The notes under the pieces were generated by a model. That model was not told the origin of the DNA. It saw only the letters and a program-made list of their open reading frames with translations, and ran no database searches. From NCBI GenBank assembly GCA_031414595.1, contig JANNVX010000088.1, forward strand, positions 224,001-288,000: DNA of 64,000 nt. The letters are read 5' to 3'. The DNA is from Deinococcales bacterium (GTDB lineage: Bacteria > Deinococcota > Deinococci > Deinococcales > JAAFIG01). Made by a program: the position numbers and the translations under genes. How positions within the stretch are numbered: position 1 is the stretch's first letter; each line of letters starts with the position of its first letter. Of the stretch, positions 1 through 64,000 are shown one piece after another.

Positions 1-750
1 ACTTTTTTGTTGGTACTCGATGACCCCAAAGAACCAAAAGATGATTGTACCTCCCCTCGAGAAAATGCGCGGTTGGTGGTCTTAAACCGTGATGGGACAC
101 GCAAAGGCTGGCTCAATCTTGATTTTGCAGCTCGAGTCAATGGTCAGATTCGAGTGGTTGCTTCAGATACCGAAATTTATATTTTATATGCCGATAATGG
201 CGCTTCGTACCGCATTGCTCGGCTGGCGTTCTCGAGTTTAGTGGACGATACCAAGTCCACAAGTTTGCAGTTTTCGGAAAGCATTCCAATTTTTAGCAGT
301 CCGGGTACAAATTTAGCCTTGGCGTTTACCAATTTGGGTTTACTGGTTGGAATTGGCGGAACGAGTGGCAGGGTTATTCCAATTTCTTTTAAGGACAACA
401 AAATAGAATTGGGGGCAGAGTTACGTGAAACGACCGAAATCTCGGATGCGATAGGCGCGACCCAAGCTATTTTTTGGAATCGAGATAGCAACAGTAACTT
501 AAGTATTTTTGCAAGGGAACGCCCAGATATTTTACTACGTCGAGTAACAGGTGTGACTGCCAATAAAATCAACCGCAATTTTAACACCCAAGACGGTATT
601 TTTACCTCCGACAGCAGTTTTTGGGGCATCAGCAACAATGCTTTTTACCGACTTGATGTCTTTAATTTCCCAAACATTCAAACCCTGCAAGGACTGACCA
701 ATCTAAGTGATGCCCAAATAACTTCACTCACTTGGCTGATTGGCAATTAG
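1..750 (+). CDS. hypothetical protein, probably 5'-truncated, beta-rich
   Basis: Open frame from the window edge to TAG 750; no recognisable motif. Confidence 0.6.
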   Translation, partial: TFLLVLDDPKEPKDDCTSPRENARLVVLNRDGTRKGWLNLDFAARVNGQIRVVASDTEIYILYADNGASYRIARLAFSSLVDDTKSTSLQFSESIPIFSSPGTNLALAFTNLGLLVGIGGTSGRVIPISFKDNKIELGAELRETTEISDAIGATQAIFWNRDSNSNLSIFARERPDILLRRVTGVTANKINRNFNTQDGIFTSDSSFWGISNNAFYRLDVFNFPNIQTLQGLTNLSDAQITSLTWLIGN

Positions 751-759
751 AATGGGCTT

Positions 760-1317
760 ATGAATATCGCCGTGCTGATTTACCATGATGTCTTAGACTT
801 TGAAGTCTCGAGTGCCATGACTGCCTTTAGGACTGCCTCGCGGTTTACCGACTCGCCACTTGAGATTTTCACAATTCACCGCACCCGAGCCAGTGTGCTT
901 GGCGCAAGTGGTTTGGTCATGACCCCAAGTTATGCCATGAGCGCCGCCCCAGAACCTGATGTGCTGATTGTACCGGGCGGAGTGGGAATCGAAAAACTTT
1001 TTAAGGACAGCATCAGTAAAGATTATTTTAAGTTGCAAAAAAAACGGGTTAAGCACTTGATTCTCGGCACAAACGCAGCGCTTTTATTGGGCGAATATGG
1101 TTTACTTGAGTCTCACAGTGTCACAGCTTTTCCAACTTTGCTCGAGACCCTCTGGAAGTACAACCCGAGCGAGGTACTCGATGCTCGAAGTGTGACCGAC
1201 GCAAATTTAAGAAGCATTTCTAGGTCAAGTGCAATGCTAGAAGTCTGCTTGGAGGTAATTGACCTCGAGTTTGGCGTAGGAATACAAGTGCGGCAACACT
1301 TAGGCTTACGTTTTTAG
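760..1317 (+). CDS. DJ-1/PfpI family protein
   Basis: MNIAVLIY..DFE, PDVLIVPGG; TAGAAT 6 nt before ATG (leaderless). Confidence 0.85.
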   Translation: MNIAVLIYHDVLDFEVSSAMTAFRTASRFTDSPLEIFTIHRTRASVLGASGLVMTPSYAMSAAPEPDVLIVPGGVGIEKLFKDSISKDYFKLQKKRVKHLILGTNAALLLGEYGLLESHSVTAFPTLLETLWKYNPSEVLDARSVTDANLRSISRSSAMLEVCLEVIDLEFGVGIQVRQHLGLRF

Positions 1318-2868
1318 GCGTACTGCCAAGGCAATCCTAAACTGCATTTCAGGCAGATGGAGAGAAAATCCAATCAGGGTCTCGAGTCGTCCTAAGCGGT
1401 AAGCAAGAGTGTTTAGGTGTATACCGAGTTTCTTGGCGGTTTTAGATTGATGAAAACCAGTTTGTGCCAACATCTCGAGGGTTTGAATCAGGTCTGGGTG
1501 CGCCTCAAGAACCCCAAAAATATCTTGGAGTAAGGTTTTTGTGGCACTTGAAGTGCGGGCAGTCTCGAGGATTCGTTCAACCAGCATCTGTTCTAAACGG
1601 TGGATTCCAGCCGTTCGGGCATCTTGGGCAAGGGCTTGTAATTCTGCCACAGCATTTTTAAGATTTTCGGGCGTGGCAACACTCGAGCCAATCAAGGCAG
1701 CCGTGTTACTCAAATCTAATCGGCTGAGCAGTTTTTCGATTTTTTGGTGGTCGTCAGGAGGTAGTAGCAGTACCCGACTAAGCGATAAAGTAATCAGAGG
1801 CGCAGCACCCAAATCCTCGAGTAAGGTTGCGACTTTTCCAGCCAGTAGTTCTCTCGTTCTAAATCCTTCAAGTGTGCCTAGTACCGAATTACTAACTTCT
1901 TTAGGGGCATCGGTACGCTCGAGCAACGACAGCAGAATCGGTCGGTAACGCTGATTGGGATTGTAGCCAAGCAGTCGCGCTCGTTCTTGGAGCAGATTAT
2001 CCGAAGCCCAAGAACCACTCAGTAACGCATCCACCACATTGTAATTAAGCCTTGCCTCGATTAGTCCTCTGGTTTGTTGTTGAGCCAAATGCACCGCAAA
2101 GACCGTGGCAGCGTGAACCAGGACTCGGGACTCGAGTTCTAAAGATTGACTTCGTATCAGCCATAATGCGCCCCTAAAACCACCAGCATCACGCACCGCA
2201 CACGCCATACGGTCTATGGCAACCAATGGCTCGAGGTTTGATTCGGTGGCTTGCCAGTGCTGCGGAATACTCTGGTCTGGCAACAGTTTCTGCCACAAAG
2301 ATTCGGTATTGGCATGTGAAACAGCCAGTATTCGGCGCTGTGGGTCGGTAAAAACAATACTGGTTTTAAGAATTGTACTAAAGGCATCGGTTAAGTCTTG
2401 CAAGGATTTAGCAAAGACAGCCGCCTGAGAAATTTGGCGCTGTAAACGGTCGGCACTTTCGATCATGGCTTCTTTTTGGCGCAGTAAAACCAGAGAAATA
2501 CTTTGTGTAACATCCACAAAAGGCACTTCAAACGGCAGTTCAATCAGCGGAAAACCAAGTTCTTGGGCTGCCTCGAGCATCGGCACAGGAAAGGAATTTT
2601 GGAATCTTCCAATGGCTAGAATTAGCCCTGCTACTCCCATTTTGGCTGGGGTACTGAGAAAGGCTTTTTGGTCTTCGGTTAAGGTCGGAAAATTAACTCC
2701 GGTTGTTAAAATCAGTTCGCCACCATGCACCCAAGGTGTCCAATCGGGTTGCTCGAGAATATGTACGGTTCGCACAATTCGACTTGTACCACTGCTGCCC
2801 GCAACTATTTTTGCTTCCTCTAAAGTCTCGAGTTCTAGGACTTTGCCAACCGTGAGCGAATCTTGCAT
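1306..2868 (-). CDS. PucR family transcriptional regulator
   Basis: N-terminal PucR domain (VHILEQPD..GGELILTTG); C-terminal HTH TAKKLGIHLNTLAYRLGRL. Confidence 0.92.
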   Translation of the reverse strand: MQDSLTVGKVLELETLEEAKIVAGSSGTSRIVRTVHILEQPDWTPWVHGGELILTTGVNFPTLTEDQKAFLSTPAKMGVAGLILAIGRFQNSFPVPMLEAAQELGFPLIELPFEVPFVDVTQSISLVLLRQKEAMIESADRLQRQISQAAVFAKSLQDLTDAFSTILKTSIVFTDPQRRILAVSHANTESLWQKLLPDQSIPQHWQATESNLEPLVAIDRMACAVRDAGGFRGALWLIRSQSLELESRVLVHAATVFAVHLAQQQTRGLIEARLNYNVVDALLSGSWASDNLLQERARLLGYNPNQRYRPILLSLLERTDAPKEVSNSVLGTLEGFRTRELLAGKVATLLEDLGAAPLITLSLSRVLLLPPDDHQKIEKLLSRLDLSNTAALIGSSVATPENLKNAVAELQALAQDARTAGIHRLEQMLVERILETARTSSATKTLLQDIFGVLEAHPDLIQTLEMLAQTGFHQSKTAKKLGIHLNTLAYRLGRLETLIGFSLHLPEMQFRIALAVRLKT

Positions 2869-2884
2869 TGTGTATTTTACACAA
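2868..2884. promoter_or_regulatory. candidate PucR-family operator TTGTGTA-N3-TACACAA
   Basis: Perfect inverted repeat overlapping the regulator's -10/start, in the divergent region before the ABC operon. Confidence 0.55.
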
Positions 2885-2984
2885 ATTTACCCTATGAAAT
2901 TTAGTTGTTTTTCACCTCAAGTTTAGAAGCATGAGGATTGTAGACTTTCGGTGCATCGCAAAATCAGTTTGCTCAAAATTATTA

Positions 2985-3030
2985 TTTGCGGCAGGAGAAC
3001 CCATGTTTTTGCGGCAGGAGAACCCATGTT
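2985..3030 (+). repeat. 23-bp perfect tandem duplication of RBS and ATG
   Basis: tttgcggcaggagaacccatgtt twice (2985-3007, 3008-3030). Confidence 0.95.
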
Positions 3031-4180
3031 AAAAGTTGCAGGAGCGGTACTAGCAGTCAGTTTTGGTATTATTGGCATCTCGGCACTTGCCCAAAGTGGT
3101 ATGACCAAGCTCGGTAAGGGCGAAGGGCGTGTCGACATTGTGGCTTGGCCCGGTTATATCGAACGTGGTGCAACCGATAAAGCCTATGACTGGGTGACAA
3201 GTTTCGAGAAAAAAACTGGTTGCAAAGTCAATGTTAAAGCCGCAGGGACTTCGGACGAAATGGTGACCCTGATGAACCAAGGAGTCTATGACCTTGTAAC
3301 AGCCTCCGGTGATGCCAGCTTAAGAATGGTGGCAGGCAAAACCGTGCAACCCGTCAACATTAAATTAATTCCGAGTTATGGCAAAGTAGACCAACGCCTT
3401 CGCAACGCCCCGTGGCATGTGGTGGACGGCAAAAATTACGGCACACCTTACCAATGGGGACCGAACGTCTTGATGTACGACACCACAGTATTTGCTGTTC
3501 CCCCAGCCTCCTGGAGAGTCACTTTTGAAGAAATGACCCTGCCCGATGGCAAAAGCAACAAAGGACGGGTTCAGGCTTATGACGGACCAATTTACATTGC
3601 CGATGCTGCCTTGTACCTAATGAAAAACGATGCCAGCCTTGGTATCAAAGACCCGTATGAGCTAAACGAAGCCCAATACGCTAAAGTTCTCGAGTTGTTG
3701 CGTGGTCAGCGTCCGTTAATTCAACGCTACTGGCACGATGTCAATGTCCAAATCCAAGACTTCACTAAAGAAGGCGTGGTTGCCAGTGGTGCTTGGCCAT
3801 TCCAAGTCAACACCATGAAAGCCAATAAACAGAATATCGCCAGTACCATTCCACAAGAAGGCGCTACTGGCTGGGCAGACACCACCATGCTTGGCGCAAA
3901 ATCCAAGCACCCGAACTGTGCCTATATGTGGATGGAACACAGCCTTAACCCAGTCGTACAGGGCGATGTTTCGGCATGGTTTGGTAGTGTCCCAGCCGTC
4001 CCAGCCGCTTGTACTGCCAGCAAATTACTCGGTAAAGATGGTTGCAAAACCAACGGGTTTAACGACTTTAACAAAATTAAATTCTGGAAAACCCCAACCA
4101 CGACCTGCAAGAGCCAAGGTACATGTGTGCCGTACAACCGTTGGGTCTCGGATTATGTGGCAATCATGGGCGGAAAATAA
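3026..4180 (+). CDS. ydcS: polyamine ABC transporter substrate-binding protein
   Basis: Signal peptide; IVAWPGYIERG..YDWVTSFEKKTGCKV, TASGDASLR, EGATGWADT; RBS AGGAG. Confidence 0.9.
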   Translation: MLKVAGAVLAVSFGIIGISALAQSGMTKLGKGEGRVDIVAWPGYIERGATDKAYDWVTSFEKKTGCKVNVKAAGTSDEMVTLMNQGVYDLVTASGDASLRMVAGKTVQPVNIKLIPSYGKVDQRLRNAPWHVVDGKNYGTPYQWGPNVLMYDTTVFAVPPASWRVTFEEMTLPDGKSNKGRVQAYDGPIYIADAALYLMKNDASLGIKDPYELNEAQYAKVLELLRGQRPLIQRYWHDVNVQIQDFTKEGVVASGAWPFQVNTMKANKQNIASTIPQEGATGWADTTMLGAKSKHPNCAYMWMEHSLNPVVQGDVSAWFGSVPAVPAACTASKLLGKDGCKTNGFNDFNKIKFWKTPTTTCKSQGTCVPYNRWVSDYVAIMGGK

Positions 4181-4182
4181 AA

Positions 4183-4232
4183 GAGCTATGAGCTATGAGC
4201 TATGAGGTTTTTTAGCTCATAGCTCATAGCTC
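4183..4232. repeat. heptamer (GCTATGA)n palindromic repeat hairpin
   Basis: 20-bp perfect stem gagctatgagctatgagcta / tagctcatagctcatagctc. Confidence 0.9.
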
Positions 4233-4246
4233 GAGAAAGCCAAATT

Positions 4247-5257
4247 ATGACCCAGCATTTAACATCCAATGCCGTACTTCTCGAGTCGGTCAGTTGTACT
4301 TTTGGCACCCCTACTAAAACAGTCAAAGCCGTAGATAACGTCAGTCTCGAGATTAAGGAAGGCGAATTCTTTAGTTTGCTCGGTCCAAGCGGCAGTGGCA
4401 AAACCACCTGTTTACGTTTGATTGGTGGCTTTGAACGACCCTCAAGCGGCAGCATTCGCTTGTTCGGCACGGATGCCAGTCGCTTACCGCCTTTTTTGCG
4501 TGAACTGAACACGGTTTTTCAAGATTATGCTTTGTTTCCGCATATGACGGTAGCTGAGAATGTAGCCTATGCCTTAATGGTGCGTGGCGTAAACAAAACC
4601 GAACGCACAAAACGGGCTTTAGAGATGCTTGAATCGGTCAAACTAGGCGGTTTTGGCTCGAGACGACCCGCCCAACTGAGTGGTGGTCAACGTCAGCGTG
4701 TGGCATTGGCGCGGGCTTTGGTCAACCGTCCTCGAATTTTACTCTTGGATGAGCCGCTTGGGGCATTGGATTTGAAATTGCGTGAAGAAATGCAGATTGA
4801 ACTTAAGGCACTGCAACGTGAACTGGGAATCACTTTTATTTATGTGACCCACGACCAAGGCGAAGCCCTGAGCATGTCTGACCGCGTGGCGGTTTTTAAT
4901 CATGGCAAAATCGAGCAATTAGATGCGCCCAAAGTTTTGTACGACGCGCCCAAGACCGAATTTGTGGCGCGGTTTGTTGGCAGCGCCAATATCTTAGATG
5001 GAGCTTTGATTGGGCAAGCTGGTTTGTTTGCGCTTCGCCCCGAGAACATCCAAGTAATGCCATTACAATCTGCTTCTAAACTGCAAGGTGAACTGATAGA
5101 TATTCATTTTCTGGGCGCACAAACTCGGCTCGAGGTACAAGTCGGCAGTACCCGAATTGCGGCGCTGCAAAGTGGTGAAACACCATTGCAACGCGGACAG
5201 CAAGTCAGTTTGATATGGCAAGATTCCCATTTGCGGCAACTCGAGGTCAGGGCATGA
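4247..5257 (+). CDS. ydcT: polyamine ABC transporter ATP-binding protein (PotA family)
   Basis: Walker [21 protein letters not shown]-terminal TOBE-like domain. Confidence 0.92.
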
Positions 5258-6171
5258 CTGGCGTAATACAGCGTTTCTCGAGCCTACTGCATGGTCGTCC
5301 GTGGTTGGCATTGTTGCTGCTCTTAATTCCGCCGCTTTTATGGATGGGGATTATTTATATCGGTTCGTTACTCAACTTACTGATTTATAGCTTTTATTCG
5401 CTCGATGATTTTACGGGTCAAGTCAAATACGAACCAACCCTGTCTACGCTGCAACAACTCTTCACCTCGAGCAGTAACGTGGATATTGTGCAGCGAACCG
5501 TTTTTATGAGCATCGCGGTAACGGTTGCTTGCGCTGTAATTGCCTTTCCAATTGCTTATTTTATGGCGTTTCACACCAAAGGAAATTCCAAAGCCTTCTG
5601 GATTTTACTGGTGCTGTTGCCGCTCTGGAGCAGTTACTTGGTGCGCGTCTATGCTTGGAAATTGCTGCTTGCCAAAGAAGGCATCATCAGTTGGTTTTTT
5701 GACACCCTAGGCATCCGTTTTGTCTTGGACTGGATTTTAACCCTGCCTGTGATTGGCGGCTTTAGCCTAAGCTCGAGCTACTTAGGGATGTTTCTGGTCT
5801 TTGTCTATGTTTGGTTGCCTTACATGATTTTACCGATTCAAGCCAGTTTAGAACGAGTTCCCAAATCCTTACTGCAAGCCTCATCTGACCTTGGCGCAAA
5901 ACCCAATCAAACTTTTTGGAAAATTTTACTCCCCCTGACTGTTCCCGGAATCGCGGCTGGTAGTATCTTTACGTTTTCCCTGACCCTAGGCGATTACATC
6001 ATTCCCGGCGTGGTTGGCGCACCTGGTTTTTTTATTGGGCAAATGGTCTACACCCAACAAGGCACAGCCGGAAACATCCCCTTAGCCGCCGCTTTTAGTC
6101 TTGTACCCATCGTGATTATCGGCTTGTATTTGGCATTTGCCAAAAAACTGGGGGCTTTTGATGCGCTGTAA
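5254..6171 (+). CDS. ydcU: polyamine ABC transporter permease (PotB family)
   Basis: TM helices, [17 protein letters not shown]-like ASSDLGA; ATGA overlap with the ATPase. Confidence 0.9.
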
Positions 6172-6173
6172 TC

Positions 6174-6234
6174 GCTATGAGCTATGGGTTATGAGCTACG
6201 AGTCTTCAAAGCCCATAGCCCATAGCTCAAAGCC
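6174..6234. repeat. second (GCTATGA)-family heptamer hairpin
   Basis: gagctatgggttatgagct ... agcccatagcccatagctc. Confidence 0.85.
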
Positions 6235-6246
6235 AAGGGTTTCTCC

Positions 6247-7053
6247 ATGACTCAGGCTTCTTGGGGTTTACGAATTGCGGCTGGGTTATGCGTTTTATTT
6301 TTGCATTTTCCACTTTTTATTATTGTCTTGTATGCCTTTACCACCGATGATAAAACCTATGCGTTCCCACCACCGGGTTTGACCCTACACTGGTTTGGTG
6401 TGGCGGCGGCTCGATCCGATATTTGGGCAGCCCTTTGGCTTTCGGTGCGTACCGCACTTTTGGCAACCCTGCTGGCAGTGGTGCTTGGCACGATGGTTGC
6501 AGCCGCGATGTATCGGGCTAATTTTTGGGGTAAGGAAGGGATTACTTTACTGTTTATACTGCCAATAGCCCTGCCGGGGATTGTCACGGGAATTGCGCTG
6601 CTCTCGAGTATTCGTAGGGCAAACATCGAACCGGGTTTACTAACGATGGTGATTGGACATGCGACCTTTTGTATTGTCACGGTTTTTAATAATGTAGTGG
6701 CACGTTTTAGGCGAATTTCGCACAGTCAACTCGAGGCAAGCAGCGACCTTGGGGCAACGGGTTGGCAAACCTTTCGTTTTATTATTTTGCCAAACATTGC
6801 TACAGCACTGCTGGCGGGTGGTTTGTTGTCCTTTGCCTTGTCGTTTGATGAGGTGATTGTCACGACCTTCACTTCAGGCACAGAACAGACCTTGCCGATT
6901 TGGTTTTTGAATGAGTTATTTCGTCCTCGGGATCGCCCGATTACCAATGTTGTGGCAATTTTTGTGATTGCCGTGACGATGATTCCAATTTTATTGGTGC
7001 AGCGTTTGACCCAAGCGGGTGAAGATTTACATGGCGGTGGCAAAACAAGTTGA
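6247..7053 (+). CDS. ydcV: polyamine ABC transporter permease (PotC family)
   Basis: [28 protein letters not shown]. Confidence 0.9.
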
Positions 7054-7223
7054 ATGATCTAATGTATATTCATGCAACTTAATGTATAATTATACAGATT
7101 AGTCAAATTGGCTAAGAAAATTATCAAAGCAAGTTCATGCAGTTGCAATACTCGGGGAAGCGGCACAGCACACAATCCTCCTTCCTCCTTTATCTTTCCT
7201 CCCTAAACCCTTTAGAGGTACTT

Positions 7224-8534
7224 ATGACAGCAATCCTAGAAAAACCAGTCTCTAACAACACCGCTCTGCTCGAGTTACGCGCCGCCCATGTCCCGCGTGG
7301 TGTGTCCGCCCTGACCCCAATTTTTGCGGCTCGAGCTTCAGGCGCGAGTCTTTGGGATGTGGATGGTAAGCACTTTATAGACTTTGCGGGTGGCATTGGA
7401 GTCTTAAACACTGGGCATACCCACCCTAAAGTTGTGGCAGCCATACATAAGCAACTCGAGGCGTTTACCCATACTTGTTTTCAGGTGGTGGCTTACGAGA
7501 GTTACATCCGTTTAGCCGAAAAACTGAATTCTCTTGTACCAGTCGCCAACGGTCACAGCAACAAATCATTTTTTGTCTCTACTGGTGCTGAAGCCACCGA
7601 AAATGCAATTAAAATTGCTCGGGCATTCACCAACCGCCCTGGTATCATCAGTTTTGATAACAGTTTCCACGGACGCACTTTAATGGGCATGAGTTTAACG
7701 GGCAAGCAAAAACCGTACAAACAAAATTTCGGACCCTTTGCCCCGGAAGTCTATAAAGCCCCGTTTCCCATTCCTTACCACGGCATCAGCACCAAGGATG
7801 CCCTCAATGGTCTCGAGTTGGTATTCAACACCCAAGTAGACCCTTCGCAGGTTGCGGCAATCATTATCGAACCCGTCCAAGGCGAAGGTGGTTTTAACCC
7901 AGCCCCAGCCGCCTATCTGCGCTCTTTACGCAACATTTGCAGTAAGCACGGAATTTTATTTATCAACGATGAAATCCAATCTGGCTTTGGGCGCACTGCT
8001 AAAATGTTTGCTATTGAACACAGTGGGGTCATCCCAGACATCACCTGTACCGCTAAAAGCATCGGCGGCGGGCTACCCTTAGCCGCAATCACTGGACGCA
8101 CCGACATCATGGACGCACCACACCCCGGTGGACTGGGTGGCACATACGCGGGTAATCCTCTGGCATGTGCGGCGGCGCTGGCGGTACTCGAGATTTTTGA
8201 AGAAGAAAAAGTCCTCGAGCAAGCCCAAGCACTGGCTGCGCGTCTCGAGACTGAGCTAAAAGCTTTAGAGCAACAGTACACAGGGGTTGGTGATGTGCGC
8301 GGACTAGGCGCAATGATGGCAATTGAACTGGTTAAAGACACGGAGAGTAAAAAACCAGATGCAGACAGTGCCACAAAAATCTGTGCGGCGGCGCTCGAGC
8401 AAGGCTTAATTTTAATTAAATGTGGAATGCACGGCAATGCGATTCGGATTCTTGTGCCACTCAACGCCAGCCACCAAGAACTCGAGCAGGGATTTAGCAT
8501 CCTACGCAGTGCATTTGCCAAAGTTTACGGCTAA
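7224..8534 (+). CDS. gabT: 4-aminobutyrate aminotransferase (class III PLP enzyme)
   Basis: DFAGGIGVLNTGH, EPVQGEGG, DEIQSGFGRT, AKSIGGG; RBS GAGG before ATG 7224. Confidence 0.92.
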   Translation: MTAILEKPVSNNTALLELRAAHVPRGVSALTPIFAARASGASLWDVDGKHFIDFAGGIGVLNTGHTHPKVVAAIHKQLEAFTHTCFQVVAYESYIRLAEKLNSLVPVANGHSNKSFFVSTGAEATENAIKIARAFTNRPGIISFDNSFHGRTLMGMSLTGKQKPYKQNFGPFAPEVYKAPFPIPYHGISTKDALNGLELVFNTQVDPSQVAAIIIEPVQGEGGFNPAPAAYLRSLRNICSKHGILFINDEIQSGFGRTAKMFAIEHSGVIPDITCTAKSIGGGLPLAAITGRTDIMDAPHPGGLGGTYAGNPLACAAALAVLEIFEEEKVLEQAQALAARLETELKALEQQYTGVGDVRGLGAMMAIELVKDTESKKPDADSATKICAAALEQGLILIKCGMHGNAIRILVPLNASHQELEQGFSILRSAFAKVYG

Positions 8535-8545
8535 GGAGTTCCATT

Positions 8546-10039
8546 ATGGCAAAGAAAAAATCGGTGGTTCTCGAGCATTACCCAATGATTGTTGGTGGTC
8601 TCGAGGTTCGGCACGGACAAGAAAATTTAATTGCCCCCGCTACTGGCGAAGTGTTTGCAACCGTGGCAGTCGGTACACTCGAGGACGTAAATCAAGCGGT
8701 GGCGGCGGCGGTATTAGCCCAAAAAATTTGGGGGGCGTTATCGCCCGGTGAGCGTGGTTTAGCGCTGTGGCGCTGGGCAGATTTACTCGAGGCGAACGCC
8801 GAGCGCTTAGCCAGTTTAGAAAGTCTTAATGCGGGTAAACCAATTAAATTAGCCAAATACGGTGATATTCCGGTAGCTATTGATAACCTTCGCTATTTTG
8901 CCAGTGTCGTGCGGCGGGTCGAGGGGGCGGCTTCGGGTTCGTATGTTGGCGGCATGACCAGTTTGATTCGCCGTGAACCGGTTGGTGTGGTGGCGGCAAT
9001 CACTCCTTGGAATTATCCGATGCTGATGGCGGCTTGGAAACTTGGTCCGGCGCTGGCGGCTGGCAACGCGATTATCATTAAACCTGCCCCGAATACGCCC
9101 ATCACCACCATCGAAATGGCGCGTTTGGCGATTCAGGCTGGCTTGCCGGCTGGGTTAATCAATGTCGTGACTGGCGGCGCAGAAGTTGGCGAAGCGATGA
9201 TTCGCCACCCCAATGTCCGTATGATTAGTTTTACGGGTAGCACCCGCACTGGCAGGCGGGTCGGAGAACTGGCTGGTAACGGCGCAAAGCGCGTGACGCT
9301 CGAGCTTGGTGGTAAAGCTCCGTTCCTGGTCTTTGCTGATGCCGACCTTGAAGCCGCCGTCCAAGGCGCGGTAGCTGGGGCGTTTGTCAATGCTGGGCAA
9401 GACTGCACTGCCGCCACTCGAGTTTATGTTGAAAAAAGTGTTTACGGTAAATTTCTAAAGCGCTTTAAGGAAGTCAGCCGCACCATCCGTATCAGTGCCA
9501 ATCTGACCGACGAAAGCACCGACATGGGTCCGCTTTCCAGTGCTGCCCAACTCGAGAAGGTTCATGCTTATGTACTCAGTGCCAAAAAACAAAAAATCAA
9601 AGTCGAACTTGGTGGCGAACTCCCAACAGGAAAAGGTTTTTTCTACCCCCCAACCATTCTGAGTAACGCCCCGCAACACTCGGATGTGGTGCAAGAAGAA
9701 ATTTTTGGTCCTGTGGTGGTGGTTAATTCATTCTCGACCGAAAACGAAGCCATCGAACTTGCCAATGACATTGCTTACGGCTTAGCTGCCAGTATTTGGA
9801 CAAAAGATGTACAACGTGCCATGCGGGTTTCAAATGCCCTCGAATTCGGCACGGTCTGGGTCAATGACCATTTACCGTTGGTCTCTGAAATGCCGCACGG
9901 AGGCTTCAAAGGCAGTGGAGTCGGTAAGGACTTAAGCCATTATGCTTTAGAAGAATACAGCATTCCCAAGCATGTGATGTTTGACACGACAGGCGACCAA
10001 CGCAAAGGCTGGCATTTTACGATTTTTGGCGACCAGTAA
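8546..10039 (+). CDS. patD: aminobutyraldehyde dehydrogenase (aldehyde dehydrogenase family)
   Basis: PWNYP, FTGS, LELGGKAP, GQDCTAA, EEIFGPV, SEMPHGGFK..GKDLS..LEEY. Confidence 0.85.
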   Translation: MAKKKSVVLEHYPMIVGGLEVRHGQENLIAPATGEVFATVAVGTLEDVNQAVAAAVLAQKIWGALSPGERGLALWRWADLLEANAERLASLESLNAGKPIKLAKYGDIPVAIDNLRYFASVVRRVEGAASGSYVGGMTSLIRREPVGVVAAITPWNYPMLMAAWKLGPALAAGNAIIIKPAPNTPITTIEMARLAIQAGLPAGLINVVTGGAEVGEAMIRHPNVRMISFTGSTRTGRRVGELAGNGAKRVTLELGGKAPFLVFADADLEAAVQGAVAGAFVNAGQDCTAATRVYVEKSVYGKFLKRFKEVSRTIRISANLTDESTDMGPLSSAAQLEKVHAYVLSAKKQKIKVELGGELPTGKGFFYPPTILSNAPQHSDVVQEEIFGPVVVVNSFSTENEAIELANDIAYGLAASIWTKDVQRAMRVSNALEFGTVWVNDHLPLVSEMPHGGFKGSGVGKDLSHYALEEYSIPKHVMFDTTGDQRKGWHFTIFGDQ

Positions 10040-10045
10040 AAAGCA

Positions 10046-10084
10046 GGCAAGGGCAAAAGGCAAAAGAAGTCCCCTTTCGCCTTT
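10046..10084. repeat. (GGCAAAA)n heptamer repeat with partial inverted copy
   Basis: ggcaagggcaaaaggcaaaag ... cctttcgccttt; similar to 45270-45313. Confidence 0.65.
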
Positions 10085-10095
10085 ATACTCCCTTT

Positions 10096-10752
10096 GTGCC
10101 GTACCGACTGAATTTAACTTTGCTTTCCAAGTTTGAACAACTGCGCTTACTCGAGCCTAAAGAACGGGCTTCTTTGGTGTTGCCTCGATTGCTTCGGCGG
10201 GATGTGCTTTCGCCAGATGATTACCCAGAGGTGCTGGCACTCGAGGTGGCACTTGAGGAACACTGGGATGCTTTGGGAGCGAGTTTGAATCATGCCGTGA
10301 CTGCCAAAGAGAACCGTGATTTGCTGCACAGCCTTGATTTTGTGCAAGTTAATGCTTTTCGGCTTAAAAATATGCCTTATCAGCGCAATTTTTTTGCTTA
10401 TATTAAAGATGCCGATACCTTTGCCGCCGTGTATTTAGCCGATGCCAATGGAATCGCGCCTTATGTGGAAATGTTTACGCTGTTTCGGGAAACTAAAGAT
10501 GAAAAAATTGGCATTCTGACCTCGAGCGCAGCTTTAATCGAACTTGACCCAAGTCCAGAACTGCATTTTGTGCATCTCCCCCAAAAGCATCCCGAAGTCG
10601 TTTTTAATTTGCACCGTTCTAAGGTGATGGAATTTGGCAAAGCCAATAAACCAGCCCGTAAGCCGGAGCATTTTGAACCTGCCTACCTGGAAGTCTGGAA
10701 TGCCAATTACCGCAGTTGGATTGCTCGAGGGGTCTTAAAGGCTGTGCTTTAA
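10096..10752 (+). CDS. hypothetical protein
   Basis: 218-aa ORF; TATACT shortly before the GTG. Confidence 0.75.
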   Translation: MPYRLNLTLLSKFEQLRLLEPKERASLVLPRLLRRDVLSPDDYPEVLALEVALEEHWDALGASLNHAVTAKENRDLLHSLDFVQVNAFRLKNMPYQRNFFAYIKDADTFAAVYLADANGIAPYVEMFTLFRETKDEKIGILTSSAALIELDPSPELHFVHLPQKHPEVVFNLHRSKVMEFGKANKPARKPEHFEPAYLEVWNANYRSWIARGVLKAVL

Positions 10753-10786
10753 GACGCAAAAAATCAAAACACTGTAAAGAGTAAGA

Positions 10787-11048
10787 GGGTGCGTCTCAAG
10801 ATTGGGGGTTGCTAATAAATTAGCTCTCAGACAACCTCCTAAAAGCAAATCGAATCATCATCTGCTCTTACGACCCTCTCCCAACTCGCTTCTTGACCCC
10901 TACAGCAGCACCTTCGGGCTTGGGTCGCTTAGGCTCGTTACCCTCTCCCGCACGCGGGAGAGGGTCGTTGCGAGTTCACGAGCAACGGGGAGAGGGTGCT
11001 TGGAAGTCGTGGGTTTTCATTCTGTACCCCCAATTCTGAGATGCACCC
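10787..11048. mobile_element. 262-bp MITE-like non-autonomous element
   Basis: 23-bp terminal inverted repeats (20/23 match); flanking 8-bp direct repeat gagtaaga/gagcaaga; internal hairpin accctctcccgc-ac-gcgggagagggt. Confidence 0.75.
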
Positions 11049-11106
11049 GAGCAAGAGAGTAAGAAGCAAGTATTGGATACAGCCATGCAAATCGGTACAA
11101 TACCTT

Positions 11107-12045
11107 GTGATTAGGCTCAGCAATCAACAAAAACAAATGGCGGCTCGAGTCGCTTTGCTTGGTGGCTTATTGGTCTTTGCCTTAAAACTTCTTGGGGCTT
11201 GGCTGACTGGTTCGGTGGGGGTACTTTCTGATGCCTTAGAAAGCACCGTCAATATCGCGGCGGCGATTGTCACAGCTTGGGCAGTTGGGATTGCTTCGCG
11301 TCCGCCAGACAAAGACCATCCGTATGGGCATGATAAAGCCGAAAGCCTCTCGAGTCTGCTCGAGGCACTGCTGATTGGTGTGGCAGCAGCTTTGGTGATT
11401 ACCGCAGCCCTGAACCGCTTTTCTACGCCTAAAATACTTGAATTCTCGAGCCTTGGTTTTCTGGTCACGGTTTTTGCCAGTCTAATCAACTTTGCCTTGG
11501 GGCGTTACTTGGTTTCTGCCGGTCAGCGCTTGCAATCTCATGCTTTAGAAGCCGATGGGCAACATGTTTTGGCGGACGTGATTACCAGTGTCGGTGTTTT
11601 ACTCGGGGCGCTGCTTGCCACTTGGACACGGATTTCTTGGCTTGACCCTGCCTTGGCACTGGCGGTTGGTGGTTTGCTGCTTTTCACGGCGGCTCGTTTA
11701 GTCCAGCAAAATCTGAATTTACTGATGGATGCAGCCCTTGCGCCAAATGAATTGGCGAAATTAGAGGCGGTGCTTTTAGGGCAGAATCATCTTTACCTCG
11801 AGATTCATGATCTTCGCACCCGTTTATCTGGCTCGAGAAGATTTGTGGATTTTCATATGATTTTACCATCGAGCTTAAGTGTTCTCGAGGCGCATCAGCG
11901 TTGTGACCAACTCGAGAATCAAATTTTAGAGGCATTGCCCAATGCCAGTGTTACAATTCATGTTGAACCCGAGGAATTTTTGCTAGGTGAGTACCCAGAT
12001 ATGCAGATGGCAAAACGGGACAAAAACTCGAGTGCAACGTTGTAA
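11107..12045 (+). CDS. cation diffusion facilitator (FieF-like) transporter
   Basis: SDALES, PPDKDHPYGHDKAE, ADGQHVLADV, IHVEP; start inferred at GTG after TACAAT. Confidence 0.9.
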   Translation: MIRLSNQQKQMAARVALLGGLLVFALKLLGAWLTGSVGVLSDALESTVNIAAAIVTAWAVGIASRPPDKDHPYGHDKAESLSSLLEALLIGVAAALVITAALNRFSTPKILEFSSLGFLVTVFASLINFALGRYLVSAGQRLQSHALEADGQHVLADVITSVGVLLGALLATWTRISWLDPALALAVGGLLLFTAARLVQQNLNLLMDAALAPNELAKLEAVLLGQNHLYLEIHDLRTRLSGSRRFVDFHMILPSSLSVLEAHQRCDQLENQILEALPNASVTIHVEPEEFLLGEYPDMQMAKRDKNSSATL

Positions 12046-12054
12046 ACTTGTTTT

Positions 12055-12450
12055 ATGGAACGGATTTTGTTCTTCGATGGTGTCTGTAATCTTTGCAATG
12101 GCACAGTTCAGTGGGTGATTCGTCAAGATTCGCAACAAGCCATTCAATTTGCGGCACTGCAATCTGAAACCGCCAAATTAAAACTCAGTTCTTCAGGCAT
12201 TGATGTACAAAAACTCGAGAGTCTGGTTTTTCTCGAGGACGGCGTGGTTTATACCCATTCTGATGCCGCACTGCGTCTAGCTCGAGTCTTAGGTTCGCCG
12301 TGGTCGTGGGTCGGCATTTTTATCTATGTGCCGAAGTTTATCCGTGATACTGTCTACAGATTTATTGCTAAGAATCGTTATGCGTGGTTTGGTAAACAAG
12401 AATCGTGCCTGATGCCCACACCAGACCTAAAAAAGCGTTTTTTGACATGA
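12055..12450 (+). CDS. DCC1-like thiol-disulfide oxidoreductase (DUF393)
   Basis: FDGVCNLC, FAALQS, YRFIAKNRY.WFG. Confidence 0.9.
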   Translation: MERILFFDGVCNLCNGTVQWVIRQDSQQAIQFAALQSETAKLKLSSSGIDVQKLESLVFLEDGVVYTHSDAALRLARVLGSPWSWVGIFIYVPKFIRDTVYRFIAKNRYAWFGKQESCLMPTPDLKKRFLT

Positions 12451-13172
12451 GCCACCGCCCTTGGGAAGTCCCATCAAGTCCTCACGCGATGTACATGGAA
12501 TGGCATAATTTGCTCTTTGCCCATTGGGCAGTTAAACCAGCCCTACTCGAGCCGCTCATCCCCAAAGGTTTGTCGCTCGAGACCTATGATGGTTTTGCTT
12601 GGCTTGGGCTTGTGCCTTTTCAAATGCGTTACACCGCGCCTCGAAAATTCTTAAGTGTGCCGTTTATTTCGCATTTTGATGAATTGAACTTACGAACTTA
12701 CGTGACCGATGGTCAAAAACGGGGGGTCTGGTTTTTTTCGCTCGATTGTAACAATCTTTTGGCGGTTCGGGCGGCGCGGTTTGGTTTTCATTTGCCCTAC
12801 ATGGATGCCAAAATGCAAGTCTCGAATAGGGGAGATACAGTGGGGTATTCGAGTCTTCGTACCCATAAAAACGAGCCAAGCGCGGTTCTCGAGTGTTCGT
12901 ACCAACCCACAGGTGAAGTTTATTCTAGCCAAGAAGGTTCTTTTGAGCATTGGCTAACCGAGCGCTATTGTTTATACAGTGCCAATAAAGCTGGTCAAGT
13001 TTTCCGTGGAGAAATTGACCATCTGCCGTGGGCGTTGCAACCAGCCGAAGCTGAGTTTTTGAAAAATTCAATGGCAGAGGGGATTGGTGTTTCATTGGTT
13101 TCTAAACCTGAAGTTCTGCATTTTTCTAAAGAGATTCGGGTTAGGGCATGGTTACTCGAGAAATTGAAATAA
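12447..13172 (+). CDS. YqjF/DUF2071 family protein
   Basis: WHNLLFAHW, ELNLRTYV, GVWFFSLD, LTERYCLY. Confidence 0.9.
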   Translation: MSHRPWEVPSSPHAMYMEWHNLLFAHWAVKPALLEPLIPKGLSLETYDGFAWLGLVPFQMRYTAPRKFLSVPFISHFDELNLRTYVTDGQKRGVWFFSLDCNNLLAVRAARFGFHLPYMDAKMQVSNRGDTVGYSSLRTHKNEPSAVLECSYQPTGEVYSSQEGSFEHWLTERYCLYSANKAGQVFRGEIDHLPWALQPAEAEFLKNSMAEGIGVSLVSKPEVLHFSKEIRVRAWLLEKLK

Positions 13173-13175
13173 AAA

Positions 13176-13211
13176 TTTCACAAAATAGTTATAATCGTGA
13201 TTTATTGCACA
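13176..13211. promoter_or_regulatory. 36-bp conserved intergenic element, copy 1 (contains CGTGA-N6-GCACA)
   Basis: Aligns without gaps to 42216-42251 and 43358-43393. Confidence 0.6.
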
Positions 13212-13242
13212 TATAATACTATAGTGACTTAGCACATTTCTT

Positions 13243-14028
13243 TTAGACATCAACTCGAAAAATGGCGTATACCAAACCTTTTTCTGGAAATGTATCAACT
13301 AGGGCTGGCATTTTCTTACCGCTCTTAAACGGTAAATAACTTTCTTCTTCGATTGGTAAGCCTGTCTCGAGGGCAAGATAAGCTGGATGCTCCGCCGAAA
13401 AGATTGTGCCGTTAGAAAGCGTATATTTCATAGTTTCAGTTTTGGTGGCGAAACTAACCTCTAAACTCCGATTTGGCGTTTCGCCATCGTGTAGAATCTC
13501 GCGTCTTGTGGCATGTTTACCTTTGGCTCGTAAAACCGCCACAATAGCCGCTTCGGTGATTTGTTCTGCCATGACCACACAGGCGGCTGGTTTTGAAATC
13601 CCAAATTGCTGAACGATTTTTGCCAATGCCCGAGCGCTCTGCCCGTAACGTTTTAAGAGTAGCTCGAGTTCACTTGTCGGAACTAAAATTGCACTCGCGC
13701 CAATGTTACACAGCACTTCGATGTTTTCCTCGAGTTCGTCGCCTTGGTAGGCATCATGTAAGTCGGACAAAAATTCGTCATCTGCCAAAATTAAAAAATG
13801 TGTGACTTCGTGCGCCATCGTAAACCGTTGCCGTTCTGGACTGGACTTTTTAGACAAAAAAACGACATTGCGCTCTGGGTCAAAAGCACCATCTTTATCG
13901 CCAAGGTCGCCATACTCGAGACGAACGCCAATTGCATTGGCGAGGTCGAGTGGTTCTCTGGCATTGTAAATTTCCACAAAGTGAGTTGCTAATTCTCGGA
14001 CTTTATGTTTATGTTGAATTTGCAGCAT
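13243..14028 (-). CDS. irrE: IrrE/PprI metalloprotease
   Basis: ERQRFTMAHEVTH (HExxH), DDEFLSDLHDAYQGDELE..IEVLCNIGASAILVP and a C-terminal region with LPFKSGKKMPA resemble Deinococcus IrrE; TAAAAT shortly before ATG 14028. Confidence 0.88.
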   Translation of the reverse strand: MLQIQHKHKVRELATHFVEIYNAREPLDLANAIGVRLEYGDLGDKDGAFDPERNVVFLSKKSSPERQRFTMAHEVTHFLILADDEFLSDLHDAYQGDELEENIEVLCNIGASAILVPTSELELLLKRYGQSARALAKIVQQFGISKPAACVVMAEQITEAAIVAVLRAKGKHATRREILHDGETPNRSLEVSFATKTETMKYTLSNGTIFSAEHPAYLALETGLPIEEESYLPFKSGKKMPALVDTFPEKGLVYAIFRVDV

Positions 14029-14153
14029 TGACTTCATTTTAGCCTGCTGGGTACAATAAATTCTATAGAAGCGTTTCCAAACTGGTCGTAACTCAAGATT
14101 GAAGTGCAATGCACAATGCACAAAGTTAGAATTAAATCTGCAACAATGTTTTC

Positions 14154-15191
14154 GTGGAAAAACCAACCGCAATAGACGTACTGATTGTAGGGGCTGGACT
14201 GGCTGGCTTAGCGGCTGGGCGCAGTTTAACCCGAGCAGGATTTTCGGTACGCATTCTCGAGAAATCCCGAGGGGTGGCTGGACGGGCTGCTACAAAACGT
14301 CTGGCAAGTGGGGCAATTGCCGACTATGGCGCACCATTTTTTACCGTCCGCAATGAACCATTGCGCTCATTTATTCAAACTTTAGAACCCCAAAACTTCA
14401 TTCATGTTTGGCAATATGGAATGCAGAACTGGGATTGCGGAATCCTCGAGGGTAGCTTGGACGGGTATCCGCGTTATGTGGCAAAAGGTGGCATCACCAC
14501 CCTAGGTAAAGTCTTACGAGACGGGGAAACCTCTGAAGCACCGCTCGAGATTATTCAAAACGCTTTGGTCAGTGCGGTTTGGAATAACCATTTTGGCTAC
14601 CGAGCCGTCCTCGAGAATGGTGATATTCACACCGCCAGAGCCGTACTGGTCAATACTCCAGCGCCACAAGCCCTCGCTTTAACCCGTGCCATTTTAGAAT
14701 CCCCAACTTATCTTGCGCTCGAGCGGGTTAGATTTGCACCTTGCTGGGCTGTGATTTTGGCACTCAAAAACCCACCAATCCTAAATTGGCAAGCCTTACG
14801 CTTACAACACCCAGTTTTATCTTGGGTCAGTTTAGAGCAAACCAAACGCGGTGGCGAAGCTGTGCTAGTCGTTCATGCCAATCCAAAATGGAGTCAGGAC
14901 AATCTCGAGAGTAGCCCAGATTTGATTCAAGTCCCTTTATTAAAAGCCATTAAAGAGGTCTTAGGGCAGAAGCTCGAGGTCACAGAAATAATTGTCCATC
15001 GTTGGCGCTACGCCCAAGCTGTTCAACCACACACCGACACCTTTATTGCCCAAGAAAACTTGATTTTTTGTGGTGATTGGTGTGCGCCGCAAGGAAACCC
15101 CAGAATCGAAACTGCTTTTGAGAGCGGTTGGGCGGCTGCTAAGCAGTTAACCAAGCAACTCGAGCAGCCATTAGAACAGATTTTGGCTTAG
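14154..15191 (+). CDS. renalase-like FAD-dependent oxidoreductase
   Basis: GAGLAG, EKSRGVAGRAATKR, DYGAPFFT, HRWRYA, CGDW. Confidence 0.88.
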   Translation: MEKPTAIDVLIVGAGLAGLAAGRSLTRAGFSVRILEKSRGVAGRAATKRLASGAIADYGAPFFTVRNEPLRSFIQTLEPQNFIHVWQYGMQNWDCGILEGSLDGYPRYVAKGGITTLGKVLRDGETSEAPLEIIQNALVSAVWNNHFGYRAVLENGDIHTARAVLVNTPAPQALALTRAILESPTYLALERVRFAPCWAVILALKNPPILNWQALRLQHPVLSWVSLEQTKRGGEAVLVVHANPKWSQDNLESSPDLIQVPLLKAIKEVLGQKLEVTEIIVHRWRYAQAVQPHTDTFIAQENLIFCGDWCAPQGNPRIETAFESGWAAAKQLTKQLEQPLEQILA

Positions 15192-15200
15192 AATAGAGCC

Positions 15201-15998
15201 GTGAAAAGGTTTCTGGTGCTGATGCTCTTATTTGTCTCGAGCGTGGCATTGAGTGCCGTTCCAGACGATGTTTGGCTGGCGATGGTCTTAAAGGATTCTG
15301 ACACCATCATGTTTGATTTGCAAAAAGTGGCTGACTTAAACCAAGGCAGTTTTGTGGCAGATGCGGCTCGCGCCACACTGCGTTTTGAAAAACGAATCAC
15401 CTATTTATTCCCCAATAGTTTTGATGTGATTGTGGATGGTCAGGATATTCGCTTAAATGCGGCGGTGCTGCTGCAAAATAAGCGTTGGCTTGCGCCGCGT
15501 GTGCTGCTCGAGGCACTGCAACTCAAAGCCCCTACTCCAGAGCCAATAGCAAATCCTGTTCAGAACTTTGAATTACCGTGGGAAGAACTCGAGCTAAAGG
15601 CAGGGGTGCGTGGGCTGCATCTTTTTTACACTTCCGAATTTAACTCAGTAGACGATGCCAGTATATTCCTGATGCCTTTTGAACAAGTTGCCAATCTCGA
15701 GAAGGGTTTACAAACCAATGTCCAAAAAGTGCTGGCGAACCTGAATCTTGAACGTACAGGCAAAATACTGTATTTCTCGGTTGCCCTCGAGCCGGGCAGT
15801 AATCCAGTCAATCAACTCGAGTTTATCCAAGGCGCAACCCGTTACAGTGTCGAGAACGGGGCGGGTTTATACAGTTTTTCGGGGACATTCCCAAAAGCCA
15901 GTCTAGGAGCGGTCAAGCTCCCAACCAGTTTTGATTTGCGTTTGCCTGTCCGGGTCACTTGGGGTGAATCCAGTGCCGATTATGTGTTTATTCGTTAG
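15201..15998 (+). CDS. secreted hypothetical protein
   Basis: Signal peptide; TAGAAT 6 nt before GTG. Confidence 0.75.
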   Translation: MKRFLVLMLLFVSSVALSAVPDDVWLAMVLKDSDTIMFDLQKVADLNQGSFVADAARATLRFEKRITYLFPNSFDVIVDGQDIRLNAAVLLQNKRWLAPRVLLEALQLKAPTPEPIANPVQNFELPWEELELKAGVRGLHLFYTSEFNSVDDASIFLMPFEQVANLEKGLQTNVQKVLANLNLERTGKILYFSVALEPGSNPVNQLEFIQGATRYSVENGAGLYSFSGTFPKASLGAVKLPTSFDLRLPVRVTWGESSADYVFIR

Positions 15999-16001
15999 GG
16001 G

Positions 16002-16094
16002 TGGATGATGGGCAAGGCGTGGCAGCATTTTCGCGCCCCAGATGGGAATGTCTATGAGATTATTGGTCTGGATGACCTCGCAAAAGACACCTGA
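16002..16094 (+). pseudogene. C-terminal remnant of a VOC/glyoxalase family gene
   Basis: Reads WMMGKAWQHFRAPDGNVYEIIGLDDLAKDT*; FRAPDGNVYEI is a VOC C-terminal motif. Confidence 0.65.
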
Positions 16095-16103
16095 AAATGG
16101 TTG

Positions 16104-16137
16104 TGTTACGCTAACTGTAACGCTGTATCTTTAGATT
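16104..16137 (+). promoter_or_regulatory. candidate STAND/SARP-activated promoter of the lipoprotein gene
   Basis: TGTTACGC and TGTAACGC (12-bp period), 8-bp spacer, TAGATT. Confidence 0.45.
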
Positions 16138-16173
16138 GCTTTCATACTCGAGGCTCGGGTACTTGGAGGCTTT

Positions 16174-17853
16174 ATGAAAAGACTTGGGATATTCGGGATA
16201 CTTCTTTCGGCAGCGTTGGTGGCGTGTCCACAACCAGCCCCAACCATCGGTGCAACAGGTGGCACAGTCACCTCGAGTAACAGTGTTGCCAGTCTGACTT
16301 TTCCAGCAGGCGCATTAACCGTAGACACAGCCGTAACCATCTCCGAGAATACCAGTCCACCAGCCGTACCAAGCAACCAAAAAATTATCGTTGATAAAAC
16401 CTTTACGGTAGCGGGTGGCACAGGAAACTTTGCCAGTGCTGCCAGCCTTAAAATCAAACTCGAGCCGAGCGAAATTGCTGCCCTTGGTTTTGGTTTGCGA
16501 CCCCAAGCCCTTATTTCTCAGGTTGTGGCACTGCAACTTGGCGGCACAACTTGGACAACCATTACTTACACCTTTGACACAAGCACCAACACCGTGACCA
16601 TCAGTATTTCGGGGTACGGTACATACACTTTGGTTATCCCAAACACGCCACCAGCCGCCACACTCTCGAGTATTGCCCTGAGTTGTAATCCAACCAGCAT
16701 TGCCGTAACCGCTACCAGCACTTGTAACGCGGTTGGTAAGGACTCGAGCGGTACGGCATTAGCTATACAACCGACCTTTAGCTTTGCCTCGAGCGACACG
16801 GCTAAAGCAACAGTCTCGAGTGCTGGGGTTGTGATGGGTGTGGCGGCTGGCTCGAGCAACATTACTGCCAGCAGTGGTGGAATCACTTCTAATGTTGTGG
16901 TGGTTACGGTCACGGCAGCGCCGAGTGGTAGCGGTGTGACGTTTATTTCCACCAACCCGAACGCTCGAGGTAAAGCAATCAGCCCCACTGGGCGTGTCTT
17001 CTTTACAGCCGTAGATACTCAAGTGACAGGAAATTCATCTGGGTTTGTCTACAATGGTACATCGTCCACAGCTTTACCTGCACTGCCAAGCGGTTACATT
17101 GGCGTTTCGACTGATTTGTACGCATATAGTCCGTGCATCAATTCAAATGGCGATGTTGCCTTTACTGCTTTCAAGACAGGGCGAATCAATCACGCTTTGT
17201 TCTATGACAAAACTGCCAATAGTGTTAGCGAAATTCCGTTCGGCGATGAGAATTTTGTTTTTGGCTGCAATGATTCAAAACAAGTTGTGGCGGCCAACTT
17301 TAATTCTGGTCAGAAGACACATTTCAAATGGCAAGCCAATGATGCCAGTGCGACTCAACTTTCACGGCTTTCACCAAGCAGTATTAGCGGATATAGAGCG
17401 TTTGGTATGAACAATTCAGGAACAATTCTTTTCCCAGACGGAATTTTGAAAGGTATAACTTTTAGCCCACTTCCTAAAACTTTTACCTTTGGTGCAGGTC
17501 TGACCAACGCTGGAACGGTTTACGGCGTAGACAATCAGCAATTGGTTAAATGGAACGAGGGCGACGCGGCGGTCACATCACTTGGTACAGTACCAGGATC
17601 AATTCAAGACCAAGACATGAGGCTTCTTGATGTCAACAATAATGGCGATGTCCTGCTCAGGGTCACTGGCATGGCTTCAAGCACCGACTATCAGTATTGG
17701 CTCTACAAAAACGGTGTGTACACCCGAATTACTGTTCCAAACTACACCATTCTCGAGGTCATTGGTATCAGCGATACTGGGTCAGTCCTAGCAAACGTCT
17801 ACAATTCCGAGAATTTTGGGGCTAATTACCGCGTCGCACTGATTCAACCCTAA
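16174..17853 (+). CDS. surface lipoprotein with ZU5-like and Ig-like (Big_2) domains and a beta-propeller-like C-terminus
   Basis: Lipobox LVAC; SSDTAKATVSSAGVVMGVAAG; repeats INSNGDV/MNNSGTI/VNNNGDV; RBS GGAGG. Confidence 0.8.
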   Translation: MKRLGIFGILLSAALVACPQPAPTIGATGGTVTSSNSVASLTFPAGALTVDTAVTISENTSPPAVPSNQKIIVDKTFTVAGGTGNFASAASLKIKLEPSEIAALGFGLRPQALISQVVALQLGGTTWTTITYTFDTSTNTVTISISGYGTYTLVIPNTPPAATLSSIALSCNPTSIAVTATSTCNAVGKDSSGTALAIQPTFSFASSDTAKATVSSAGVVMGVAAGSSNITASSGGITSNVVVVTVTAAPSGSGVTFISTNPNARGKAISPTGRVFFTAVDTQVTGNSSGFVYNGTSSTALPALPSGYIGVSTDLYAYSPCINSNGDVAFTAFKTGRINHALFYDKTANSVSEIPFGDENFVFGCNDSKQVVAANFNSGQKTHFKWQANDASATQLSRLSPSSISGYRAFGMNNSGTILFPDGILKGITFSPLPKTFTFGAGLTNAGTVYGVDNQQLVKWNEGDAAVTSLGTVPGSIQDQDMRLLDVNNNGDVLLRVTGMASSTDYQYWLYKNGVYTRITVPNYTILEVIGISDTGSVLANVYNSENFGANYRVALIQP

Positions 17854-17876
17854 AGTCTACCCATTACCTTTTATCG

Positions 17877-17903
17877 GCTCGAGCCAAAGCATTTGGCTCA
17901 AGC
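17877..17903 (+). terminator. stem-loop after the lipoprotein gene
   Basis: gctcgagccaaa-gca-tttggctcaagc. Confidence 0.55.
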
Positions 17904-17924
17904 TATTCAAAATTGGAGGAATGT

Positions 17925-18092
17925 ATGAATCATTTCGTTAAAAGTACCATCACTTTGGTGTCTTGTGGTGGCAGTGCCAACTCGAGAACCAATTATAAAG
18001 TTGGGGATTTCCCAATGCGAGCCAGCGAAATCTCGAGAATAGGCTTGATGTTCAAAACAAGGTTAGGTCTCGAGTACGCCTTTATAAATTGA
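17925..18092 (+). pseudogene. small ORF or degraded lipoprotein gene
   Basis: Strong RBS GGAGG; MNHFVKSTITLVSCGG has a lipobox but only a short hydrophobic stretch; 55 aa. Confidence 0.4.
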
Positions 18093-18172
18093 GTCGAGTG
18101 GTTGCTTAAAATTGGCGCATGGCATGGTGAGTATCGTACAGCAATTTCTTTTTTTGCGGTACAATCTGACGT

Positions 18173-21100
18173 ATGACTTTGAGGGGTATTGCGGCTGATT
18201 TGCAGGTTGCCTTGGCTGTGGCTCAGGCTAATAACGCACAAGTCGTTTTGCTCGAGGGTGCGGCTGGGCTTGGTAAAAGTCATGCCATGCGCGACTTGGC
18301 AAGTGCTGTCAAATCTGGCATGGTGCTTTCGTGTTCCTCCGATGGCTGGTTGGCGGCGGCGTTGCGGGCTTCTTTTGCGGCGCTTCAATCCGAACGCGAC
18401 CCCGCCTTTCTCGAGGCAGCCCGTCGGCTTGTACCAGAACTGCCTTGGGCGCGGGTGGCGCAAGCGGTGGTTCTACCAGACCAACTGACCTTATGGAATG
18501 CGCTGGCACTGGCGTTTGAACGTCTCGCCAAGCGGGTCGGCGGTTTGGTTTGGCTGCTCGAGGATGCCCATGAGGTCAGTGCCGCAGATTTGGCTGGAAT
18601 TCGGGCGTTGTACCGTCGGGCGCTCTTGGGGGCTGCGCCGATGCTATTTGTGATTTCGGCTCGTCCAACCGAAATTGATTTTTTGGATGGCTTTATTCAA
18701 GATTCGGTACTGCTCGAGGAGGCGGTTCTTCCTAGGCGCTTGGTTTTAGCACCACTCGACCAAACTGGTTTGGAGGCTTTGTTACAAAGTGCTTTGCACA
18801 GTGCGGCTGTTCCCGAAACTCTTGGCACTTGGCTGATGGCTCGAGCCGAAGGTCATCCGCTTTACACCCTTGAGTTGCTGCGTTTTTTGCAAGATGGTGG
18901 GGCGCTGCAAGATTTGGGTCTGACTTGGTTTTTTGACCCACCCAAGGGCAAGGGCTTACCAAAGAATCTCGAGGCGGTGCTGTTGGCGCGAGTTGCCATA
19001 GCCAAGCGTGAAATAAAACTTTGGTTGGTACTTTCAGCAATTTGTGTTTTGAATCGCCAAGCCAGTTTATCCGAAATAATACAAATCACGACCCTGACTG
19101 CTATAGATGTCTTAGAAATCGCCACTCGGCTCGAGTACCTTGGTTTGCTGCGTGAAGAACTCAAATCGGGTCAGACGGTCTACGCGGTGGCGCATCCCTT
19201 ATTTTTGTCGTTGGTACGGGCGCAACTCGAGAGCGCAAAATTACAAGAACTGCATCAAAAAATAATGGGTGTGGTTCTATCGGTTATTGAAAAAGCCCAC
19301 CATGCAAGGGCAGCCCAGCATCCGCAAGCCAGCCAGTGGTCGGCGCTGGCACTCGAGCAAGCAAGTGCGGTTTATGATTATCAGCAAGTCGTAACCGAAG
19401 CCCAGTTTTTACTGACACTGACCCACAAAAAAGACCCAAAGGTTTTTCTGGCATATCTGGCGGCGTTGCGTGAATTGGGTCAAGCAGAAACCATTCTCGA
19501 GGTCACAAAAGACGATGATTCTGCCGAAGTTGCCTTGTACCGCGTTTACGCCCTTGATTATGTAGGGCAAAGGGAAGCAGCCTTTGAAAGTGCCAACCAA
19601 GGATTTTTGCAATACCCAGAGCCGATTCGCAGTCGTATTGGTTTTCATTTGGCACGAATGCACACGAATAAAGGGCAGTTTTCGCAAGCCGCAGAAATTC
19701 TCAACAGCCTTGAGCCAGCCGACGAGACCGATAAGACCTTACTTTTAATCGAATGGCAGCGTTTGTATTACTATCAAAGTGACCTTAAAAAACAACTTGA
19801 AATTCTCGAGCAAGCCGAAATTTCTGCCAGGAAATGCCCAACGCCACGCCACTTAATGATTATTTTAAGCAAAAAAGGAATTGCCCTGACCCAAAGCGCC
19901 AACCATTTGCAAGCCGAAGCGTTGATGCAAGAAGCCTTACATCTGACTAAGGAATTTGGTTCAGTCGAGCGTTTAGCCGAAATGTACAATGATTTGGGTG
20001 TGGCTTATCTGATGCAAGGCAATTATCCAAAAGCCAGTCAGATGTTTCGTGCAGGTTTGCGTTATGCCCAAGCCACAAAAAACCGTATGCAAATCGCGGC
20101 GGCGTATTATATGGCAAGTTCACCAGAGTTCGCCATGCTCAGATTAGATTCAGGTCGGGATTTTATTCAAAAAAGTATCGAATTATTTCAAGAAGCCAAT
20201 TACCCTGTACAAGCTGGCAATGCCCGTTTTTTTCAGGCTTACCTCGAGTCAGTTCAGGGCAATACCGAGTTTGTTCATACCTTTTTTAACTCCGAACTTG
20301 CCAAAGCACCCGAAAAGCTCTATAGCTGGCATTCCCAAGCAGGGGAAATGCACCTCAACCTTGGCGAATTTTCTCAAGCACTCGAGTTCTATTCCCAAGT
20401 TCAAACCTCAACTTACCCACCTGATGGCTTAGCCGAACATCATCACCGATTAGCAATTGTCTACTTGGGAGTAGGGCAACTGCAAATTGCTCTCAAGCAA
20501 AGTCAATTGGCACAAGAACAGGGTGCTTCGATGAATAATCCGTGCTTAAAAGCCGAAATGCGCCTAGGGATAGCCATTATTTACTGGTTTCTCGAGCAAT
20601 CAGAACTGGCGCAAAAAATCGGCAAAGAAGCCTTGGCGGTTTTACAAACCAATCAAGCACTCGGACACGCTGTAGTCTACGAGCGGTTATTCCCAAATGC
20701 TGTGCAGTCGTTTCAAGCACCCAAGATGAATACCGAAAATACACCTGTTCATTCGTACCTTCGTACTTTTGGCGGATTTGGTTTAGAAAGCCAAGGACAG
20801 TCCAGTCCGTGGCGAGCCTCAAAAGTCCGCGATTTACTGGCGGTCTTATTGGTTGCTTATTTAAGCCAAGACGGACCAAGTATTTCTAAAGCACAACTGA
20901 TAGATGCTATTTGGCAAGGCGAAAGCCCTGAATCCAGCGAAGGTAAATTTCGAGTCAGCATTAAACGCTTACGCGATGCCCTTGGCGATGCGGCAACCAT
21001 CCATAACCAATACGGCGTTTACGAATTACAAAACCTTAAAGCCGATGTGGTGTATTTCTTAACTGCCCTCGAGAATTTGGATTTTGATGCGGCTTTGGGC

Positions 21101-21415
21101 TGGTACAAAGGCAGTTTTTTACAAGGCATAGATGTTGCCGATGCCGAAATCATCCGCGCTCAGTTATGGCAGAACTTCAGAGATACTGTTATCAAAACCA
21201 GTTGTGAAACCCCCAATGCCAATCTGCTCGAGAAATTACACTACCTCGAGCCTTTGGACATTGGGATTTTAGAGCGCTACCTTGAAGTGATTGCCGATGA
21301 TGCGTTTCGGGTTTCGCAGACCGTAACTCGAGCCAAACAAACATTTGAACGTGAAATCGGTGAAATTCCAGTTGAACTCGGAAAATTAACGGCTGTTGCC
21401 GCGTCCTCGGCTTGA
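18173..21415 (+). CDS. STAND regulator 1: AAA ATPase + TPR + C-terminal wHTH/BTAD domain
   Basis: GAAGLGKS, LLEDAH, EGHPLYTLE, TPR repeats, LRTFGGF..WRASKVRDLLAVLL, YKGSFL, LEPLD. Confidence 0.88.
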   Translation: MTLRGIAADLQVALAVAQANNAQVVLLEGAAGLGKSHAMRDLASAVKSGMVLSCSSDGWLAAALRASFAALQSERDPAFLEAARRLVPELPWARVAQAVVLPDQLTLWNALALAFERLAKRVGGLVWLLEDAHEVSAADLAGIRALYRRALLGAAPMLFVISARPTEIDFLDGFIQDSVLLEEAVLPRRLVLAPLDQTGLEALLQSALHSAAVPETLGTWLMARAEGHPLYTLELLRFLQDGGALQDLGLTWFFDPPKGKGLPKNLEAVLLARVAIAKREIKLWLVLSAICVLNRQASLSEIIQITTLTAIDVLEIATRLEYLGLLREELKSGQTVYAVAHPLFLSLVRAQLESAKLQELHQKIMGVVLSVIEKAHHARAAQHPQASQWSALALEQASAVYDYQQVVTEAQFLLTLTHKKDPKVFLAYLAALRELGQAETILEVTKDDDSAEVALYRVYALDYVGQREAAFESANQGFLQYPEPIRSRIGFHLARMHTNKGQFSQAAEILNSLEPADETDKTLLLIEWQRLYYYQSDLKKQLEILEQAEISARKCPTPRHLMIILSKKGIALTQSANHLQAEALMQEALHLTKEFGSVERLAEMYNDLGVAYLMQGNYPKASQMFRAGLRYAQATKNRMQIAAAYYMASSPEFAMLRLDSGRDFIQKSIELFQEANYPVQAGNARFFQAYLESVQGNTEFVHTFFNSELAKAPEKLYSWHSQAGEMHLNLGEFSQALEFYSQVQTSTYPPDGLAEHHHRLAIVYLGVGQLQIALKQSQLAQEQGASMNNPCLKAEMRLGIAIIYWFLEQSELAQKIGKEALAVLQTNQALGHAVVYERLFPNAVQSFQAPKMNTENTPVHSYLRTFGGFGLESQGQSSPWRASKVRDLLAVLLVAYLSQDGPSISKAQLIDAIWQGESPESSEGKFRVSIKRLRDALGDAATIHNQYGVYELQNLKADVVYFLTALENLDFDAALGWYKGSFLQGIDVADAEIIRAQLWQNFRDTVIKTSCETPNANLLEKLHYLEPLDIGILERYLEVIADDAFRVSQTVTRAKQTFEREIGEIPVELGKLTAVAASSA

Positions 21416-22726
21416 ATCCCGCCGTATGCTCGAGGGGCGCGGGTGTTCGCTGCGCGGTTTGCCAACGCCTTGTTGGGTGGTGGCGGTACTGCGTGGCTGA
21501 GTTGAACCTGCTCGAGCAGGTTGTGGTGAGCGCCTTGGGGCATTGCGGCGCGGGTCGCCTTGGCGGGTATCACCTCGGTCTACGGTCATTTTTTCACCTA
21601 CGGCTTTGTAATTAAAACCATCCACCCATTCACGCGGCAGTTTTTGTCCAATGGCACGTTCTATATCAAATAACTGGCTTTCTTCTTCTTTGCTAAAAAA
21701 AGTCAGGGCTTCGCCAGTGCGTTCGGCACGGGCGGTTCGTCCAACACGGTGAATATAATCTTCGGGGATGGCTGGGACATCAAAGTTAATCACATATTCA
21801 AGGTCTTGAACATCTATGCCACGAGCCGCAATATCGGTGGCAACCAGTACACGGTATTTACCAGACTTAAAGCCTTTAAGTGCTTCGGTGCGTTGCGATT
21901 GACTGCGGTTGCCATGAATCCGTTCGCAATTAACCCCATAACTAGCAAGGTATTTTTGTAAACCATTGGCACGGTGTTTGGTGCGGGTAAATACGATTGC
22001 ACTTTCGATGGGGTTTTGTGCCAGTAACTCGAGCAGTAAGGCTGGCTTGAGGCTTTGTGGCACAGGAAACGAAGATTGGGTGATGCCCGTGGCGGGTTTG
22101 GCTTGGCGTTCGACATTTAGAGTAATCGGGCGGTTCAGTAAATCCTTTGCCAGTTGCCCAATTTGGCTGGGCATGGTTGCCGAAAAAAATAGGGTTTGTT
22201 GCGGTTTAGGGATGTGTTGCAAAATCTTTTTGATGCTCGGTAAAAACCCCATATCGAGCATTCGGTCAGCTTCGTCAAAGACCAACACCTCGAGACTGTT
22301 TAACTTGGCGTAGTTGTACTGAAAGTGATCCATCAAACGCCCCGGGGTGGCAATCAGAATATCTATGCCGCGTTCAAAGGCTTGGACTTGTCCTTTCATC
22401 GGTACACCACCAAAAATAGTGGCACTTTTGACAGGTGCATATTTGCCAAGTTCTTGAATCGCTTCGTTAATCTGCATGGCGAGTTCACGGGTTGGGCAGA
22501 GAATCAAAGCTCTGGTGACACCTCGAGACTTCTTAAATAAACGCTCTAAAATTGGCAACACAAAAGCCGCCGTTTTGCCGCTTCCAGTCATGGCGCAGCC
22601 AAGTATATCGCGTCCCTCGAGAGCATGGGGCAAGGCTTTTTCTTGAATATCGGTCGGAGTTTCGTACCCCGCGTCTTTAATTCCACGAAGTAACGACCCG
22701 TGAAGGGCAAATTTTTCAAATGACAT
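21386..22726 (-). CDS. rhlE: DEAD-box RNA helicase (RhlE-like)
   Basis: TGSGKT, PTRELA, DEAD, SAT, HRVGRTAR, basic tail. Confidence 0.93.
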   Translation of the reverse strand: MSFEKFALHGSLLRGIKDAGYETPTDIQEKALPHALEGRDILGCAMTGSGKTAAFVLPILERLFKKSRGVTRALILCPTRELAMQINEAIQELGKYAPVKSATIFGGVPMKGQVQAFERGIDILIATPGRLMDHFQYNYAKLNSLEVLVFDEADRMLDMGFLPSIKKILQHIPKPQQTLFFSATMPSQIGQLAKDLLNRPITLNVERQAKPATGITQSSFPVPQSLKPALLLELLAQNPIESAIVFTRTKHRANGLQKYLASYGVNCERIHGNRSQSQRTEALKGFKSGKYRVLVATDIAARGIDVQDLEYVINFDVPAIPEDYIHRVGRTARAERTGEALTFFSKEEESQLFDIERAIGQKLPREWVDGFNYKAVGEKMTVDRGDTRQGDPRRNAPRRSPQPARAGSTQPRSTATTQQGVGKPRSEHPRPSSIRRDSSRGRGNSR

Positions 22727-22879
22727 GTTGTGTCCTGTAAACCGTATAACCTCGGTAATTCAGGACGAGAGGCAAGGCTAGAAAGAGGCTATCTCGAGTG
22801 CAAGCAGCCGTCCTGATGAAAAGCTTGCAACAAGTTAGGAGCATACACGTTTAATTGTGAAAGTCATGGGCAAAATAGC

Positions 22880-23479
22880 CTAACGTGAAGTCATATGCAC
22901 TAAAATTCCTAGTATCGCCTCGAGTTCGGTCAAGCTGTATTCACGAATATCCAAGGTGATTTGTGTTCCCTCGAGTTGCAAAAACCGCCAATCTGTGCCA
23001 CTGGTGACTGCCCCAAAAATCAATTCTCGAGACTGATTGCGCTCTATATTAAAACGTTGGGCTGCCACCATTTCGGCAATACACTGGGCAATCCCACCCG
23101 ATAAATCCTCGCGCTTGGCTTCGACCAGCATTACGACAGGAGCTTGAACTTGAATTAAAAGTGGGTCTTGGCTGATTAAAAAGTCACAAAAACCATGCAA
23201 TCCAAGTTTTTTATCAACATTGAAGGCTACGCCAGAAAACACGGCTATGCGTTGCTCGAGAATTTCACGCACTTCGACTAGAATTGGGGCAATAATATGT
23301 TCAGAACGGGCTTTTTCTGTGCCTTTGCCAACCACCAGTGGCAAATTGCGTTTTAGAACGGCGCTCAGTAAATCACTAGCTTTATGGGGTTCTACATGTG
23401 CAAATAAATCTTTATGCTGCACAACAGAAAGTGCAAATCTTTGCACCAATAAATCCAAGGTAAAACCTTCGTATCCCAT
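22880..23479 (-). CDS. PD-(D/E)XK-like hypothetical protein, paralog of 53787-54383
   Basis: TEKARSE.IIAPIL, G.CDFL, VEAK, QCIAEMVAAQ, GAVTSG.W.FL. Confidence 0.8.
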   Translation of the reverse strand: MGYEGFTLDLLVQRFALSVVQHKDLFAHVEPHKASDLLSAVLKRNLPLVVGKGTEKARSEHIIAPILVEVREILEQRIAVFSGVAFNVDKKLGLHGFCDFLISQDPLLIQVQAPVVMLVEAKREDLSGGIAQCIAEMVAAQRFNIERNQSRELIFGAVTSGTDWRFLQLEGTQITLDIREYSLTELEAILGILVHMTSR

Positions 23480-23527
23480 GCTTGGTAGACTAGCACTAAA
23501 TTCTAAGCACTTGACATGAACCACAGT

Positions 23528-25447
23528 TCACAGGTATTTCTCGAGCCAATTTAGGTACTCGTTTAGCCTAAAAACCCGTCTGTCTGGTCTGCCACTTCTC
23601 GAGAGTTCATGATTTTCGCCTGGGAATCGCACAAATTTTGTTGTTACATTCAGGTTTTTCAGTGCCACAAACCACTGCTCGGCTTGTTCAATGGGGCAAC
23701 GGTGGTCTTCTTCGCTGTGAATAATCAAACAAGGTGTTTTGACATTTTTAACATGCTTGAGCGGCGATTTTTCCCAGAGCCGTTCAAAGTCGTTGGGGAC
23801 AGTGCCGTGTAATTCTCGAGGTACAAAACGGTAGCCAATGTCAGATGTGCCATGAAACGAAATCCAGTTGCAAATACTGCGGTCTGTAACGGCGGCTTTG
23901 AAACGGTTGGTGTGGCTAATTGCCCAATTGACCATCAGTCCGCCGTAACTTCCACCGACAATCGCAATGCGTTTGGGGTCAAGGTAGCTGTGTTGCGCCA
24001 AACATCTGTCTAAGAACGCCATCAGGTCGTCAAAATCGCCATTTAAGTAATCGCCGTTTATCCCAGCCGTTTGCGCGTCGCCGTAGCCCGTGCTGCCGCG
24101 TATATTGCAAAAGGCGACCGCGTAGCCAGCCGCAGCAAGGGTTTGGAATTCGTTCATATAGGTGTAACCCCATGCGGTGGCGGGTCCACCATGAACATTT
24201 AAGACCAAGGGGTATTTCTTGCCGCGTTTTTGCTCGAGTGGATGCAGCACCCAACCTTCGATGGTAAACCCGTGGCGTTCAAAACTAATTCGCTCTAAAT
24301 CTCTGGCATTGGCGCTCGAGTTAAAACTAGATAATTGCTTACCAACAAAATGCAGTTCGCAAGGATGGGCGTGATGCTCGAGTAAATAAGCAATTCTGCC
24401 GTCGGCTGAAACCGCAAAAGCGGGAACACTCGAGAGCTGCGGTTCAATTCTGGGCTTGATATTGCCTTCTAAAGTAAATTCATAGACCCCTGCACTGCCA
24501 CCTTTTTGAGCAAGGGCAAGAATGGTCGTATCGTCTAACCAAACGGGTGCAAGTGAATATGTGCCGATGTGTGAATCAGAATTGACCGTTTGACCAATCC
24601 ACAGGTCATGGTCTGGGGCAACCCGCTCGAGTTTAGCGCCTTGCTCGAGTTTAGCGTTGTACAAATGAATATCGCCTGTTTGGTTGGCAAAGTCTGGGTC
24701 GGCGAGAACCGCAAATCGTAGACCATTAGGTGAGACCGCAACTTGCCCAATATAGCCCTTAAAATCAGTCAGGCGACGCGGTTTTTTCTTGCCTAAAATC
24801 AGCATAAAGACTTCGGATTGCCAGTTTTCACCAGCCTCGGCATTGCGGGCTGCCACAAATACCAAACCCCAACCATCGGGCATCCAATCAAAGCTGTCTA
24901 TATTGGTTAAGTGGCTCGAGACCGCTTCGGATTTTTCGGTTTCAAGGGTCAGAATATGCAGCGCCAAGGGTTCGGTGGGTACAAAGCCAACCCCACCAAT
25001 ACCATTTGATTTGTACTGTACTTGTTCGATGACTTTTGGCTGTCCGTCGGCTAGAACTTCATCTGTCCAGTCGCCACGAGATAAAAAAGCCACTCGAGTG
25101 CCATCATTGGAAAATTTTGGACTCGAGACCCCAGATTTAAGGTTGGTTAATTGCCGTGGCTCACCGCCCGTCATTGAAATCATAAACAATTGTGGTTTGC
25201 CGTCCACCACTCGAGTAAAAACCATTTGTGTGCTGTCTGGTGAGAATTTTGGCGAGCCGTCTTTGTGTTTACCCGAAGTAAAACGTTGCACCTCGGCATC
25301 ATCGGTCGAGACATAAATTCCAGAAGTGTATGATTTTTTATCCTCGAAAACTTCAGAAACTACGCAAGCCACGTATTTTCCGTCTTTTGAGACGGCGACA
25401 TCAGAAGCAAATTTTAGGTTATAAAGCTGTTCAGCCAGTTGGGTCAT
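23528..25447 (-). CDS. S9 family peptidase (acylaminoacyl/dipeptidyl peptidase)
   Basis: TolB-like propeller, VHGGP, GGSYGG, EDHRC, GENHEL. Confidence 0.93.
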   Translation of the reverse strand: MTQLAEQLYNLKFASDVAVSKDGKYVACVVSEVFEDKKSYTSGIYVSTDDAEVQRFTSGKHKDGSPKFSPDSTQMVFTRVVDGKPQLFMISMTGGEPRQLTNLKSGVSSPKFSNDGTRVAFLSRGDWTDEVLADGQPKVIEQVQYKSNGIGGVGFVPTEPLALHILTLETEKSEAVSSHLTNIDSFDWMPDGWGLVFVAARNAEAGENWQSEVFMLILGKKKPRRLTDFKGYIGQVAVSPNGLRFAVLADPDFANQTGDIHLYNAKLEQGAKLERVAPDHDLWIGQTVNSDSHIGTYSLAPVWLDDTTILALAQKGGSAGVYEFTLEGNIKPRIEPQLSSVPAFAVSADGRIAYLLEHHAHPCELHFVGKQLSSFNSSANARDLERISFERHGFTIEGWVLHPLEQKRGKKYPLVLNVHGGPATAWGYTYMNEFQTLAAAGYAVAFCNIRGSTGYGDAQTAGINGDYLNGDFDDLMAFLDRCLAQHSYLDPKRIAIVGGSYGGLMVNWAISHTNRFKAAVTDRSICNWISFHGTSDIGYRFVPRELHGTVPNDFERLWEKSPLKHVKNVKTPCLIIHSEEDHRCPIEQAEQWFVALKNLNVTTKFVRFPGENHELSRSGRPDRRVFRLNEYLNWLEKYL

Positions 25448-25504
25448 GCCAATTAGCATACCGCGTCCGACGGGTTTGGACATACCGCGTGTTAGCCTAA
25501 ACAA

Positions 25505-25852
25505 GTGCAACCAGACCCAATTTCACAGACTTGGTTTATTATTTCTAATCGCGTCTTGCCCGATGAACGCATCACAATTGCCTCTGGACAAGAAAAATAT
25601 GCCTTGGTGTTTACCCAAAAAGCCACTGCCAAAGAATTTATGCGCGACCTGCAAGACCCAAACTTAGAACTCGAGGGCTTAGAAACTTGGGTCTTAAAAG
25701 AAACTTACTTAACCACCCTCACTTTGCTTTCGGTTTCTCGAGTGATGTTTGATTATGTGCAAGGGCAACACAACGCCCTTTCTGCCCCGCTCGAGTTACT
25801 GAGGATTCATTGTCAAGCCCAGATTGGGGTCGTGCCTCGAGCCGAAGCCTGA
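25505..25852 (+). CDS. hypothetical protein
   Basis: 115-aa ORF; TAGCCT 6 nt before GTG. Confidence 0.7.
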   Translation: MQPDPISQTWFIISNRVLPDERITIASGQEKYALVFTQKATAKEFMRDLQDPNLELEGLETWVLKETYLTTLTLLSVSRVMFDYVQGQHNALSAPLELLRIHCQAQIGVVPRAEA

Positions 25853-25866
25853 GTGTAGCTGCTTTC

Positions 25867-25896
25867 CTCATAGCTCAAGACTCAAAGCTCATAGCC
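25867..25896. repeat. degenerate (GCTATGA)-family heptamer repeat
   Basis: ctcatagctcaagactcaaagctcatagcc. Confidence 0.65.
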
Positions 25897-25919
25897 AAGA
25901 GGTTCGTTGCCTCGAGCCG

Positions 25920-26408
25920 TTAGCGCGTAAACACATAATCATTTTCGGCAGTTTTAGCATGGCATTGGTTGCACTTGGCAATTGCGCCTCGGGTTTGCGC
26001 TCCTGCGTTGTCTAGCTCTATTTTGCCCGTAGCCACATCCAGCACAAACCATTCCCAACCACCAAATTCTTTGTTAAACCCAGCACCGCGTTTAACCATG
26101 CCAGTAGCACCTAGGGGCTTGTTGCTTTTATCGCTGTATTGTTTAACCAGAATTGTACCAACTGGAAATTTGCCATTGTCGGTTCGGTCAGCGTTATTTT
26201 TAATATAAATTGTCCGAGAAGCATTAGGATTTTCTGCCAAATGTGCATCTTTGATGTTCTCAGAAGTTCCACTGACTTTATCCACAAAAGTCCATTTGCT
26301 AAAGCTGGCAAAATCATCGTTGCCAGCGATAAATTCCGAACCATTTTTTGGCATACATGCAACCGTTAATACACTGACCAGCAACAACAAGAACTGCGTG
26401 CTTTTCAT
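25920..26408 (-). CDS. cytochrome P460 family lipoprotein
   Basis: Lipobox TVAC; FPVGTILVK, MVKR..GGWEWF, CNQCH, DYVF; RBS GGAGG. Confidence 0.85.
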   Translation of the reverse strand: MKSTQFLLLLVSVLTVACMPKNGSEFIAGNDDFASFSKWTFVDKVSGTSENIKDAHLAENPNASRTIYIKNNADRTDNGKFPVGTILVKQYSDKSNKPLGATGMVKRGAGFNKEFGGWEWFVLDVATGKIELDNAGAQTRGAIAKCNQCHAKTAENDYVFTR

Positions 26409-26457
26409 AAAAAACCTCCGCCTTAAGCGTAAGGTACGAAAAGCCTCAGAGAAAAGT

Positions 26458-27165
26458 TCAGAACTTGACTTCACCAACCCCCAAAACTTCACTTGGGGTT
26501 GTAGACCCACCGATTGGCTCGAGTGAAATAGCGATCACCGCCGCATTATTTGGCACTTGGGTATCGAGGTTGGTCTGTAGCGTCTCGAGGGGCTGGGGTT
26601 TTTGCCCCCCTTTGGTGATAAACCAAGCCTGATAGGTTTTGCCAGTCACAGGTTCGGGTAATTTAAGCGCAATCACCAATTTGCCATCTGGGGTTAAATA
26701 AGCCTGTCCGATAGGGACGTTCCCACTCGAGGCTAATTTGACCAGTTTACTTTCGGACAAAACGCTGACTCGAGCCTTGGCTTGTTGTTGCAGCGATACA
26801 ATTTGACCCTCGAGTTGGTTGCTGCGCCAAGCAAAAAACAGTCCAAAAGCCAGTGCTGCAATTGGAAATGCTCGGGCAAAAAATGATCCAAAGGTTCTAG
26901 GATTTCTCTGGCGTTGTGAAAATCGGCGTGGAGCAGCGCGATTTTTAAGACGAATCTGGGATAAAATTTTTGCTTCGAGCATCGGCGAAGGCGAAGTTTG
27001 CTCGACCGATTGCCCGACCGCAGCCAAAATACCTTGCCATTTTGCCAATTCTAAAGCCAATTCTTGCGATTGTGCCACGGCTGTTGCAACAAGGGTAGCT
27101 TCATTGGGTTCAAGTGTACCAAGTGCAAATTGAATCAGTGTATCGGTGTCGGGAGGAGTTTCCAT
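26458..27165 (-). CDS. rskA: anti-sigma factor, RskA family
   Basis: FALGTLEP.E, one TM helix, LPEP..GKTYQAW, AISLEP.GGS.TP. Confidence 0.85.
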   Translation of the reverse strand: METPPDTDTLIQFALGTLEPNEATLVATAVAQSQELALELAKWQGILAAVGQSVEQTSPSPMLEAKILSQIRLKNRAAPRRFSQRQRNPRTFGSFFARAFPIAALAFGLFFAWRSNQLEGQIVSLQQQAKARVSVLSESKLVKLASSGNVPIGQAYLTPDGKLVIALKLPEPVTGKTYQAWFITKGGQKPQPLETLQTNLDTQVPNNAAVIAISLEPIGGSTTPSEVLGVGEVKF

Positions 27166-27174
27166 ACTTTGATA

Positions 27175-27230
27175 TACGCACAAGCTACCATGATTAGATG
27201 AAGACATCCAAATAGACACCTTGTAACGTA
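27175..27230. promoter_or_regulatory. back-to-back ECF promoters CATC(C/T)-N17-CGTA
   Basis: + strand CATCC 27205 / CGTA 27227; - strand CATCT 27200-27196 / CGTA 27178-27175. Confidence 0.7.
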
Positions 27231-27236
27231 TTCCTA

Positions 27237-27791
27237 GTGATGTTCGCTGATTTGAAAAATCAACCTACCACAGATGAATTCTTGTTGTATGGAATTGCAT
27301 CTGCGAATGAAGGTAGTTTTCTCGAGTTGTATCAGCGCTATAACCGCAGTGTTTACAGCCTTGCTAAACGAATCCTCAGAACCAACTCCGATGCCGAAGA
27401 AGTGACCCAAGATGTCTTTGTCAAAATTTGGGATAAAGCCCTCGAGTACGCTCCACACAAGGGTAAGGTCAGCACTTGGATTTTAACCATCGCCCATCAC
27501 AGCGCCATAGATGCGCTGCGTAAACGCAATTCTCGAGCCAGCTTGCCGATGTTTGAAGAAGAACTCGAACGAATCCCGCAAACCACCCAAACCGATTTAC
27601 TCGAGCAGAACATGATTCAAAACGCCCTTGCAAAACTCGAGCCACAAGAACAAATGTGCATTGAATTGGCGTACTTTGAAGGGTTAAGCCATGCACAACT
27701 GGCTAAGCACACCGAATTACCACTTGGCACAATCAAAACCCGTATTCGGCAGGGCTTGGCGAAATTAAAAACTGCACTAGGCGATTGGTGA
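27237..27791 (+). CDS. ECF sigma factor (SigK-like)
   Basis: DAEEVTQDVF..IW, IAHHSAID, LAYFEGLSH, PLGTIKTRIR. Confidence 0.92.
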   Translation: MMFADLKNQPTTDEFLLYGIASANEGSFLELYQRYNRSVYSLAKRILRTNSDAEEVTQDVFVKIWDKALEYAPHKGKVSTWILTIAHHSAIDALRKRNSRASLPMFEEELERIPQTTQTDLLEQNMIQNALAKLEPQEQMCIELAYFEGLSHAQLAKHTELPLGTIKTRIRQGLAKLKTALGDW

Positions 27792-27829
27792 TGAGAAACC
27801 ACTCATCTAGGGTTTTATAAGCTCAGACC

Positions 27830-28306
27830 ATGCTCAGTGAGGAAGAAAAAAATCAAATTCGACTCGAGGAGAAAACGCAATCTCGAGAACGACTTTCACT
27901 CGAGCAGCAAAGGCAAAAAGCGTTAGCGACTGAACATTACCGCCAAGAAGTTCGTGGGAAATTGCATCGTGACTCAAGAAACTATTGGCTTTTGCTTATT
28001 CCCATTTTATTGGTTGCTGTTGCTTTTATTTTTCAATCCATGTTTTTACCAGTAAAACCTATCCAGCCTGAAGACACGACAGGAGGAATTGCCGATTCCG
28101 AATTTATCAAGCGGTGTGAATCTGAAGTTATTGGACAAATGGGAGGTGAATTAGAAATTTCACAGGAGTATCAAGTTTTTTCAAATGTTGAAGGTAAGCA
28201 ATTGAACGGCTGGGTTGCACCAATAGGTAATGAAGGTAAACCTTTTGAGTTTAGTTGCTCTTACACAGCAATTTCGGACAGCTTAAAAGTCGAAATCATC
28301 AGGTAA
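27830..28306 (+). CDS. hypothetical single-pass membrane protein
   Basis: Coiled N-terminus, one TM helix; TAAGCT 6 nt before ATG. Confidence 0.7.
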   Translation: MLSEEEKNQIRLEEKTQSRERLSLEQQRQKALATEHYRQEVRGKLHRDSRNYWLLLIPILLVAVAFIFQSMFLPVKPIQPEDTTGGIADSEFIKRCESEVIGQMGGELEISQEYQVFSNVEGKQLNGWVAPIGNEGKPFEFSCSYTAISDSLKVEIIR

Positions 28307-28314
28307 GGAGTTTT

Positions 28315-28842
28315 ATGAAACGAATCAGATTTATGATGATTGGACTTCTTGGCATCGCCACTGCCCAAACCAGCACAATCACCGTGCCTCGAGAAAAAAT
28401 TAGTTTGGTCTGCACCGATGGCTATTTCAAAATCGAACGTATTAACTTTGTGCTGCAAGACGAAACATATCCAACTTGCAAATTGATCATGCCGCTTGCG
28501 CTGCGTGAGCGCTGGGCTGGAAAACGCAATTTTTATGTTGTCCCAAGGGTTAGCGCTAATCTTTTTGCTCGAGACGACAAAGGCAAAGGGCAGTGGTTGC
28601 CGCTTTCGCCACTGGTCAATTCAGGCGAAGATGCTTTTCACAAAGCCATTCCCAGCAAAGGGTATAAGTCCGTAGAGTTAATCGGTCAATTTGGCAAATT
28701 AAGCGAACGGGCTGGCAAGTTAAAACCAGACACCGTTGGCGCTGGCGGTAAGGTCACGGTTTGTGTTTCCCCAGTTTATAGTGGTGAACAGCCGTGTGTG
28801 ACTTTTGATATTACTGCGCGATTTCGGATTTACTCGAGGTAA
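28315..28842 (+). CDS. secreted hypothetical protein
   Basis: RBS AAGGAG, signal peptide, four Cys. Confidence 0.7.
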   Translation: MKRIRFMMIGLLGIATAQTSTITVPREKISLVCTDGYFKIERINFVLQDETYPTCKLIMPLALRERWAGKRNFYVVPRVSANLFARDDKGKGQWLPLSPLVNSGEDAFHKAIPSKGYKSVELIGQFGKLSERAGKLKPDTVGAGGKVTVCVSPVYSGEQPCVTFDITARFRIYSR

Positions 28843-29854
28843 AATTGAGCCTAGGATTGATTTTTTTGGCAACCCAAAGCCCAAGCCAGACCAAACCAGT
28901 TAAAACAAAGACCAGTATGTAATCAATGGCGGGAATACGGATAATTTCGTTCAGTTTGCCCCAACCTCGACCTGAGTAAACATATAAAGCCACAGCACAG
29001 TAAATTCCTAGGATTGTAAAACGAGACCACTGCGGAATTTTGAGTCCGTACAGTTGTGTGACCACCAAAATTCCCGCGAAGCCAAAAGCAAACATTGGCC
29101 AGATATTATTACCTTGTCCAACCGCCACCAATGTGCCATGCAGCAAGACACTAAACTCGAGTGAGAATGTCCACCAACGGTTGACATGTGAGCGTGTGAA
29201 GAACAAACTGCCTTGTAGAATCAATAAGAAGGTGTATATAAAACCAATCAAATGCCCGGGGGTGCTGACCATTGGGTGATACCAAAAAGTGTAAATGGTT
29301 GCCCAAGCAAAAAAATACCCATGGTACTTTTTAATAAAATTAACCACTTCGGTACTTAAAGGTGCGGGTTTACCAAAAAACATCCCTCGGCGTTTGTTTT
29401 CCATAATCAGAACCATCACCAGCAGCACAATCACACTGCCTTGGCTCGAGAAGATACTGACATCTTGGGCAAGACCATCATAAAACAGATGGGTTTGCAC
29501 CAAATGCAGGGTAATAAATAGCGCATTTAAGCCCAGTGCGATGATATTTATTTTGTTCAGCCCGTTGGTGTACTTACCAACCTTGGTTTGAGCGTACCAA
29601 ATTGTCCACCAAATGGCGATTTGATGCAGCACATACAGCACCCAAACGGAAGCCCGAGTCCAAAAAGTCGGTTCGGGCAGTTTCCAATAATAATGAGCCA
29701 CACCCGTATCTGGCGCAAGTCGAATGTTGTTTAAGCGGTCTCCAAGAAACCAGATTAAAGCCGTGAACAGAAAACTAAAAGCAATTCCACCCCATAAAAC
29801 GGAACTACTCGAGAGTGGTTTTTGCTCAGAAACTTTGGGAATTGTGCTTTGCAT
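28811..29854 (-). CDS. multi-pass membrane protein of unknown function
   Basis: About 10 hydrophobic segments with several His/Trp residues. Confidence 0.8.
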   Translation of the reverse strand: MQSTIPKVSEQKPLSSSSVLWGGIAFSFLFTALIWFLGDRLNNIRLAPDTGVAHYYWKLPEPTFWTRASVWVLYVLHQIAIWWTIWYAQTKVGKYTNGLNKINIIALGLNALFITLHLVQTHLFYDGLAQDVSIFSSQGSVIVLLVMVLIMENKRRGMFFGKPAPLSTEVVNFIKKYHGYFFAWATIYTFWYHPMVSTPGHLIGFIYTFLLILQGSLFFTRSHVNRWWTFSLEFSVLLHGTLVAVGQGNNIWPMFAFGFAGILVVTQLYGLKIPQWSRFTILGIYCAVALYVYSGRGWGKLNEIIRIPAIDYILVFVLTGLVWLGLWVAKKINPRLNFTSSKSEIAQ

Positions 29855-29905
29855 GGACTACATCCTGCGCTATACAGAACAAAATCAACTGGTCTTAGCT
29901 CACAA

Positions 29906-32749
29906 TTACGCTGTTGGAAAGATAAACTCGAGGCTCGAGCCAAGGTTTTCTTCGCTGCTGACCTTCATTTCACCACCTGCCAGCGCGACTCGTTCACGCA
30001 TTCCAGCTAAACCAAGATGCCCCTCGAGCAGCAAATTGCCGTTTTGCGTGGCAAAGCCTCGTCCGTCATCTTGTACCAATACTTCTAGGCTGGTCTCGAG
30101 AAATTTAAGGCGTACCGAACAATGGGCAGCCTGAGCATGTTTATCTATATTGGTTAATGCCTCTTGTACCACACGGTAAATGGTCAGTTCTAGGGCGGTT
30201 TCTAAGCGGCGCTCAATGCCTTGCACTTCGAGTCTGGCATCGGTACTGGATTGTTCACACAGCCATTCAAGGGCGGGAATAAGCCCAAGGTCATCCAAGG
30301 CACTCGGACGAAGATTACGACTGAAACGGCGCACACTGGCAATGGCGGCATCTACGTCGGAACGAATATCGCGTACTCGGTCTTTGGCTTGGGCGGTTGG
30401 CATGGTCTCGAGGGCAGTTTCTAAACGGTCAAGCCGGCGGGTGATTGCCACTAAAGTCTGGGCGGTGTCGTCGTGTAGTTCTCGTGCAATACGGCGGCGT
30501 TCTTCTTCGCCAGCTTGGGTGAACAGACTTAAGAACGAGCGCAATTCTGAAGCTCTGGCTTGGGCTTGTCCGCGCTGCGTAATCTCAAGGGCTAGTTTTT
30601 GCTGCTCGGATAAATCACGGGCAATCACCAAGCCGCCTTGTAATTCGCCGTTGCGGTGTAGCGCCGATAACTTTATTTCAAGCATCGCCAAAGTACCATC
30701 AGCCCGTTTTACCTCGGCGGTGAAGGTACTCGAAATCTGTTCCTGCATGGTGCGCCAAGCGGCTCGAGCCTCGTCATAACTGTTCGGCTCGAGTAAATCT
30801 TCAAAGTGACGCTCCAAGAGTTCGTTTGGCGCATAACCTAAAACCTCGAGCGCCGCATTATTGGCGTAAGTCACAATGCCTTCGAGGTCGGTTGAAATAA
30901 TCAGGTCTGTGGCGGCTTCTGCCAGCAAACTGTACTGTTGTTGTTGGGCTTGAATCCGTTCATACAGGCGGGCATTTTGAATCGCTAGGGCGGCTTGTTG
31001 GGCAATCGCGGCGGCTAGACGGGATTCCCGAGCGGTAATTTCGGAAGTTCGGGTGCTGTCGGCATATAAAATCCCCAGCACCTGCCCTTGGACTTGAATC
31101 GGTGCAACCACAAAGGCTTGAGCGCCAAGCAGGGTCGGACCCTCGCTTTCGAGCGATTCATCTTGGGCTTCGTTAATCACAATCGGCTCGAGGTCTAAAA
31201 TCAGTTTAGCAAAGGCTTCATCGGCAATCACAAAGGGTTTAATAAAGCCTTCTAAACCATCTTGAAAACCTTGGGCATATAATTTGCCAATTTCGGCACG
31301 TTGGTTTTGCATATCCAGCAAATCAAAAAATCCAATAAAACTGCGTTCTAAATCCAGCGTCTCGAGGGCTTCACGGCAGACTAAAGCCAGCACTTCATCC
31401 AATTCTAAGGTGCTGCTGGTGACTCGAGCCATCTCGAGCAGGGCGTTTTCATCGGCAAAAGCCCGTGCATTGCCCAGCGCCACCCCAGCTTGAGCCGCAA
31501 ACGCCGATAATGTGCCTTGTTCATCAGGGCTAAAGACTCGGCTTTGAGGAAAATACAATGCCAGCGCCCCGTAAACTTCACCACGAGCCATGAGTGGTGC
31601 AGCCAGAAAATCCGACGCAGCAATCACTTCGGCTTGGTGCGTGGACTCGAGCAATAAATCTAAGCCTTGCCCGAGTAAAGAATCATCTTCGACTCCATAA
31701 CTGGCACGTACCTCGAGTACATTTCGCACTTTTTCAAAGACTGCACAGGAACTTGCGCCCAGTAACTTGACGGCGGTCTCGAGAATCGCTTCTAAAGTCT
31801 GGGAAATACTCAGGCTTTCGGATAAGCGCTGCATGACTAGCCGCAACCCTTCGGCATTTTGGCGTTTGGCACTCTCGAGTGAATAGGAGCGCGAATTTTC
31901 CACCGCCAACGCCATAATTTCAAGCATCGCTTGCCCAAGCGAAACGGTGCGCTCAGTAATCTCTAAGCCGCTTTTGGTGGTGTCGGCATACAGCACCCCA
32001 AGTGTTTCGCCCCTCGAGACGATAGGCAGCATCAAAAAGGCTTCTGCCCCAAATTTACGCGGCGTACTGGAAAAACTCCTCGAACTGGATTTAACATCGT
32101 TTAGGACAATTGGTTGCCCACGGTGCAACCGTGCAAAACTCTCGGCAGAAATCGCCAGTACCTCATCCGATTCAAGTTGAGGAAACTGGTACTTGAAATA
32201 GCCTCGAGCCTCCGCTCCAGCCTCCGAAGCACTCGAGAACAACCCCAGTAAACCTCGTTCTAAACCCAGTGCATCCACGGTTTGGCTTAAACTTTCGAGT
32301 AAAATCTGCTCGAGTTCTAAGGTGTTTGAGACCCGCTTAGAAAGCTCAGACAGCGCCTTGGTTTCTTTTTCACGCCGCACCGCATCTCGAGATAACCGCG
32401 CCGCTTCTAGGGCAATGCCACTGAGCGCCAAAAAATCGGGTTCGAGGGCTGTGCCACCACGAATTTCAAGCCAACCAATGCGTCGCCCTCGAGCCTCGAG
32501 ATATACGGCATTTTCAAGCACCGCATTCAGCGCCACATCCTCAAAACGAAGTCCAGCCCCACCCAGACTCGAGACCCCCAAAGCATTTGCCACCGCCACA
32601 GTTTCACGGCGTTCATTGGTTTCAAGCAGCACCCGCACCGATTGGGCAGCAGCCAACTGCAAAGCCGCCCGAGCAATCACTTGCCCAGTGGCGGCTAAAC
32701 CACGGGTGCGATGCAGCGTCTCGAGGTAAGGATTAACGCCCGAATTCAC
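29906..32749 (-). CDS. multi-GAF + PAS sensor histidine kinase (HisKA_3)
   Basis: Repeated LAVENSR/LGNAR/AIQNARL GAF ends, PAS, ERRRIARELHD, EALTNIDKHA, DDGRGF. Confidence 0.92.
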   Translation of the reverse strand: MNSGVNPYLETLHRTRGLAATGQVIARAALQLAAAQSVRVLLETNERRETVAVANALGVSSLGGAGLRFEDVALNAVLENAVYLEARGRRIGWLEIRGGTALEPDFLALSGIALEAARLSRDAVRREKETKALSELSKRVSNTLELEQILLESLSQTVDALGLERGLLGLFSSASEAGAEARGYFKYQFPQLESDEVLAISAESFARLHRGQPIVLNDVKSSSRSFSSTPRKFGAEAFLMLPIVSRGETLGVLYADTTKSGLEITERTVSLGQAMLEIMALAVENSRSYSLESAKRQNAEGLRLVMQRLSESLSISQTLEAILETAVKLLGASSCAVFEKVRNVLEVRASYGVEDDSLLGQGLDLLLESTHQAEVIAASDFLAAPLMARGEVYGALALYFPQSRVFSPDEQGTLSAFAAQAGVALGNARAFADENALLEMARVTSSTLELDEVLALVCREALETLDLERSFIGFFDLLDMQNQRAEIGKLYAQGFQDGLEGFIKPFVIADEAFAKLILDLEPIVINEAQDESLESEGPTLLGAQAFVVAPIQVQGQVLGILYADSTRTSEITARESRLAAAIAQQAALAIQNARLYERIQAQQQQYSLLAEAATDLIISTDLEGIVTYANNAALEVLGYAPNELLERHFEDLLEPNSYDEARAAWRTMQEQISSTFTAEVKRADGTLAMLEIKLSALHRNGELQGGLVIARDLSEQQKLALEITQRGQAQARASELRSFLSLFTQAGEEERRRIARELHDDTAQTLVAITRRLDRLETALETMPTAQAKDRVRDIRSDVDAAIASVRRFSRNLRPSALDDLGLIPALEWLCEQSSTDARLEVQGIERRLETALELTIYRVVQEALTNIDKHAQAAHCSVRLKFLETSLEVLVQDDGRGFATQNGNLLLEGHLGLAGMRERVALAGGEMKVSSEENLGSSLEFIFPTA

Positions 32750-32758
32750 TTCTTTCGT

Positions 32759-33190
32759 TTAAGCCTCTTGCTCGTCGCTTGGCTTCTTCGCGGTTTTTTT
32801 GGCTTTACCCTCGGTTTTTGCCTCGAGTTCTTCGGCTTTGGTTTCAATCGTCTCGAGTGGAGTTTCAATCACTTCTGAAATTTCCACAGCTTCAACCACT
32901 GGAATTTGCACAGGTGCTTCTACGTCAACAGGCATAGGAACGGGTTTATTCGAGGCGGAGACCGTTTTACTTTGCAATTGGGTTACTGCAAAATACACAA
33001 TCCCCACCAGAATCGCCACTGGCACAAGCCAACGCAGCAATGCCACAATAATCCCAGCAAAACCAAGCAGAATTCCGCCCAGCAGGGTTAGAACCCAACC
33101 AAGGATGTACATGCCAGCCAAGCCAACCACCACAGCAACGAGTCCCTTAACAATCACTTCGAGCGTTTTACGCCAATCGGTTTCTTTCAT
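32759..33190 (-). CDS. membrane protein with acidic tail
   Basis: Two TM segments; GAACT-N16-CGTA and TACAAT upstream. Confidence 0.75.
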   Translation of the reverse strand: MKETDWRKTLEVIVKGLVAVVVGLAGMYILGWVLTLLGGILLGFAGIIVALLRWLVPVAILVGIVYFAVTQLQSKTVSASNKPVPMPVDVEAPVQIPVVEAVEISEVIETPLETIETKAEELEAKTEGKAKKTAKKPSDEQEA

Positions 33191-33230
33191 AACTCTATTG
33201 TACGCGGTTTTTTAGAAAAAAGTTCCACGG

Positions 33231-34523
33231 CTAATCACTCGAGGCTTTGCGGATGTTGATCACACTAAAAAATGCCAATAAAGTGAATAGGAATGTCAGC
33301 AGAATTACGCCATCCATTTTTAAGGTTGAGACAAAAATCCCACCCAGCAGTGAACCACCAATTAAATTACCACCAGCCAAGAAAATGCTATACAAACCCA
33401 TGACCACACCGCGATCTTCTGGGAAGTCCTCGGAAATATCGGCAAGGTATGCTAACGCTACAGGTGTAAATCCAGCTTGAAAAAACGCACCGACCAGTAG
33501 CACCACGAACCAAATGCTGACTGGCTCGAGCGGGGTTGGAATAAAAAAGGTCAGTCCAAATTCAGGATGATTGAGCATAAATAAACTAACCGAAATGAGC
33601 ATTAAGCCACCACCTGCATAAAGCATTGGGGTGCTTCGTTTACCGTGTTTGGAGCGTTCTGCCCAAAAAACCAGTCCAACCAAAAAGGCAAAAGCAAAAA
33701 AACCAAGGTATTTGCTGACTTCACTTGGTGAAAAACCACCAACCAAAGCCTGTCCAGTCTCGAGCGGGACTTTTCCTTTGGATAAAATGTTCTGGACATG
33801 CACAATCCAAAGCCCAATCACGGCAGTTGCCGCTAACCACGCAGGTAGAAAGCGCACCAAGCGTTTATTGCCAAGAGCTTTAATATAATCGTTCCAACTG
33901 CGGCGTTTCTCGAGCCGAACACCAATGTTGGGTAAGAAAAACCAAAAAACCACTGCGCCAATTAAGTAAACCCCTGCCAGAAAAGGATAACTGCCTGTGC
34001 CTAAGGCGCTCCACAAAAGCGGACCCAACACAATGCTGCCGCCCATAACCCCAAGCAAAGTCACGATTTCGTACATTCCCATGATTCGAGCGCGGTGTGG
34101 ACTGCCATCGGTCAGGTCAGATAAATAGCCTAATGTGGCTGGAATGGCAGCCGCCGCACTGATTCCTTCAATAATACGAATCAAAAATAACATCTCTAAA
34201 CTCGAGGTTAGTGGATACAACAGTAAAGCCACTGCCCCAATCACGGGTGCAACTGCCATCAGTAATTTGCGCCCCACACGGTCAGTCATTGCCCCAAAAA
34301 TCGGGGCAAGAAAAAATTCGGTGGCATAATAACCAGCCGCTACAAATCCGACTTCAAGACCTTCAACTCCTAGTGATTTTAAGTAAAAATTGAGTGTCCC
34401 AGTCGCAAGCCCACCACTGACCCGAAGTAGGAACGTCCCCAATAAAACAATCACCGCTCCGTAAAAAAGCAGGTTTGGCTCGAGTCGTTTTGGTGTTTGG
34501 TGGTTGTTCTTTGGAATGCTCAT
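33231..34523 (-). CDS. MFS transporter
   Basis: GAMTDRVGRK motif A, 12 TM segments. Confidence 0.9.
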   Translation of the reverse strand: MSIPKNNHQTPKRLEPNLLFYGAVIVLLGTFLLRVSGGLATGTLNFYLKSLGVEGLEVGFVAAGYYATEFFLAPIFGAMTDRVGRKLLMAVAPVIGAVALLLYPLTSSLEMLFLIRIIEGISAAAAIPATLGYLSDLTDGSPHRARIMGMYEIVTLLGVMGGSIVLGPLLWSALGTGSYPFLAGVYLIGAVVFWFFLPNIGVRLEKRRSWNDYIKALGNKRLVRFLPAWLAATAVIGLWIVHVQNILSKGKVPLETGQALVGGFSPSEVSKYLGFFAFAFLVGLVFWAERSKHGKRSTPMLYAGGGLMLISVSLFMLNHPEFGLTFFIPTPLEPVSIWFVVLLVGAFFQAGFTPVALAYLADISEDFPEDRGVVMGLYSIFLAGGNLIGGSLLGGIFVSTLKMDGVILLTFLFTLLAFFSVINIRKASSD

Positions 34524-34595
34524 GGAATCCCATTTAGTTTAACCCGATTGGATGAGGGAGTTTTTCCCCTAGTCACTTAAGTTAAGGTAGCCATA

Positions 34596-35243
34596 ATGAA
34601 ACGGTTTGATTATTCTTTTCCTGAAACTCGAGTGGTGCAAATGGTGACTGGGCAAATTCAAGAAAATGCTTATCTGGTTATCCACGACTCGCTTGAGGCA
34701 GTTTTGGTAGACCCCGGCGACGATGCCCAAGAAATTTTAGAACTGATTAAGCTCGAGAAAGCCAATGTCAAAGCAATTCTCCTGACCCATGCTCACTTTG
34801 ACCATATCGGCGCGGTTCAAGTCACCCGTGAAGCCCTGCAATGCCCAGTTTACTTGCACGAGGATGCCTGGGTTTCGTACTCGAGGGCGCACATTGCCCC
34901 AGCCCGCTACAACTTGCCGTTTGTGCAACCCGAAGCCCCAGACCATAAACTCGAGGTTGGCGCAGTAACATTTGGCAATCTCGAGTTCATGGCACTTTTT
35001 ACCCCCGGACATGCACCCGGGCATCTTGCCTTGTACTCAAAGGCGGGTTTTGTGCTGTCGGGCGATGCGCTTTTTCATGGCAGTGTCGGACGCACCGATA
35101 TTCCGGGGGCAGATACCGATTTACTGCTCGAGCGGATTAAAACCCAGTTGTATACCCTGCCGGACAACACAGTTGTGCTGTCTGGGCATGGGCGCAGCAC
35201 CACCATCGGGCGCGAAAAAGTCAGCAACCCGTTTACTCATTAA
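34596..35243 (+). CDS. MBL-fold hydrolase (glyoxalase II-like)
   Basis: THAHFDH, TPGHAPG, GDALF, SGHG. Confidence 0.92.
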   Translation: MKRFDYSFPETRVVQMVTGQIQENAYLVIHDSLEAVLVDPGDDAQEILELIKLEKANVKAILLTHAHFDHIGAVQVTREALQCPVYLHEDAWVSYSRAHIAPARYNLPFVQPEAPDHKLEVGAVTFGNLEFMALFTPGHAPGHLALYSKAGFVLSGDALFHGSVGRTDIPGADTDLLLERIKTQLYTLPDNTVVLSGHGRSTTIGREKVSNPFTH

Positions 35244-35320
35244 AGCTCATTTAAGTAATCCCTCACAGACTCGAGTCATCGCTTCACGTAACTCATGGCG
35301 TTCAGCGCGATATTCCTTAT

Positions 35321-35917
35321 ATGACCCGACTCGCTCTGATTGCGCTGGCTGCCCTGATTATTTTGGGGGTGGTGGTTTCGGTGTTGCCCGCTCCAAAATC
35401 TGAAGCCAAAGCCGAGGTTTTACTCGAGGGCGTGAGTTTAGAACTCTACCCAGCCGCCGACCCAGATGCCAAATGGTTATTTAGTGCTAAAGACGTGCGC
35501 TACAATCCAGAAACCAGAGAAAGTACCGTCAGGCTCGAGGGAATTGGTCAGCGTGTGCTTAAAGGCAAAGTGGATTTGGAGCTTCGGTCTGATGTCTTAA
35601 CCATAGATTCACAAGATAACTTGCGCTTAATCAAAGCCGATGTTTTTGTGCCAGAAGGCTGTTATGCGCTGCGTTTACAAAACAAAAATGACTTGGGCGA
35701 AGGGGCTGGTTTTGTGACCATAGACCAAAATAACGGTTATGCAGCGCCGTTTATTCATATGCGTTATCAAGGTTCAAAATCTGAGTTGTACGGCTTTACT
35801 TCTGGTTTTGCCCTTGATAACACCAAATTTGCCGACGATGCACGCAACAAATTCTTAAGCGACATTGATTCCAAAGAATCGTGCCAATCAGTTAAATCCG
35901 ACATGGGTTGGAACTAA
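35321..35917 (+). CDS. LptC-like membrane-anchored beta-jellyroll protein
   Basis: N-terminal TM, beta-rich, directly upstream of two LptA-like genes. Confidence 0.55.
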   Translation: MTRLALIALAALIILGVVVSVLPAPKSEAKAEVLLEGVSLELYPAADPDAKWLFSAKDVRYNPETRESTVRLEGIGQRVLKGKVDLELRSDVLTIDSQDNLRLIKADVFVPEGCYALRLQNKNDLGEGAGFVTIDQNNGYAAPFIHMRYQGSKSELYGFTSGFALDNTKFADDARNKFLSDIDSKESCQSVKSDMGWN

Positions 35918-35925
35918 GGATAATC

Positions 35926-36819
35926 ATGAAATCATTTTTTTTAATTGCCACGATTGGTTTAGCCGCATTAGCCCTTGCCCAAGGCTCGAGAATTCTCGAG
36001 ATTAACGGCGGTGCGCCCGGTGGGGATTTACGCAATGGTCCTTTGGTTTGGACAGGAAATTTTACCGCAACCGTCCAAAAGCTCTCCTTAAAAGCCACTA
36101 AAGTCACCCTGACCGCGCCATCTGGAACAACCTTAAGTGAATCCAAGGGAAAACGCACCGCTATTTTTGAAGGTGGGACAACCGCCACCCGTGGGCGCTT
36201 AAATGCCACTGGTCCAAGTCTCGAGTATAAAGAAGTGACTGGGCTTGGTGTTTTATCGGGTCCTGTACAAATTAAAATTACCCCCGAGAAAAAAGAAGAT
36301 GACCAAGTGAGTATCCAAGCCAGTAAAGCCACTTTTGACGTGGACACCAATGTGTCTACTTCCGAAGGCAGTGTTAAATTGGTCAATGGTGGGCAGACTG
36401 CGACCTCGAGCAAAGTTGTCTACGATGAGCAATCTGACTTAGGGTGTTTATCTGACTCGAGGGTTGTGACGATTATCCGTGAACCCAAAAAAGCTGGCGA
36501 TCCACGCTTGGTGATTACCGCTAAAGAAACTCGGGTCAATACCAAAACCAATACCCTGATTGCACTGGGCGGTGTAAAACTCGAGGCTGGCGATAATGTC
36601 ACCTCTGGCGAAGCACTTTTTTATGATGATGCCAAAGATACGGCTTGGATAATCGGTGATTTAGCCAAGAAACTCGAGGCTAAAAATGTCAATAAAAAGT
36701 CTGGCACGACCATTTCTGGTGGTACAATCATCAATTACACCCGTAAGAATAGCGTCACGATTCAAGGCGCGTTGTTTAAGATTCCGCTTGAAAAGTTTGT
36801 GTGTCCGAGTGTTAAATGA
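35926..36819 (+). CDS. LptA/OstA family protein
   Basis: Signal peptide, beta-jellyroll repeats (ASKATFD..EGSVKL, LGGVKL). Confidence 0.75.
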   Translation: MKSFFLIATIGLAALALAQGSRILEINGGAPGGDLRNGPLVWTGNFTATVQKLSLKATKVTLTAPSGTTLSESKGKRTAIFEGGTTATRGRLNATGPSLEYKEVTGLGVLSGPVQIKITPEKKEDDQVSIQASKATFDVDTNVSTSEGSVKLVNGGQTATSSKVVYDEQSDLGCLSDSRVVTIIREPKKAGDPRLVITAKETRVNTKTNTLIALGGVKLEAGDNVTSGEALFYDDAKDTAWIIGDLAKKLEAKNVNKKSGTTISGGTIINYTRKNSVTIQGALFKIPLEKFVCPSVK

Positions 36820-37637
36820 ACCGACAGTTATTTTTGTTGCTGGTCTGCTCGAGTTTTGGTTTGGCACAAGATGCCGACCAACCATTTACACCAGAGCCTT
36901 TTACCCCTAAAGTGATTTTTGAACGTGGCAATAATGTGGTGGTTGCCAAAAAATATGGACCAGACGAACTCGGGGCATTACTGATTTGTCAGCCCGAAGA
37001 GTCCGACCCAAAGCAAGTTACCCGTTCGTTTTTTGCCGATGTTAAACCGTATTTTGTGCATGTTTTTATAGATAAAAATATCATCCGAGCGCCTTTAATT
37101 ACTGCTACCAAAGAATCTCGAGGTGATGGTCAGTTAAAAGCCGTCAATGGCTCAGCCAAAATACTAAACCCAGAAACTTGTGAAATCGAACTGAAGCCAG
37201 ACCCTAAACCAAACACGGTTTTTGTTGAACAAGGTAAAACCAAGTTGTCTGGCTCGAGTTTAATTTATTCTCAAGAGTCTGGCATTGGGGTGATTGCCGG
37301 TCCAATTACTTTTGCCCGTCCCCAAGCGGGCGGCAACATTTTACGCGGCTCGAGTGAAAAAATCACGGTGGATGTGGACAACGAAAAAACTTTTTTAGAA
37401 GGCAATGTCAAACTTGAATCCAAATGCCGCAGCAGTATCGCCGACCGTGTTGAATACGATGACCGCGAGAACTTAGCGATTTTGTATGGCAATCCAGCCA
37501 TTTCTAAACGCTTAGATGGGTCGGATGAAATTAAAGCAGATAGGCTCGAGTACAATTTAGAAACCAATGATGTGGTTCTCAACGGCAGCATTTCAGGGGT
37601 TTTTGACGATAACGCCAAGCCCTGCCGCGAGAACTAG
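36816..37637 (+). CDS. LptA/OstA family protein
   Basis: Signal peptide; LEGNVKL, ADRVEYDD..AILYGNPA, ADRLEYNL. Confidence 0.75.
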   Translation: MNRQLFLLLVCSSFGLAQDADQPFTPEPFTPKVIFERGNNVVVAKKYGPDELGALLICQPEESDPKQVTRSFFADVKPYFVHVFIDKNIIRAPLITATKESRGDGQLKAVNGSAKILNPETCEIELKPDPKPNTVFVEQGKTKLSGSSLIYSQESGIGVIAGPITFARPQAGGNILRGSSEKITVDVDNEKTFLEGNVKLESKCRSSIADRVEYDDRENLAILYGNPAISKRLDGSDEIKADRLEYNLETNDVVLNGSISGVFDDNAKPCREN

Positions 37638-37761
37638 AAAATCATCGGTTTGTCAGAACTAGAAAGTTTTAGAACTAGAAGTTTAGCGCAGCAACTTGTT
37701 AGAATACCCGCGATTCAAAAATTCTTTTTCGCTCGGGGTTTCTCGAGATGGGGGTTCTAAA

Positions 37762-39852
37762 GTGGGTTTATTGATTACGGTTGTGGTTGGTTTATTGGCG
37801 ATTGTCGTGGGTGCGGCATTGACCATGAACATTCTTCGTTTACCCGATGGCAATGATAAAATGCGTGCCATTGCAGCAGCCATTCAAGAGGGCGCGAGTG
37901 CCTACCTAAGCGCTCAGTACAAAGAAGTTGCGGTGGTTGCGGTGGCTTTGTTTGTGCTGCTTTTTGCGGTGCTTGGGGCAACCACCGCGATTTATTTCTT
38001 GGTTGGTGCAGCAGCTTCGGCGGCGGCTGGTTTTATTGGCATGAATGTGGCGGTTAGAGCCAATGTTCGCACGGCGGAAGCGGCTAACAATGGCTTAGCG
38101 GCAGCGATGCGTGTCGCAACGTGGGGCGGGGCTGTCACTGGTTTATTTGTGGTTGGACTTGGCTTGTTGGTGCTTGGAATTCTAACGCAACTCTCGCCGC
38201 GTTTGCCTGATGGTCTGATTAACCCTGATGCGCTGATTGGACTTGGATTTGGGGCGAGTTTAATCAGTGTTTTTGCCCGTCTGGGTGGCGGTATTTACAC
38301 CAAAGCCGCCGATGTCGGAGCGGATTTGGTCGGTAAAGTCGAAGCAGGTATTCCCGAAGATGACCCACGCAATCCAGCCGTGATTGCTGATAACGTCGGG
38401 GATAACGTTGGTGACGACGCGGGTATGGCTGCCGATTTATTCGAGACTTTAATTGTAACCGCCATTGCTGCCATGCTGCTTGGACATCTGGCATTTAAGA
38501 CCGATGCCGCCGTTTGGTATCCACTGATGCTTGGCGGAGTTGGTGCGTTGGCTGGAATCATTGGGGTTTTTGGGGTAGGAATGCCCTCGAGCGGCGATAA
38601 AATTATGGCGGGTTTATATCGTGGTGTTTGGATTTCATCTGTGCTGGCTGCCATTGGCATTGCTATTGTGACTTTTTTGATTCCAGTCGAAGCAAAAAAT
38701 TTGGCTGGTGAAGTCTATACCCTCTCGAGTATCAATTTAACTTTAGCGGCTCTAGTTGGTATTGGTGTCACACTGGGTTTAATGTACATCACCGATTACT
38801 ACACCAGTTCGGAATATGATCCAGTACGCGGTATTGCAAGGGCTAGTATTACTGGGCATGGCACAAATATCATTGCGGGTTTAGCCGTGGGTATGAAAGC
38901 CACAGCTTTTCCTGTATTGGTGATTGTGGCGGGTACGCTTGCCAGTTACGCCGTAATGTACGACGCGAGTAATCCTTTGGCGGGCTTGTATGGTATTTCA
39001 ATCGCGGCGATGTCTATGCTGTCCTTGTGCGGCATTATTGTGACCGTAGATGCCTTTGGTCCAATTACTGATAACGCTGGTGGAATTGCAGAAATGGCAG
39101 AAATGGGCGAGAATGTGCGGAATGTAACCGACCCGCTAGACGCTGTTGGCAACACCACCAAAGCCGTAACCAAAGGCTATGCGATTGGTAGCGCTGGCTT
39201 AGCGGCACTAGCCCTTTTTGCCAGTTACACTGCCGAGTTTGCTAAACTTGGGAAACCCTTGGTCTTTGATTTGTCTGACCCAATGGTTGTGGCGGGCTTA
39301 TTTATTGGTGGCATTTTACCGTGTATTTTTGCAGCCATGTGCATGGAAGCTGTGGGACGGGCGGCAGGAGCAGTGGTTCTCGAGGTGCGAAGGCAATTTA
39401 AGGAAAAGCCGGGGATTATGGATTACAGCCAGAAACCCGATTATGGGCAATGCGTCAGTATTGTGACTCAGGCAGCCTTACGTGAAATGCGTGTTCCAGC
39501 CCTTTTAAGCGTTGGTGTGCCAATTGTAGTCGGTTTGGTCTTGGGTGCTAAAGCCCTTGGTGGCTTACTGATAGGCAGCATTGTGGTTGGTATTTTTATG
39601 GCAATTCAAATGACCACGGGCGGTGGCGCTTGGGACAACGCCAAAAAGTACATTGAATCTGGCGACTTAAAAGACGAAGCTGGTAATGTCCTCAAAAAAG
39701 GCAGCTTTGCCCATCAAGCTGCGGTAACTGGCGATACGGTTGGCGACCCGTACAAGGACACCGCCGGTCCAGCCATCAACCCGATGATTAAAGTCGTCAA
39801 TATCGTGGCGCTGTTGCTTGTACCGCTTCTTGTTCAACTTGGACGAATCTAG
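37762..39852 (+). CDS. hppA: membrane-bound H+-translocating pyrophosphatase, predicted K+-independent
   Basis: [49 protein letters not shown]; start approximate. Confidence 0.95.
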
Positions 39853-39863
39853 TTTTTCTTTTG

Positions 39864-39894
39864 AAAGCTCGAGGCTTGTGCTTCGAGCTTTTTT
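39864..39894 (+). terminator. intrinsic terminator
   Basis: aaagctcgaggc-ttgt-gcttcgagcttt followed by a T run. Confidence 0.85.
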
Positions 39895-39944
39895 GTCACG
39901 CCCTTGTCACTTGCTTATGCGCTTGATACGTCATACTGTGAGGC

Positions 39945-40496
39945 ATGAATTTGCTCGAGTTTCGCCAAGAAAAAGACCAGTTTTTTAAGTCAAGAAATTC
40001 GCCTTTGCCAGCCTCTATTCGGGCTGTTTTTACGGGTTTGAAGTATTTTGACGAAAATCCAAACTTACGGCAAACTGTGACTTTAGAGCCGGACGTAAAT
40101 CAAGCGGCGGTTTTGATGCAAACCAGCACGGGTTCGGAGCGGGTTTATTTGCGCTTAGGTTGGGTGAGTTTTGTGTTTGAAGGTGTCATCTCGAGACTGG
40201 CGGTTTTTGTGCCAGAAGGTGAACCAGAGGCGACGGAACTTTTTATTCCTTTCAGGGATGCCAGCAGTGGGCAAGAAACCTACGGCTCAGGGCGGTATCT
40301 CGAGGCGGAGCGCAATGGTGACAAAGTAAATTTAGACTTCAACTTGGCGTATAACCCGTATTGCGCGTATTCGGATGGTTGGTCATGTCCGATTCCACCG
40401 CTCGAGAACTGGTTAAAAGTGCCAATTCAGGCAGGCGAGATGCTACCGCCCAAACTCGAGCCAGTATCAATCATCATCGGAGGCGATGATGATTGA
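39945..40496 (+). CDS. DUF1684 family protein
   Basis: LFIPFRD, TYGSGRYL, LDFNLAYNPYCAY..WSCPIPP. Confidence 0.92.
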   Translation: MNLLEFRQEKDQFFKSRNSPLPASIRAVFTGLKYFDENPNLRQTVTLEPDVNQAAVLMQTSTGSERVYLRLGWVSFVFEGVISRLAVFVPEGEPEATELFIPFRDASSGQETYGSGRYLEAERNGDKVNLDFNLAYNPYCAYSDGWSCPIPPLENWLKVPIQAGEMLPPKLEPVSIIIGGDDD

Positions 40497-41286
40497 TACT
40501 GCCATTGCCACAACCGAAATCAAAAAGAATTTGGAACTTCACTTAGAAAAGCACGAATGGGAAGCGGCTTTGGGTAAACTCAGGGCGCTTGAATTAGTTG
40601 GGCAGTCGGATGCCGAACTCGAGCGGGCGCTGCTGTTCATGACTGATTTTCTGGAGGCGCTTCGCGCCAAGAATTACGCAGGGGCAACCAAAACATCGCG
40701 GGAAGGCTGGCAGCGCCTTGGCGTTGATGCAGCAGGTGTTGATGTTGCACTCGAGGCGTTACTGGAAGCCGAAGCCAATTGGCGAAATGGAGCAAATAAA
40801 GTCAAAGTTTCTTTGCAAAAAGCTGCACTGCACCCGATGACCAAAGCTGAAGCCGAGAACCAAATGGGGGTACTAGAAGCAGTTCTCGAGAACCAAGATG
40901 CAGCCCGCACCCATTTTCAAGCAGCTTTGGCAGCCGACCCTAGGCATTACCGCGCCATGACCAACCTTGGCAATCTCGAGCTAGAGGCTGGGCATTTACA
41001 AGAAGCCGAAAGTCGTTACCGTGAAGTGATTCGCTTAAATCCGGATTACAGTGTGGTCTATAATAATCTGGCGGCAGTGATGCGTAAACAAGGCAAACGA
41101 AGCGAGAGCGTGGCGTTTCTTAAAAAATCTAATCAGCTTTCGGTGCGTGAAATTCGAGGCGACACCAAAGGAACGGCTGTGGGACGAGTACGAAACCCGT
41201 TAGCCGACATATTGGCAAAACCCAATACCAAATGGTTTATTGCGGCGGCGTTTCTGATTTTAGCTTTTTTAATTTATCGGCGTTAA
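40486..41286 (+). CDS. TPR protein with C-terminal membrane anchor
   Basis: TPR motifs (AMTNLGNL, VYNNLA), C-terminal TM. Confidence 0.85.
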   Translation: MMIDTAIATTEIKKNLELHLEKHEWEAALGKLRALELVGQSDAELERALLFMTDFLEALRAKNYAGATKTSREGWQRLGVDAAGVDVALEALLEAEANWRNGANKVKVSLQKAALHPMTKAEAENQMGVLEAVLENQDAARTHFQAALAADPRHYRAMTNLGNLELEAGHLQEAESRYREVIRLNPDYSVVYNNLAAVMRKQGKRSESVAFLKKSNQLSVREIRGDTKGTAVGRVRNPLADILAKPNTKWFIAAAFLILAFLIYRR

Positions 41287-41329
41287 AACCCAAGAAGCGT
41301 ATTCTTTCGACCTTTGGTCCAAATAATCA

Positions 41330-41366
41330 TTATCACCAAAGCATAAACTTTATGCCTTGGTGATAA
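41330..41366. terminator. hairpin between convergent genes
   Basis: ttatcaccaaagcataaa-c-tttatgccttggtgataa. Confidence 0.75.
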
Positions 41367-41374
41367 CCGGGGAT

Positions 41375-42088
41375 TTACTTATCGGTCAATAAAACAACAC
41401 CCATCCCATTGACATCAGGATTGACAATCATTGCCGTGTAGACGACGCTAGAACTTAAATTAAGTGTTCCAGAATCCACAACCGTATTGCCCGAGACGGT
41501 GGCACGAATACGCCATGCACCTGCCTCAACCTCGGCATAATCAGATTTATCTTTGTAATTTAAGGTTGGCGGCAAGGCAAGTAATTGTCCATTTGGTAAG
41601 GTTACATGTAAACCAATCGCTTTGGCAGATGGCAAATTGGCAGCATGTAAGACACGAATCTTGGCTTTATTGGCGGCTGGTGTGGTCGTATCGCTGTTTA
41701 AGGTAAGCATTGCCAGTGGTCGTGGGTCTGTGCCGTTGTCATCGGAAAGTGTGGCTGTCCCAACTAAAAAAACAGATTTTAGATCGTTACTCGCCAGATT
41801 GATGGTTTGATTACTGACAACATCTGGACAAGTTTGTAGGAGGGCTGGGCATAGACTGACGGTTAAATTTCCCGGTTTATTGCTGCGGTAAGTGCTAACA
41901 GATGGGAATGCGTTCTTATGATCTATCGGGGTGACACCATTGATTCTTTCGCCCGAGAAAAATATATTCATTCCCAAAGAGTCATGGGCAGCATTGACAA
42001 ATTTAACTGCTCCATCGGGTGGTGGTGTGGGGTTACAGCCAGCTAAAATTAGGCTCGAGAGTAAAAGACCAGTAATTATTTTTTTCAT
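41375..42088 (-). CDS. DUF4397 family lipoprotein
   Basis: Lipobox LAGC; VKFVNAA and AKIRVLHAA repeats. Confidence 0.8.
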   Translation of the reverse strand: MKKIITGLLLSSLILAGCNPTPPPDGAVKFVNAAHDSLGMNIFFSGERINGVTPIDHKNAFPSVSTYRSNKPGNLTVSLCPALLQTCPDVVSNQTINLASNDLKSVFLVGTATLSDDNGTDPRPLAMLTLNSDTTTPAANKAKIRVLHAANLPSAKAIGLHVTLPNGQLLALPPTLNYKDKSDYAEVEAGAWRIRATVSGNTVVDSGTLNLSSSVVYTAMIVNPDVNGMGVVLLTDK

Positions 42089-42215
42089 AGCGCTCCTTGA
42101 AGACTGCTTCACCTGACTATTGGTGATGTTCAGATAGGACAGGTATACACGGGGAATGCGTGTGAATACTGTGAATCAAAAACGTTAGGTAAGATTTGTT
42201 TCATTTGAATAACCA

Positions 42216-42251
42216 TTTCACGAATCGGATTTAATCGTGAATATAATCACA
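42216..42251. promoter_or_regulatory. 36-bp conserved intergenic element, copy 2 (CGTGA-N6-TCACA)
   Basis: tttcacgaatcggatttaatcgtgaatataatcaca. Confidence 0.6.
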
Positions 42252-42313
42252 TGTAACTGAACTATACCCATCAGTCATTTCAACACCCAAAAGCTAGGTT
42301 TTTGTAACACGAC

Positions 42314-42349
42314 CAAAAAGTAAAACGCCGCAAGGCGTTTTACTTTTTG
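42314..42349 (-). terminator. intrinsic terminator of the ferritin-like gene
   Basis: caaaaagtaaaacgcc-gcaa-ggcgttttactttttg. Confidence 0.9.
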
Positions 42350-42362
42350 TGTACCTCGAGAC

Positions 42363-43247
42363 CTACTTAATTTTACCGTTTAAGCCATTTGGAAAGAAGC
42401 CGCCTTTGCCATTTCCACCAAGGTAAACAATGTTTAAGACTTGTTCCGTTGTTCGGCTAAAAGCAATGCTGTTATCATCGGTTGGGACAAGATTGGCTTT
42501 GCTTTTTTTGGTGATGCCTTGATCAATCACAGTTGCGCCATCTACTGAATCGCGTAAAAATGAAATCGCTTCGACAACTTGTTCTACTGTATAACCAACA
42601 GCAACTTTGGTATTGCGTTGTTGGTACAAAAGCGTGCGGATGATACCAGCGTGATAGGCTTCAACTGCCAGAATACCTGCGGCAGCCTCGAGATAAGCTG
42701 GGTTGGTAATGAGGGCAGCTGCACCTTTATAGGCAGTCACACCAACATCTTCAAAGATAAACGCGCCATGTAAGAAAAAGAGTTCGTTGGCATATGGACT
42801 AAAGCCCTTAATCCCGTTTTTACTGGCGGCGGTTGCCGCAGCAGCAAAAGCTGGTCCGATGTCTATGGTTGGGCGAGCCACAGCTTTATCGCCGAGGGCT
42901 TTGCGTAAAAATATGACATGATTTTCTTCGTCGGTAGCAATTTCTTCGGCATAATCGCGGGCAGCCCGACCTGCGGTGGTATTCGAGAATTTTACTTTTT
43001 GTCCGCCAATCACAGCCCCCGGTACAACTCCGCCGCCAGAAACTTCATAGCTTGGTCTGCGTCCTACGGCGGCGAGATAAAACTCGGCTTCGAGGTACTC
43101 GAGATTGAGCGCAAAATTTAAGACATCAACATCAATGTCTGGTTTCATATTTTGTGCAAATCCAAGGTTTGGGGTAGCCACTGCGCCAGCCCCGAGTAGA
43201 GCAGCACCCATTAAAACTTGACGACGGTTCAACGATTTTAAGTTCAT
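42363..43247 (-). CDS. Tat-exported ferritin-like protein (Ferritin_2, desiccation-related PCC13-62 type)
   Basis: NRRQVL twin-Arg signal; LNFALNLEYLEAEFY, DEENHV, FEDVGVTAYKG, LAVEAYHAG. Confidence 0.9.
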   Translation of the reverse strand: MNLKSLNRRQVLMGAALLGAGAVATPNLGFAQNMKPDIDVDVLNFALNLEYLEAEFYLAAVGRRPSYEVSGGGVVPGAVIGGQKVKFSNTTAGRAARDYAEEIATDEENHVIFLRKALGDKAVARPTIDIGPAFAAAATAASKNGIKGFSPYANELFFLHGAFIFEDVGVTAYKGAAALITNPAYLEAAAGILAVEAYHAGIIRTLLYQQRNTKVAVGYTVEQVVEAISFLRDSVDGATVIDQGITKKSKANLVPTDDNSIAFSRTTEQVLNIVYLGGNGKGGFFPNGLNGKIK

Positions 43248-43357
43248 ATATTCTCCGTGGTTCTGGTCTATCTTTTGGAACTTCTGCATTAGAACACGTC
43301 AAGCTAAGGGGTAATTTTGGCAGACCTGAAGTTAGATTGAGTAATTTTCAATAAATA

Positions 43358-43393
43358 ATTCACAAAAATAGTATAATCGTGAATTAAATCACA
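43358..43393. promoter_or_regulatory. 36-bp conserved intergenic element, copy 3
   Basis: attcacaaaaatagtataatcgtgaattaaatcaca. Confidence 0.6.
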
Positions 43394-43408
43394 AGATTTA
43401 ACTTTTGC

Positions 43409-44581
43409 TTATTTGGGAATCCGTAAAACAAAGACTGCCCCTGCATCATTCAAAGCCTCCAATGACCCACCATGCGCCTCAGCAATGGCTTTGGCAATTG
43501 CTAAGCCTAAGCCATGATGCGGCACGCCAGTGCGCTCCCGAGCCACATCGCCACGGTAAAAACGCTCAAACACCCTATCCGGATGGGGGAGACCAGCCCC
43601 ATTATCGGCAACCGAAATGCAAACAAAATCTGATTCGAGTTTTGCCCCAAGCACCACCCGCGTAGCCGAACTATGCTCCAAAGCATTCTCGAGTAAATTG
43701 CGTATCACCCGCTCTAATTGTAATGGGTCAAACGAAGCCGAAATCTCTGGCATCGGCGCAAGAATCAGGGTCGTGCCAGCTTCCAAAGCCCGAGTTTCTA
43801 AGGAAAGCATCATCTGCTCAAGCCAAGGTTGAATCTGTACAACCGTTTTCTCGAGTCGCAGCGTCCCCGTTTCGGCAGTTGAAAGGGTTCGTAAATCGCC
43901 AACCATCCGAGTAATCAAACTGACCTCATTTAACAAACGCTCCAGACTGGCATCATCTCGAGGGCGAATGCCATCCTGCATCGCCTCAAGTTCTGCTCGC
44001 ATGACCCCAAGCGGATTTCGCAAATCATGGGCAATATCAGACACCACTTGTTGCCGCCAAGCCTCTTGCCGCTCTAAATTCTCGGAGAGTTGGTTAAAAG
44101 CAATACTGACGGTTTGCAGTTCGTCTCGGGACTCTGGAACACTCACCCGTACCCCACGCTCGCCCGAAGATACGGCTTTAGCGGCTTGTTCGAGCGCAAT
44201 CAAAGGACGAATCAAACGCCGAGTGACCAAAGCGGCTGCCAAACTCGCCAGAAAAACTGCGCCAATTCCGCCCCAAAAAACTGTTCCAGTCATGTTGCGA
44301 AAGGCTTGCTGGGCTTGTTGTTGGCGCTGATTTTTACCAAAAAAATCAAATGAAAAAGGATCAACCACCTCAAAGCGCTGACCATCTATTGTGACAATTC
44401 TCGAGAAATCGGTGGCGGCTTTTTGAATCGCTCGAATGCTTAAAAACCCTGTAAAGCCCACCGCCGCCAGTGCCACAATCGCAAACCACATCGTTAAACG
44501 CCGCCGCAAGCCCGAATGTCGCCAAGAACGCATTTTTGAGCTTTTCCATTTGGCTTTTAGTTTTTGTTCATCCCACGGCAT
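43409..44581 (-). CDS. HAMP sensor histidine kinase (BaeS-like)
   Basis: Two TM, HAMP, IAHDLRNPL, NLLENA, DNGAG, GLGLAI. Confidence 0.92.
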   Translation of the reverse strand: MPWDEQKLKAKWKSSKMRSWRHSGLRRRLTMWFAIVALAAVGFTGFLSIRAIQKAATDFSRIVTIDGQRFEVVDPFSFDFFGKNQRQQQAQQAFRNMTGTVFWGGIGAVFLASLAAALVTRRLIRPLIALEQAAKAVSSGERGVRVSVPESRDELQTVSIAFNQLSENLERQEAWRQQVVSDIAHDLRNPLGVMRAELEAMQDGIRPRDDASLERLLNEVSLITRMVGDLRTLSTAETGTLRLEKTVVQIQPWLEQMMLSLETRALEAGTTLILAPMPEISASFDPLQLERVIRNLLENALEHSSATRVVLGAKLESDFVCISVADNGAGLPHPDRVFERFYRGDVARERTGVPHHGLGLAIAKAIAEAHGGSLEALNDAGAVFVLRIPK

Positions 44582-45255
44582 TAAGCCCCCCGCAAACGAT
44601 AACCCACACCACGCACCGTCTCGAGAAAATCGCCATACGCACCCAATTTTTTACGAATGTTCTTGATGTGGGCATCCACCGTTCGTTCATCGGCAAACGA
44701 ATCTAACCCGCCACTCTGCTCGAGCAGTTCAGAACGCAAACGCACCCGCGAAGGTTCTTTGGCGAGTAAGCCCAAAATCCGAACCTCCGCCGTGGTCATT
44801 GGCACATCCTCGCCAGCAATCGAAACCTGAAAAGTGACTAGATTAACCTCGATTGCTCCAACCCGAAGCGACTGTGGCAGCACCACCGCGCCCTGCACCC
44901 GCCGCAGCACCGCTTTGACTCGAGCCATGACTTCACGCGGGCTGTACGGCTTGACCACATAATCATCTGCACCTAAGCCAAGTCCCACCAGTTTATCCAC
45001 TTCATCATCCCGAGCAGTCAGCATAATAATCGGTGTACTCGATTCGGCTCTGACCCGCCGTGCGACTTCCAAGCCATCCATTTCGGGCAGCATTAAATCG
45101 AGCAGGATTAAATCAGGTGCAGCCGCCCGCCACAACTCGAGCGCCCGAGTCCCCGTCCGCGCCCGTTCGGTCTTAAAACCCTCACGGCGCAAGTATTCCT
45201 CGAGAACATCAGCAAGCCGTGTTTCATCTTCAACAATTAAAATAGTGCCAGACAT
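44581..45255 (-). CDS. OmpR-family response regulator (BaeR-like)
   Basis: IVEDE, LDLMLP, GADDYVVKP, RTVDAHIKNIRKK, TVRGVGY. Confidence 0.95.
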   Translation of the reverse strand: MSGTILIVEDETRLADVLEEYLRREGFKTERARTGTRALELWRAAAPDLILLDLMLPEMDGLEVARRVRAESSTPIIMLTARDDEVDKLVGLGLGADDYVVKPYSPREVMARVKAVLRRVQGAVVLPQSLRVGAIEVNLVTFQVSIAGEDVPMTTAEVRILGLLAKEPSRVRLRSELLEQSGGLDSFADERTVDAHIKNIRKKLGAYGDFLETVRGVGYRLRGA

Positions 45256-45269
45256 AGGTGAAAGTATAA

Positions 45270-45313
45270 GGGCAAAAGGCAAAAGGCAAAGGTTAAAAGC
45301 AAAACCTTTGCCT
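45270..45313. repeat. (GGCAAAA)n heptamer repeat hairpin
   Basis: gggcaaaaggcaaaaggcaaagg ... cctttgcct. Confidence 0.7.
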
Positions 45314-45323
45314 AAGCTGGTTT

Positions 45324-45758
45324 TTAGCTAAGCGCGTTTTTAATCATCTCAAAAGTCTCGAGACTGATTTCACCACTGGCGAGGCGTTGACGGGCAATTT
45401 TTAAGGCGGGGTCGGACTCATTGCCAATCTCGAGTTGGGTTTTTAAGTCATCAAACTGCTCTGGGGTGATTTCGGACTTGGCAAGGCGGACTCGAGCCGT
45501 ACTGAGGGCATCATCTGACGAATGTTGGGCTTGCCATTTGTTGCGCCATTCGTGCTTGCCTTGTCGCCACATGTCCTTAAATTGTTCGCGTCCGCCCCAC
45601 GCCATAGCCCTTGCGCGTCCACCGTGTTTAAGCCAACGAATCGCGGCAAAAATCAGGGCGATTAAAAAGACAAACCACAGCACCTTAAAAAAACCAGCCA
45701 AGAAAAACCAACCGGGGTCTACCATCTGCATACCACTACGAATTCCATCATTCCACAT
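45324..45758 (-). CDS. membrane protein with two SHOCT domains
   Basis: TM, then ARVRLAKSEITPEQF and ARQRLASGEISLETF; RBS AAGGAG. Confidence 0.85.
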   Translation of the reverse strand: MWNDGIRSGMQMVDPGWFFLAGFFKVLWFVFLIALIFAAIRWLKHGGRARAMAWGGREQFKDMWRQGKHEWRNKWQAQHSSDDALSTARVRLAKSEITPEQFDDLKTQLEIGNESDPALKIARQRLASGEISLETFEMIKNALS

Positions 45759-45802
45759 AAGTAATACTCCTTTCACTCGGATTGTTCTCGAGCGATGTGC
45801 AA

Positions 45803-45857
45803 AGTATGCGCTTAGGCTGTGAAGCCGACCTGCTGCCAATATGAAGTGATTATGAAT
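45803..45857 (-). promoter_or_regulatory. OmpR-type direct-repeat boxes and -10 element
   Basis: TTCATA/TTCATA/TTCACA at 11- and 22-bp phasing, 9 bp upstream of CATACT. Confidence 0.7.
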
Positions 45858-45932
45858 GGAGTTGTTTTTGCAGTGTTCCTATAGTGAGGTTAATTTTCTC
45901 GAGTTCAGCTTGGTTTTGTTTTAGATTTTGCA

Positions 45933-46415
45933 TCAATAATTCTGTATTTCCATGTCGTTCAAGTTGTAAATTTGTAATTCCACTAGACTGACCAAACTAT
46001 CTTTTTCCATATCAAGCTCAAAAAGCTGGTCACGAATCAGATATTTCTCGGCTCGAGTTTCGGGAAGCCACGCATTTGCATTGGCAAGCAGTAAAAACGA
46101 ATTCTTAATTTTTTCTAAATACGGCTGCATATCTTGTAAAATTGCCATAAGCATAACTACAGACTCTGCAGGCACACCAGTTTTTTGAATCTCGCGTTCA
46201 GTCCAGCGACACGAATCAGAACCAAGATTGTACTCCTCGAGCAACTGGATACTGGTTTTTATGGGTGGAGCAATTGGTGACTGAACAGCCTCGAATTGCG
46301 ACTTCACCTTCAATAAACGCTGTTCGTAATGCCAACGATCCGAATTTATCAGGTTTTCTTGTAATAAGGCTTCTAAAGCCACAATTTTAGTTCGTAAGCG
46401 TTCTTCCCGAATCAT
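45933..46415 (-). CDS. hypothetical protein
   Basis: 160-aa helical ORF. Confidence 0.65.
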   Translation of the reverse strand: MIREERLRTKIVALEALLQENLINSDRWHYEQRLLKVKSQFEAVQSPIAPPIKTSIQLLEEYNLGSDSCRWTEREIQKTGVPAESVVMLMAILQDMQPYLEKIKNSFLLLANANAWLPETRAEKYLIRDQLFELDMEKDSLVSLVELQIYNLNDMEIQNY

Positions 46416-46440
46416 TGATTGATTGTACTACACTGTGTTC

Positions 46441-47094
46441 ATGACCAAAAAGTATAAAGCACTCGAATTTTCACAACTCGAGCCAGAAGAAATGCTCACT
46501 CGAGCCAAAACTTTTGCAGCAGAAATGGAAAAGCGCCGCTCAGTACGGTTTTACTCGAGCCAAGCCGTACCAAAAGAACTGATTGAACTTGCCATACAGA
46601 CCGCCAGCACTGCCCCGAGTGGCGCTCACAAACAACCTTGGACTTTTGTGGCAATATCCAACCAAGCCTTAAAAGAACAAATCCGCGTGGCTGTAGAAGC
46701 CGAGGAACTCGAAACCTATTCCAAAAGAATGCCGCAGGAATGGCGTACTGCCCTCGAGCCAATCGGCACAGACCACATCAAAGAACACATTACTGATGCG
46801 CCTTGGATAGTAATTTTGTTCAAGCAAAAAACAGGTAAAAACAGTGAAAAGCATTATTATGTGACCGAATCTGCCAGTATTGCGGCTGGCTTTTTTATTG
46901 CCGCCCTGCACAATATGGGTTTAGCAACTTTGACCCATACGCCAAACCCGATGAAAATACTGGCTCAAATTCTCGAGCGTCCAAGTAATGAGGAGGCGAT
47001 GCTCCTTTTTCCGATAGGGTATCCAGCCACCGATTGCCAAGTTCCGAATTTGACCCGAAAATCACTGAGCGATGTGGCGGTTTTTCTCGAGTGA
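46441..47094 (+). CDS. nitroreductase superfamily, iodotyrosine deiodinase-like
   Basis: RRSVR, TAPSGAHKQPW, EAEELETY, YYVTES, LTHTPNPM. Confidence 0.85.
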   Translation: MTKKYKALEFSQLEPEEMLTRAKTFAAEMEKRRSVRFYSSQAVPKELIELAIQTASTAPSGAHKQPWTFVAISNQALKEQIRVAVEAEELETYSKRMPQEWRTALEPIGTDHIKEHITDAPWIVILFKQKTGKNSEKHYYVTESASIAAGFFIAALHNMGLATLTHTPNPMKILAQILERPSNEEAMLLFPIGYPATDCQVPNLTRKSLSDVAVFLE

Positions 47095-47099
47095 GGCAA

Positions 47100-48242
47100 T
47101 TACCAGAAATGCAATTTTTTATTGACACTGGCAATAATTTTATGCTGACCAACCAAAATCAGGTTACTCGAGTAAGCTGCCCCAAGGTCATACGTCTGGT
47201 TAATACCACATTTATTGTTACAGACAATTGTTTTCATGAGTTGATGATTCTGGCTTGGAATAACCAGTTCACCAGAACTCAATTGGAGGCTTGGCTCGAG
47301 AATACGTGAACCGATGCGGTGGTTTGAAAGGTCGGTAAATTTTTGTCTACCACCAAGTTTATCAGGCTCGTATTTGACTAAAATTCCACCAATATGCGGC
47401 GTGTGAACTGCATAAATATCGGTTTTTCCAACCAATGGATTTAACCAACGATTGGCTTGTCCGATGTCCGCCCCCGCCCGTAACTCGAGTTTACCAGCCT
47501 TTAAGCCGAGCATTGCCAGCGCTGCCCCACCAATTCGGCTCGAGCGCACCGTGACCAGTTGTTCTCGAGTACCGATTTGAAACGGTCGCAAGGTAATGTC
47601 TTCAAAAACATACGGGGTGGGTAGGTCATAACGCCATAAAATTTCCAGTGAATGACGTTCAAGTGCCACAACCGCCGTTGCTTCGATGTTATCGCCTAAA
47701 ATTCCGTGCTGATAACGACTGGTGTTCGCTCCGACCAGTGCCACAACTTCGCGGTCATTATCACCTTCCAAGTCGGCAAAACCAAGCTGTTGGTCGGTCA
47801 GGGCGTTTAGTTTTGCTCGAGCCGTTATTTCCCAAATTTTACCACTGTCTTCTAAGCGCACCAGATCACCTGTTTGAGTAATCGCAATAACCCCAGCCGG
47901 CAAGGGGAGTACACCAGCTTGGATTGAAAGTTTGGCGTTTTGGCTCGAGTTTAATTGCTTATTTTGGTAGACCATCAATTCACCTTGGGTGCTGATGCCG
48001 TGCAAACGCCCATGGGCGTATACAATTGGGGCGGTATTGCTCCAAAGACCACCAAGTTTGGTTTGAGTCGTGTTTTCTATTTGCAGGACTTGATTATTCT
48101 GGAGAAGCGCATAAATCCGAGTTCCATCGCTGGTCAGCCAATTGGCTTGAGCAGGTAAGCTCCTGATTTGCGTATTTGGGGCTGCGTAGGCGATGATTGT
48201 CATGACAACTAAACTGAGGCTGCTAAAAATGGTTCGGGTCAT
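47100..48242 (-). CDS. secreted beta-propeller-like protein
   Basis: Signal peptide, ADLEGD, RYQHGILGD..EA, IG..NRWL, TPHIGG. Confidence 0.75.
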   Translation of the reverse strand: MTRTIFSSLSLVVMTIIAYAAPNTQIRSLPAQANWLTSDGTRIYALLQNNQVLQIENTTQTKLGGLWSNTAPIVYAHGRLHGISTQGELMVYQNKQLNSSQNAKLSIQAGVLPLPAGVIAITQTGDLVRLEDSGKIWEITARAKLNALTDQQLGFADLEGDNDREVVALVGANTSRYQHGILGDNIEATAVVALERHSLEILWRYDLPTPYVFEDITLRPFQIGTREQLVTVRSSRIGGAALAMLGLKAGKLELRAGADIGQANRWLNPLVGKTDIYAVHTPHIGGILVKYEPDKLGGRQKFTDLSNHRIGSRILEPSLQLSSGELVIPSQNHQLMKTIVCNNKCGINQTYDLGAAYSSNLILVGQHKIIASVNKKLHFW

Positions 48243-48290
48243 GATTAAGGTACGTGTTATTTGGAATTTGGTTCAGCTAAGATACAAGTG

Positions 48291-48734
48291 ATGAATGCTC
48301 GAGGAGAAATCTATGTGCTGGTGCAGTTTGTGTTACTGTCCTTAATTTTCTTTTTGCCCGAAATGGAAACCTTGCGTTTCCAAGGTTGGGTAATCGGAAC
48401 GATACTAAAATTTCTGGGTTGGGCATTAATACTTTGGGCTGTTGTTTCTTTGGGTAGAAATTTAACGCCACTACCAAAACCAAAGTCTGATGCAAAACTC
48501 ATCACCAGTGGAGCATTTGCTTGGATGCGCCATCCGATTTACACGGGCTTAATACTCTTGACTTTTGGTTCAGCACTTGAACGAGGGCATGGACTGGCTT
48601 TACTGTTTGCGCTGTGTTTAACGGTGTTACTCGAGTTTAAGTCGCGGCGTGAAGAACAATGGTTACTCGAGCAATTTAGCCAATATGCGACGTATCAAAA
48701 ATTAGTTAAGAAATTCATACCTTTAATTTACTAA
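48291..48734 (+). CDS. ICMT/PEMT family methyltransferase
   Basis: LTPLPKP, RHPIYTG, EEQWL. Confidence 0.88.
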   Translation: MNARGEIYVLVQFVLLSLIFFLPEMETLRFQGWVIGTILKFLGWALILWAVVSLGRNLTPLPKPKSDAKLITSGAFAWMRHPIYTGLILLTFGSALERGHGLALLFALCLTVLLEFKSRREEQWLLEQFSQYATYQKLVKKFIPLIY

Positions 48735-51606
48735 GTTGCTTATCTTCAAACACCTCGAGTGTCCCCAAGGCATACTGCATAGCTTCTTTAGGGCTTAAAC
48801 TTTTGGCTTGGGCTTCAAAATGCTGCAACTCTTTAGCACTAAAAAATTTGGCGCTTTGGCTTTCTATGAATTGGTTGGGTTCTAATTCATCTAAATTAAA
48901 ATCCAGTCCAGGTTGGGAGCGCCACACCTTAGAAATCGCGTGGAGTCTAAGTCCTTTTGCATGACGTTGTTGTTGCTGCATAAAAGCGGCACTTAAAGAA
49001 TAGAAACAGGTGTAACAAGCCGCATCTTGAACTTGTGGACAGAGAAGCCCAATTTCTGACAGTAGCTTAGCCAGATCAAGCTGATGACCACGCCTGAACA
49101 TGACATTGCCTAGGGTCAGTAAAGTCGCACAAAGATTTGGTAGGTTTCTGACTTCACGGTAAATAATAATGGCTTGCTCGAGTAGTTTCTGGGCTTCTTC
49201 AAAGTTATTTTGGGTAATGTAGACATACGCATAATTGGCATACCCATTGGCTAAACTGCGCTTGTTGTTACTGGCAAGAGATTTACTAATCAGATTTTTA
49301 AAAGCTCGAGACGACAAATCAATATCGCCGTGCAACCAGTACACAAAAGCCAGTTGATTCAAGCAATCTGTTTCAACATTGATGTTCGGGGTAGCTTGCA
49401 GTAACTCGAGGGCTTTTTGAATACTCGAAATGGCAATTTCGTAATCGCCACTATCACCACGCACCTCGCCGATGGCATGGCGGGCTTTTGCTTCGGCGCT
49501 CAAATCACCGATTTCCAAAGCAATTTCTAATGCTAACTCTGCATCGGCTAAACGAAGCTCGGAATTGACCATCCGAAGCCCAATGACACCGCGAACATAC
49601 AATAAATTGGCTCGAGTTGAATCCCTAACTTGCAAAGCAGGTAATTCAAGCAGGCGGTTCAACCAGTACATACCCATTTGTTTCTTAGCCCCAGCAATCC
49701 AAAAGTAAATCACTGAATAGACAATCCTGGCTGCAACTTGCGGCTGATTCTGTACCGCCCATTCAAGTACCAAAGAGATGTTCTCGAATTCTTGGTCAAA
49801 ATTCCTAATTGCCTCGGCAATAGGTCTTTCGGGATCATGAATCGCCACGCTAATCGCCCAATCCTCTGAAAGTAAACTCAACTCGAGCAGCGCCGCTTCT
49901 TTTTGACTTGGCTCGAGTTGCTGTTCAGCGAACTGCCGAATCACTTCGTGAATAACAAAACGGTTGCCGTTACGAGCAATTAAAGATTTACTGACCAAAC
50001 CAAATAAGATACTGGCACTGGCTTTGGCGACTCGAGCCAAGGATTCTAAAGTAAAACCACCGCGCAACAAACTCAAGGTCGCTAAAACCATTTGCTGTTC
50101 TAAATTTAGCAATTGCCAACTGGCATTGAACACGGCTCGCATGCTGCGATGACGCAATGGCACATCGGGTTGATTGACCGACAAGAAATCCAAGCTCAAA
50201 CGAATTTCTTGCACCACCTCCTCGGGTTTTAAGATTCGCAACCAATGGCTGGCAAGTTCTATTGCAAGCGGCGACCCTTGCAACAACCCACAAATCTGAG
50301 TGATAAAAGGCTTGTCTTTTGGCTCGAGAAAAAAACGCGGATTGACCCGTTTGGCATTGCGTAAAAATAGTTGTACCGAATCAAAAATCTCGATTTGCTC
50401 CGAATCTGCTTTGGGTACATCCAAGCCAAGCACATCCACCAAATACTCAGCTTGAACATTGAGGGTTTCACGGCTGGTGGTTAAAATTCGCAGCTTTGGC
50501 GCAGCCGCTAATAACTCGAGGATGGTTGTGGTTTGCTTGAGCAGATGCTCCATGTTGTCTAGCACCAAGAGCAACTGACTTTGCGATAAATAATTTTTAA
50601 GAAAAACCAATTGCTGCTCTAAGCTCTGGGCGGGTAAATGCAAAGCTGCAATGGTTGCAGCCACAAGGTCATCCACACCAGCCAGAGGCACAAAAACCGC
50701 CCCATCGGCAAAGTTTGGAGCTTGCTCGAGCGCCACTTGAATGGCTAAACGGGTTTTGCCCATGCCGCCAGCCCCAATTAAGGTTAAAAGCCGAACTTGT
50801 GGTTGGACAAACATCGAAGCAATCTCAGATAAATCCACATCCCGACCAACAAAAGATGTGGCTTGAACGGGAAAATTTTGCAATTTTGATTTCTCAAAAG
50901 GCGCGACGACTTTGGTTTCTTTTTGACTTAATTCGGCTGCCAGTTGCAGTGTTGTCTCGAGCGGCGGTAAGCCAAGGTCTTGTTTGAGCATCGTCTTGAA
51001 CGACTCAAAAGCCCTGAGCGCCTCGAGCCGCCCACCTGTTTGAATGGCGCAACTCAGCAGCACTTGCAATACATCTTCGGCTAGTGGGTCGGAGGCTAAA
51101 ACCCGCAAGCAAACCTTTTGCGTCATCTCGAAATTGCTTTCTAGCACCAGTTGCTTGGCGGCGACCAGCGCTGCGTCACGGAAGGCGTTGTGCAGTGCTT
51201 CACGCTCCTGCTCGAGCCAATCAGATAATTCTGGGACATCTGGATGTAAACCATTCAAGAATTGCCCGTGGTACAAATCCAGCGCCTCGAGATGGCAATC
51301 AGAACTAATCAGGGTTTGAAACTGCGCCACATCCGACTGCACCAACCAGCGCACCTGTTCGCCGCTTGACTCGAGGTTGGCAAATTCCAAAGCCCGAACT
51401 CGAGACAGCAAATGGCGCAGATTTTTACGGGCTGCCACCGAATCGGAATCCTCAAAAAAAAGCAGTGCTAGTTGGTCTCGAGACACCCAATCGGACTTAA
51501 ACGCCAAGTATGCAAGTAGTAAAAAACGCTTATCTGACAAGAAAATAACCTCTTTAGTCTCGAGGTTTACCTTGGCAGTGCCTAGCAATTGAACGGTAGG
51601 AAGCAT
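48715..51606 (-). CDS. STAND regulator 2: wHTH/BTAD + NB-ARC + TPR (AfsR/SARP-like)
   Basis: LLAYLA..WVSRDQLA, DPLAE, FVGR, GAGGMGKT, LDNMEHL, GSPLAIELA, TPR tail. Confidence 0.92.
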   Translation of the reverse strand: MLPTVQLLGTAKVNLETKEVIFLSDKRFLLLAYLAFKSDWVSRDQLALLFFEDSDSVAARKNLRHLLSRVRALEFANLESSGEQVRWLVQSDVAQFQTLISSDCHLEALDLYHGQFLNGLHPDVPELSDWLEQEREALHNAFRDAALVAAKQLVLESNFEMTQKVCLRVLASDPLAEDVLQVLLSCAIQTGGRLEALRAFESFKTMLKQDLGLPPLETTLQLAAELSQKETKVVAPFEKSKLQNFPVQATSFVGRDVDLSEIASMFVQPQVRLLTLIGAGGMGKTRLAIQVALEQAPNFADGAVFVPLAGVDDLVAATIAALHLPAQSLEQQLVFLKNYLSQSQLLLVLDNMEHLLKQTTTILELLAAAPKLRILTTSRETLNVQAEYLVDVLGLDVPKADSEQIEIFDSVQLFLRNAKRVNPRFFLEPKDKPFITQICGLLQGSPLAIELASHWLRILKPEEVVQEIRLSLDFLSVNQPDVPLRHRSMRAVFNASWQLLNLEQQMVLATLSLLRGGFTLESLARVAKASASILFGLVSKSLIARNGNRFVIHEVIRQFAEQQLEPSQKEAALLELSLLSEDWAISVAIHDPERPIAEAIRNFDQEFENISLVLEWAVQNQPQVAARIVYSVIYFWIAGAKKQMGMYWLNRLLELPALQVRDSTRANLLYVRGVIGLRMVNSELRLADAELALEIALEIGDLSAEAKARHAIGEVRGDSGDYEIAISSIQKALELLQATPNINVETDCLNQLAFVYWLHGDIDLSSRAFKNLISKSLASNNKRSLANGYANYAYVYITQNNFEEAQKLLEQAIIIYREVRNLPNLCATLLTLGNVMFRRGHQLDLAKLLSEIGLLCPQVQDAACYTCFYSLSAAFMQQQQRHAKGLRLHAISKVWRSQPGLDFNLDELEPNQFIESQSAKFFSAKELQHFEAQAKSLSPKEAMQYALGTLEVFEDKQLSKLKV

Positions 51607-51660
51607 CGTCAGGGGAAAGTTTAACAGCTTTTGGTGGGCAGCATCGCACCGAATAACCCA

Positions 51661-51708
51661 TGCAACGCTGGTCATGCGACGCTCATGCGACGCACCGTTT
51701 TGCATACT
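51661..51708 (+). promoter_or_regulatory. SARP-type box promoter
   Basis: TGCAACGC 51661, TGCGACGC 51675 and 51686, 9-bp spacer, CATACT 51703. Confidence 0.75.
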
Positions 51709-51762
51709 ACCGCATCGCTCGAGGGCAAGACCAAAATAACAAGACTCGAGTTCGGAGGCTGT

Positions 51763-52206
51763 ATGAAAAAGTGGTTTTTAATCTTGGTGGCAGTATTGGG
51801 TTTCTCGAGCTTGGCTGGCGCACAAAAATTCTCGGTTGGTGGCGGGCTAACCAGCCAATTCCAAAGTGGTTTTGTGCTTGGTTTTGGCATTAACTTAGGC
51901 GTAGAGAACTTAGTAAAATTCAGCAAGGACTTTGGCTTAGATGCTCGAGTTGACCTCGAAGGTACGTTCCTACCTGGTGGCTTGTCGCTCCTTGGTAGTC
52001 TAGCGGTTTTAGGGTCTTATCAAATTGATGATCTTGATATTTACTTTGGACCTCGGTTGTCTTACGGTTCGGCTTTTGGCTTTGGTGCATTGATCGGATT
52101 GCGCTTTGATTGGACAAGCACATTTGGGACGTACATCGAAACCAGATTTCTCTTTACCCCAGCTTTTGATTACCAAGCCGCCCTCGGCGTTCGCATCCTG
52201 CTCTAA
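51763..52206 (+). CDS. small outer-membrane beta-barrel protein
   Basis: Signal peptide AGA-Q, amphipathic Gly/aromatic strands; RBS GGAGG. Confidence 0.78.
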   Translation: MKKWFLILVAVLGFSSLAGAQKFSVGGGLTSQFQSGFVLGFGINLGVENLVKFSKDFGLDARVDLEGTFLPGGLSLLGSLAVLGSYQIDDLDIYFGPRLSYGSAFGFGALIGLRFDWTSTFGTYIETRFLFTPAFDYQAALGVRILL

Positions 52207-52216
52207 GCCCTCATGA

Positions 52217-52246
52217 CAAGGCTCGAGACCCCTAACTCGAGCCTTG
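52217..52246 (+). terminator. stem-loop after the beta-barrel gene
   Basis: caaggctcgag-N8-ctcgagccttg. Confidence 0.6.
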
Positions 52247-52276
52247 AATTCAAAAGCCCAGAAAAAAAGGAGAGCC

Positions 52277-52420
52277 ATGTTAGACAACCTCAATCTTGTT
52301 TTCCCTATTTCCACAAACCGTGAAACCAGACTCGAGCCTGACATGGCTCGAGAACAGACGGTACAACCGCACCCAGCCGATAAAATCAGCCTTCAAACAG
52401 GTTATTGGCACGCGGTTTAG
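52277..52420 (+). CDS. 47-aa small ORF
   Basis: RBS AAGGAG; MLDNLNLVFPISTNRETRLEPDMAREQTVQPHPADKISLQTGYWHAV. Confidence 0.45.
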   Translation: MLDNLNLVFPISTNRETRLEPDMAREQTVQPHPADKISLQTGYWHAV

Positions 52421-52502
52421 CAAATTATTTCTTGGTGCAATTTGGCACGTTTTGAAGACCCATTGACCCTAAACCCTCTTTCGATTTTACTAGGAGAATC
52501 AT

Positions 52503-52796
52503 ATGGAATACATTACTCGCTTCAGACTCAAACCCAATAAAGCCGAAGAATTTCGCCAGTGGCTCTTAGACAACCATGACAAGCTCGTGGCTACTATGCC
52601 CGAGGGCTGAACGTATTTCACTTTACGTGGTTTTGGCGAATACCACTGCGAAAGCCGTTGGGAGCTAACAGGTTATGGCGCATTGGCTAACCCTTTCCGT
52701 GATCCAATCCATGGTGAAGTCGGTGAGTTGTTTTCTGACCAGTCCTATCCCGATGAAGTGACCCTGCTCAGAAAAGTGCATCCGAAGTCCGCATAA
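52503..52796 (+). pseudogene. small gene interrupted by an in-frame TGA
   Basis: RBS AGGAG; MEYITRFRLKP...MPEG[TGA 52608]TYFTLRGFGEY...; frame stays open to TAA 52796. Confidence 0.65.
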
Positions 52797-52817
52797 AACA
52801 GTGTAGTCAAGTGATTC

Positions 52818-52840
52818 GTAGGGTGGGGTTTTTGTCCACC
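52818..52840. repeat. degenerate GTAG-type REP
   Basis: gtagggtggggtttttgtccacc. Confidence 0.5.
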
Positions 52841-52904
52841 TTTCTCGAGACACAAAACCAAGCCCACTTTCTGATCCACTTTCTGATCCACAAGGAGAAT
52901 CATC

Positions 52905-53225
52905 ATGAATAAGTACCTAATTAAACTCAATTACACTGGCGAAGGAATCAAAGGAGTCATTGCCGAGGGCGGCTCGAGCCGCAAAGCAGTGGCTGAAGCG
53001 CTGGTGAAATCGGTTGGAGGATCGCTTGAATCAATGTATTTTGCTTTTGGCGAAACGGATGTTTATGGCATTGCCAGTCTTCCTAGTCACCATGCCGCCA
53101 TTGCCGTGTCAGGTACTTTGAACGCCACTGGACGAGTCACCTGCTCGGTTACGCCTTTAATTACGGTTGAAGAGATGGATGAAGCCGTCAAACTCAGCCC
53201 TGTTTACCGCGCACCAGGGCAGTAA
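52905..53225 (+). CDS. GYD domain protein
   Basis: YTGEGIKG..GGSSR, GGSLESMYFAFGETD, YRAPG. Confidence 0.88.
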   Translation: MNKYLIKLNYTGEGIKGVIAEGGSSRKAVAEALVKSVGGSLESMYFAFGETDVYGIASLPSHHAAIAVSGTLNATGRVTCSVTPLITVEEMDEAVKLSPVYRAPGQ

Positions 53226-53227
53226 AA

Positions 53228-53746
53228 ATGGCAAGACTTGCGTTTGCCAATATCGCTATTTTACGGCAACCCTTCGGCGACCCTCAAGTGCGCGGTTTTG
53301 AAGAGCGTATTAACAGTGTCTTCGAGGTTGCCAATGACAGTCATGGGTTTGTGCTATTACACGATAACCCTGCCGACATTCCCGATATGTTTCGCGCCCC
53401 CGAATTTGCGGGTCGGGTGGCTCAGAACCTCTCCGAGTGGCAAAATCTCGAGTCGGTGATGGCGTATGCCTATGGTGGTTTGCACGGCGAAGCCTTCGCC
53501 AAACGCAAGGAATGGTTTGAGCAAGGCTCGTTTCCCAGTTCTGTGGCGTGGTGGGTCGAAGATGACCAACCAGTCACTTGGCAAGAAGCACATCGGCGTT
53601 ACGAACTGATTTACCACCAAGGCTCGAGTCCAGAAGCATTTAATTTGAAGCAGGCATTCACACCTGATGGAAGTCCTTACGCGATTGACCGTGAGATGGT
53701 GAAAAAAATTGGGCTTGAAAATCAGTCCCGCAGCAAAAATTTGTAG
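53228..53746 (+). CDS. DUF3291 family protein
   Basis: NLSEWQNLES..AYAY.GLH..AFAKRKEWF, AWWV, GSSPEAF. Confidence 0.85.
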   Translation: MARLAFANIAILRQPFGDPQVRGFEERINSVFEVANDSHGFVLLHDNPADIPDMFRAPEFAGRVAQNLSEWQNLESVMAYAYGGLHGEAFAKRKEWFEQGSFPSSVAWWVEDDQPVTWQEAHRRYELIYHQGSSPEAFNLKQAFTPDGSPYAIDREMVKKIGLENQSRSKNL

Positions 53747-53768
53747 GGTGGGCAAAGCCCACCTTACA
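53742..53768. repeat. GTAG-type REP palindrome
   Basis: tgtagggtgggc-aaa-gcccaccttaca. Confidence 0.75.
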
Positions 53769-53786
53769 CCCTCGAGTCTCGAGAAA

Positions 53787-54383
53787 TCAGTTCAGCATTG
53801 CCACCAAAATCCCAAGAATCTCGGGCAGTTCCTCTAAATCATAAGACCGATTGTCCACGGTCAAAACGTTTTGCTCGAGATGCAAGAATTGCCAAGAATT
53901 GCCAATGGTTACAGCCCCGTAGACTCGAGTTTGTGCTTTTCCTTCGCGCTGGTTATAAATTTGGGTCGCCACCATTTCGGCGGTTGCTTGGGCAATGCCT
54001 TGTTTGAAATTCTCGTTCTTGGCTTCCACTACGACTAAAACAGGCGCTTCTAAGTAAAGTTGCTGTGTGGACTTAGAAAAAAGAAAATCGCAAATACCAA
54101 TCAAGCCTTTTTCTGCATCCACATTAAATTCCACGCCACTAAAAACCGAAACTTGGTCATGCACTAGGGCGCGAACCTCGAGTAAAATTGGGGCAATTAT
54201 AAATTCGCTTCGGGCTTTTTCGGTGTTCTGCTTGACCGCCACTGCCACACCACGCTCAAGAATGTAGGTCAGGGCAGAGGAGGGCTGGATGGGCGTAAAA
54301 GCAAGTTCTAAGGGCTGGTTATCAATCAGGTGTAAATCGAATTTTTTAATCACTGTTGGTAGATTGAAATTGCTGTATGCCAT
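53787..54383 (-). CDS. PD-(D/E)XK-like hypothetical protein, paralog of 22880-23479
   Basis: MAYSNF, TEKARSEFIIAPIL, CDFL, VEAK, AEMVATQ. Confidence 0.82.
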   Translation of the reverse strand: MAYSNFNLPTVIKKFDLHLIDNQPLELAFTPIQPSSALTYILERGVAVAVKQNTEKARSEFIIAPILLEVRALVHDQVSVFSGVEFNVDAEKGLIGICDFLFSKSTQQLYLEAPVLVVVEAKNENFKQGIAQATAEMVATQIYNQREGKAQTRVYGAVTIGNSWQFLHLEQNVLTVDNRSYDLEELPEILGILVAMLN

Positions 54384-54456
54384 GAAATTAGTCTAGTTGG
54401 TTTGATGCTAAGTTTTATAAAGATTTTGCTACAATGACACAATCAATAAGGAGTTT

Positions 54457-54846
54457 ATGAAAGCAATCCTTCAATCTTGGAAGAATGTCAAACTCGAGCA
54501 GCTATCCCCACTTATCATGCGGCGTTACATTCACGGACAGCAGGCGATGGTTGCCAGTTTTGAGCTAAAAGCAGGCGCGGTTGTGCCTTGGCACGAACAC
54601 GCCAATGAGCAAATCAGTCTTATACTCGAGGGACGAGTGCGGTTTTTGTATAAAAACGGAGACAAACAGCATTCGTTTGAAGCTGTTTCAGGCGATACTG
54701 TGGTGATTCCCGGTGGAGTTCCACATTGTGTTGAAATTATCGAAGATTCGCGGGCGTTTGATGTGTTTGCACCACCTCGAGAGGATTGGATTGCAGGTGC
54801 GGATACCTATTTGCGCGACCCAGCAAAGCATGAGGAACCTGTTTGA
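54457..54846 (+). CDS. cupin domain protein
   Basis: PWHEHANEQ, IPGGVPH, DVFAPPRED. Confidence 0.9.
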   Translation: MKAILQSWKNVKLEQLSPLIMRRYIHGQQAMVASFELKAGAVVPWHEHANEQISLILEGRVRFLYKNGDKQHSFEAVSGDTVVIPGGVPHCVEIIEDSRAFDVFAPPREDWIAGADTYLRDPAKHEEPV

Positions 54847-54856
54847 AAGGAAAACC

Positions 54857-54916
54857 ATGTTGGACTACTTTGCCGCTTCACCCAAACACCATAAAGTACC
54901 TCGAGTCTACTCATGA
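54857..54916 (+). pseudogene. 5' remnant of a paralog of the 56009 cupin-like gene
   Basis: RBS AAGG; MLDYFAASPKHHKV vs MLNHLDAVAAAPEHHKV. Confidence 0.65.
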
Positions 54917-54920
54917 ATTG

Positions 54921-55874
54921 TTAAAGGCTGGTCAACAAATGTTTTCGCAATGCAGCGATTTGTGATTTTCGGAAATCCTGAACCACTCCAAGCTGAGGGT
55001 CAAAAACATCAAAACCATGAAACGCACCTGCAACCACGACCACTTCAACTTCGATACCACAGGCTTGTAATCGCTTGGCATACACAAGGTCTTCGTCATG
55101 AAAAACATCCAATGAACCGACACCAATCCAAGCTGGTGGTAGATTTGACAGGTCTTCTCGGCGGGCTGGAACAGCATAGGCAGGTATGTCTTTTGTTCCA
55201 CACGAAACTCCCAAATAACTTTCCCAACCAAATTGATTGCTTTTTTGCGTCCAGGTCACATTGTTGCTGTCGTCAATTGCTGAGCGCAGAACAGTTTTAT
55301 CATCAAGCATTGGGTAGACAAGCAATTGAAAAGCCACTTTGTATTGCTGACGGTCATAAATAAGTTGCACCAAGGCTGCGGCAAGTCCACCGCCAGCACT
55401 CGCACCGCCAATCGCAATGCGATTTGGGTCTACACCAAGTTCTCGAGCCTGTGAAACCACCCAGGTTAAGGCAGCGTAGCAGTCGTGTAACCCAATAGGA
55501 AAAGGATACTTTGGTGCATAACGGTAATCCACTGAGACCACTGTGATTCCCAATTCTTGAACATACCAAGAACAACACCCATCATCTTGTTCTGGTTTAC
55601 CGACCACAAAACCGCCGCCGTGCATCCAAATCAGCACAGGGGAAGGTGTTGTAACAGTTTTGGATTTGTAGACACGCAAACGAATCTTTGCTGGCTCAGA
55701 TTCTGTGGGGATAAAAATATTTTTAATCAAAACATCTTGGGGAATTTTAGCTAAAGGCATCAAAGACATCAACAAACGCATCAGCCACAGGTTTTTCTTG
55801 TTGAAATCAAACATAGGACTTCGTTTTGCGATTTGTACAAGGTCTGGATGTATTTTAGAAAAATCTTTTTTCAT
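54921..55874 (-). CDS. alpha/beta hydrolase (HSL-type esterase)
   Basis: HGGGF, GASAG, AFHGF. Confidence 0.92.
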   Translation of the reverse strand: MKKDFSKIHPDLVQIAKRSPMFDFNKKNLWLMRLLMSLMPLAKIPQDVLIKNIFIPTESEPAKIRLRVYKSKTVTTPSPVLIWMHGGGFVVGKPEQDDGCCSWYVQELGITVVSVDYRYAPKYPFPIGLHDCYAALTWVVSQARELGVDPNRIAIGGASAGGGLAAALVQLIYDRQQYKVAFQLLVYPMLDDKTVLRSAIDDSNNVTWTQKSNQFGWESYLGVSCGTKDIPAYAVPARREDLSNLPPAWIGVGSLDVFHDEDLVYAKRLQACGIEVEVVVVAGAFHGFDVFDPQLGVVQDFRKSQIAALRKHLLTSL

Positions 55875-56008
55875 GCTTCAAAACACTCCAAATTAGCTCT
55901 AGATTTATATACTACCCTAGAAGGAGTTCATCAACGCCAAACTGTTGGTCAAGTAAAATCGCTCTTTCACCCTCGAGATAACTCGAGAAGCCACTGAACA
56001 GGAGAATC

Positions 56009-56338
56009 ATGCTAAATCACCTTGATGCTGTTGCCGCCGCACCCGAACATCATAAAGTCCTGCTCGAGAATGACCAAATTCGAGTTCTTGAGACGTTGCT
56101 GCGACCTGGTGAAGAAACGGCAGTTCATACCCACATTTGGTCTGGATTTTTGTACATCATTTCTTGGAGCGATTTTATTCGTTACGACGAACATCGCAAT
56201 ATCATGATGGATTCGGCACGTATGACCAACACGCCAATTCCAGGCACAGCCATTCCAGCCGCGCCAATTCCGCCACATTCATTGCGAAATGTTGGCACTG
56301 AAAATATCCATGTGATTCTGACTGAATTTAAGGCATAA
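56009..56338 (+). CDS. cupin-like protein
   Basis: HKVLLENDQIRV, HTH, HSLRNVG; RBS AGGAG. Confidence 0.85.
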   Translation: MLNHLDAVAAAPEHHKVLLENDQIRVLETLLRPGEETAVHTHIWSGFLYIISWSDFIRYDEHRNIMMDSARMTNTPIPGTAIPAAPIPPHSLRNVGTENIHVILTEFKA

Positions 56339-56359
56339 GCTCTAGCTAGGGCTGATATT

Positions 56360-56406
56360 GTGCAGGTTCCCCATGCGACGCTGGTGCGACGCTCGAAACT
56401 TATACT
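56360..56406 (+). promoter_or_regulatory. SARP-type box promoter, 47-bp direct repeat copy 1
   Basis: TGCGACGC 56374 and 56385, 8-bp spacer, TATACT 56401; 45/47 identical to 60672-60718. Confidence 0.85.
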
Positions 56407-56427
56407 GATGGGGTAAAGGAGAACACA

Positions 56428-56865
56428 ATGGCAAACGAAACAGTCAAAATCGTGGTTTCTAAGGATGGCAAGTGGCTCGAGACAGCAGAAGGTATGGCAC
56501 TGTATTACTTTGAGCCTCAGATTCAAGACCCTTTTCATGAAAAAATTCCTTGGATGGACAATATGTACCCGTTCACCGATTGGATGAAGAAATGGAATCC
56601 ATTGGTGGGTGTACCTGAATTTGAGGCGAACTATGCTTTTGATGTAGTGACACAAAAAGATTTTGGGTATGCAACTCGAGAAGGTGGTCCTGAAGACAAA
56701 GGCAAACAGATTTTATTTAGAAATTGGTATTTGTATACTTATAAGCCAGATGAAAGAGCCACCATTTACGGCGAAATTTTAGGACTGTGGAGACTTACTC
56801 CTGCTGATCTGAAAATGCTGACTGGCAAAATGTGGAACGATCAGAAAATCGGTGCAGGACCTTAA
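56428..56865 (+). CDS. COG4315-like Yx(FWY)xxD-motif protein without signal peptide
   Basis: GMALYYFE, WNPL, DFG..TREGG, KQILF..WYLYTYKPD, GLW. Confidence 0.65.
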   Translation: MANETVKIVVSKDGKWLETAEGMALYYFEPQIQDPFHEKIPWMDNMYPFTDWMKKWNPLVGVPEFEANYAFDVVTQKDFGYATREGGPEDKGKQILFRNWYLYTYKPDERATIYGEILGLWRLTPADLKMLTGKMWNDQKIGAGP

Positions 56866-56870
56866 AAATA

Positions 56871-57671
56871 ATGTATGTAACTGCCAAAAATTTCTACCCA
56901 CAGATACTACAAACCTTTGACCGTAAGTCTAATCAACTTGTTTGGACAGAAGGATTACAGTTTTATGATGGAAAGCTCTATGAAAGCTCTGGACTTGGAA
57001 CAATCGAATCTTGCTCGAGCTTGCAACAACTCGAGTTTGACGAATCAACAATGGAAGTTATTATGCGTCAGCATTTTGATTTACCAAAACCTATTTTTGC
57101 CGAAGGATTGACCAGAATTGACAAAACGCTCTTTCAATTGGTCAAGGATAACAGTAGCGTGTTGACTTATAGCCTCGAACCGTTCAAACAAACAAGTGTT
57201 CGATTGGGTGCAACCCCTGGCGTCGAACGTCGCTGGGGGTTATGTTTTGACCCAAAGAAAATGGTTTTGTACCTGAGTGATGGTACGTGTGTCTTAACAC
57301 TTTACGCTCAAAGTCAATCTGCACAAATGTCGTTTGACCAACCCATTGGGTTGCTCGAGGTGACACTCAATGGCGAACCAGTTGGTTTTCTGAATAGTTT
57401 GGAATTCGCAAACGGTTTTATTTACGCTTCTGAAACAGCAAATTGGGCGCAAAGTAATCGCATTCTAAAGATTGATCCAAATACGGGTACTGTGGTTGCT
57501 GATATTGATGCTCAGAACCTTCGCAATCAACTTCATTCAGACAAAGCTGAAGACTTAAATGGCGTTGCATACGCATATAGCCTGCTTGAGGATAACGTAG
57601 AAGTATTTTTCGTAACTGGTAAATTTTGGTCAAAAATTTTTAAGGTTATATTTGTTCCAAAAGAATCATAA
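56871..57671 (+). CDS. glutaminyl-peptide cyclotransferase family protein (type I, divergent)
   Basis: WTEGL..LYESSG, FAEGL, WGLC, SDGT, LNSLE, LNGVAY, VTGKFW. Confidence 0.85.
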   Translation: MYVTAKNFYPQILQTFDRKSNQLVWTEGLQFYDGKLYESSGLGTIESCSSLQQLEFDESTMEVIMRQHFDLPKPIFAEGLTRIDKTLFQLVKDNSSVLTYSLEPFKQTSVRLGATPGVERRWGLCFDPKKMVLYLSDGTCVLTLYAQSQSAQMSFDQPIGLLEVTLNGEPVGFLNSLEFANGFIYASETANWAQSNRILKIDPNTGTVVADIDAQNLRNQLHSDKAEDLNGVAYAYSLLEDNVEVFFVTGKFWSKIFKVIFVPKES

Positions 57672-60620
57672 AGACATTGGATTCTCTAGAATTCCCATAA
57701 TCGCATTGTGCAATTCCAGATCAAGATTGAACTCTATTGGTGGCGATAACTCGGGCGATTCTTCGAGCAAAATATTTGCTTCACGTCTTGAGCTTTCATC
57801 TGTTGATGGATGATGATTGACAATATGCAAGAATTCGCTTGCTTGGCTAGTATTTCCAAGTTTGATATGCAATTCACTTAATCCAACTAAATTTTGCATA
57901 ACAATCGGTAATTCATGGACGCTCCAAGCAATTTTGAGACTCTTTTGAAAGTATTGAATGGCTTCGGGTATCATTTTTTTTGCTATTGAAACTCTCCCAA
58001 GTATCATGAAAGAAGTGGCTCTGACAGTGGAGTTTGAGAGTTGTTCATTGGTGGTCAGCGCTTCGAGACAAAAATCTCGAGCTTTTTCGTATTCTTTGGT
58101 TTTAAGTGTTAAATTCCCTAAGTTATTCAGTAAGAAAGAAATAGCTTGAGTATATTTAATCTCTTGCGCCAATTCTAAGCCATTAGTTAAATATTTTCTA
58201 GCTTGTGAAAAATCTGCTAAATTCATTTTAAGTAATCCAAGATTGTTGTAAATAATCACACAACCAAATTGATTATTTAATATTTTGTGAATTTCAAGCG
58301 CATCAAAATAATGCTCTTGAGCCTTTTGAATTAATCCTAGGTTATTTTCAATATCACCAATTCTACTTAAATAATTGGCTATTGCATCTTGATGCTTTAA
58401 GCTCTTTGCCAACATTAAAGCTTTTTCAACGTTTTCAAGTGCCTTCTGATTATCTCCTATTTGCTCTGCTATCATTGAAAGTGTGTTTAACGCTTTCATC
58501 AACCAACCACCATGCTTATTATTATCCTCGAGCGGTTGCAACAACTGCACAGCGCGTTCAGCCAATGCCATGTCGTACCGCCCAATTCGGTGTCCTAACC
58601 ATGCGATTTCATAACTCGCTTTGCCTAGGACAGCATTGGCATTTGTCGTGGCTGTTTCTAAAGCTGTAACTGCTGCTTCAAACAATTCTATTCCTTCGGC
58701 GCATCTGGCTTTGCGGTCAAAAAACACCACCAGGTCGGTTGAGCGCTCGAGTTGCAAATAATCTTTTTGCGAGGCAGCAAAGTACCAAGCCGAACGGATG
58801 TTCTCGAGGTCTGATTCGATTTGGCTTAAATACTGCTGGTCGGTGCTGCCACCCATTGGGCGCTGCTCGATAAAAGCAAAGTAATAATCGCTGTGCTTGG
58901 TTTGTTGGGCTTGTTGTAATTCTGGTTCGGAGCGCAATTTCTCAAAACTCAGTTCTTGGATCATCGCATGGCGCTCGAAGCGTCCGTTGCTACCGCGTTG
59001 CAATAAACTTTTGTTACACAGTCGCAACAGCGTCTGCACGCTGATTGTGGCAATGCTTTCGGCGGCTTCTTTGGTAAAACCATTTTGAAACACCGAGAGT
59101 TTTTGTAAGGCATTTTGTTCGGTCTGGTTGAGTTGCCGCCAAGTGTATTCAAACACCGCTCGCAGACTGCGGTGACGCTCGGGCAGTTCGGCTTGGGTGC
59201 TTTCTAAAAATCCCAGTCCTTGCTTTAATTGTGCCACAATTTCTTCTAAACTCAGCACTCGAGTCCAATGGCTGGCAAGTTCTAAAGCCAGTGGTAAACC
59301 GCCCAAAAACTGGCAAATCTGAACCATAAAGTCGTGCTGGGCTGCTTCTAAGCTAAAGCGTGAATTGGTTTTCTTGGCACTGCGAACAAAAAGTTGTACC
59401 GCATCAAACATTTCAAAATTCGGGGTGTTGGCAGTTGGGACTGCCATGCCAAAGACATCCAGTAAATACTCGTTTTGCCTGTCCAGCACCTCACGGGATG
59501 TCACCAGCATTTTGAGTTTCGGGCAGTCATGCAGCAACTCGAGCAGCAGATCCGTGCCATCCAGCAGATGCTCGAGGTTATCGGCAACCAGCAGCATTTC
59601 TTGGTCTTGCAAATGCGTTTTTAATTTCTCCAAAGCGGTTTCGGGGTTGGTCAGTGGCAACTCCAAGACGGCAAACAGCGCAGGTAAAATTTGCACTGCA
59701 CTCGAGAGGTTAGCAAGGGCAATAAAAGTTGCACCATCTTCAAACCGACCCGCCATTTGAAAAGCAGTTTGGATTGCCAAACGGGTTTTGCCAATGCCAC
59801 CCTGCCCAACCAGTGTTAAAAGCCGAATATCTGGCGATAAGAGCTTGGTTTGGATTTCCTCGAGTTCGCGCTCACGTCCAATAAAAGCTGTGTTAATTGC
59901 AGTAAAACCACGCAACTTGGCAATTGGCTCGAGGTCCAAAGGTGTATTTTTGAGTTGCTGATACAACAGCCGTGTGGACTCGAGCGGTTGTAAACCCATT
60001 TCTTGTTTCAGTAAACGATTGAAGGTTTCAAAGGCAGCCAACGCCGAACTTTGTGTGCTTTTTTGACGGCTGGCAAAACGCAAAAAGGCTTGCAGCACAT
60101 CCTCGGCTAACGGCTCGAGGCGCAACGCTTGTCCGAAAACCGCCGTTGTTTGGGCAATCTGCGAACTGGCTTCGAGTTGAGTGGTGAACGCCAGCGTTGC
60201 TTCTTTGAACGAATTTTTGAGGGTTTCTTGTTCGACCTCAAGCCAAGTTATAAATTCTGGCAAATCTAAACTAAACCGCTCGAGCAGCAAACCCGTGTAC
60301 CATTGTACGGCGCTTTGCCAATCAGCTGCCGCAAAAGCACGGTTAAACTCAAGGACATCAGAATTAACTGCCCAGCGCACCAGATTGTCATTCGTCTCGA
60401 GTTTAGCAAAATCAAGCTCACGCACCCTTGAGAGCAGATGCCGTAAGTTCTTGCGGCTATCTTGTGAATCTGCAAAAAAAATCAGTGCCAAATGGTCCCT
60501 GGAAACCCAATCGGTTTGCAATGCCAAGTACGTCAGCAAAGCAAAACGCTTATCGGAAAGGAAAACAACACTTTGCGACTCGAGTGTTGCTTTAGCGACT
60601 CCGAACAGATGCAAAAACAT
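57666..60620 (-). CDS. STAND regulator 3: wHTH/BTAD + NB-ARC + TPR, paralog of regulator 2
   Basis: FLSDKRFALLTYLA..WVSRD, EPLAE, FIGR, GQGGIGKT, DNLEHL, GLPLALELA, TPR repeats. Confidence 0.92.
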   Translation of the reverse strand: MFLHLFGVAKATLESQSVVFLSDKRFALLTYLALQTDWVSRDHLALIFFADSQDSRKNLRHLLSRVRELDFAKLETNDNLVRWAVNSDVLEFNRAFAAADWQSAVQWYTGLLLERFSLDLPEFITWLEVEQETLKNSFKEATLAFTTQLEASSQIAQTTAVFGQALRLEPLAEDVLQAFLRFASRQKSTQSSALAAFETFNRLLKQEMGLQPLESTRLLYQQLKNTPLDLEPIAKLRGFTAINTAFIGRERELEEIQTKLLSPDIRLLTLVGQGGIGKTRLAIQTAFQMAGRFEDGATFIALANLSSAVQILPALFAVLELPLTNPETALEKLKTHLQDQEMLLVADNLEHLLDGTDLLLELLHDCPKLKMLVTSREVLDRQNEYLLDVFGMAVPTANTPNFEMFDAVQLFVRSAKKTNSRFSLEAAQHDFMVQICQFLGGLPLALELASHWTRVLSLEEIVAQLKQGLGFLESTQAELPERHRSLRAVFEYTWRQLNQTEQNALQKLSVFQNGFTKEAAESIATISVQTLLRLCNKSLLQRGSNGRFERHAMIQELSFEKLRSEPELQQAQQTKHSDYYFAFIEQRPMGGSTDQQYLSQIESDLENIRSAWYFAASQKDYLQLERSTDLVVFFDRKARCAEGIELFEAAVTALETATTNANAVLGKASYEIAWLGHRIGRYDMALAERAVQLLQPLEDNNKHGGWLMKALNTLSMIAEQIGDNQKALENVEKALMLAKSLKHQDAIANYLSRIGDIENNLGLIQKAQEHYFDALEIHKILNNQFGCVIIYNNLGLLKMNLADFSQARKYLTNGLELAQEIKYTQAISFLLNNLGNLTLKTKEYEKARDFCLEALTTNEQLSNSTVRATSFMILGRVSIAKKMIPEAIQYFQKSLKIAWSVHELPIVMQNLVGLSELHIKLGNTSQASEFLHIVNHHPSTDESSRREANILLEESPELSPPIEFNLDLELHNAIMGILENPMSL

Positions 60621-60646
60621 TGGTAGAAACCATTTTAACAGCTTTT

Positions 60647-60718
60647 GGTGCAGGTTTCCCATGCGACGCTGGTGCAGGTTTCCCATGCGACGCTGGTGCG
60701 ACGCTCGAGACTTATACT
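60647..60718 (+). promoter_or_regulatory. SARP-type box promoter with 24-bp tandem duplication, direct repeat copy 2
   Basis: ggtgcaggtttcccatgcgacgct twice; TGCGACGC 60662, 60686, 60697; TATACT 60713. Confidence 0.85.
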
Positions 60719-60740
60719 TAAAAATGCAAAGGAGCAAACA

Positions 60741-61154
60741 ATGAAAGATTCACCCAGCCTCGAGATTGCCATAGCCCAAAGCCATGCCGCACTTAGTGCA
60801 ATCCTAACGGGCGACCCAACATTGTTCCAATCCTTGTATTCCAAATCAGAGGATATTACCCTCGGCAATCCTTTTGGACCATTTGCTCGAGGTCAACAAG
60901 AAGTCAGGACAAGGCTGGCTGGTGCAGCCGCCAATTACCGAGATGGCAAAGTAACTGAGGTTGAACGCTTTGCCAATTACATTTCGAGCGATTTTGCTTG
61001 TGTTGTTGAAGTTGAACGCAGTCAAGCCAAAGTTGGCGGTAGCGCAGAACTGGTTTCAATCGCTGTTCGTGTGACCAGTGTTTTTACTAATGGCTGGAAG
61101 CTGGTGCATCGGCACGCTGACCCAATCACAACACCTGTCCAGCATCATCGGTGA
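60741..61154 (+). CDS. SnoaL/NTF2-like protein
   Basis: DITLGNPFG, RVTSVF..GWKLVHRHADP; RBS AAGGAG. Confidence 0.85.
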   Translation: MKDSPSLEIAIAQSHAALSAILTGDPTLFQSLYSKSEDITLGNPFGPFARGQQEVRTRLAGAAANYRDGKVTEVERFANYISSDFACVVEVERSQAKVGGSAELVSIAVRVTSVFTNGWKLVHRHADPITTPVQHHR

Positions 61155-61173
61155 TAAGCCTTTAGGAGAATTT

Positions 61174-62412
61174 ATGTCCGAACCTACATCCGTTGCTGCC
61201 GAACGTAAATACGATCTCTACAGCCAAACCACCAAAGACAATCCGTATCCAGTCTTTGCTCAGATGCGCCGCGAGAACCCTGTGTATTCGCAACTTGGGC
61301 TTAATGGCGAAACCAAAATTTGGTTTGTGACCCGTTATGAAGATGTTCAGTACATTCTCCATCACGACGAACTTTTTGTCCGAGATGCCAAAAACGCCTT
61401 GCCCACCGATAAAGTGCCGCAGCCCAGCCCCCTCGAGGCACTGATGTTCAATCATATGCTGAACAAAGATGGCGACGAACACCGCCGTTTACGCACGTTG
61501 GTTAGTCAGGCATTCACCCCGTCTCGAGTGCGTGATTTGCGTCCTCGAGTCCAAGCGATAAGCGATGAACTGATTGCAGCCGTTCAAGCCAAAGGGCAGA
61601 TGGATTTAATTACCGATTATGCTTTTCAACTCCCCACCATTGTGATTTCTGAAATGCTGGGTATTCCCACCCAAGACCGTGAACATTTTAAGCAGTGGAC
61701 TGAAGCCACCATCGCGCCTGCCTTAACCCCAGAAGCCCAAGCTAAGGCAGGAGCATTGATTCAAGAATTTGCGGCATACTTGGGCGAATTGTTTGCGGCA
61801 CGGCGTAAACAGCCACAAAACGATTTGATTTCGGCATTGCTCCAAGCAGAGGAAGCTGGCAATCAGCTTTCCGAGTCCGAACTGTATAGCACGGTTGTTT
61901 TGCTGATTATTGCTGGGCATGAAACCACGGTCAACCTGATTGGCAATTCGACTCTGGCACTCTTGCGTTTCCCCGAAGCTCGAGCAACCTTGCAACAGCA
62001 TCCCGAAAAAATGGCTGGCGCATTGGATGAGTTTTTGCGTTACGACAGCCCTGTGGAACGGTCATTCTCGAGGTGGGCGGCTACGGACACCGAACTCGGC
62101 GGGCAGCAAATCAAACAAGGAGATTTGGTCATGGGAATTCTTGGGGCAGCCAATCACGACCCAGAGAAGTTCCCTAACCCAGAAGTGCTTGACTTATCAA
62201 AGGATGCAAAACGGCAATTGGCTTTTGGGCATGGAATGCACTTTTGTCTTGGAATGCCACTGGCTCGGCTCGAGGGTGAAATCGCCCTGAATTCGTTGTT
62301 GCAAAACCTGCCGAATTTGCGGCTTGGAATCGGCGAAGAAGAACTGACTTGGCGTACAGTCCCAATGTTTCGTGGGGTCAAACAATTCCCAGTGGTGTGG
62401 GACAACCTGTGA
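61174..62412 (+). CDS. cytochrome P450 (CYP107-like)
   Basis: AGHETT, EFLR, FGHGMHFCLG. Confidence 0.95.
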   Translation: MSEPTSVAAERKYDLYSQTTKDNPYPVFAQMRRENPVYSQLGLNGETKIWFVTRYEDVQYILHHDELFVRDAKNALPTDKVPQPSPLEALMFNHMLNKDGDEHRRLRTLVSQAFTPSRVRDLRPRVQAISDELIAAVQAKGQMDLITDYAFQLPTIVISEMLGIPTQDREHFKQWTEATIAPALTPEAQAKAGALIQEFAAYLGELFAARRKQPQNDLISALLQAEEAGNQLSESELYSTVVLLIIAGHETTVNLIGNSTLALLRFPEARATLQQHPEKMAGALDEFLRYDSPVERSFSRWAATDTELGGQQIKQGDLVMGILGAANHDPEKFPNPEVLDLSKDAKRQLAFGHGMHFCLGMPLARLEGEIALNSLLQNLPNLRLGIGEEELTWRTVPMFRGVKQFPVVWDNL

Positions 62413-62936
62413 AACCAATTTTTTTAATTATGGGAACACCTGCTTCGGGCAAAAGTACAGTTGCCAAAGCCTTAATGCAGCGCTTTGCACAAGGCGTGCA
62501 TATTCCCGTGGATAACCTACGCCAAATGGTTGTGTCTGGCTTGTCCGACATGGCTTTGGAAGTTCCACCTGCCACCCTTGAGCAGTTGCGTTTGGCTCGA
62601 GAAACCGCTTCGAGCATGGCACGGATTTATTCGGATAACGAATTTACAGTTGCCATAGATGATTTTTGGTACAGCGAAAAACCCGACCAAGTGTACAGCC
62701 AAAAAATTGGACAACGCATCACACGGATTTTATTGCTCCCGAACCTCGAGACGACAGTGCAGCGCTTATACTCGAGAAACCCAGAGGAAGGTAGCTTTAA
62801 GAAAATACTCGAGCAAGCCATTGGGTATTTGTACACCCAAATCGAAGTGCATCCAAAAACAAATTGGTTGGTGATTGACTCGAGTGATTTAAGTATAGAA
62901 GAAACTGTGGATAAAATTCTTGCAGGATGGACATAA
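62409..62936 (+). CDS. P-loop kinase/phosphotransferase (AAA_33-like)
   Basis: GTPASGKST; GTGA overlap with the P450. Confidence 0.82.
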   Translation: MKPIFLIMGTPASGKSTVAKALMQRFAQGVHIPVDNLRQMVVSGLSDMALEVPPATLEQLRLARETASSMARIYSDNEFTVAIDDFWYSEKPDQVYSQKIGQRITRILLLPNLETTVQRLYSRNPEEGSFKKILEQAIGYLYTQIEVHPKTNWLVIDSSDLSIEETVDKILAGWT

Positions 62937-63053
62937 CACCAGAGGAATTGAAAGCCCAAATGGAGAGCGCTGGCATGACTCGGTTGTACTAAACGTACTT
63001 GGTGGAAATAAAAATTTGGTATATACTTTTGGTAATATCATCAGGAGGTTTCT

Positions 63054-63290
63054 ATGATTGCCACAGCCAAGCTATTTAAGAACGGACGCAGCCAAGCAGT
63101 GCGCTTACCTAAAGAATTTCGTTTTGAAGGCACAGAAGTGCAAATCGAAAAAGTCGGTGATAGCATTGTTTTAACCCCTAAAAAGAAAAAATGGGACAAT
63201 CTGCTGGCTGCCCTCGAGATGTTTGAAGGAGAAATTGAACGAAATCAACCACCTGCCCAAGAACGAGATTGGGGTGAATTGTGGAAATAG
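63054..63290 (+). CDS. vapB: AbrB-type antitoxin
   Basis: AKLFKNGRSQAVRLPKEFRF. Confidence 0.92.
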   Translation: MIATAKLFKNGRSQAVRLPKEFRFEGTEVQIEKVGDSIVLTPKKKKWDNLLAALEMFEGEIERNQPPAQERDWGELWK

Positions 63291-63688
63291 AGTGGATGCT
63301 CGATACCAATATCTGTATTTACCTAATCAACAACAAACCCAAAAAAGTCAGGCAAATTCTCGAGCAGCACGATAATAATCAAATCACACTTTCTAGTCTT
63401 GTCGTTTTTGAATTGCAATATGGTGTAGATAAAAGTGTGTCCAAAGCAAAGAATGGATTGGCACTCGAGATTTTTCTGCGTGATTTTGAAATAAAAACTT
63501 TTTCGGGAATCGCTGCAACGCGAGCCGCAAGCATTCGCGCTGAACTTGAAAGCAAAGGTACTCCAATTGGGGCTTACGATTACTTGATTGCGGCTCATGC
63601 CCTCGAGCTAAATGCAACACTTGTCACCAATAACATCAAAGAATTTGAGCGCATCGAAGGCTTAAAGCTCGAGAACTGGTTCGCTTAG
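63281..63688 (+). CDS. vapC: PIN-domain toxin
   Basis: MLDTNICIY, GTPIGAYD.LIAAHA, LVTNN.KEF. Confidence 0.93.
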   Translation: MEIEWMLDTNICIYLINNKPKKVRQILEQHDNNQITLSSLVVFELQYGVDKSVSKAKNGLALEIFLRDFEIKTFSGIAATRAASIRAELESKGTPIGAYDYLIAAHALELNATLVTNNIKEFERIEGLKLENWFA

Positions 63689-63732
63689 TTTTTCATAACC
63701 TCGAGATTCCACAAACTGAGGTAAGCATGAAT

Positions 63733-64000
63733 TCATTTCGGAGCGTCATTCTTGATTAGTGGCAACCAAATTTGAACTTCAAGTCCAGTTGGCAAATTGT
63801 TTTTAAGTTCTAAATGCCCGTTGTGAACTCGTACAATTTGTTCAACCACACTTAATCCCAGTCCACTGCCTGCCACTCGAGTATTCGGAGCGCGGTAAAA
63901 GGCTTGAGTGGCTCGAGCCATAGCTTGTTCGGGTAAGCCCTTGCCCTCGTCACGTACACAAAGTAGCGCGTGTGGCGTTTGAATGGTTAGGCGGATGCTG
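63733..64000 (-). CDS. C-terminal part of a sensor histidine kinase (truncated by the window edge)
   Basis: RDEGKG, FYRA, GSGLGLSVV..IV..HNG. Confidence 0.85.
   Translation of the reverse strand, partial: SIRLTIQTPHALLCVRDEGKGLPEQAMARATQAFYRAPNTRVAGSGLGLSVVEQIVRVHNGHLELKNNLPTGLEVQIWLPLIKNDAPK

Follow-up and report, generated by a model that had tools for sequence, protein, structure and literature searches.

Two AfsR-like large SARP regulators in a Deinococcales bacterium and a candidate operator that follows their recognition helix

AfsR and other large SARPs

AfsR of Streptomyces coelicolor (PDB 8K60, 8HVR, 8JKE) is a single global regulator with a wHTH-BTAD-NOD-arm-TPR layout. Its operator, the afs box, is composed of 11-bp repeats, of which the first 8 bp are contacted by the protein and the 3′ repeat lies 8 bp from the -10 element (PMC10936776). 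SARP target promoters in general have direct repeats with a period of 11 or 22 bp. AfsR also has an MHD-like latch (bioRxiv 10.64898/2026.09.02.748808), and its contact residues include T88 and R92. Other large SARPs, such as PolY and RslR3, are SARP-NB-ARC-TPR proteins of around 1000 residues that control the actinomycete biosynthetic clusters in which they are situated, and SARP heptamer operators are direct repeats that overlap the -35 region (PMC10972967). The SARP domain fold is also found in EmbR of Mycobacterium tuberculosis (2FEZ). One-component STAND activators switched via a helical-repeat sensor include the ligand-activated MalT and GutR types; the DNA-binding domain of MalT is C-terminal and of the LuxR type. 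We know of no use by MalT or GutR of the TGCGACGC operator described below.

The window, the stretch of 64,000 nucleotides that was analysed, encodes two regulators (Table 1) with the large-SARP layout, namely an OmpR-type winged HTH, a BTAD, a central NB-ARC/NOD and a C-terminal TPR region. A domain profile search places BTAD above the cut-off and finds TPR matches in both; NB-ARC is matched in regulator 2 (Walker A GQGGIGKT), and regulator 1 has AAA-type matches below cut-off plus a Walker A (GAGGMGKT). The motifs of STAND NTPases, GxxGxGKT and hhhhDNxEH, are recovered in the alignment with Walker A and B intact, and nucleotide switching is putative. The residue His551 is invariant and aligns with the latch that ends the winged-helix subdomain, as the conserved histidine of AfsR does, although the latch reads IHE/RHA here and F/Y-HD in AfsR. 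A model of residues 1-230 of regulator 2 (pLDDT 96) matches AfsR 8K60/8HVR and EmbR, which are its sole matches at E<=0.001 in a fold search; for AfsR, the Foldseek E-value is 5e-8 and the profile E-value 3e-13.

In spite of this probable likeness in working, the window regulators are not AfsR. They are 17-19% identical to it, their repeat sequence is different, and their scores of 61.2 and 50.6 bits against NCBIfam NF053617 (cut-off 1430) reject AfsR orthology. Where AfsR is one global regulator, each genome here has around 30 paralogues, whose operators are clade-specific, and the targets are neither AfsS nor antibiotic clusters. Unlike EmbR, which carries an FHA domain and is without NB-ARC and TPR, they are STAND proteins, and unlike PolY and RslR3 they belong to Deinococcota, with accessory operons of small size and genes for secreted proteins as their predicted targets. 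The 17 window proteins scanned include no core biosynthetic gene product (PKS, NRPS, RiPP), and a biosynthetic-cluster-situated regulator was rejected, with no such gene adjacent in the window.

The two regulators have the recognition helix RKNLRHLLSR in common, with an identity of 48% in the N-terminal 230 residues and of 37% across 838 aligned columns. Their arm/TPR parts are only weakly similar and come from different lineages, in keeping with the sequence-only reading, which had noted very similar N-termini and dissimilar TPR tails. Regulator 1 is 75% identical to the regulator of locus L037, where the same barrel gene stands opposite it.

Operators and genes of the window

Table 1. Coordinates of the features discussed (window positions)
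Feature	Position	Strand	Remarks
Regulator 1	48715..51606	-	963 aa; wHTH-BTAD-NB-ARC-arm-TPR (large SARP / STAND)
Probable own -10 box, regulator 1	51618..51623	-	TAAACT, 11 nt before ATG
Degenerate extra half-sites	51641..51668		inverted GCATCGCA 51641-51648; TGCAACGC 51661-51668
Operator 1	51675..51708	+	TGCGACGC-TCA-TGCGACGC (51675-51693), 9 nt, -10 CATACT at 51703
Small outer-membrane beta-barrel-like protein	51763..52206	+	N-terminal signal-like stretch
47-codon ORF	52277..52420	+	MLDNLNLVFP..., read by eye
ORF with in-frame TGA	52503..52796	+	probable pseudogene
GYD-domain gene, then DUF3291 gene	52905..53746	+	domain matches
Cupin_2	54457-54846	+	neighbour, no operator of its own
Alpha/beta hydrolase	54921-55874	-	neighbour, no operator of its own
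109-aa ORF	56009-56338	+	no Pfam match; neighbour, no operator of its own
Operator 2	56374..56406	+	TGCGACGC-TGG-TGCGACGC (56374-56392), 8 nt, -10 TATACT at 56401
Lipoprotein_15/COG4315-like ORF	56428-56865	+	convergent on regulator 2
Glutaminyl cyclase (Glu_cyclase_2)	56871-57671	+	convergent on regulator 2
Regulator 2	57666..60620	-	984 aa; wHTH-BTAD-NB-ARC-arm-TPR
Probable own -10 box, regulator 2	60632..60637	-	TAAAAT, 11 nt before ATG
24-bp tandem repeat	60646..60699	+	2.2 copies, one TGCGACGC half-site per unit
Operator 3	60686..60718	+	TGCGACGC-TGG-TGCGACGC (60686-60704), 8 nt, -10 TATACT at 60713
SnoaL/DUF4440-like	60741-61154	+	behind operator 3
Cytochrome P450	61174-62412	+	behind operator 3
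AAA_33/CPT-like P-loop kinase-like protein	62409-62936	+	behind operator 3

A window search recovers three TGCGACGC-N3-TGCGACGC pairs, and the number stays at three with up to 2 mismatches, against 0.02 expected from shuffles; each stands 8-9 nt ahead of a YAnnnT -10 box. The ATG start codons at 51763, 56428 and 60741 each have a ribosome-binding site (GGAGG/AAGGAG) ahead of them. The phased pairs, their -10 boxes and the strong ribosome-binding sites had all been read from the DNA before and are confirmed. As far as sequence can tell, so is the proposed SARP/AfsR geometry: like the afs box, the window operators are 11-bp direct repeats with 8 conserved bases, and the predicted -10 boxes lie at about the SARP distance of 8 bp from the 3′ repeat. 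The promoters at 56374 and 60686 are 85% alike over 71 nt and, as near-copies, are not independent occurrences. Operator 3 sits at the end of the 24-bp tandem repeat, whose unit is present in 5 copies in L259. In 8 distinct homologous loci, the pair has a perfect inverted half-site 14-15 nt away on its 5′ side. A sigma70 -35/-10 scan matches none of the three window promoters; the terminator and sigma70 scans of the sequence gave background-level numbers.

The sequence upstream of both regulators, ttaacagctttt, is indeed common to them, as had been noticed, but it falls outside the operator: reverse-complemented, it is the probable -10 region of the regulators themselves, which would explain why both have it. 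This region of regulator 1 aligns in homologues. A second operator, ttaacagcttttggtg, was rejected, since it fits the same -10 region.

The genes behind the operators had been described as an accessory patchwork, a description that does not hold, because targets of the same kinds (GYD, DUF3291, SnoaL, P450, kinase-like, barrel) recur across genomes. The protein behind operator 1 has no Pfam or NCBIfam match, and its Atlas neighbours (0.96-0.97), one of them an OMP_b-brl cluster, offer a lead only to its barrel-like nature. The 47-codon ORF is found downstream of the operator in L052 too. The GYD and DUF3291 genes, which follow an operator in the same order in L058, are probably co-transcribed from operator 1. 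Homologues of the three genes between 54457 and 56338 occur near the same regulator clade in L032, L037 and L259. The Lipoprotein_15-like gene of L031, which is 43% identical, also follows an operator and converges on the orthologue of regulator 2; in L031, too, the kinase gene stands alone behind a degenerate operator. The complete SnoaL-P450-kinase trio follows an operator in L259, and in L261 P450 and kinase have one of their own; all P450 matches are below equivalog cut-offs. Elsewhere in the window, an OmpR-like two-component pair (family judged by eye) is encoded at 43409-45282.

Operators and recognition helices across the family

Genome-wide, there are 64 single copies of TGCGACGC, with 8 pairs at spacing 11 and at most one pair at every other spacing from 6 to 40, and YAnnnT follows at N8 or N9 in 7/7 own-genome loci. 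The expectation that the motif would be enriched beside BTAD-STAND genes in general failed: the pair adjoins 2 of the 30 paralogues in their own-genome upstream regions and, among 163 regulator loci of relatives, no more than 5, and a motif general to any such gene was rejected. Four of these five loci belong to the helix clade of the window regulators, and among its non-Meiothermus RKNLRHLLS-type homologues, which come from related genomes and are not independent of one another, the divergent gap contains the pair in 12/16. The remaining four, L034 (only 125 nt upstream), L039, L040 and L041, are without a divergent pair. In L046, L058, G069 and G151, the pair is found just past the stop codon of a close helix relative instead of upstream. 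The Meiothermus-type locus L053/L055 also has this helix, with no pair in its 4 kb flanks, and G272 has a site and no close clade member found. In the complete genome G255, whose only clade member is truncated to 279 aa, the YGCGACGC pair is absent; G259 lacks both the clade member and the pair. In the GC-rich family f5 the reversed control also matches the YGCGACGC-pair search, so many of its pairs may be chance; -10 boxes accompany only 5/10 sites in G183/G246.

In other paralogue clades, the 11-bp repeats are of different sequence and keep the ACG core and the geometry (TGAAACGC, GGCTACGC, TTTACGC, GTGACGC). The TGAAACGC repeat goes with ALRLI-type helices, GGCTACGC with RRNLRQRLYR, TTTACGC with ATSLRMALGQ, TGAGACG with LR(I/M)LL(H/N)R and GTGACG with LRQ(E/D)xxx. 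The repeat type appears to track the helix sequence in new genomes as well, where 4/6 new sites examined adjoin a regulator whose helix is the expected one or related to it. A generic pattern, ACR-N8-ACGB-N8/9-YAnnnT, is found by hand count in 20/163 loci, within about 350 nt upstream and divergent, against about 1 expected from the rate elsewhere in the same loci. A single-residue recognition code is unsupported, since LRQLLYR helices occur with both TTCTACGT and TGTGACGG; in L236, a RRNLRQLLSR regulator has TATCACGC repeats upstream, not TGCGACGC. Taken across clades, the TGCGACGC operator appears to be specific to one helix clade, with other operators used by the others. The proposal that different sensors feed one operator is retained for the two tails on one helix, with linkage in their clade, and lost for the family as a whole.

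Proposed regulon and rival readings

The domain layout, the SARP fold, the intact Walker A, the common helix, the operator position and the clade linkage are shown, and regulators 1 and 2 are probably AfsR-type large SARP activators of a helix clade that reads YGCGACGC-N3-YGCGACGC and have a joint regulon. By analogy with AfsR, the resting regulator would be auto-inhibited through its NB-ARC and TPR parts and released by an inducer sensed by the arm/TPR region. Two SARP domains would then bind next to each other on the repeats, which cover the -35 region, and bring RNA polymerase to the -10 box at a distance of 8-9 nt. This activation mechanism is of the known AfsR type and unsurprising to a specialist. 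The RKNLRH(L/I)xxR helix clade would read this operator and sister clades NNNN-ACG(C) variants; since their operators differ in the first four bases, the roughly 30 paralogues per genome may be largely insulated from each other. With a common helix and different sensors, the two regulators probably make two signals converge on one regulon. Its members would be the promoters of the three window operators plus four unlinked TGCGACGC sites (C56, C67, C86, C88:191883), which head genes for secreted proteins; two of these genes have homologous loci adjoining clade regulators in L031 and L046. Some targets are leaderless, with the ATG 6-7 nt after the predicted -10.

It is unlikely, though the best placed of the rivals, that there is no common regulon and each regulator serves its adjacent promoter(s), split by spacer or by N8/N9, with the unlinked sites answering to one of them. 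In its favour, TCA/N9 is found at the site of regulator 1 and TGG/N8 at the two sites of regulator 2, and the wHTH domains differ outside the helix. However, the regulator-2 orthologue of L031 is flanked on either side by N9 sites, of which one has a spacer resembling TCA; the unlinked sites mix TCA, TGA and TGG spacers with N9; and AfsR itself leaves the last 3 bp of each repeat uncontacted. Rather improbable is the idea that some copies (56374, the 24-bp units, the unlinked sites) are functionless by-products of promoter duplication or slippage. The near-identity of the 56374 and 60686 promoters and the variation of the 24-bp unit from 2 to 5 copies fit it, but the unlinked sites retain both boxes and the -10 spacing in spite of diverged flanks, and in other genomes homologous genes are preceded by equivalent sites. 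Binding by another factor, the SARP link being cassette ancestry, is the least credible: OmpR/PhoB-type response regulators also use 11-bp repeats and an OmpR-like pair is encoded in the window, a SARP gene lies within 1.5 kb at only 3/30 motif loci across the phylum, and the TGTGACG class has no assigned owner, but in many clades the repeat varies together with the SARP helix and stays with the SARP gene whether upstream or downstream, and the YGCGACGC pair is missing from G255 and G259.

Under the joint regulon of AfsR-type activators, the output could be a reaction to antagonism or to small molecules that are toxic, which is plausible at somewhat less than an even chance; proteases that are secreted and proteins of the envelope would act together with modifying or binding proteins inside the cell (GYD, DUF3291, SnoaL-like, P450, kinase-like). 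More tentatively still, Deinococcota may possess a switchboard of around 30 NLR-like SARP sensors, each with a four-base word and the ACG core, in which heads and tails are re-paired and operators stacked. In the C86 array, operators of two clades occur in predicted tandem promoters of a single gene.

A literature search, with subscription journals and RegPrecise-type databases outside its scope, found no description of this operator set in Deinococcota. A regulator of the same type, MESIL_RS18805, is carried by plasmid NC_014213.1 of Allomeiothermus silvanus DSM 9946 and is followed by CGCGACGC-TCA-CGCGACGC-N9-CATACT and an ABM-GYD-SRPBCC operon; this strain is cultured, which makes the claim testable at the bench. 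The inducers of AfsR-like STAND activators are largely undiscovered, and SARP operators have been studied mainly in actinomycetes. A series of regulators and operators with one geometry and variable specificity would permit regulon prediction for the unannotated 1000-aa regulators, of which each genome has dozens, would provide a direct natural test of how a winged helix changes its specificity, and would supply pairs usable as reporters in the hunt for inducers. If the switchboard is real, its wiring would be legible from sequence alone and each pair would be a ready reporter for STAND inducers.

Two regulators with one recognition helix

Both regulators match BTAD, AAA/NB-ARC and TPR domains, and they share a helix at residues 55-67, RKNLRHLLSR. 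The modelled residues 1-230 of regulator 2 (pLDDT 96) have AfsR and EmbR as their only fold matches with E<=0.001, and a profile built from 22 N-termini of the same genome (G000, 4.49 Mb, 47% GC) finds AfsR at 3e-13. Orthology to AfsR was rejected for both proteins. Their arm/TPR parts fall into two lineages, each with relatives carrying the RKN(L/F)RHL helix, which bears out the dissimilar TPR tails described in the sequence-only reading. The upstream word described there is indeed common to both genes, and proves to be the reverse complement of the regulators' own probable -10 region, 11 nt before the ATG. In many further paralogues of G000 a -10 box stands, by eye, 5-8 nt ahead of the start, in agreement with the leaderless pattern of Deinococcota in excerpts of two papers (PMC4007540, PMC12340547).

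According to excerpts of the AfsR literature, the SARP domain is inhibited by the NOD and TPR domains, ATP lifts this inhibition (PMC10936776, PMC10972967), and the auto-inhibition is under the control of a His latch (bioRxiv 10.64898/2026.09.02.748808). The histidine at the latch position is invariant in the regulators studied here, and the operator geometry, 8+3+8 with N8-9, is identical to that of AfsR. A sigma70 -35/-10 scan matched none of the three operator promoters of the window. Together, the geometry and the missing match point to inducer-gated activation at TGCGACGC operators, which, by analogy, is probably how they would work; that both regulators share it is less certain, though still more likely than not overall.

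The operator and its predicted targets

The 11-bp-phased pairs claimed 8-9 nt before TATACT/CATACT are all present: TGCGACGC-N3-TGCGACGC has three matches in the window, even with up to two mismatches allowed, against 0.02 expected. Across the genome there are 64 single TGCGACGC words and eight pairs at spacing 11, and no other spacing between 6 and 40 gives more than one pair; the eight pairs form seven loci, all seven with YAnnnT at N8 or N9. The promoters at 56374 and 60686 are near-copies of each other, and the latter site ends a 24-bp tandem repeat with one operator half-site per unit. The variable copy number of this repeat could reflect promoter tuning or slippage. In eight distinct loci an inverted half-site lies 14-15 nt upstream of the pair; a role in autoregulation is speculation.

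Coordinates of operators, repeats and neighbouring features, and helix-repeat pairings (L, loci; C, contigs of G000; bare numbers, window)
Feature	Location	Detail
CATACT	51703	-10-like, 9 nt past 51675 pair
TATACT	56401	-10-like, 8 nt past 56374 pair
TATACT	60713	-10-like, 8 nt past 60686 pair
24-bp repeat	60646-60699	2 copies
24-bp repeat	L259:16858-16985	5 copies
24-bp repeat	C67:34861	~3 degenerate copies
12-bp tandem repeat	52864-52891	directly before GYD ribosome-binding site
10-bp tandem repeat	53883-53905	
15-bp tandem repeat	56230-56276	
ORF	52503-52796	good RBS; single in-frame TGA breaks frame
OmpR-like response regulator, histidine kinase	43409-45839	in line with SHOCT-like membrane protein gene (by eye)
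TGTGACG sites	C1:26179, C16:179, C37:22445, C37:70592, C64:3199, C86:41690	
RNALRLIFHR/LSALRLILHR		TGAAACGC
RRNLRQRLYR	L097, L127, L166	GGCTACGC
ATSLRMALGQ		TTTACGC
RHQLRILLHR, LHAVRMLLNR		TGAGACG
RRNLRQELWR, RKNLRQDVYR, RHRLRQELYR	L196, L164, L250	GTGACG
SGNLRRELHR		GTAACGC, single case
REHLRGLLKR		AGCCACGC, single case
LHNLRQALLE		TTTGACG, single case
RRNLRKILFK		AGGAACG, single case

The genes behind the window operators had been read as an accessory patchwork; instead, they recur elsewhere. GYD stands behind an operator in locus L058 and genomes G069 and G151 (followed by a DUF3291-like gene in L058), the barrel gene recurs in L037 and L050, and the Lipoprotein_15-like gene in L031. SnoaL-P450-kinase is found again in L259, P450-kinase with its own operator in L261, and the kinase alone, opposite a regulator, in L031. 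The glutaminyl cyclase had no match by DNA similarity in 20 relatives searched. Other members point toward ORFs of 40-60 aa. An antitoxin-like ORF and a PIN-domain gene (vapBC-like) lie at 63055-63688, and the cassette has similar pairs at its side in both L259 and L261. At L032:591-3800 (names by eye), the operator heads a small ORF and PLP-dependent decarboxylase-like and DUF4188-like genes, followed by a homologue of the ORF at 56009, a SnoaL gene and the remnant of a P450; this composition hints at an aromatic amine or a related compound as substrate.

At four unlinked loci, a TGCGACGC operator stands ahead of genes for a C11 peptidase of the clostripain family, an S8 subtilase, and two kinds without a Pfam match, namely a 772-aa protein and a tandem array of ~240-aa proteins. 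Relatives of these last two adjoin clade regulators in L046 (by eye) and L031 (37% identity). All these targets have signal-like N-terminal stretches (by eye).

Linkage to one helix clade

General enrichment beside BTAD-STAND genes, as the sequence-only reading proposed, does not hold. The genome has 23 BTAD matches and 47 to a custom N-terminal profile, and the pair adjoins 2 of the 30 paralogues whose upstream regions were read, both being the window genes. The best 30 or fewer matches of each search give 163 loci centred on regulators of 24 other Deinococcota genomes (L087-L249), and five of these contain the pair: four with RKNLRHLLSR, and L225 at 1.2 kb. Sixteen of 36 homologue loci are of the non-Meiothermus RKNLRHLLS type, and in 12 of these the pair occupies the divergent gap (including L032, L033, L036 and L037, the same four RKNLRHLLSR loci as among the 163); of the other four, L039, L040 and L041 lack the pair and L034 has too little sequence. 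Meiothermus-type loci have an upstream pair in 0/6: a looser form occurs downstream in L042, no pair is present in L053/L055, and the remaining loci are truncated. Directly 3' of the regulator stop, the pair occurs in L046 (RKNLRHLIGR), L058 (RKNLRHLVQR), G069 (RKNLRHLLAR) and G151 (RKDLRHLLGR). The record NC_014213.1, from a cultured strain, has a regulator-operator-ABM-GYD arrangement; it may be the same as one of the genomes analysed here and has no count of its own.

TGYGACGC pairs occur in 30/301 phylum genomes (reversed control, 3 matches). YGCGACGY/YGCGACGC pairs occur in 7/9 other genomes of the window's family and in 3/112, 3/62, 0/14 and 33/103 of four other families; the count in the GC-rich family f5 is probably partly chance, because the reversed control, too, matches frequently outside the window's family. 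In the one-contig genome G255 the clade is represented by a truncated member alone and the pair is absent, G259 has neither clade member nor pair, and G272 has one site, with no close clade member found.

A series of putative paralogue-specific operators

Other 11-bp repeats are directed away from paralogues in the same genome: TGAAACGC (two genes), TATAACGC, TTTACGCC, TTCTACRT and low-complexity TTTCACGG. By hand count, ACR-N8-ACGB-N8/9-YAnnnT lies within ~350 nt upstream in divergent orientation in 20/163 loci (five seen before; four, L129, L142, L212 and L220, with a poor first box) and on the same strand in 5/163; 15 matches elsewhere in these loci give ~1 expected per orientation. Judged from sequence, repeat type appears to follow the regulator helix, in cases counted from related, non-independent genomes. 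Two repeat words gave 12 and 10 matches in 19 family genomes, and six previously unseen sites were inspected: two TGAAACGC sites opposite RNALRLIFHR and RNGLRLILHR regulators, one downstream of an LRQLRVILSR regulator, a GGCTACGC site opposite an RRNLRQRLYR regulator, one after a TPR gene whose head lies beyond the sequence examined, and one unlinked. Against a clean code, however, the LRQLLYR helix is paired with two repeat types, and the RRNLRQLLSR gene of L236 is preceded by TATCACGC repeats. L338:1501-2093 has a globin-like gene headed by a GGCTACGC operator, with an RRNLRQRLYR regulator facing it, and a globin-like ORF lies upstream of the G000 regulator at C18:139929.

TGTGACG pairs with a constant N8 to the -10 box form a second class (six sites in G000; 15/18 other family genomes), with LRQE-type or LRQLLYR-type paralogues as candidate regulators. 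Two C86 promoters (L384:162-215, 1837-1901) have a TCTCACG/TGTGACG pair 35 nt ahead of a TGCGACGC pair, which suggests two inputs per gene; the C86 array (49400-53000) comprises four tandem paralogous, secreted-looking ~240-aa genes. A kinase-led 1138-aa gene without a wHTH (C1:22753-26169) lies opposite a TGTAACGC/TGTGACGC operator. In genus g8 (cf. L250:351-3781), G121 and G281 have one N-terminal SARP gene (~1080 aa) and 2-5 TGTGACGC pairs, and in G055 a TGTGACGC pair after the SARP gene stop heads a leaderless 58-aa ORF; these genomes offer a simple system to assign the TGTGACGC regulon.

The same architecture and promoter logic are already known in Streptomyces. In the open-access literature, no work was found that deals with such operators of SARP/BTAD proteins in either Deinococcus or Meiothermus; the novelty lies in the operator, in its confinement to a single helix clade, and in the series that differs from paralogue to paralogue.
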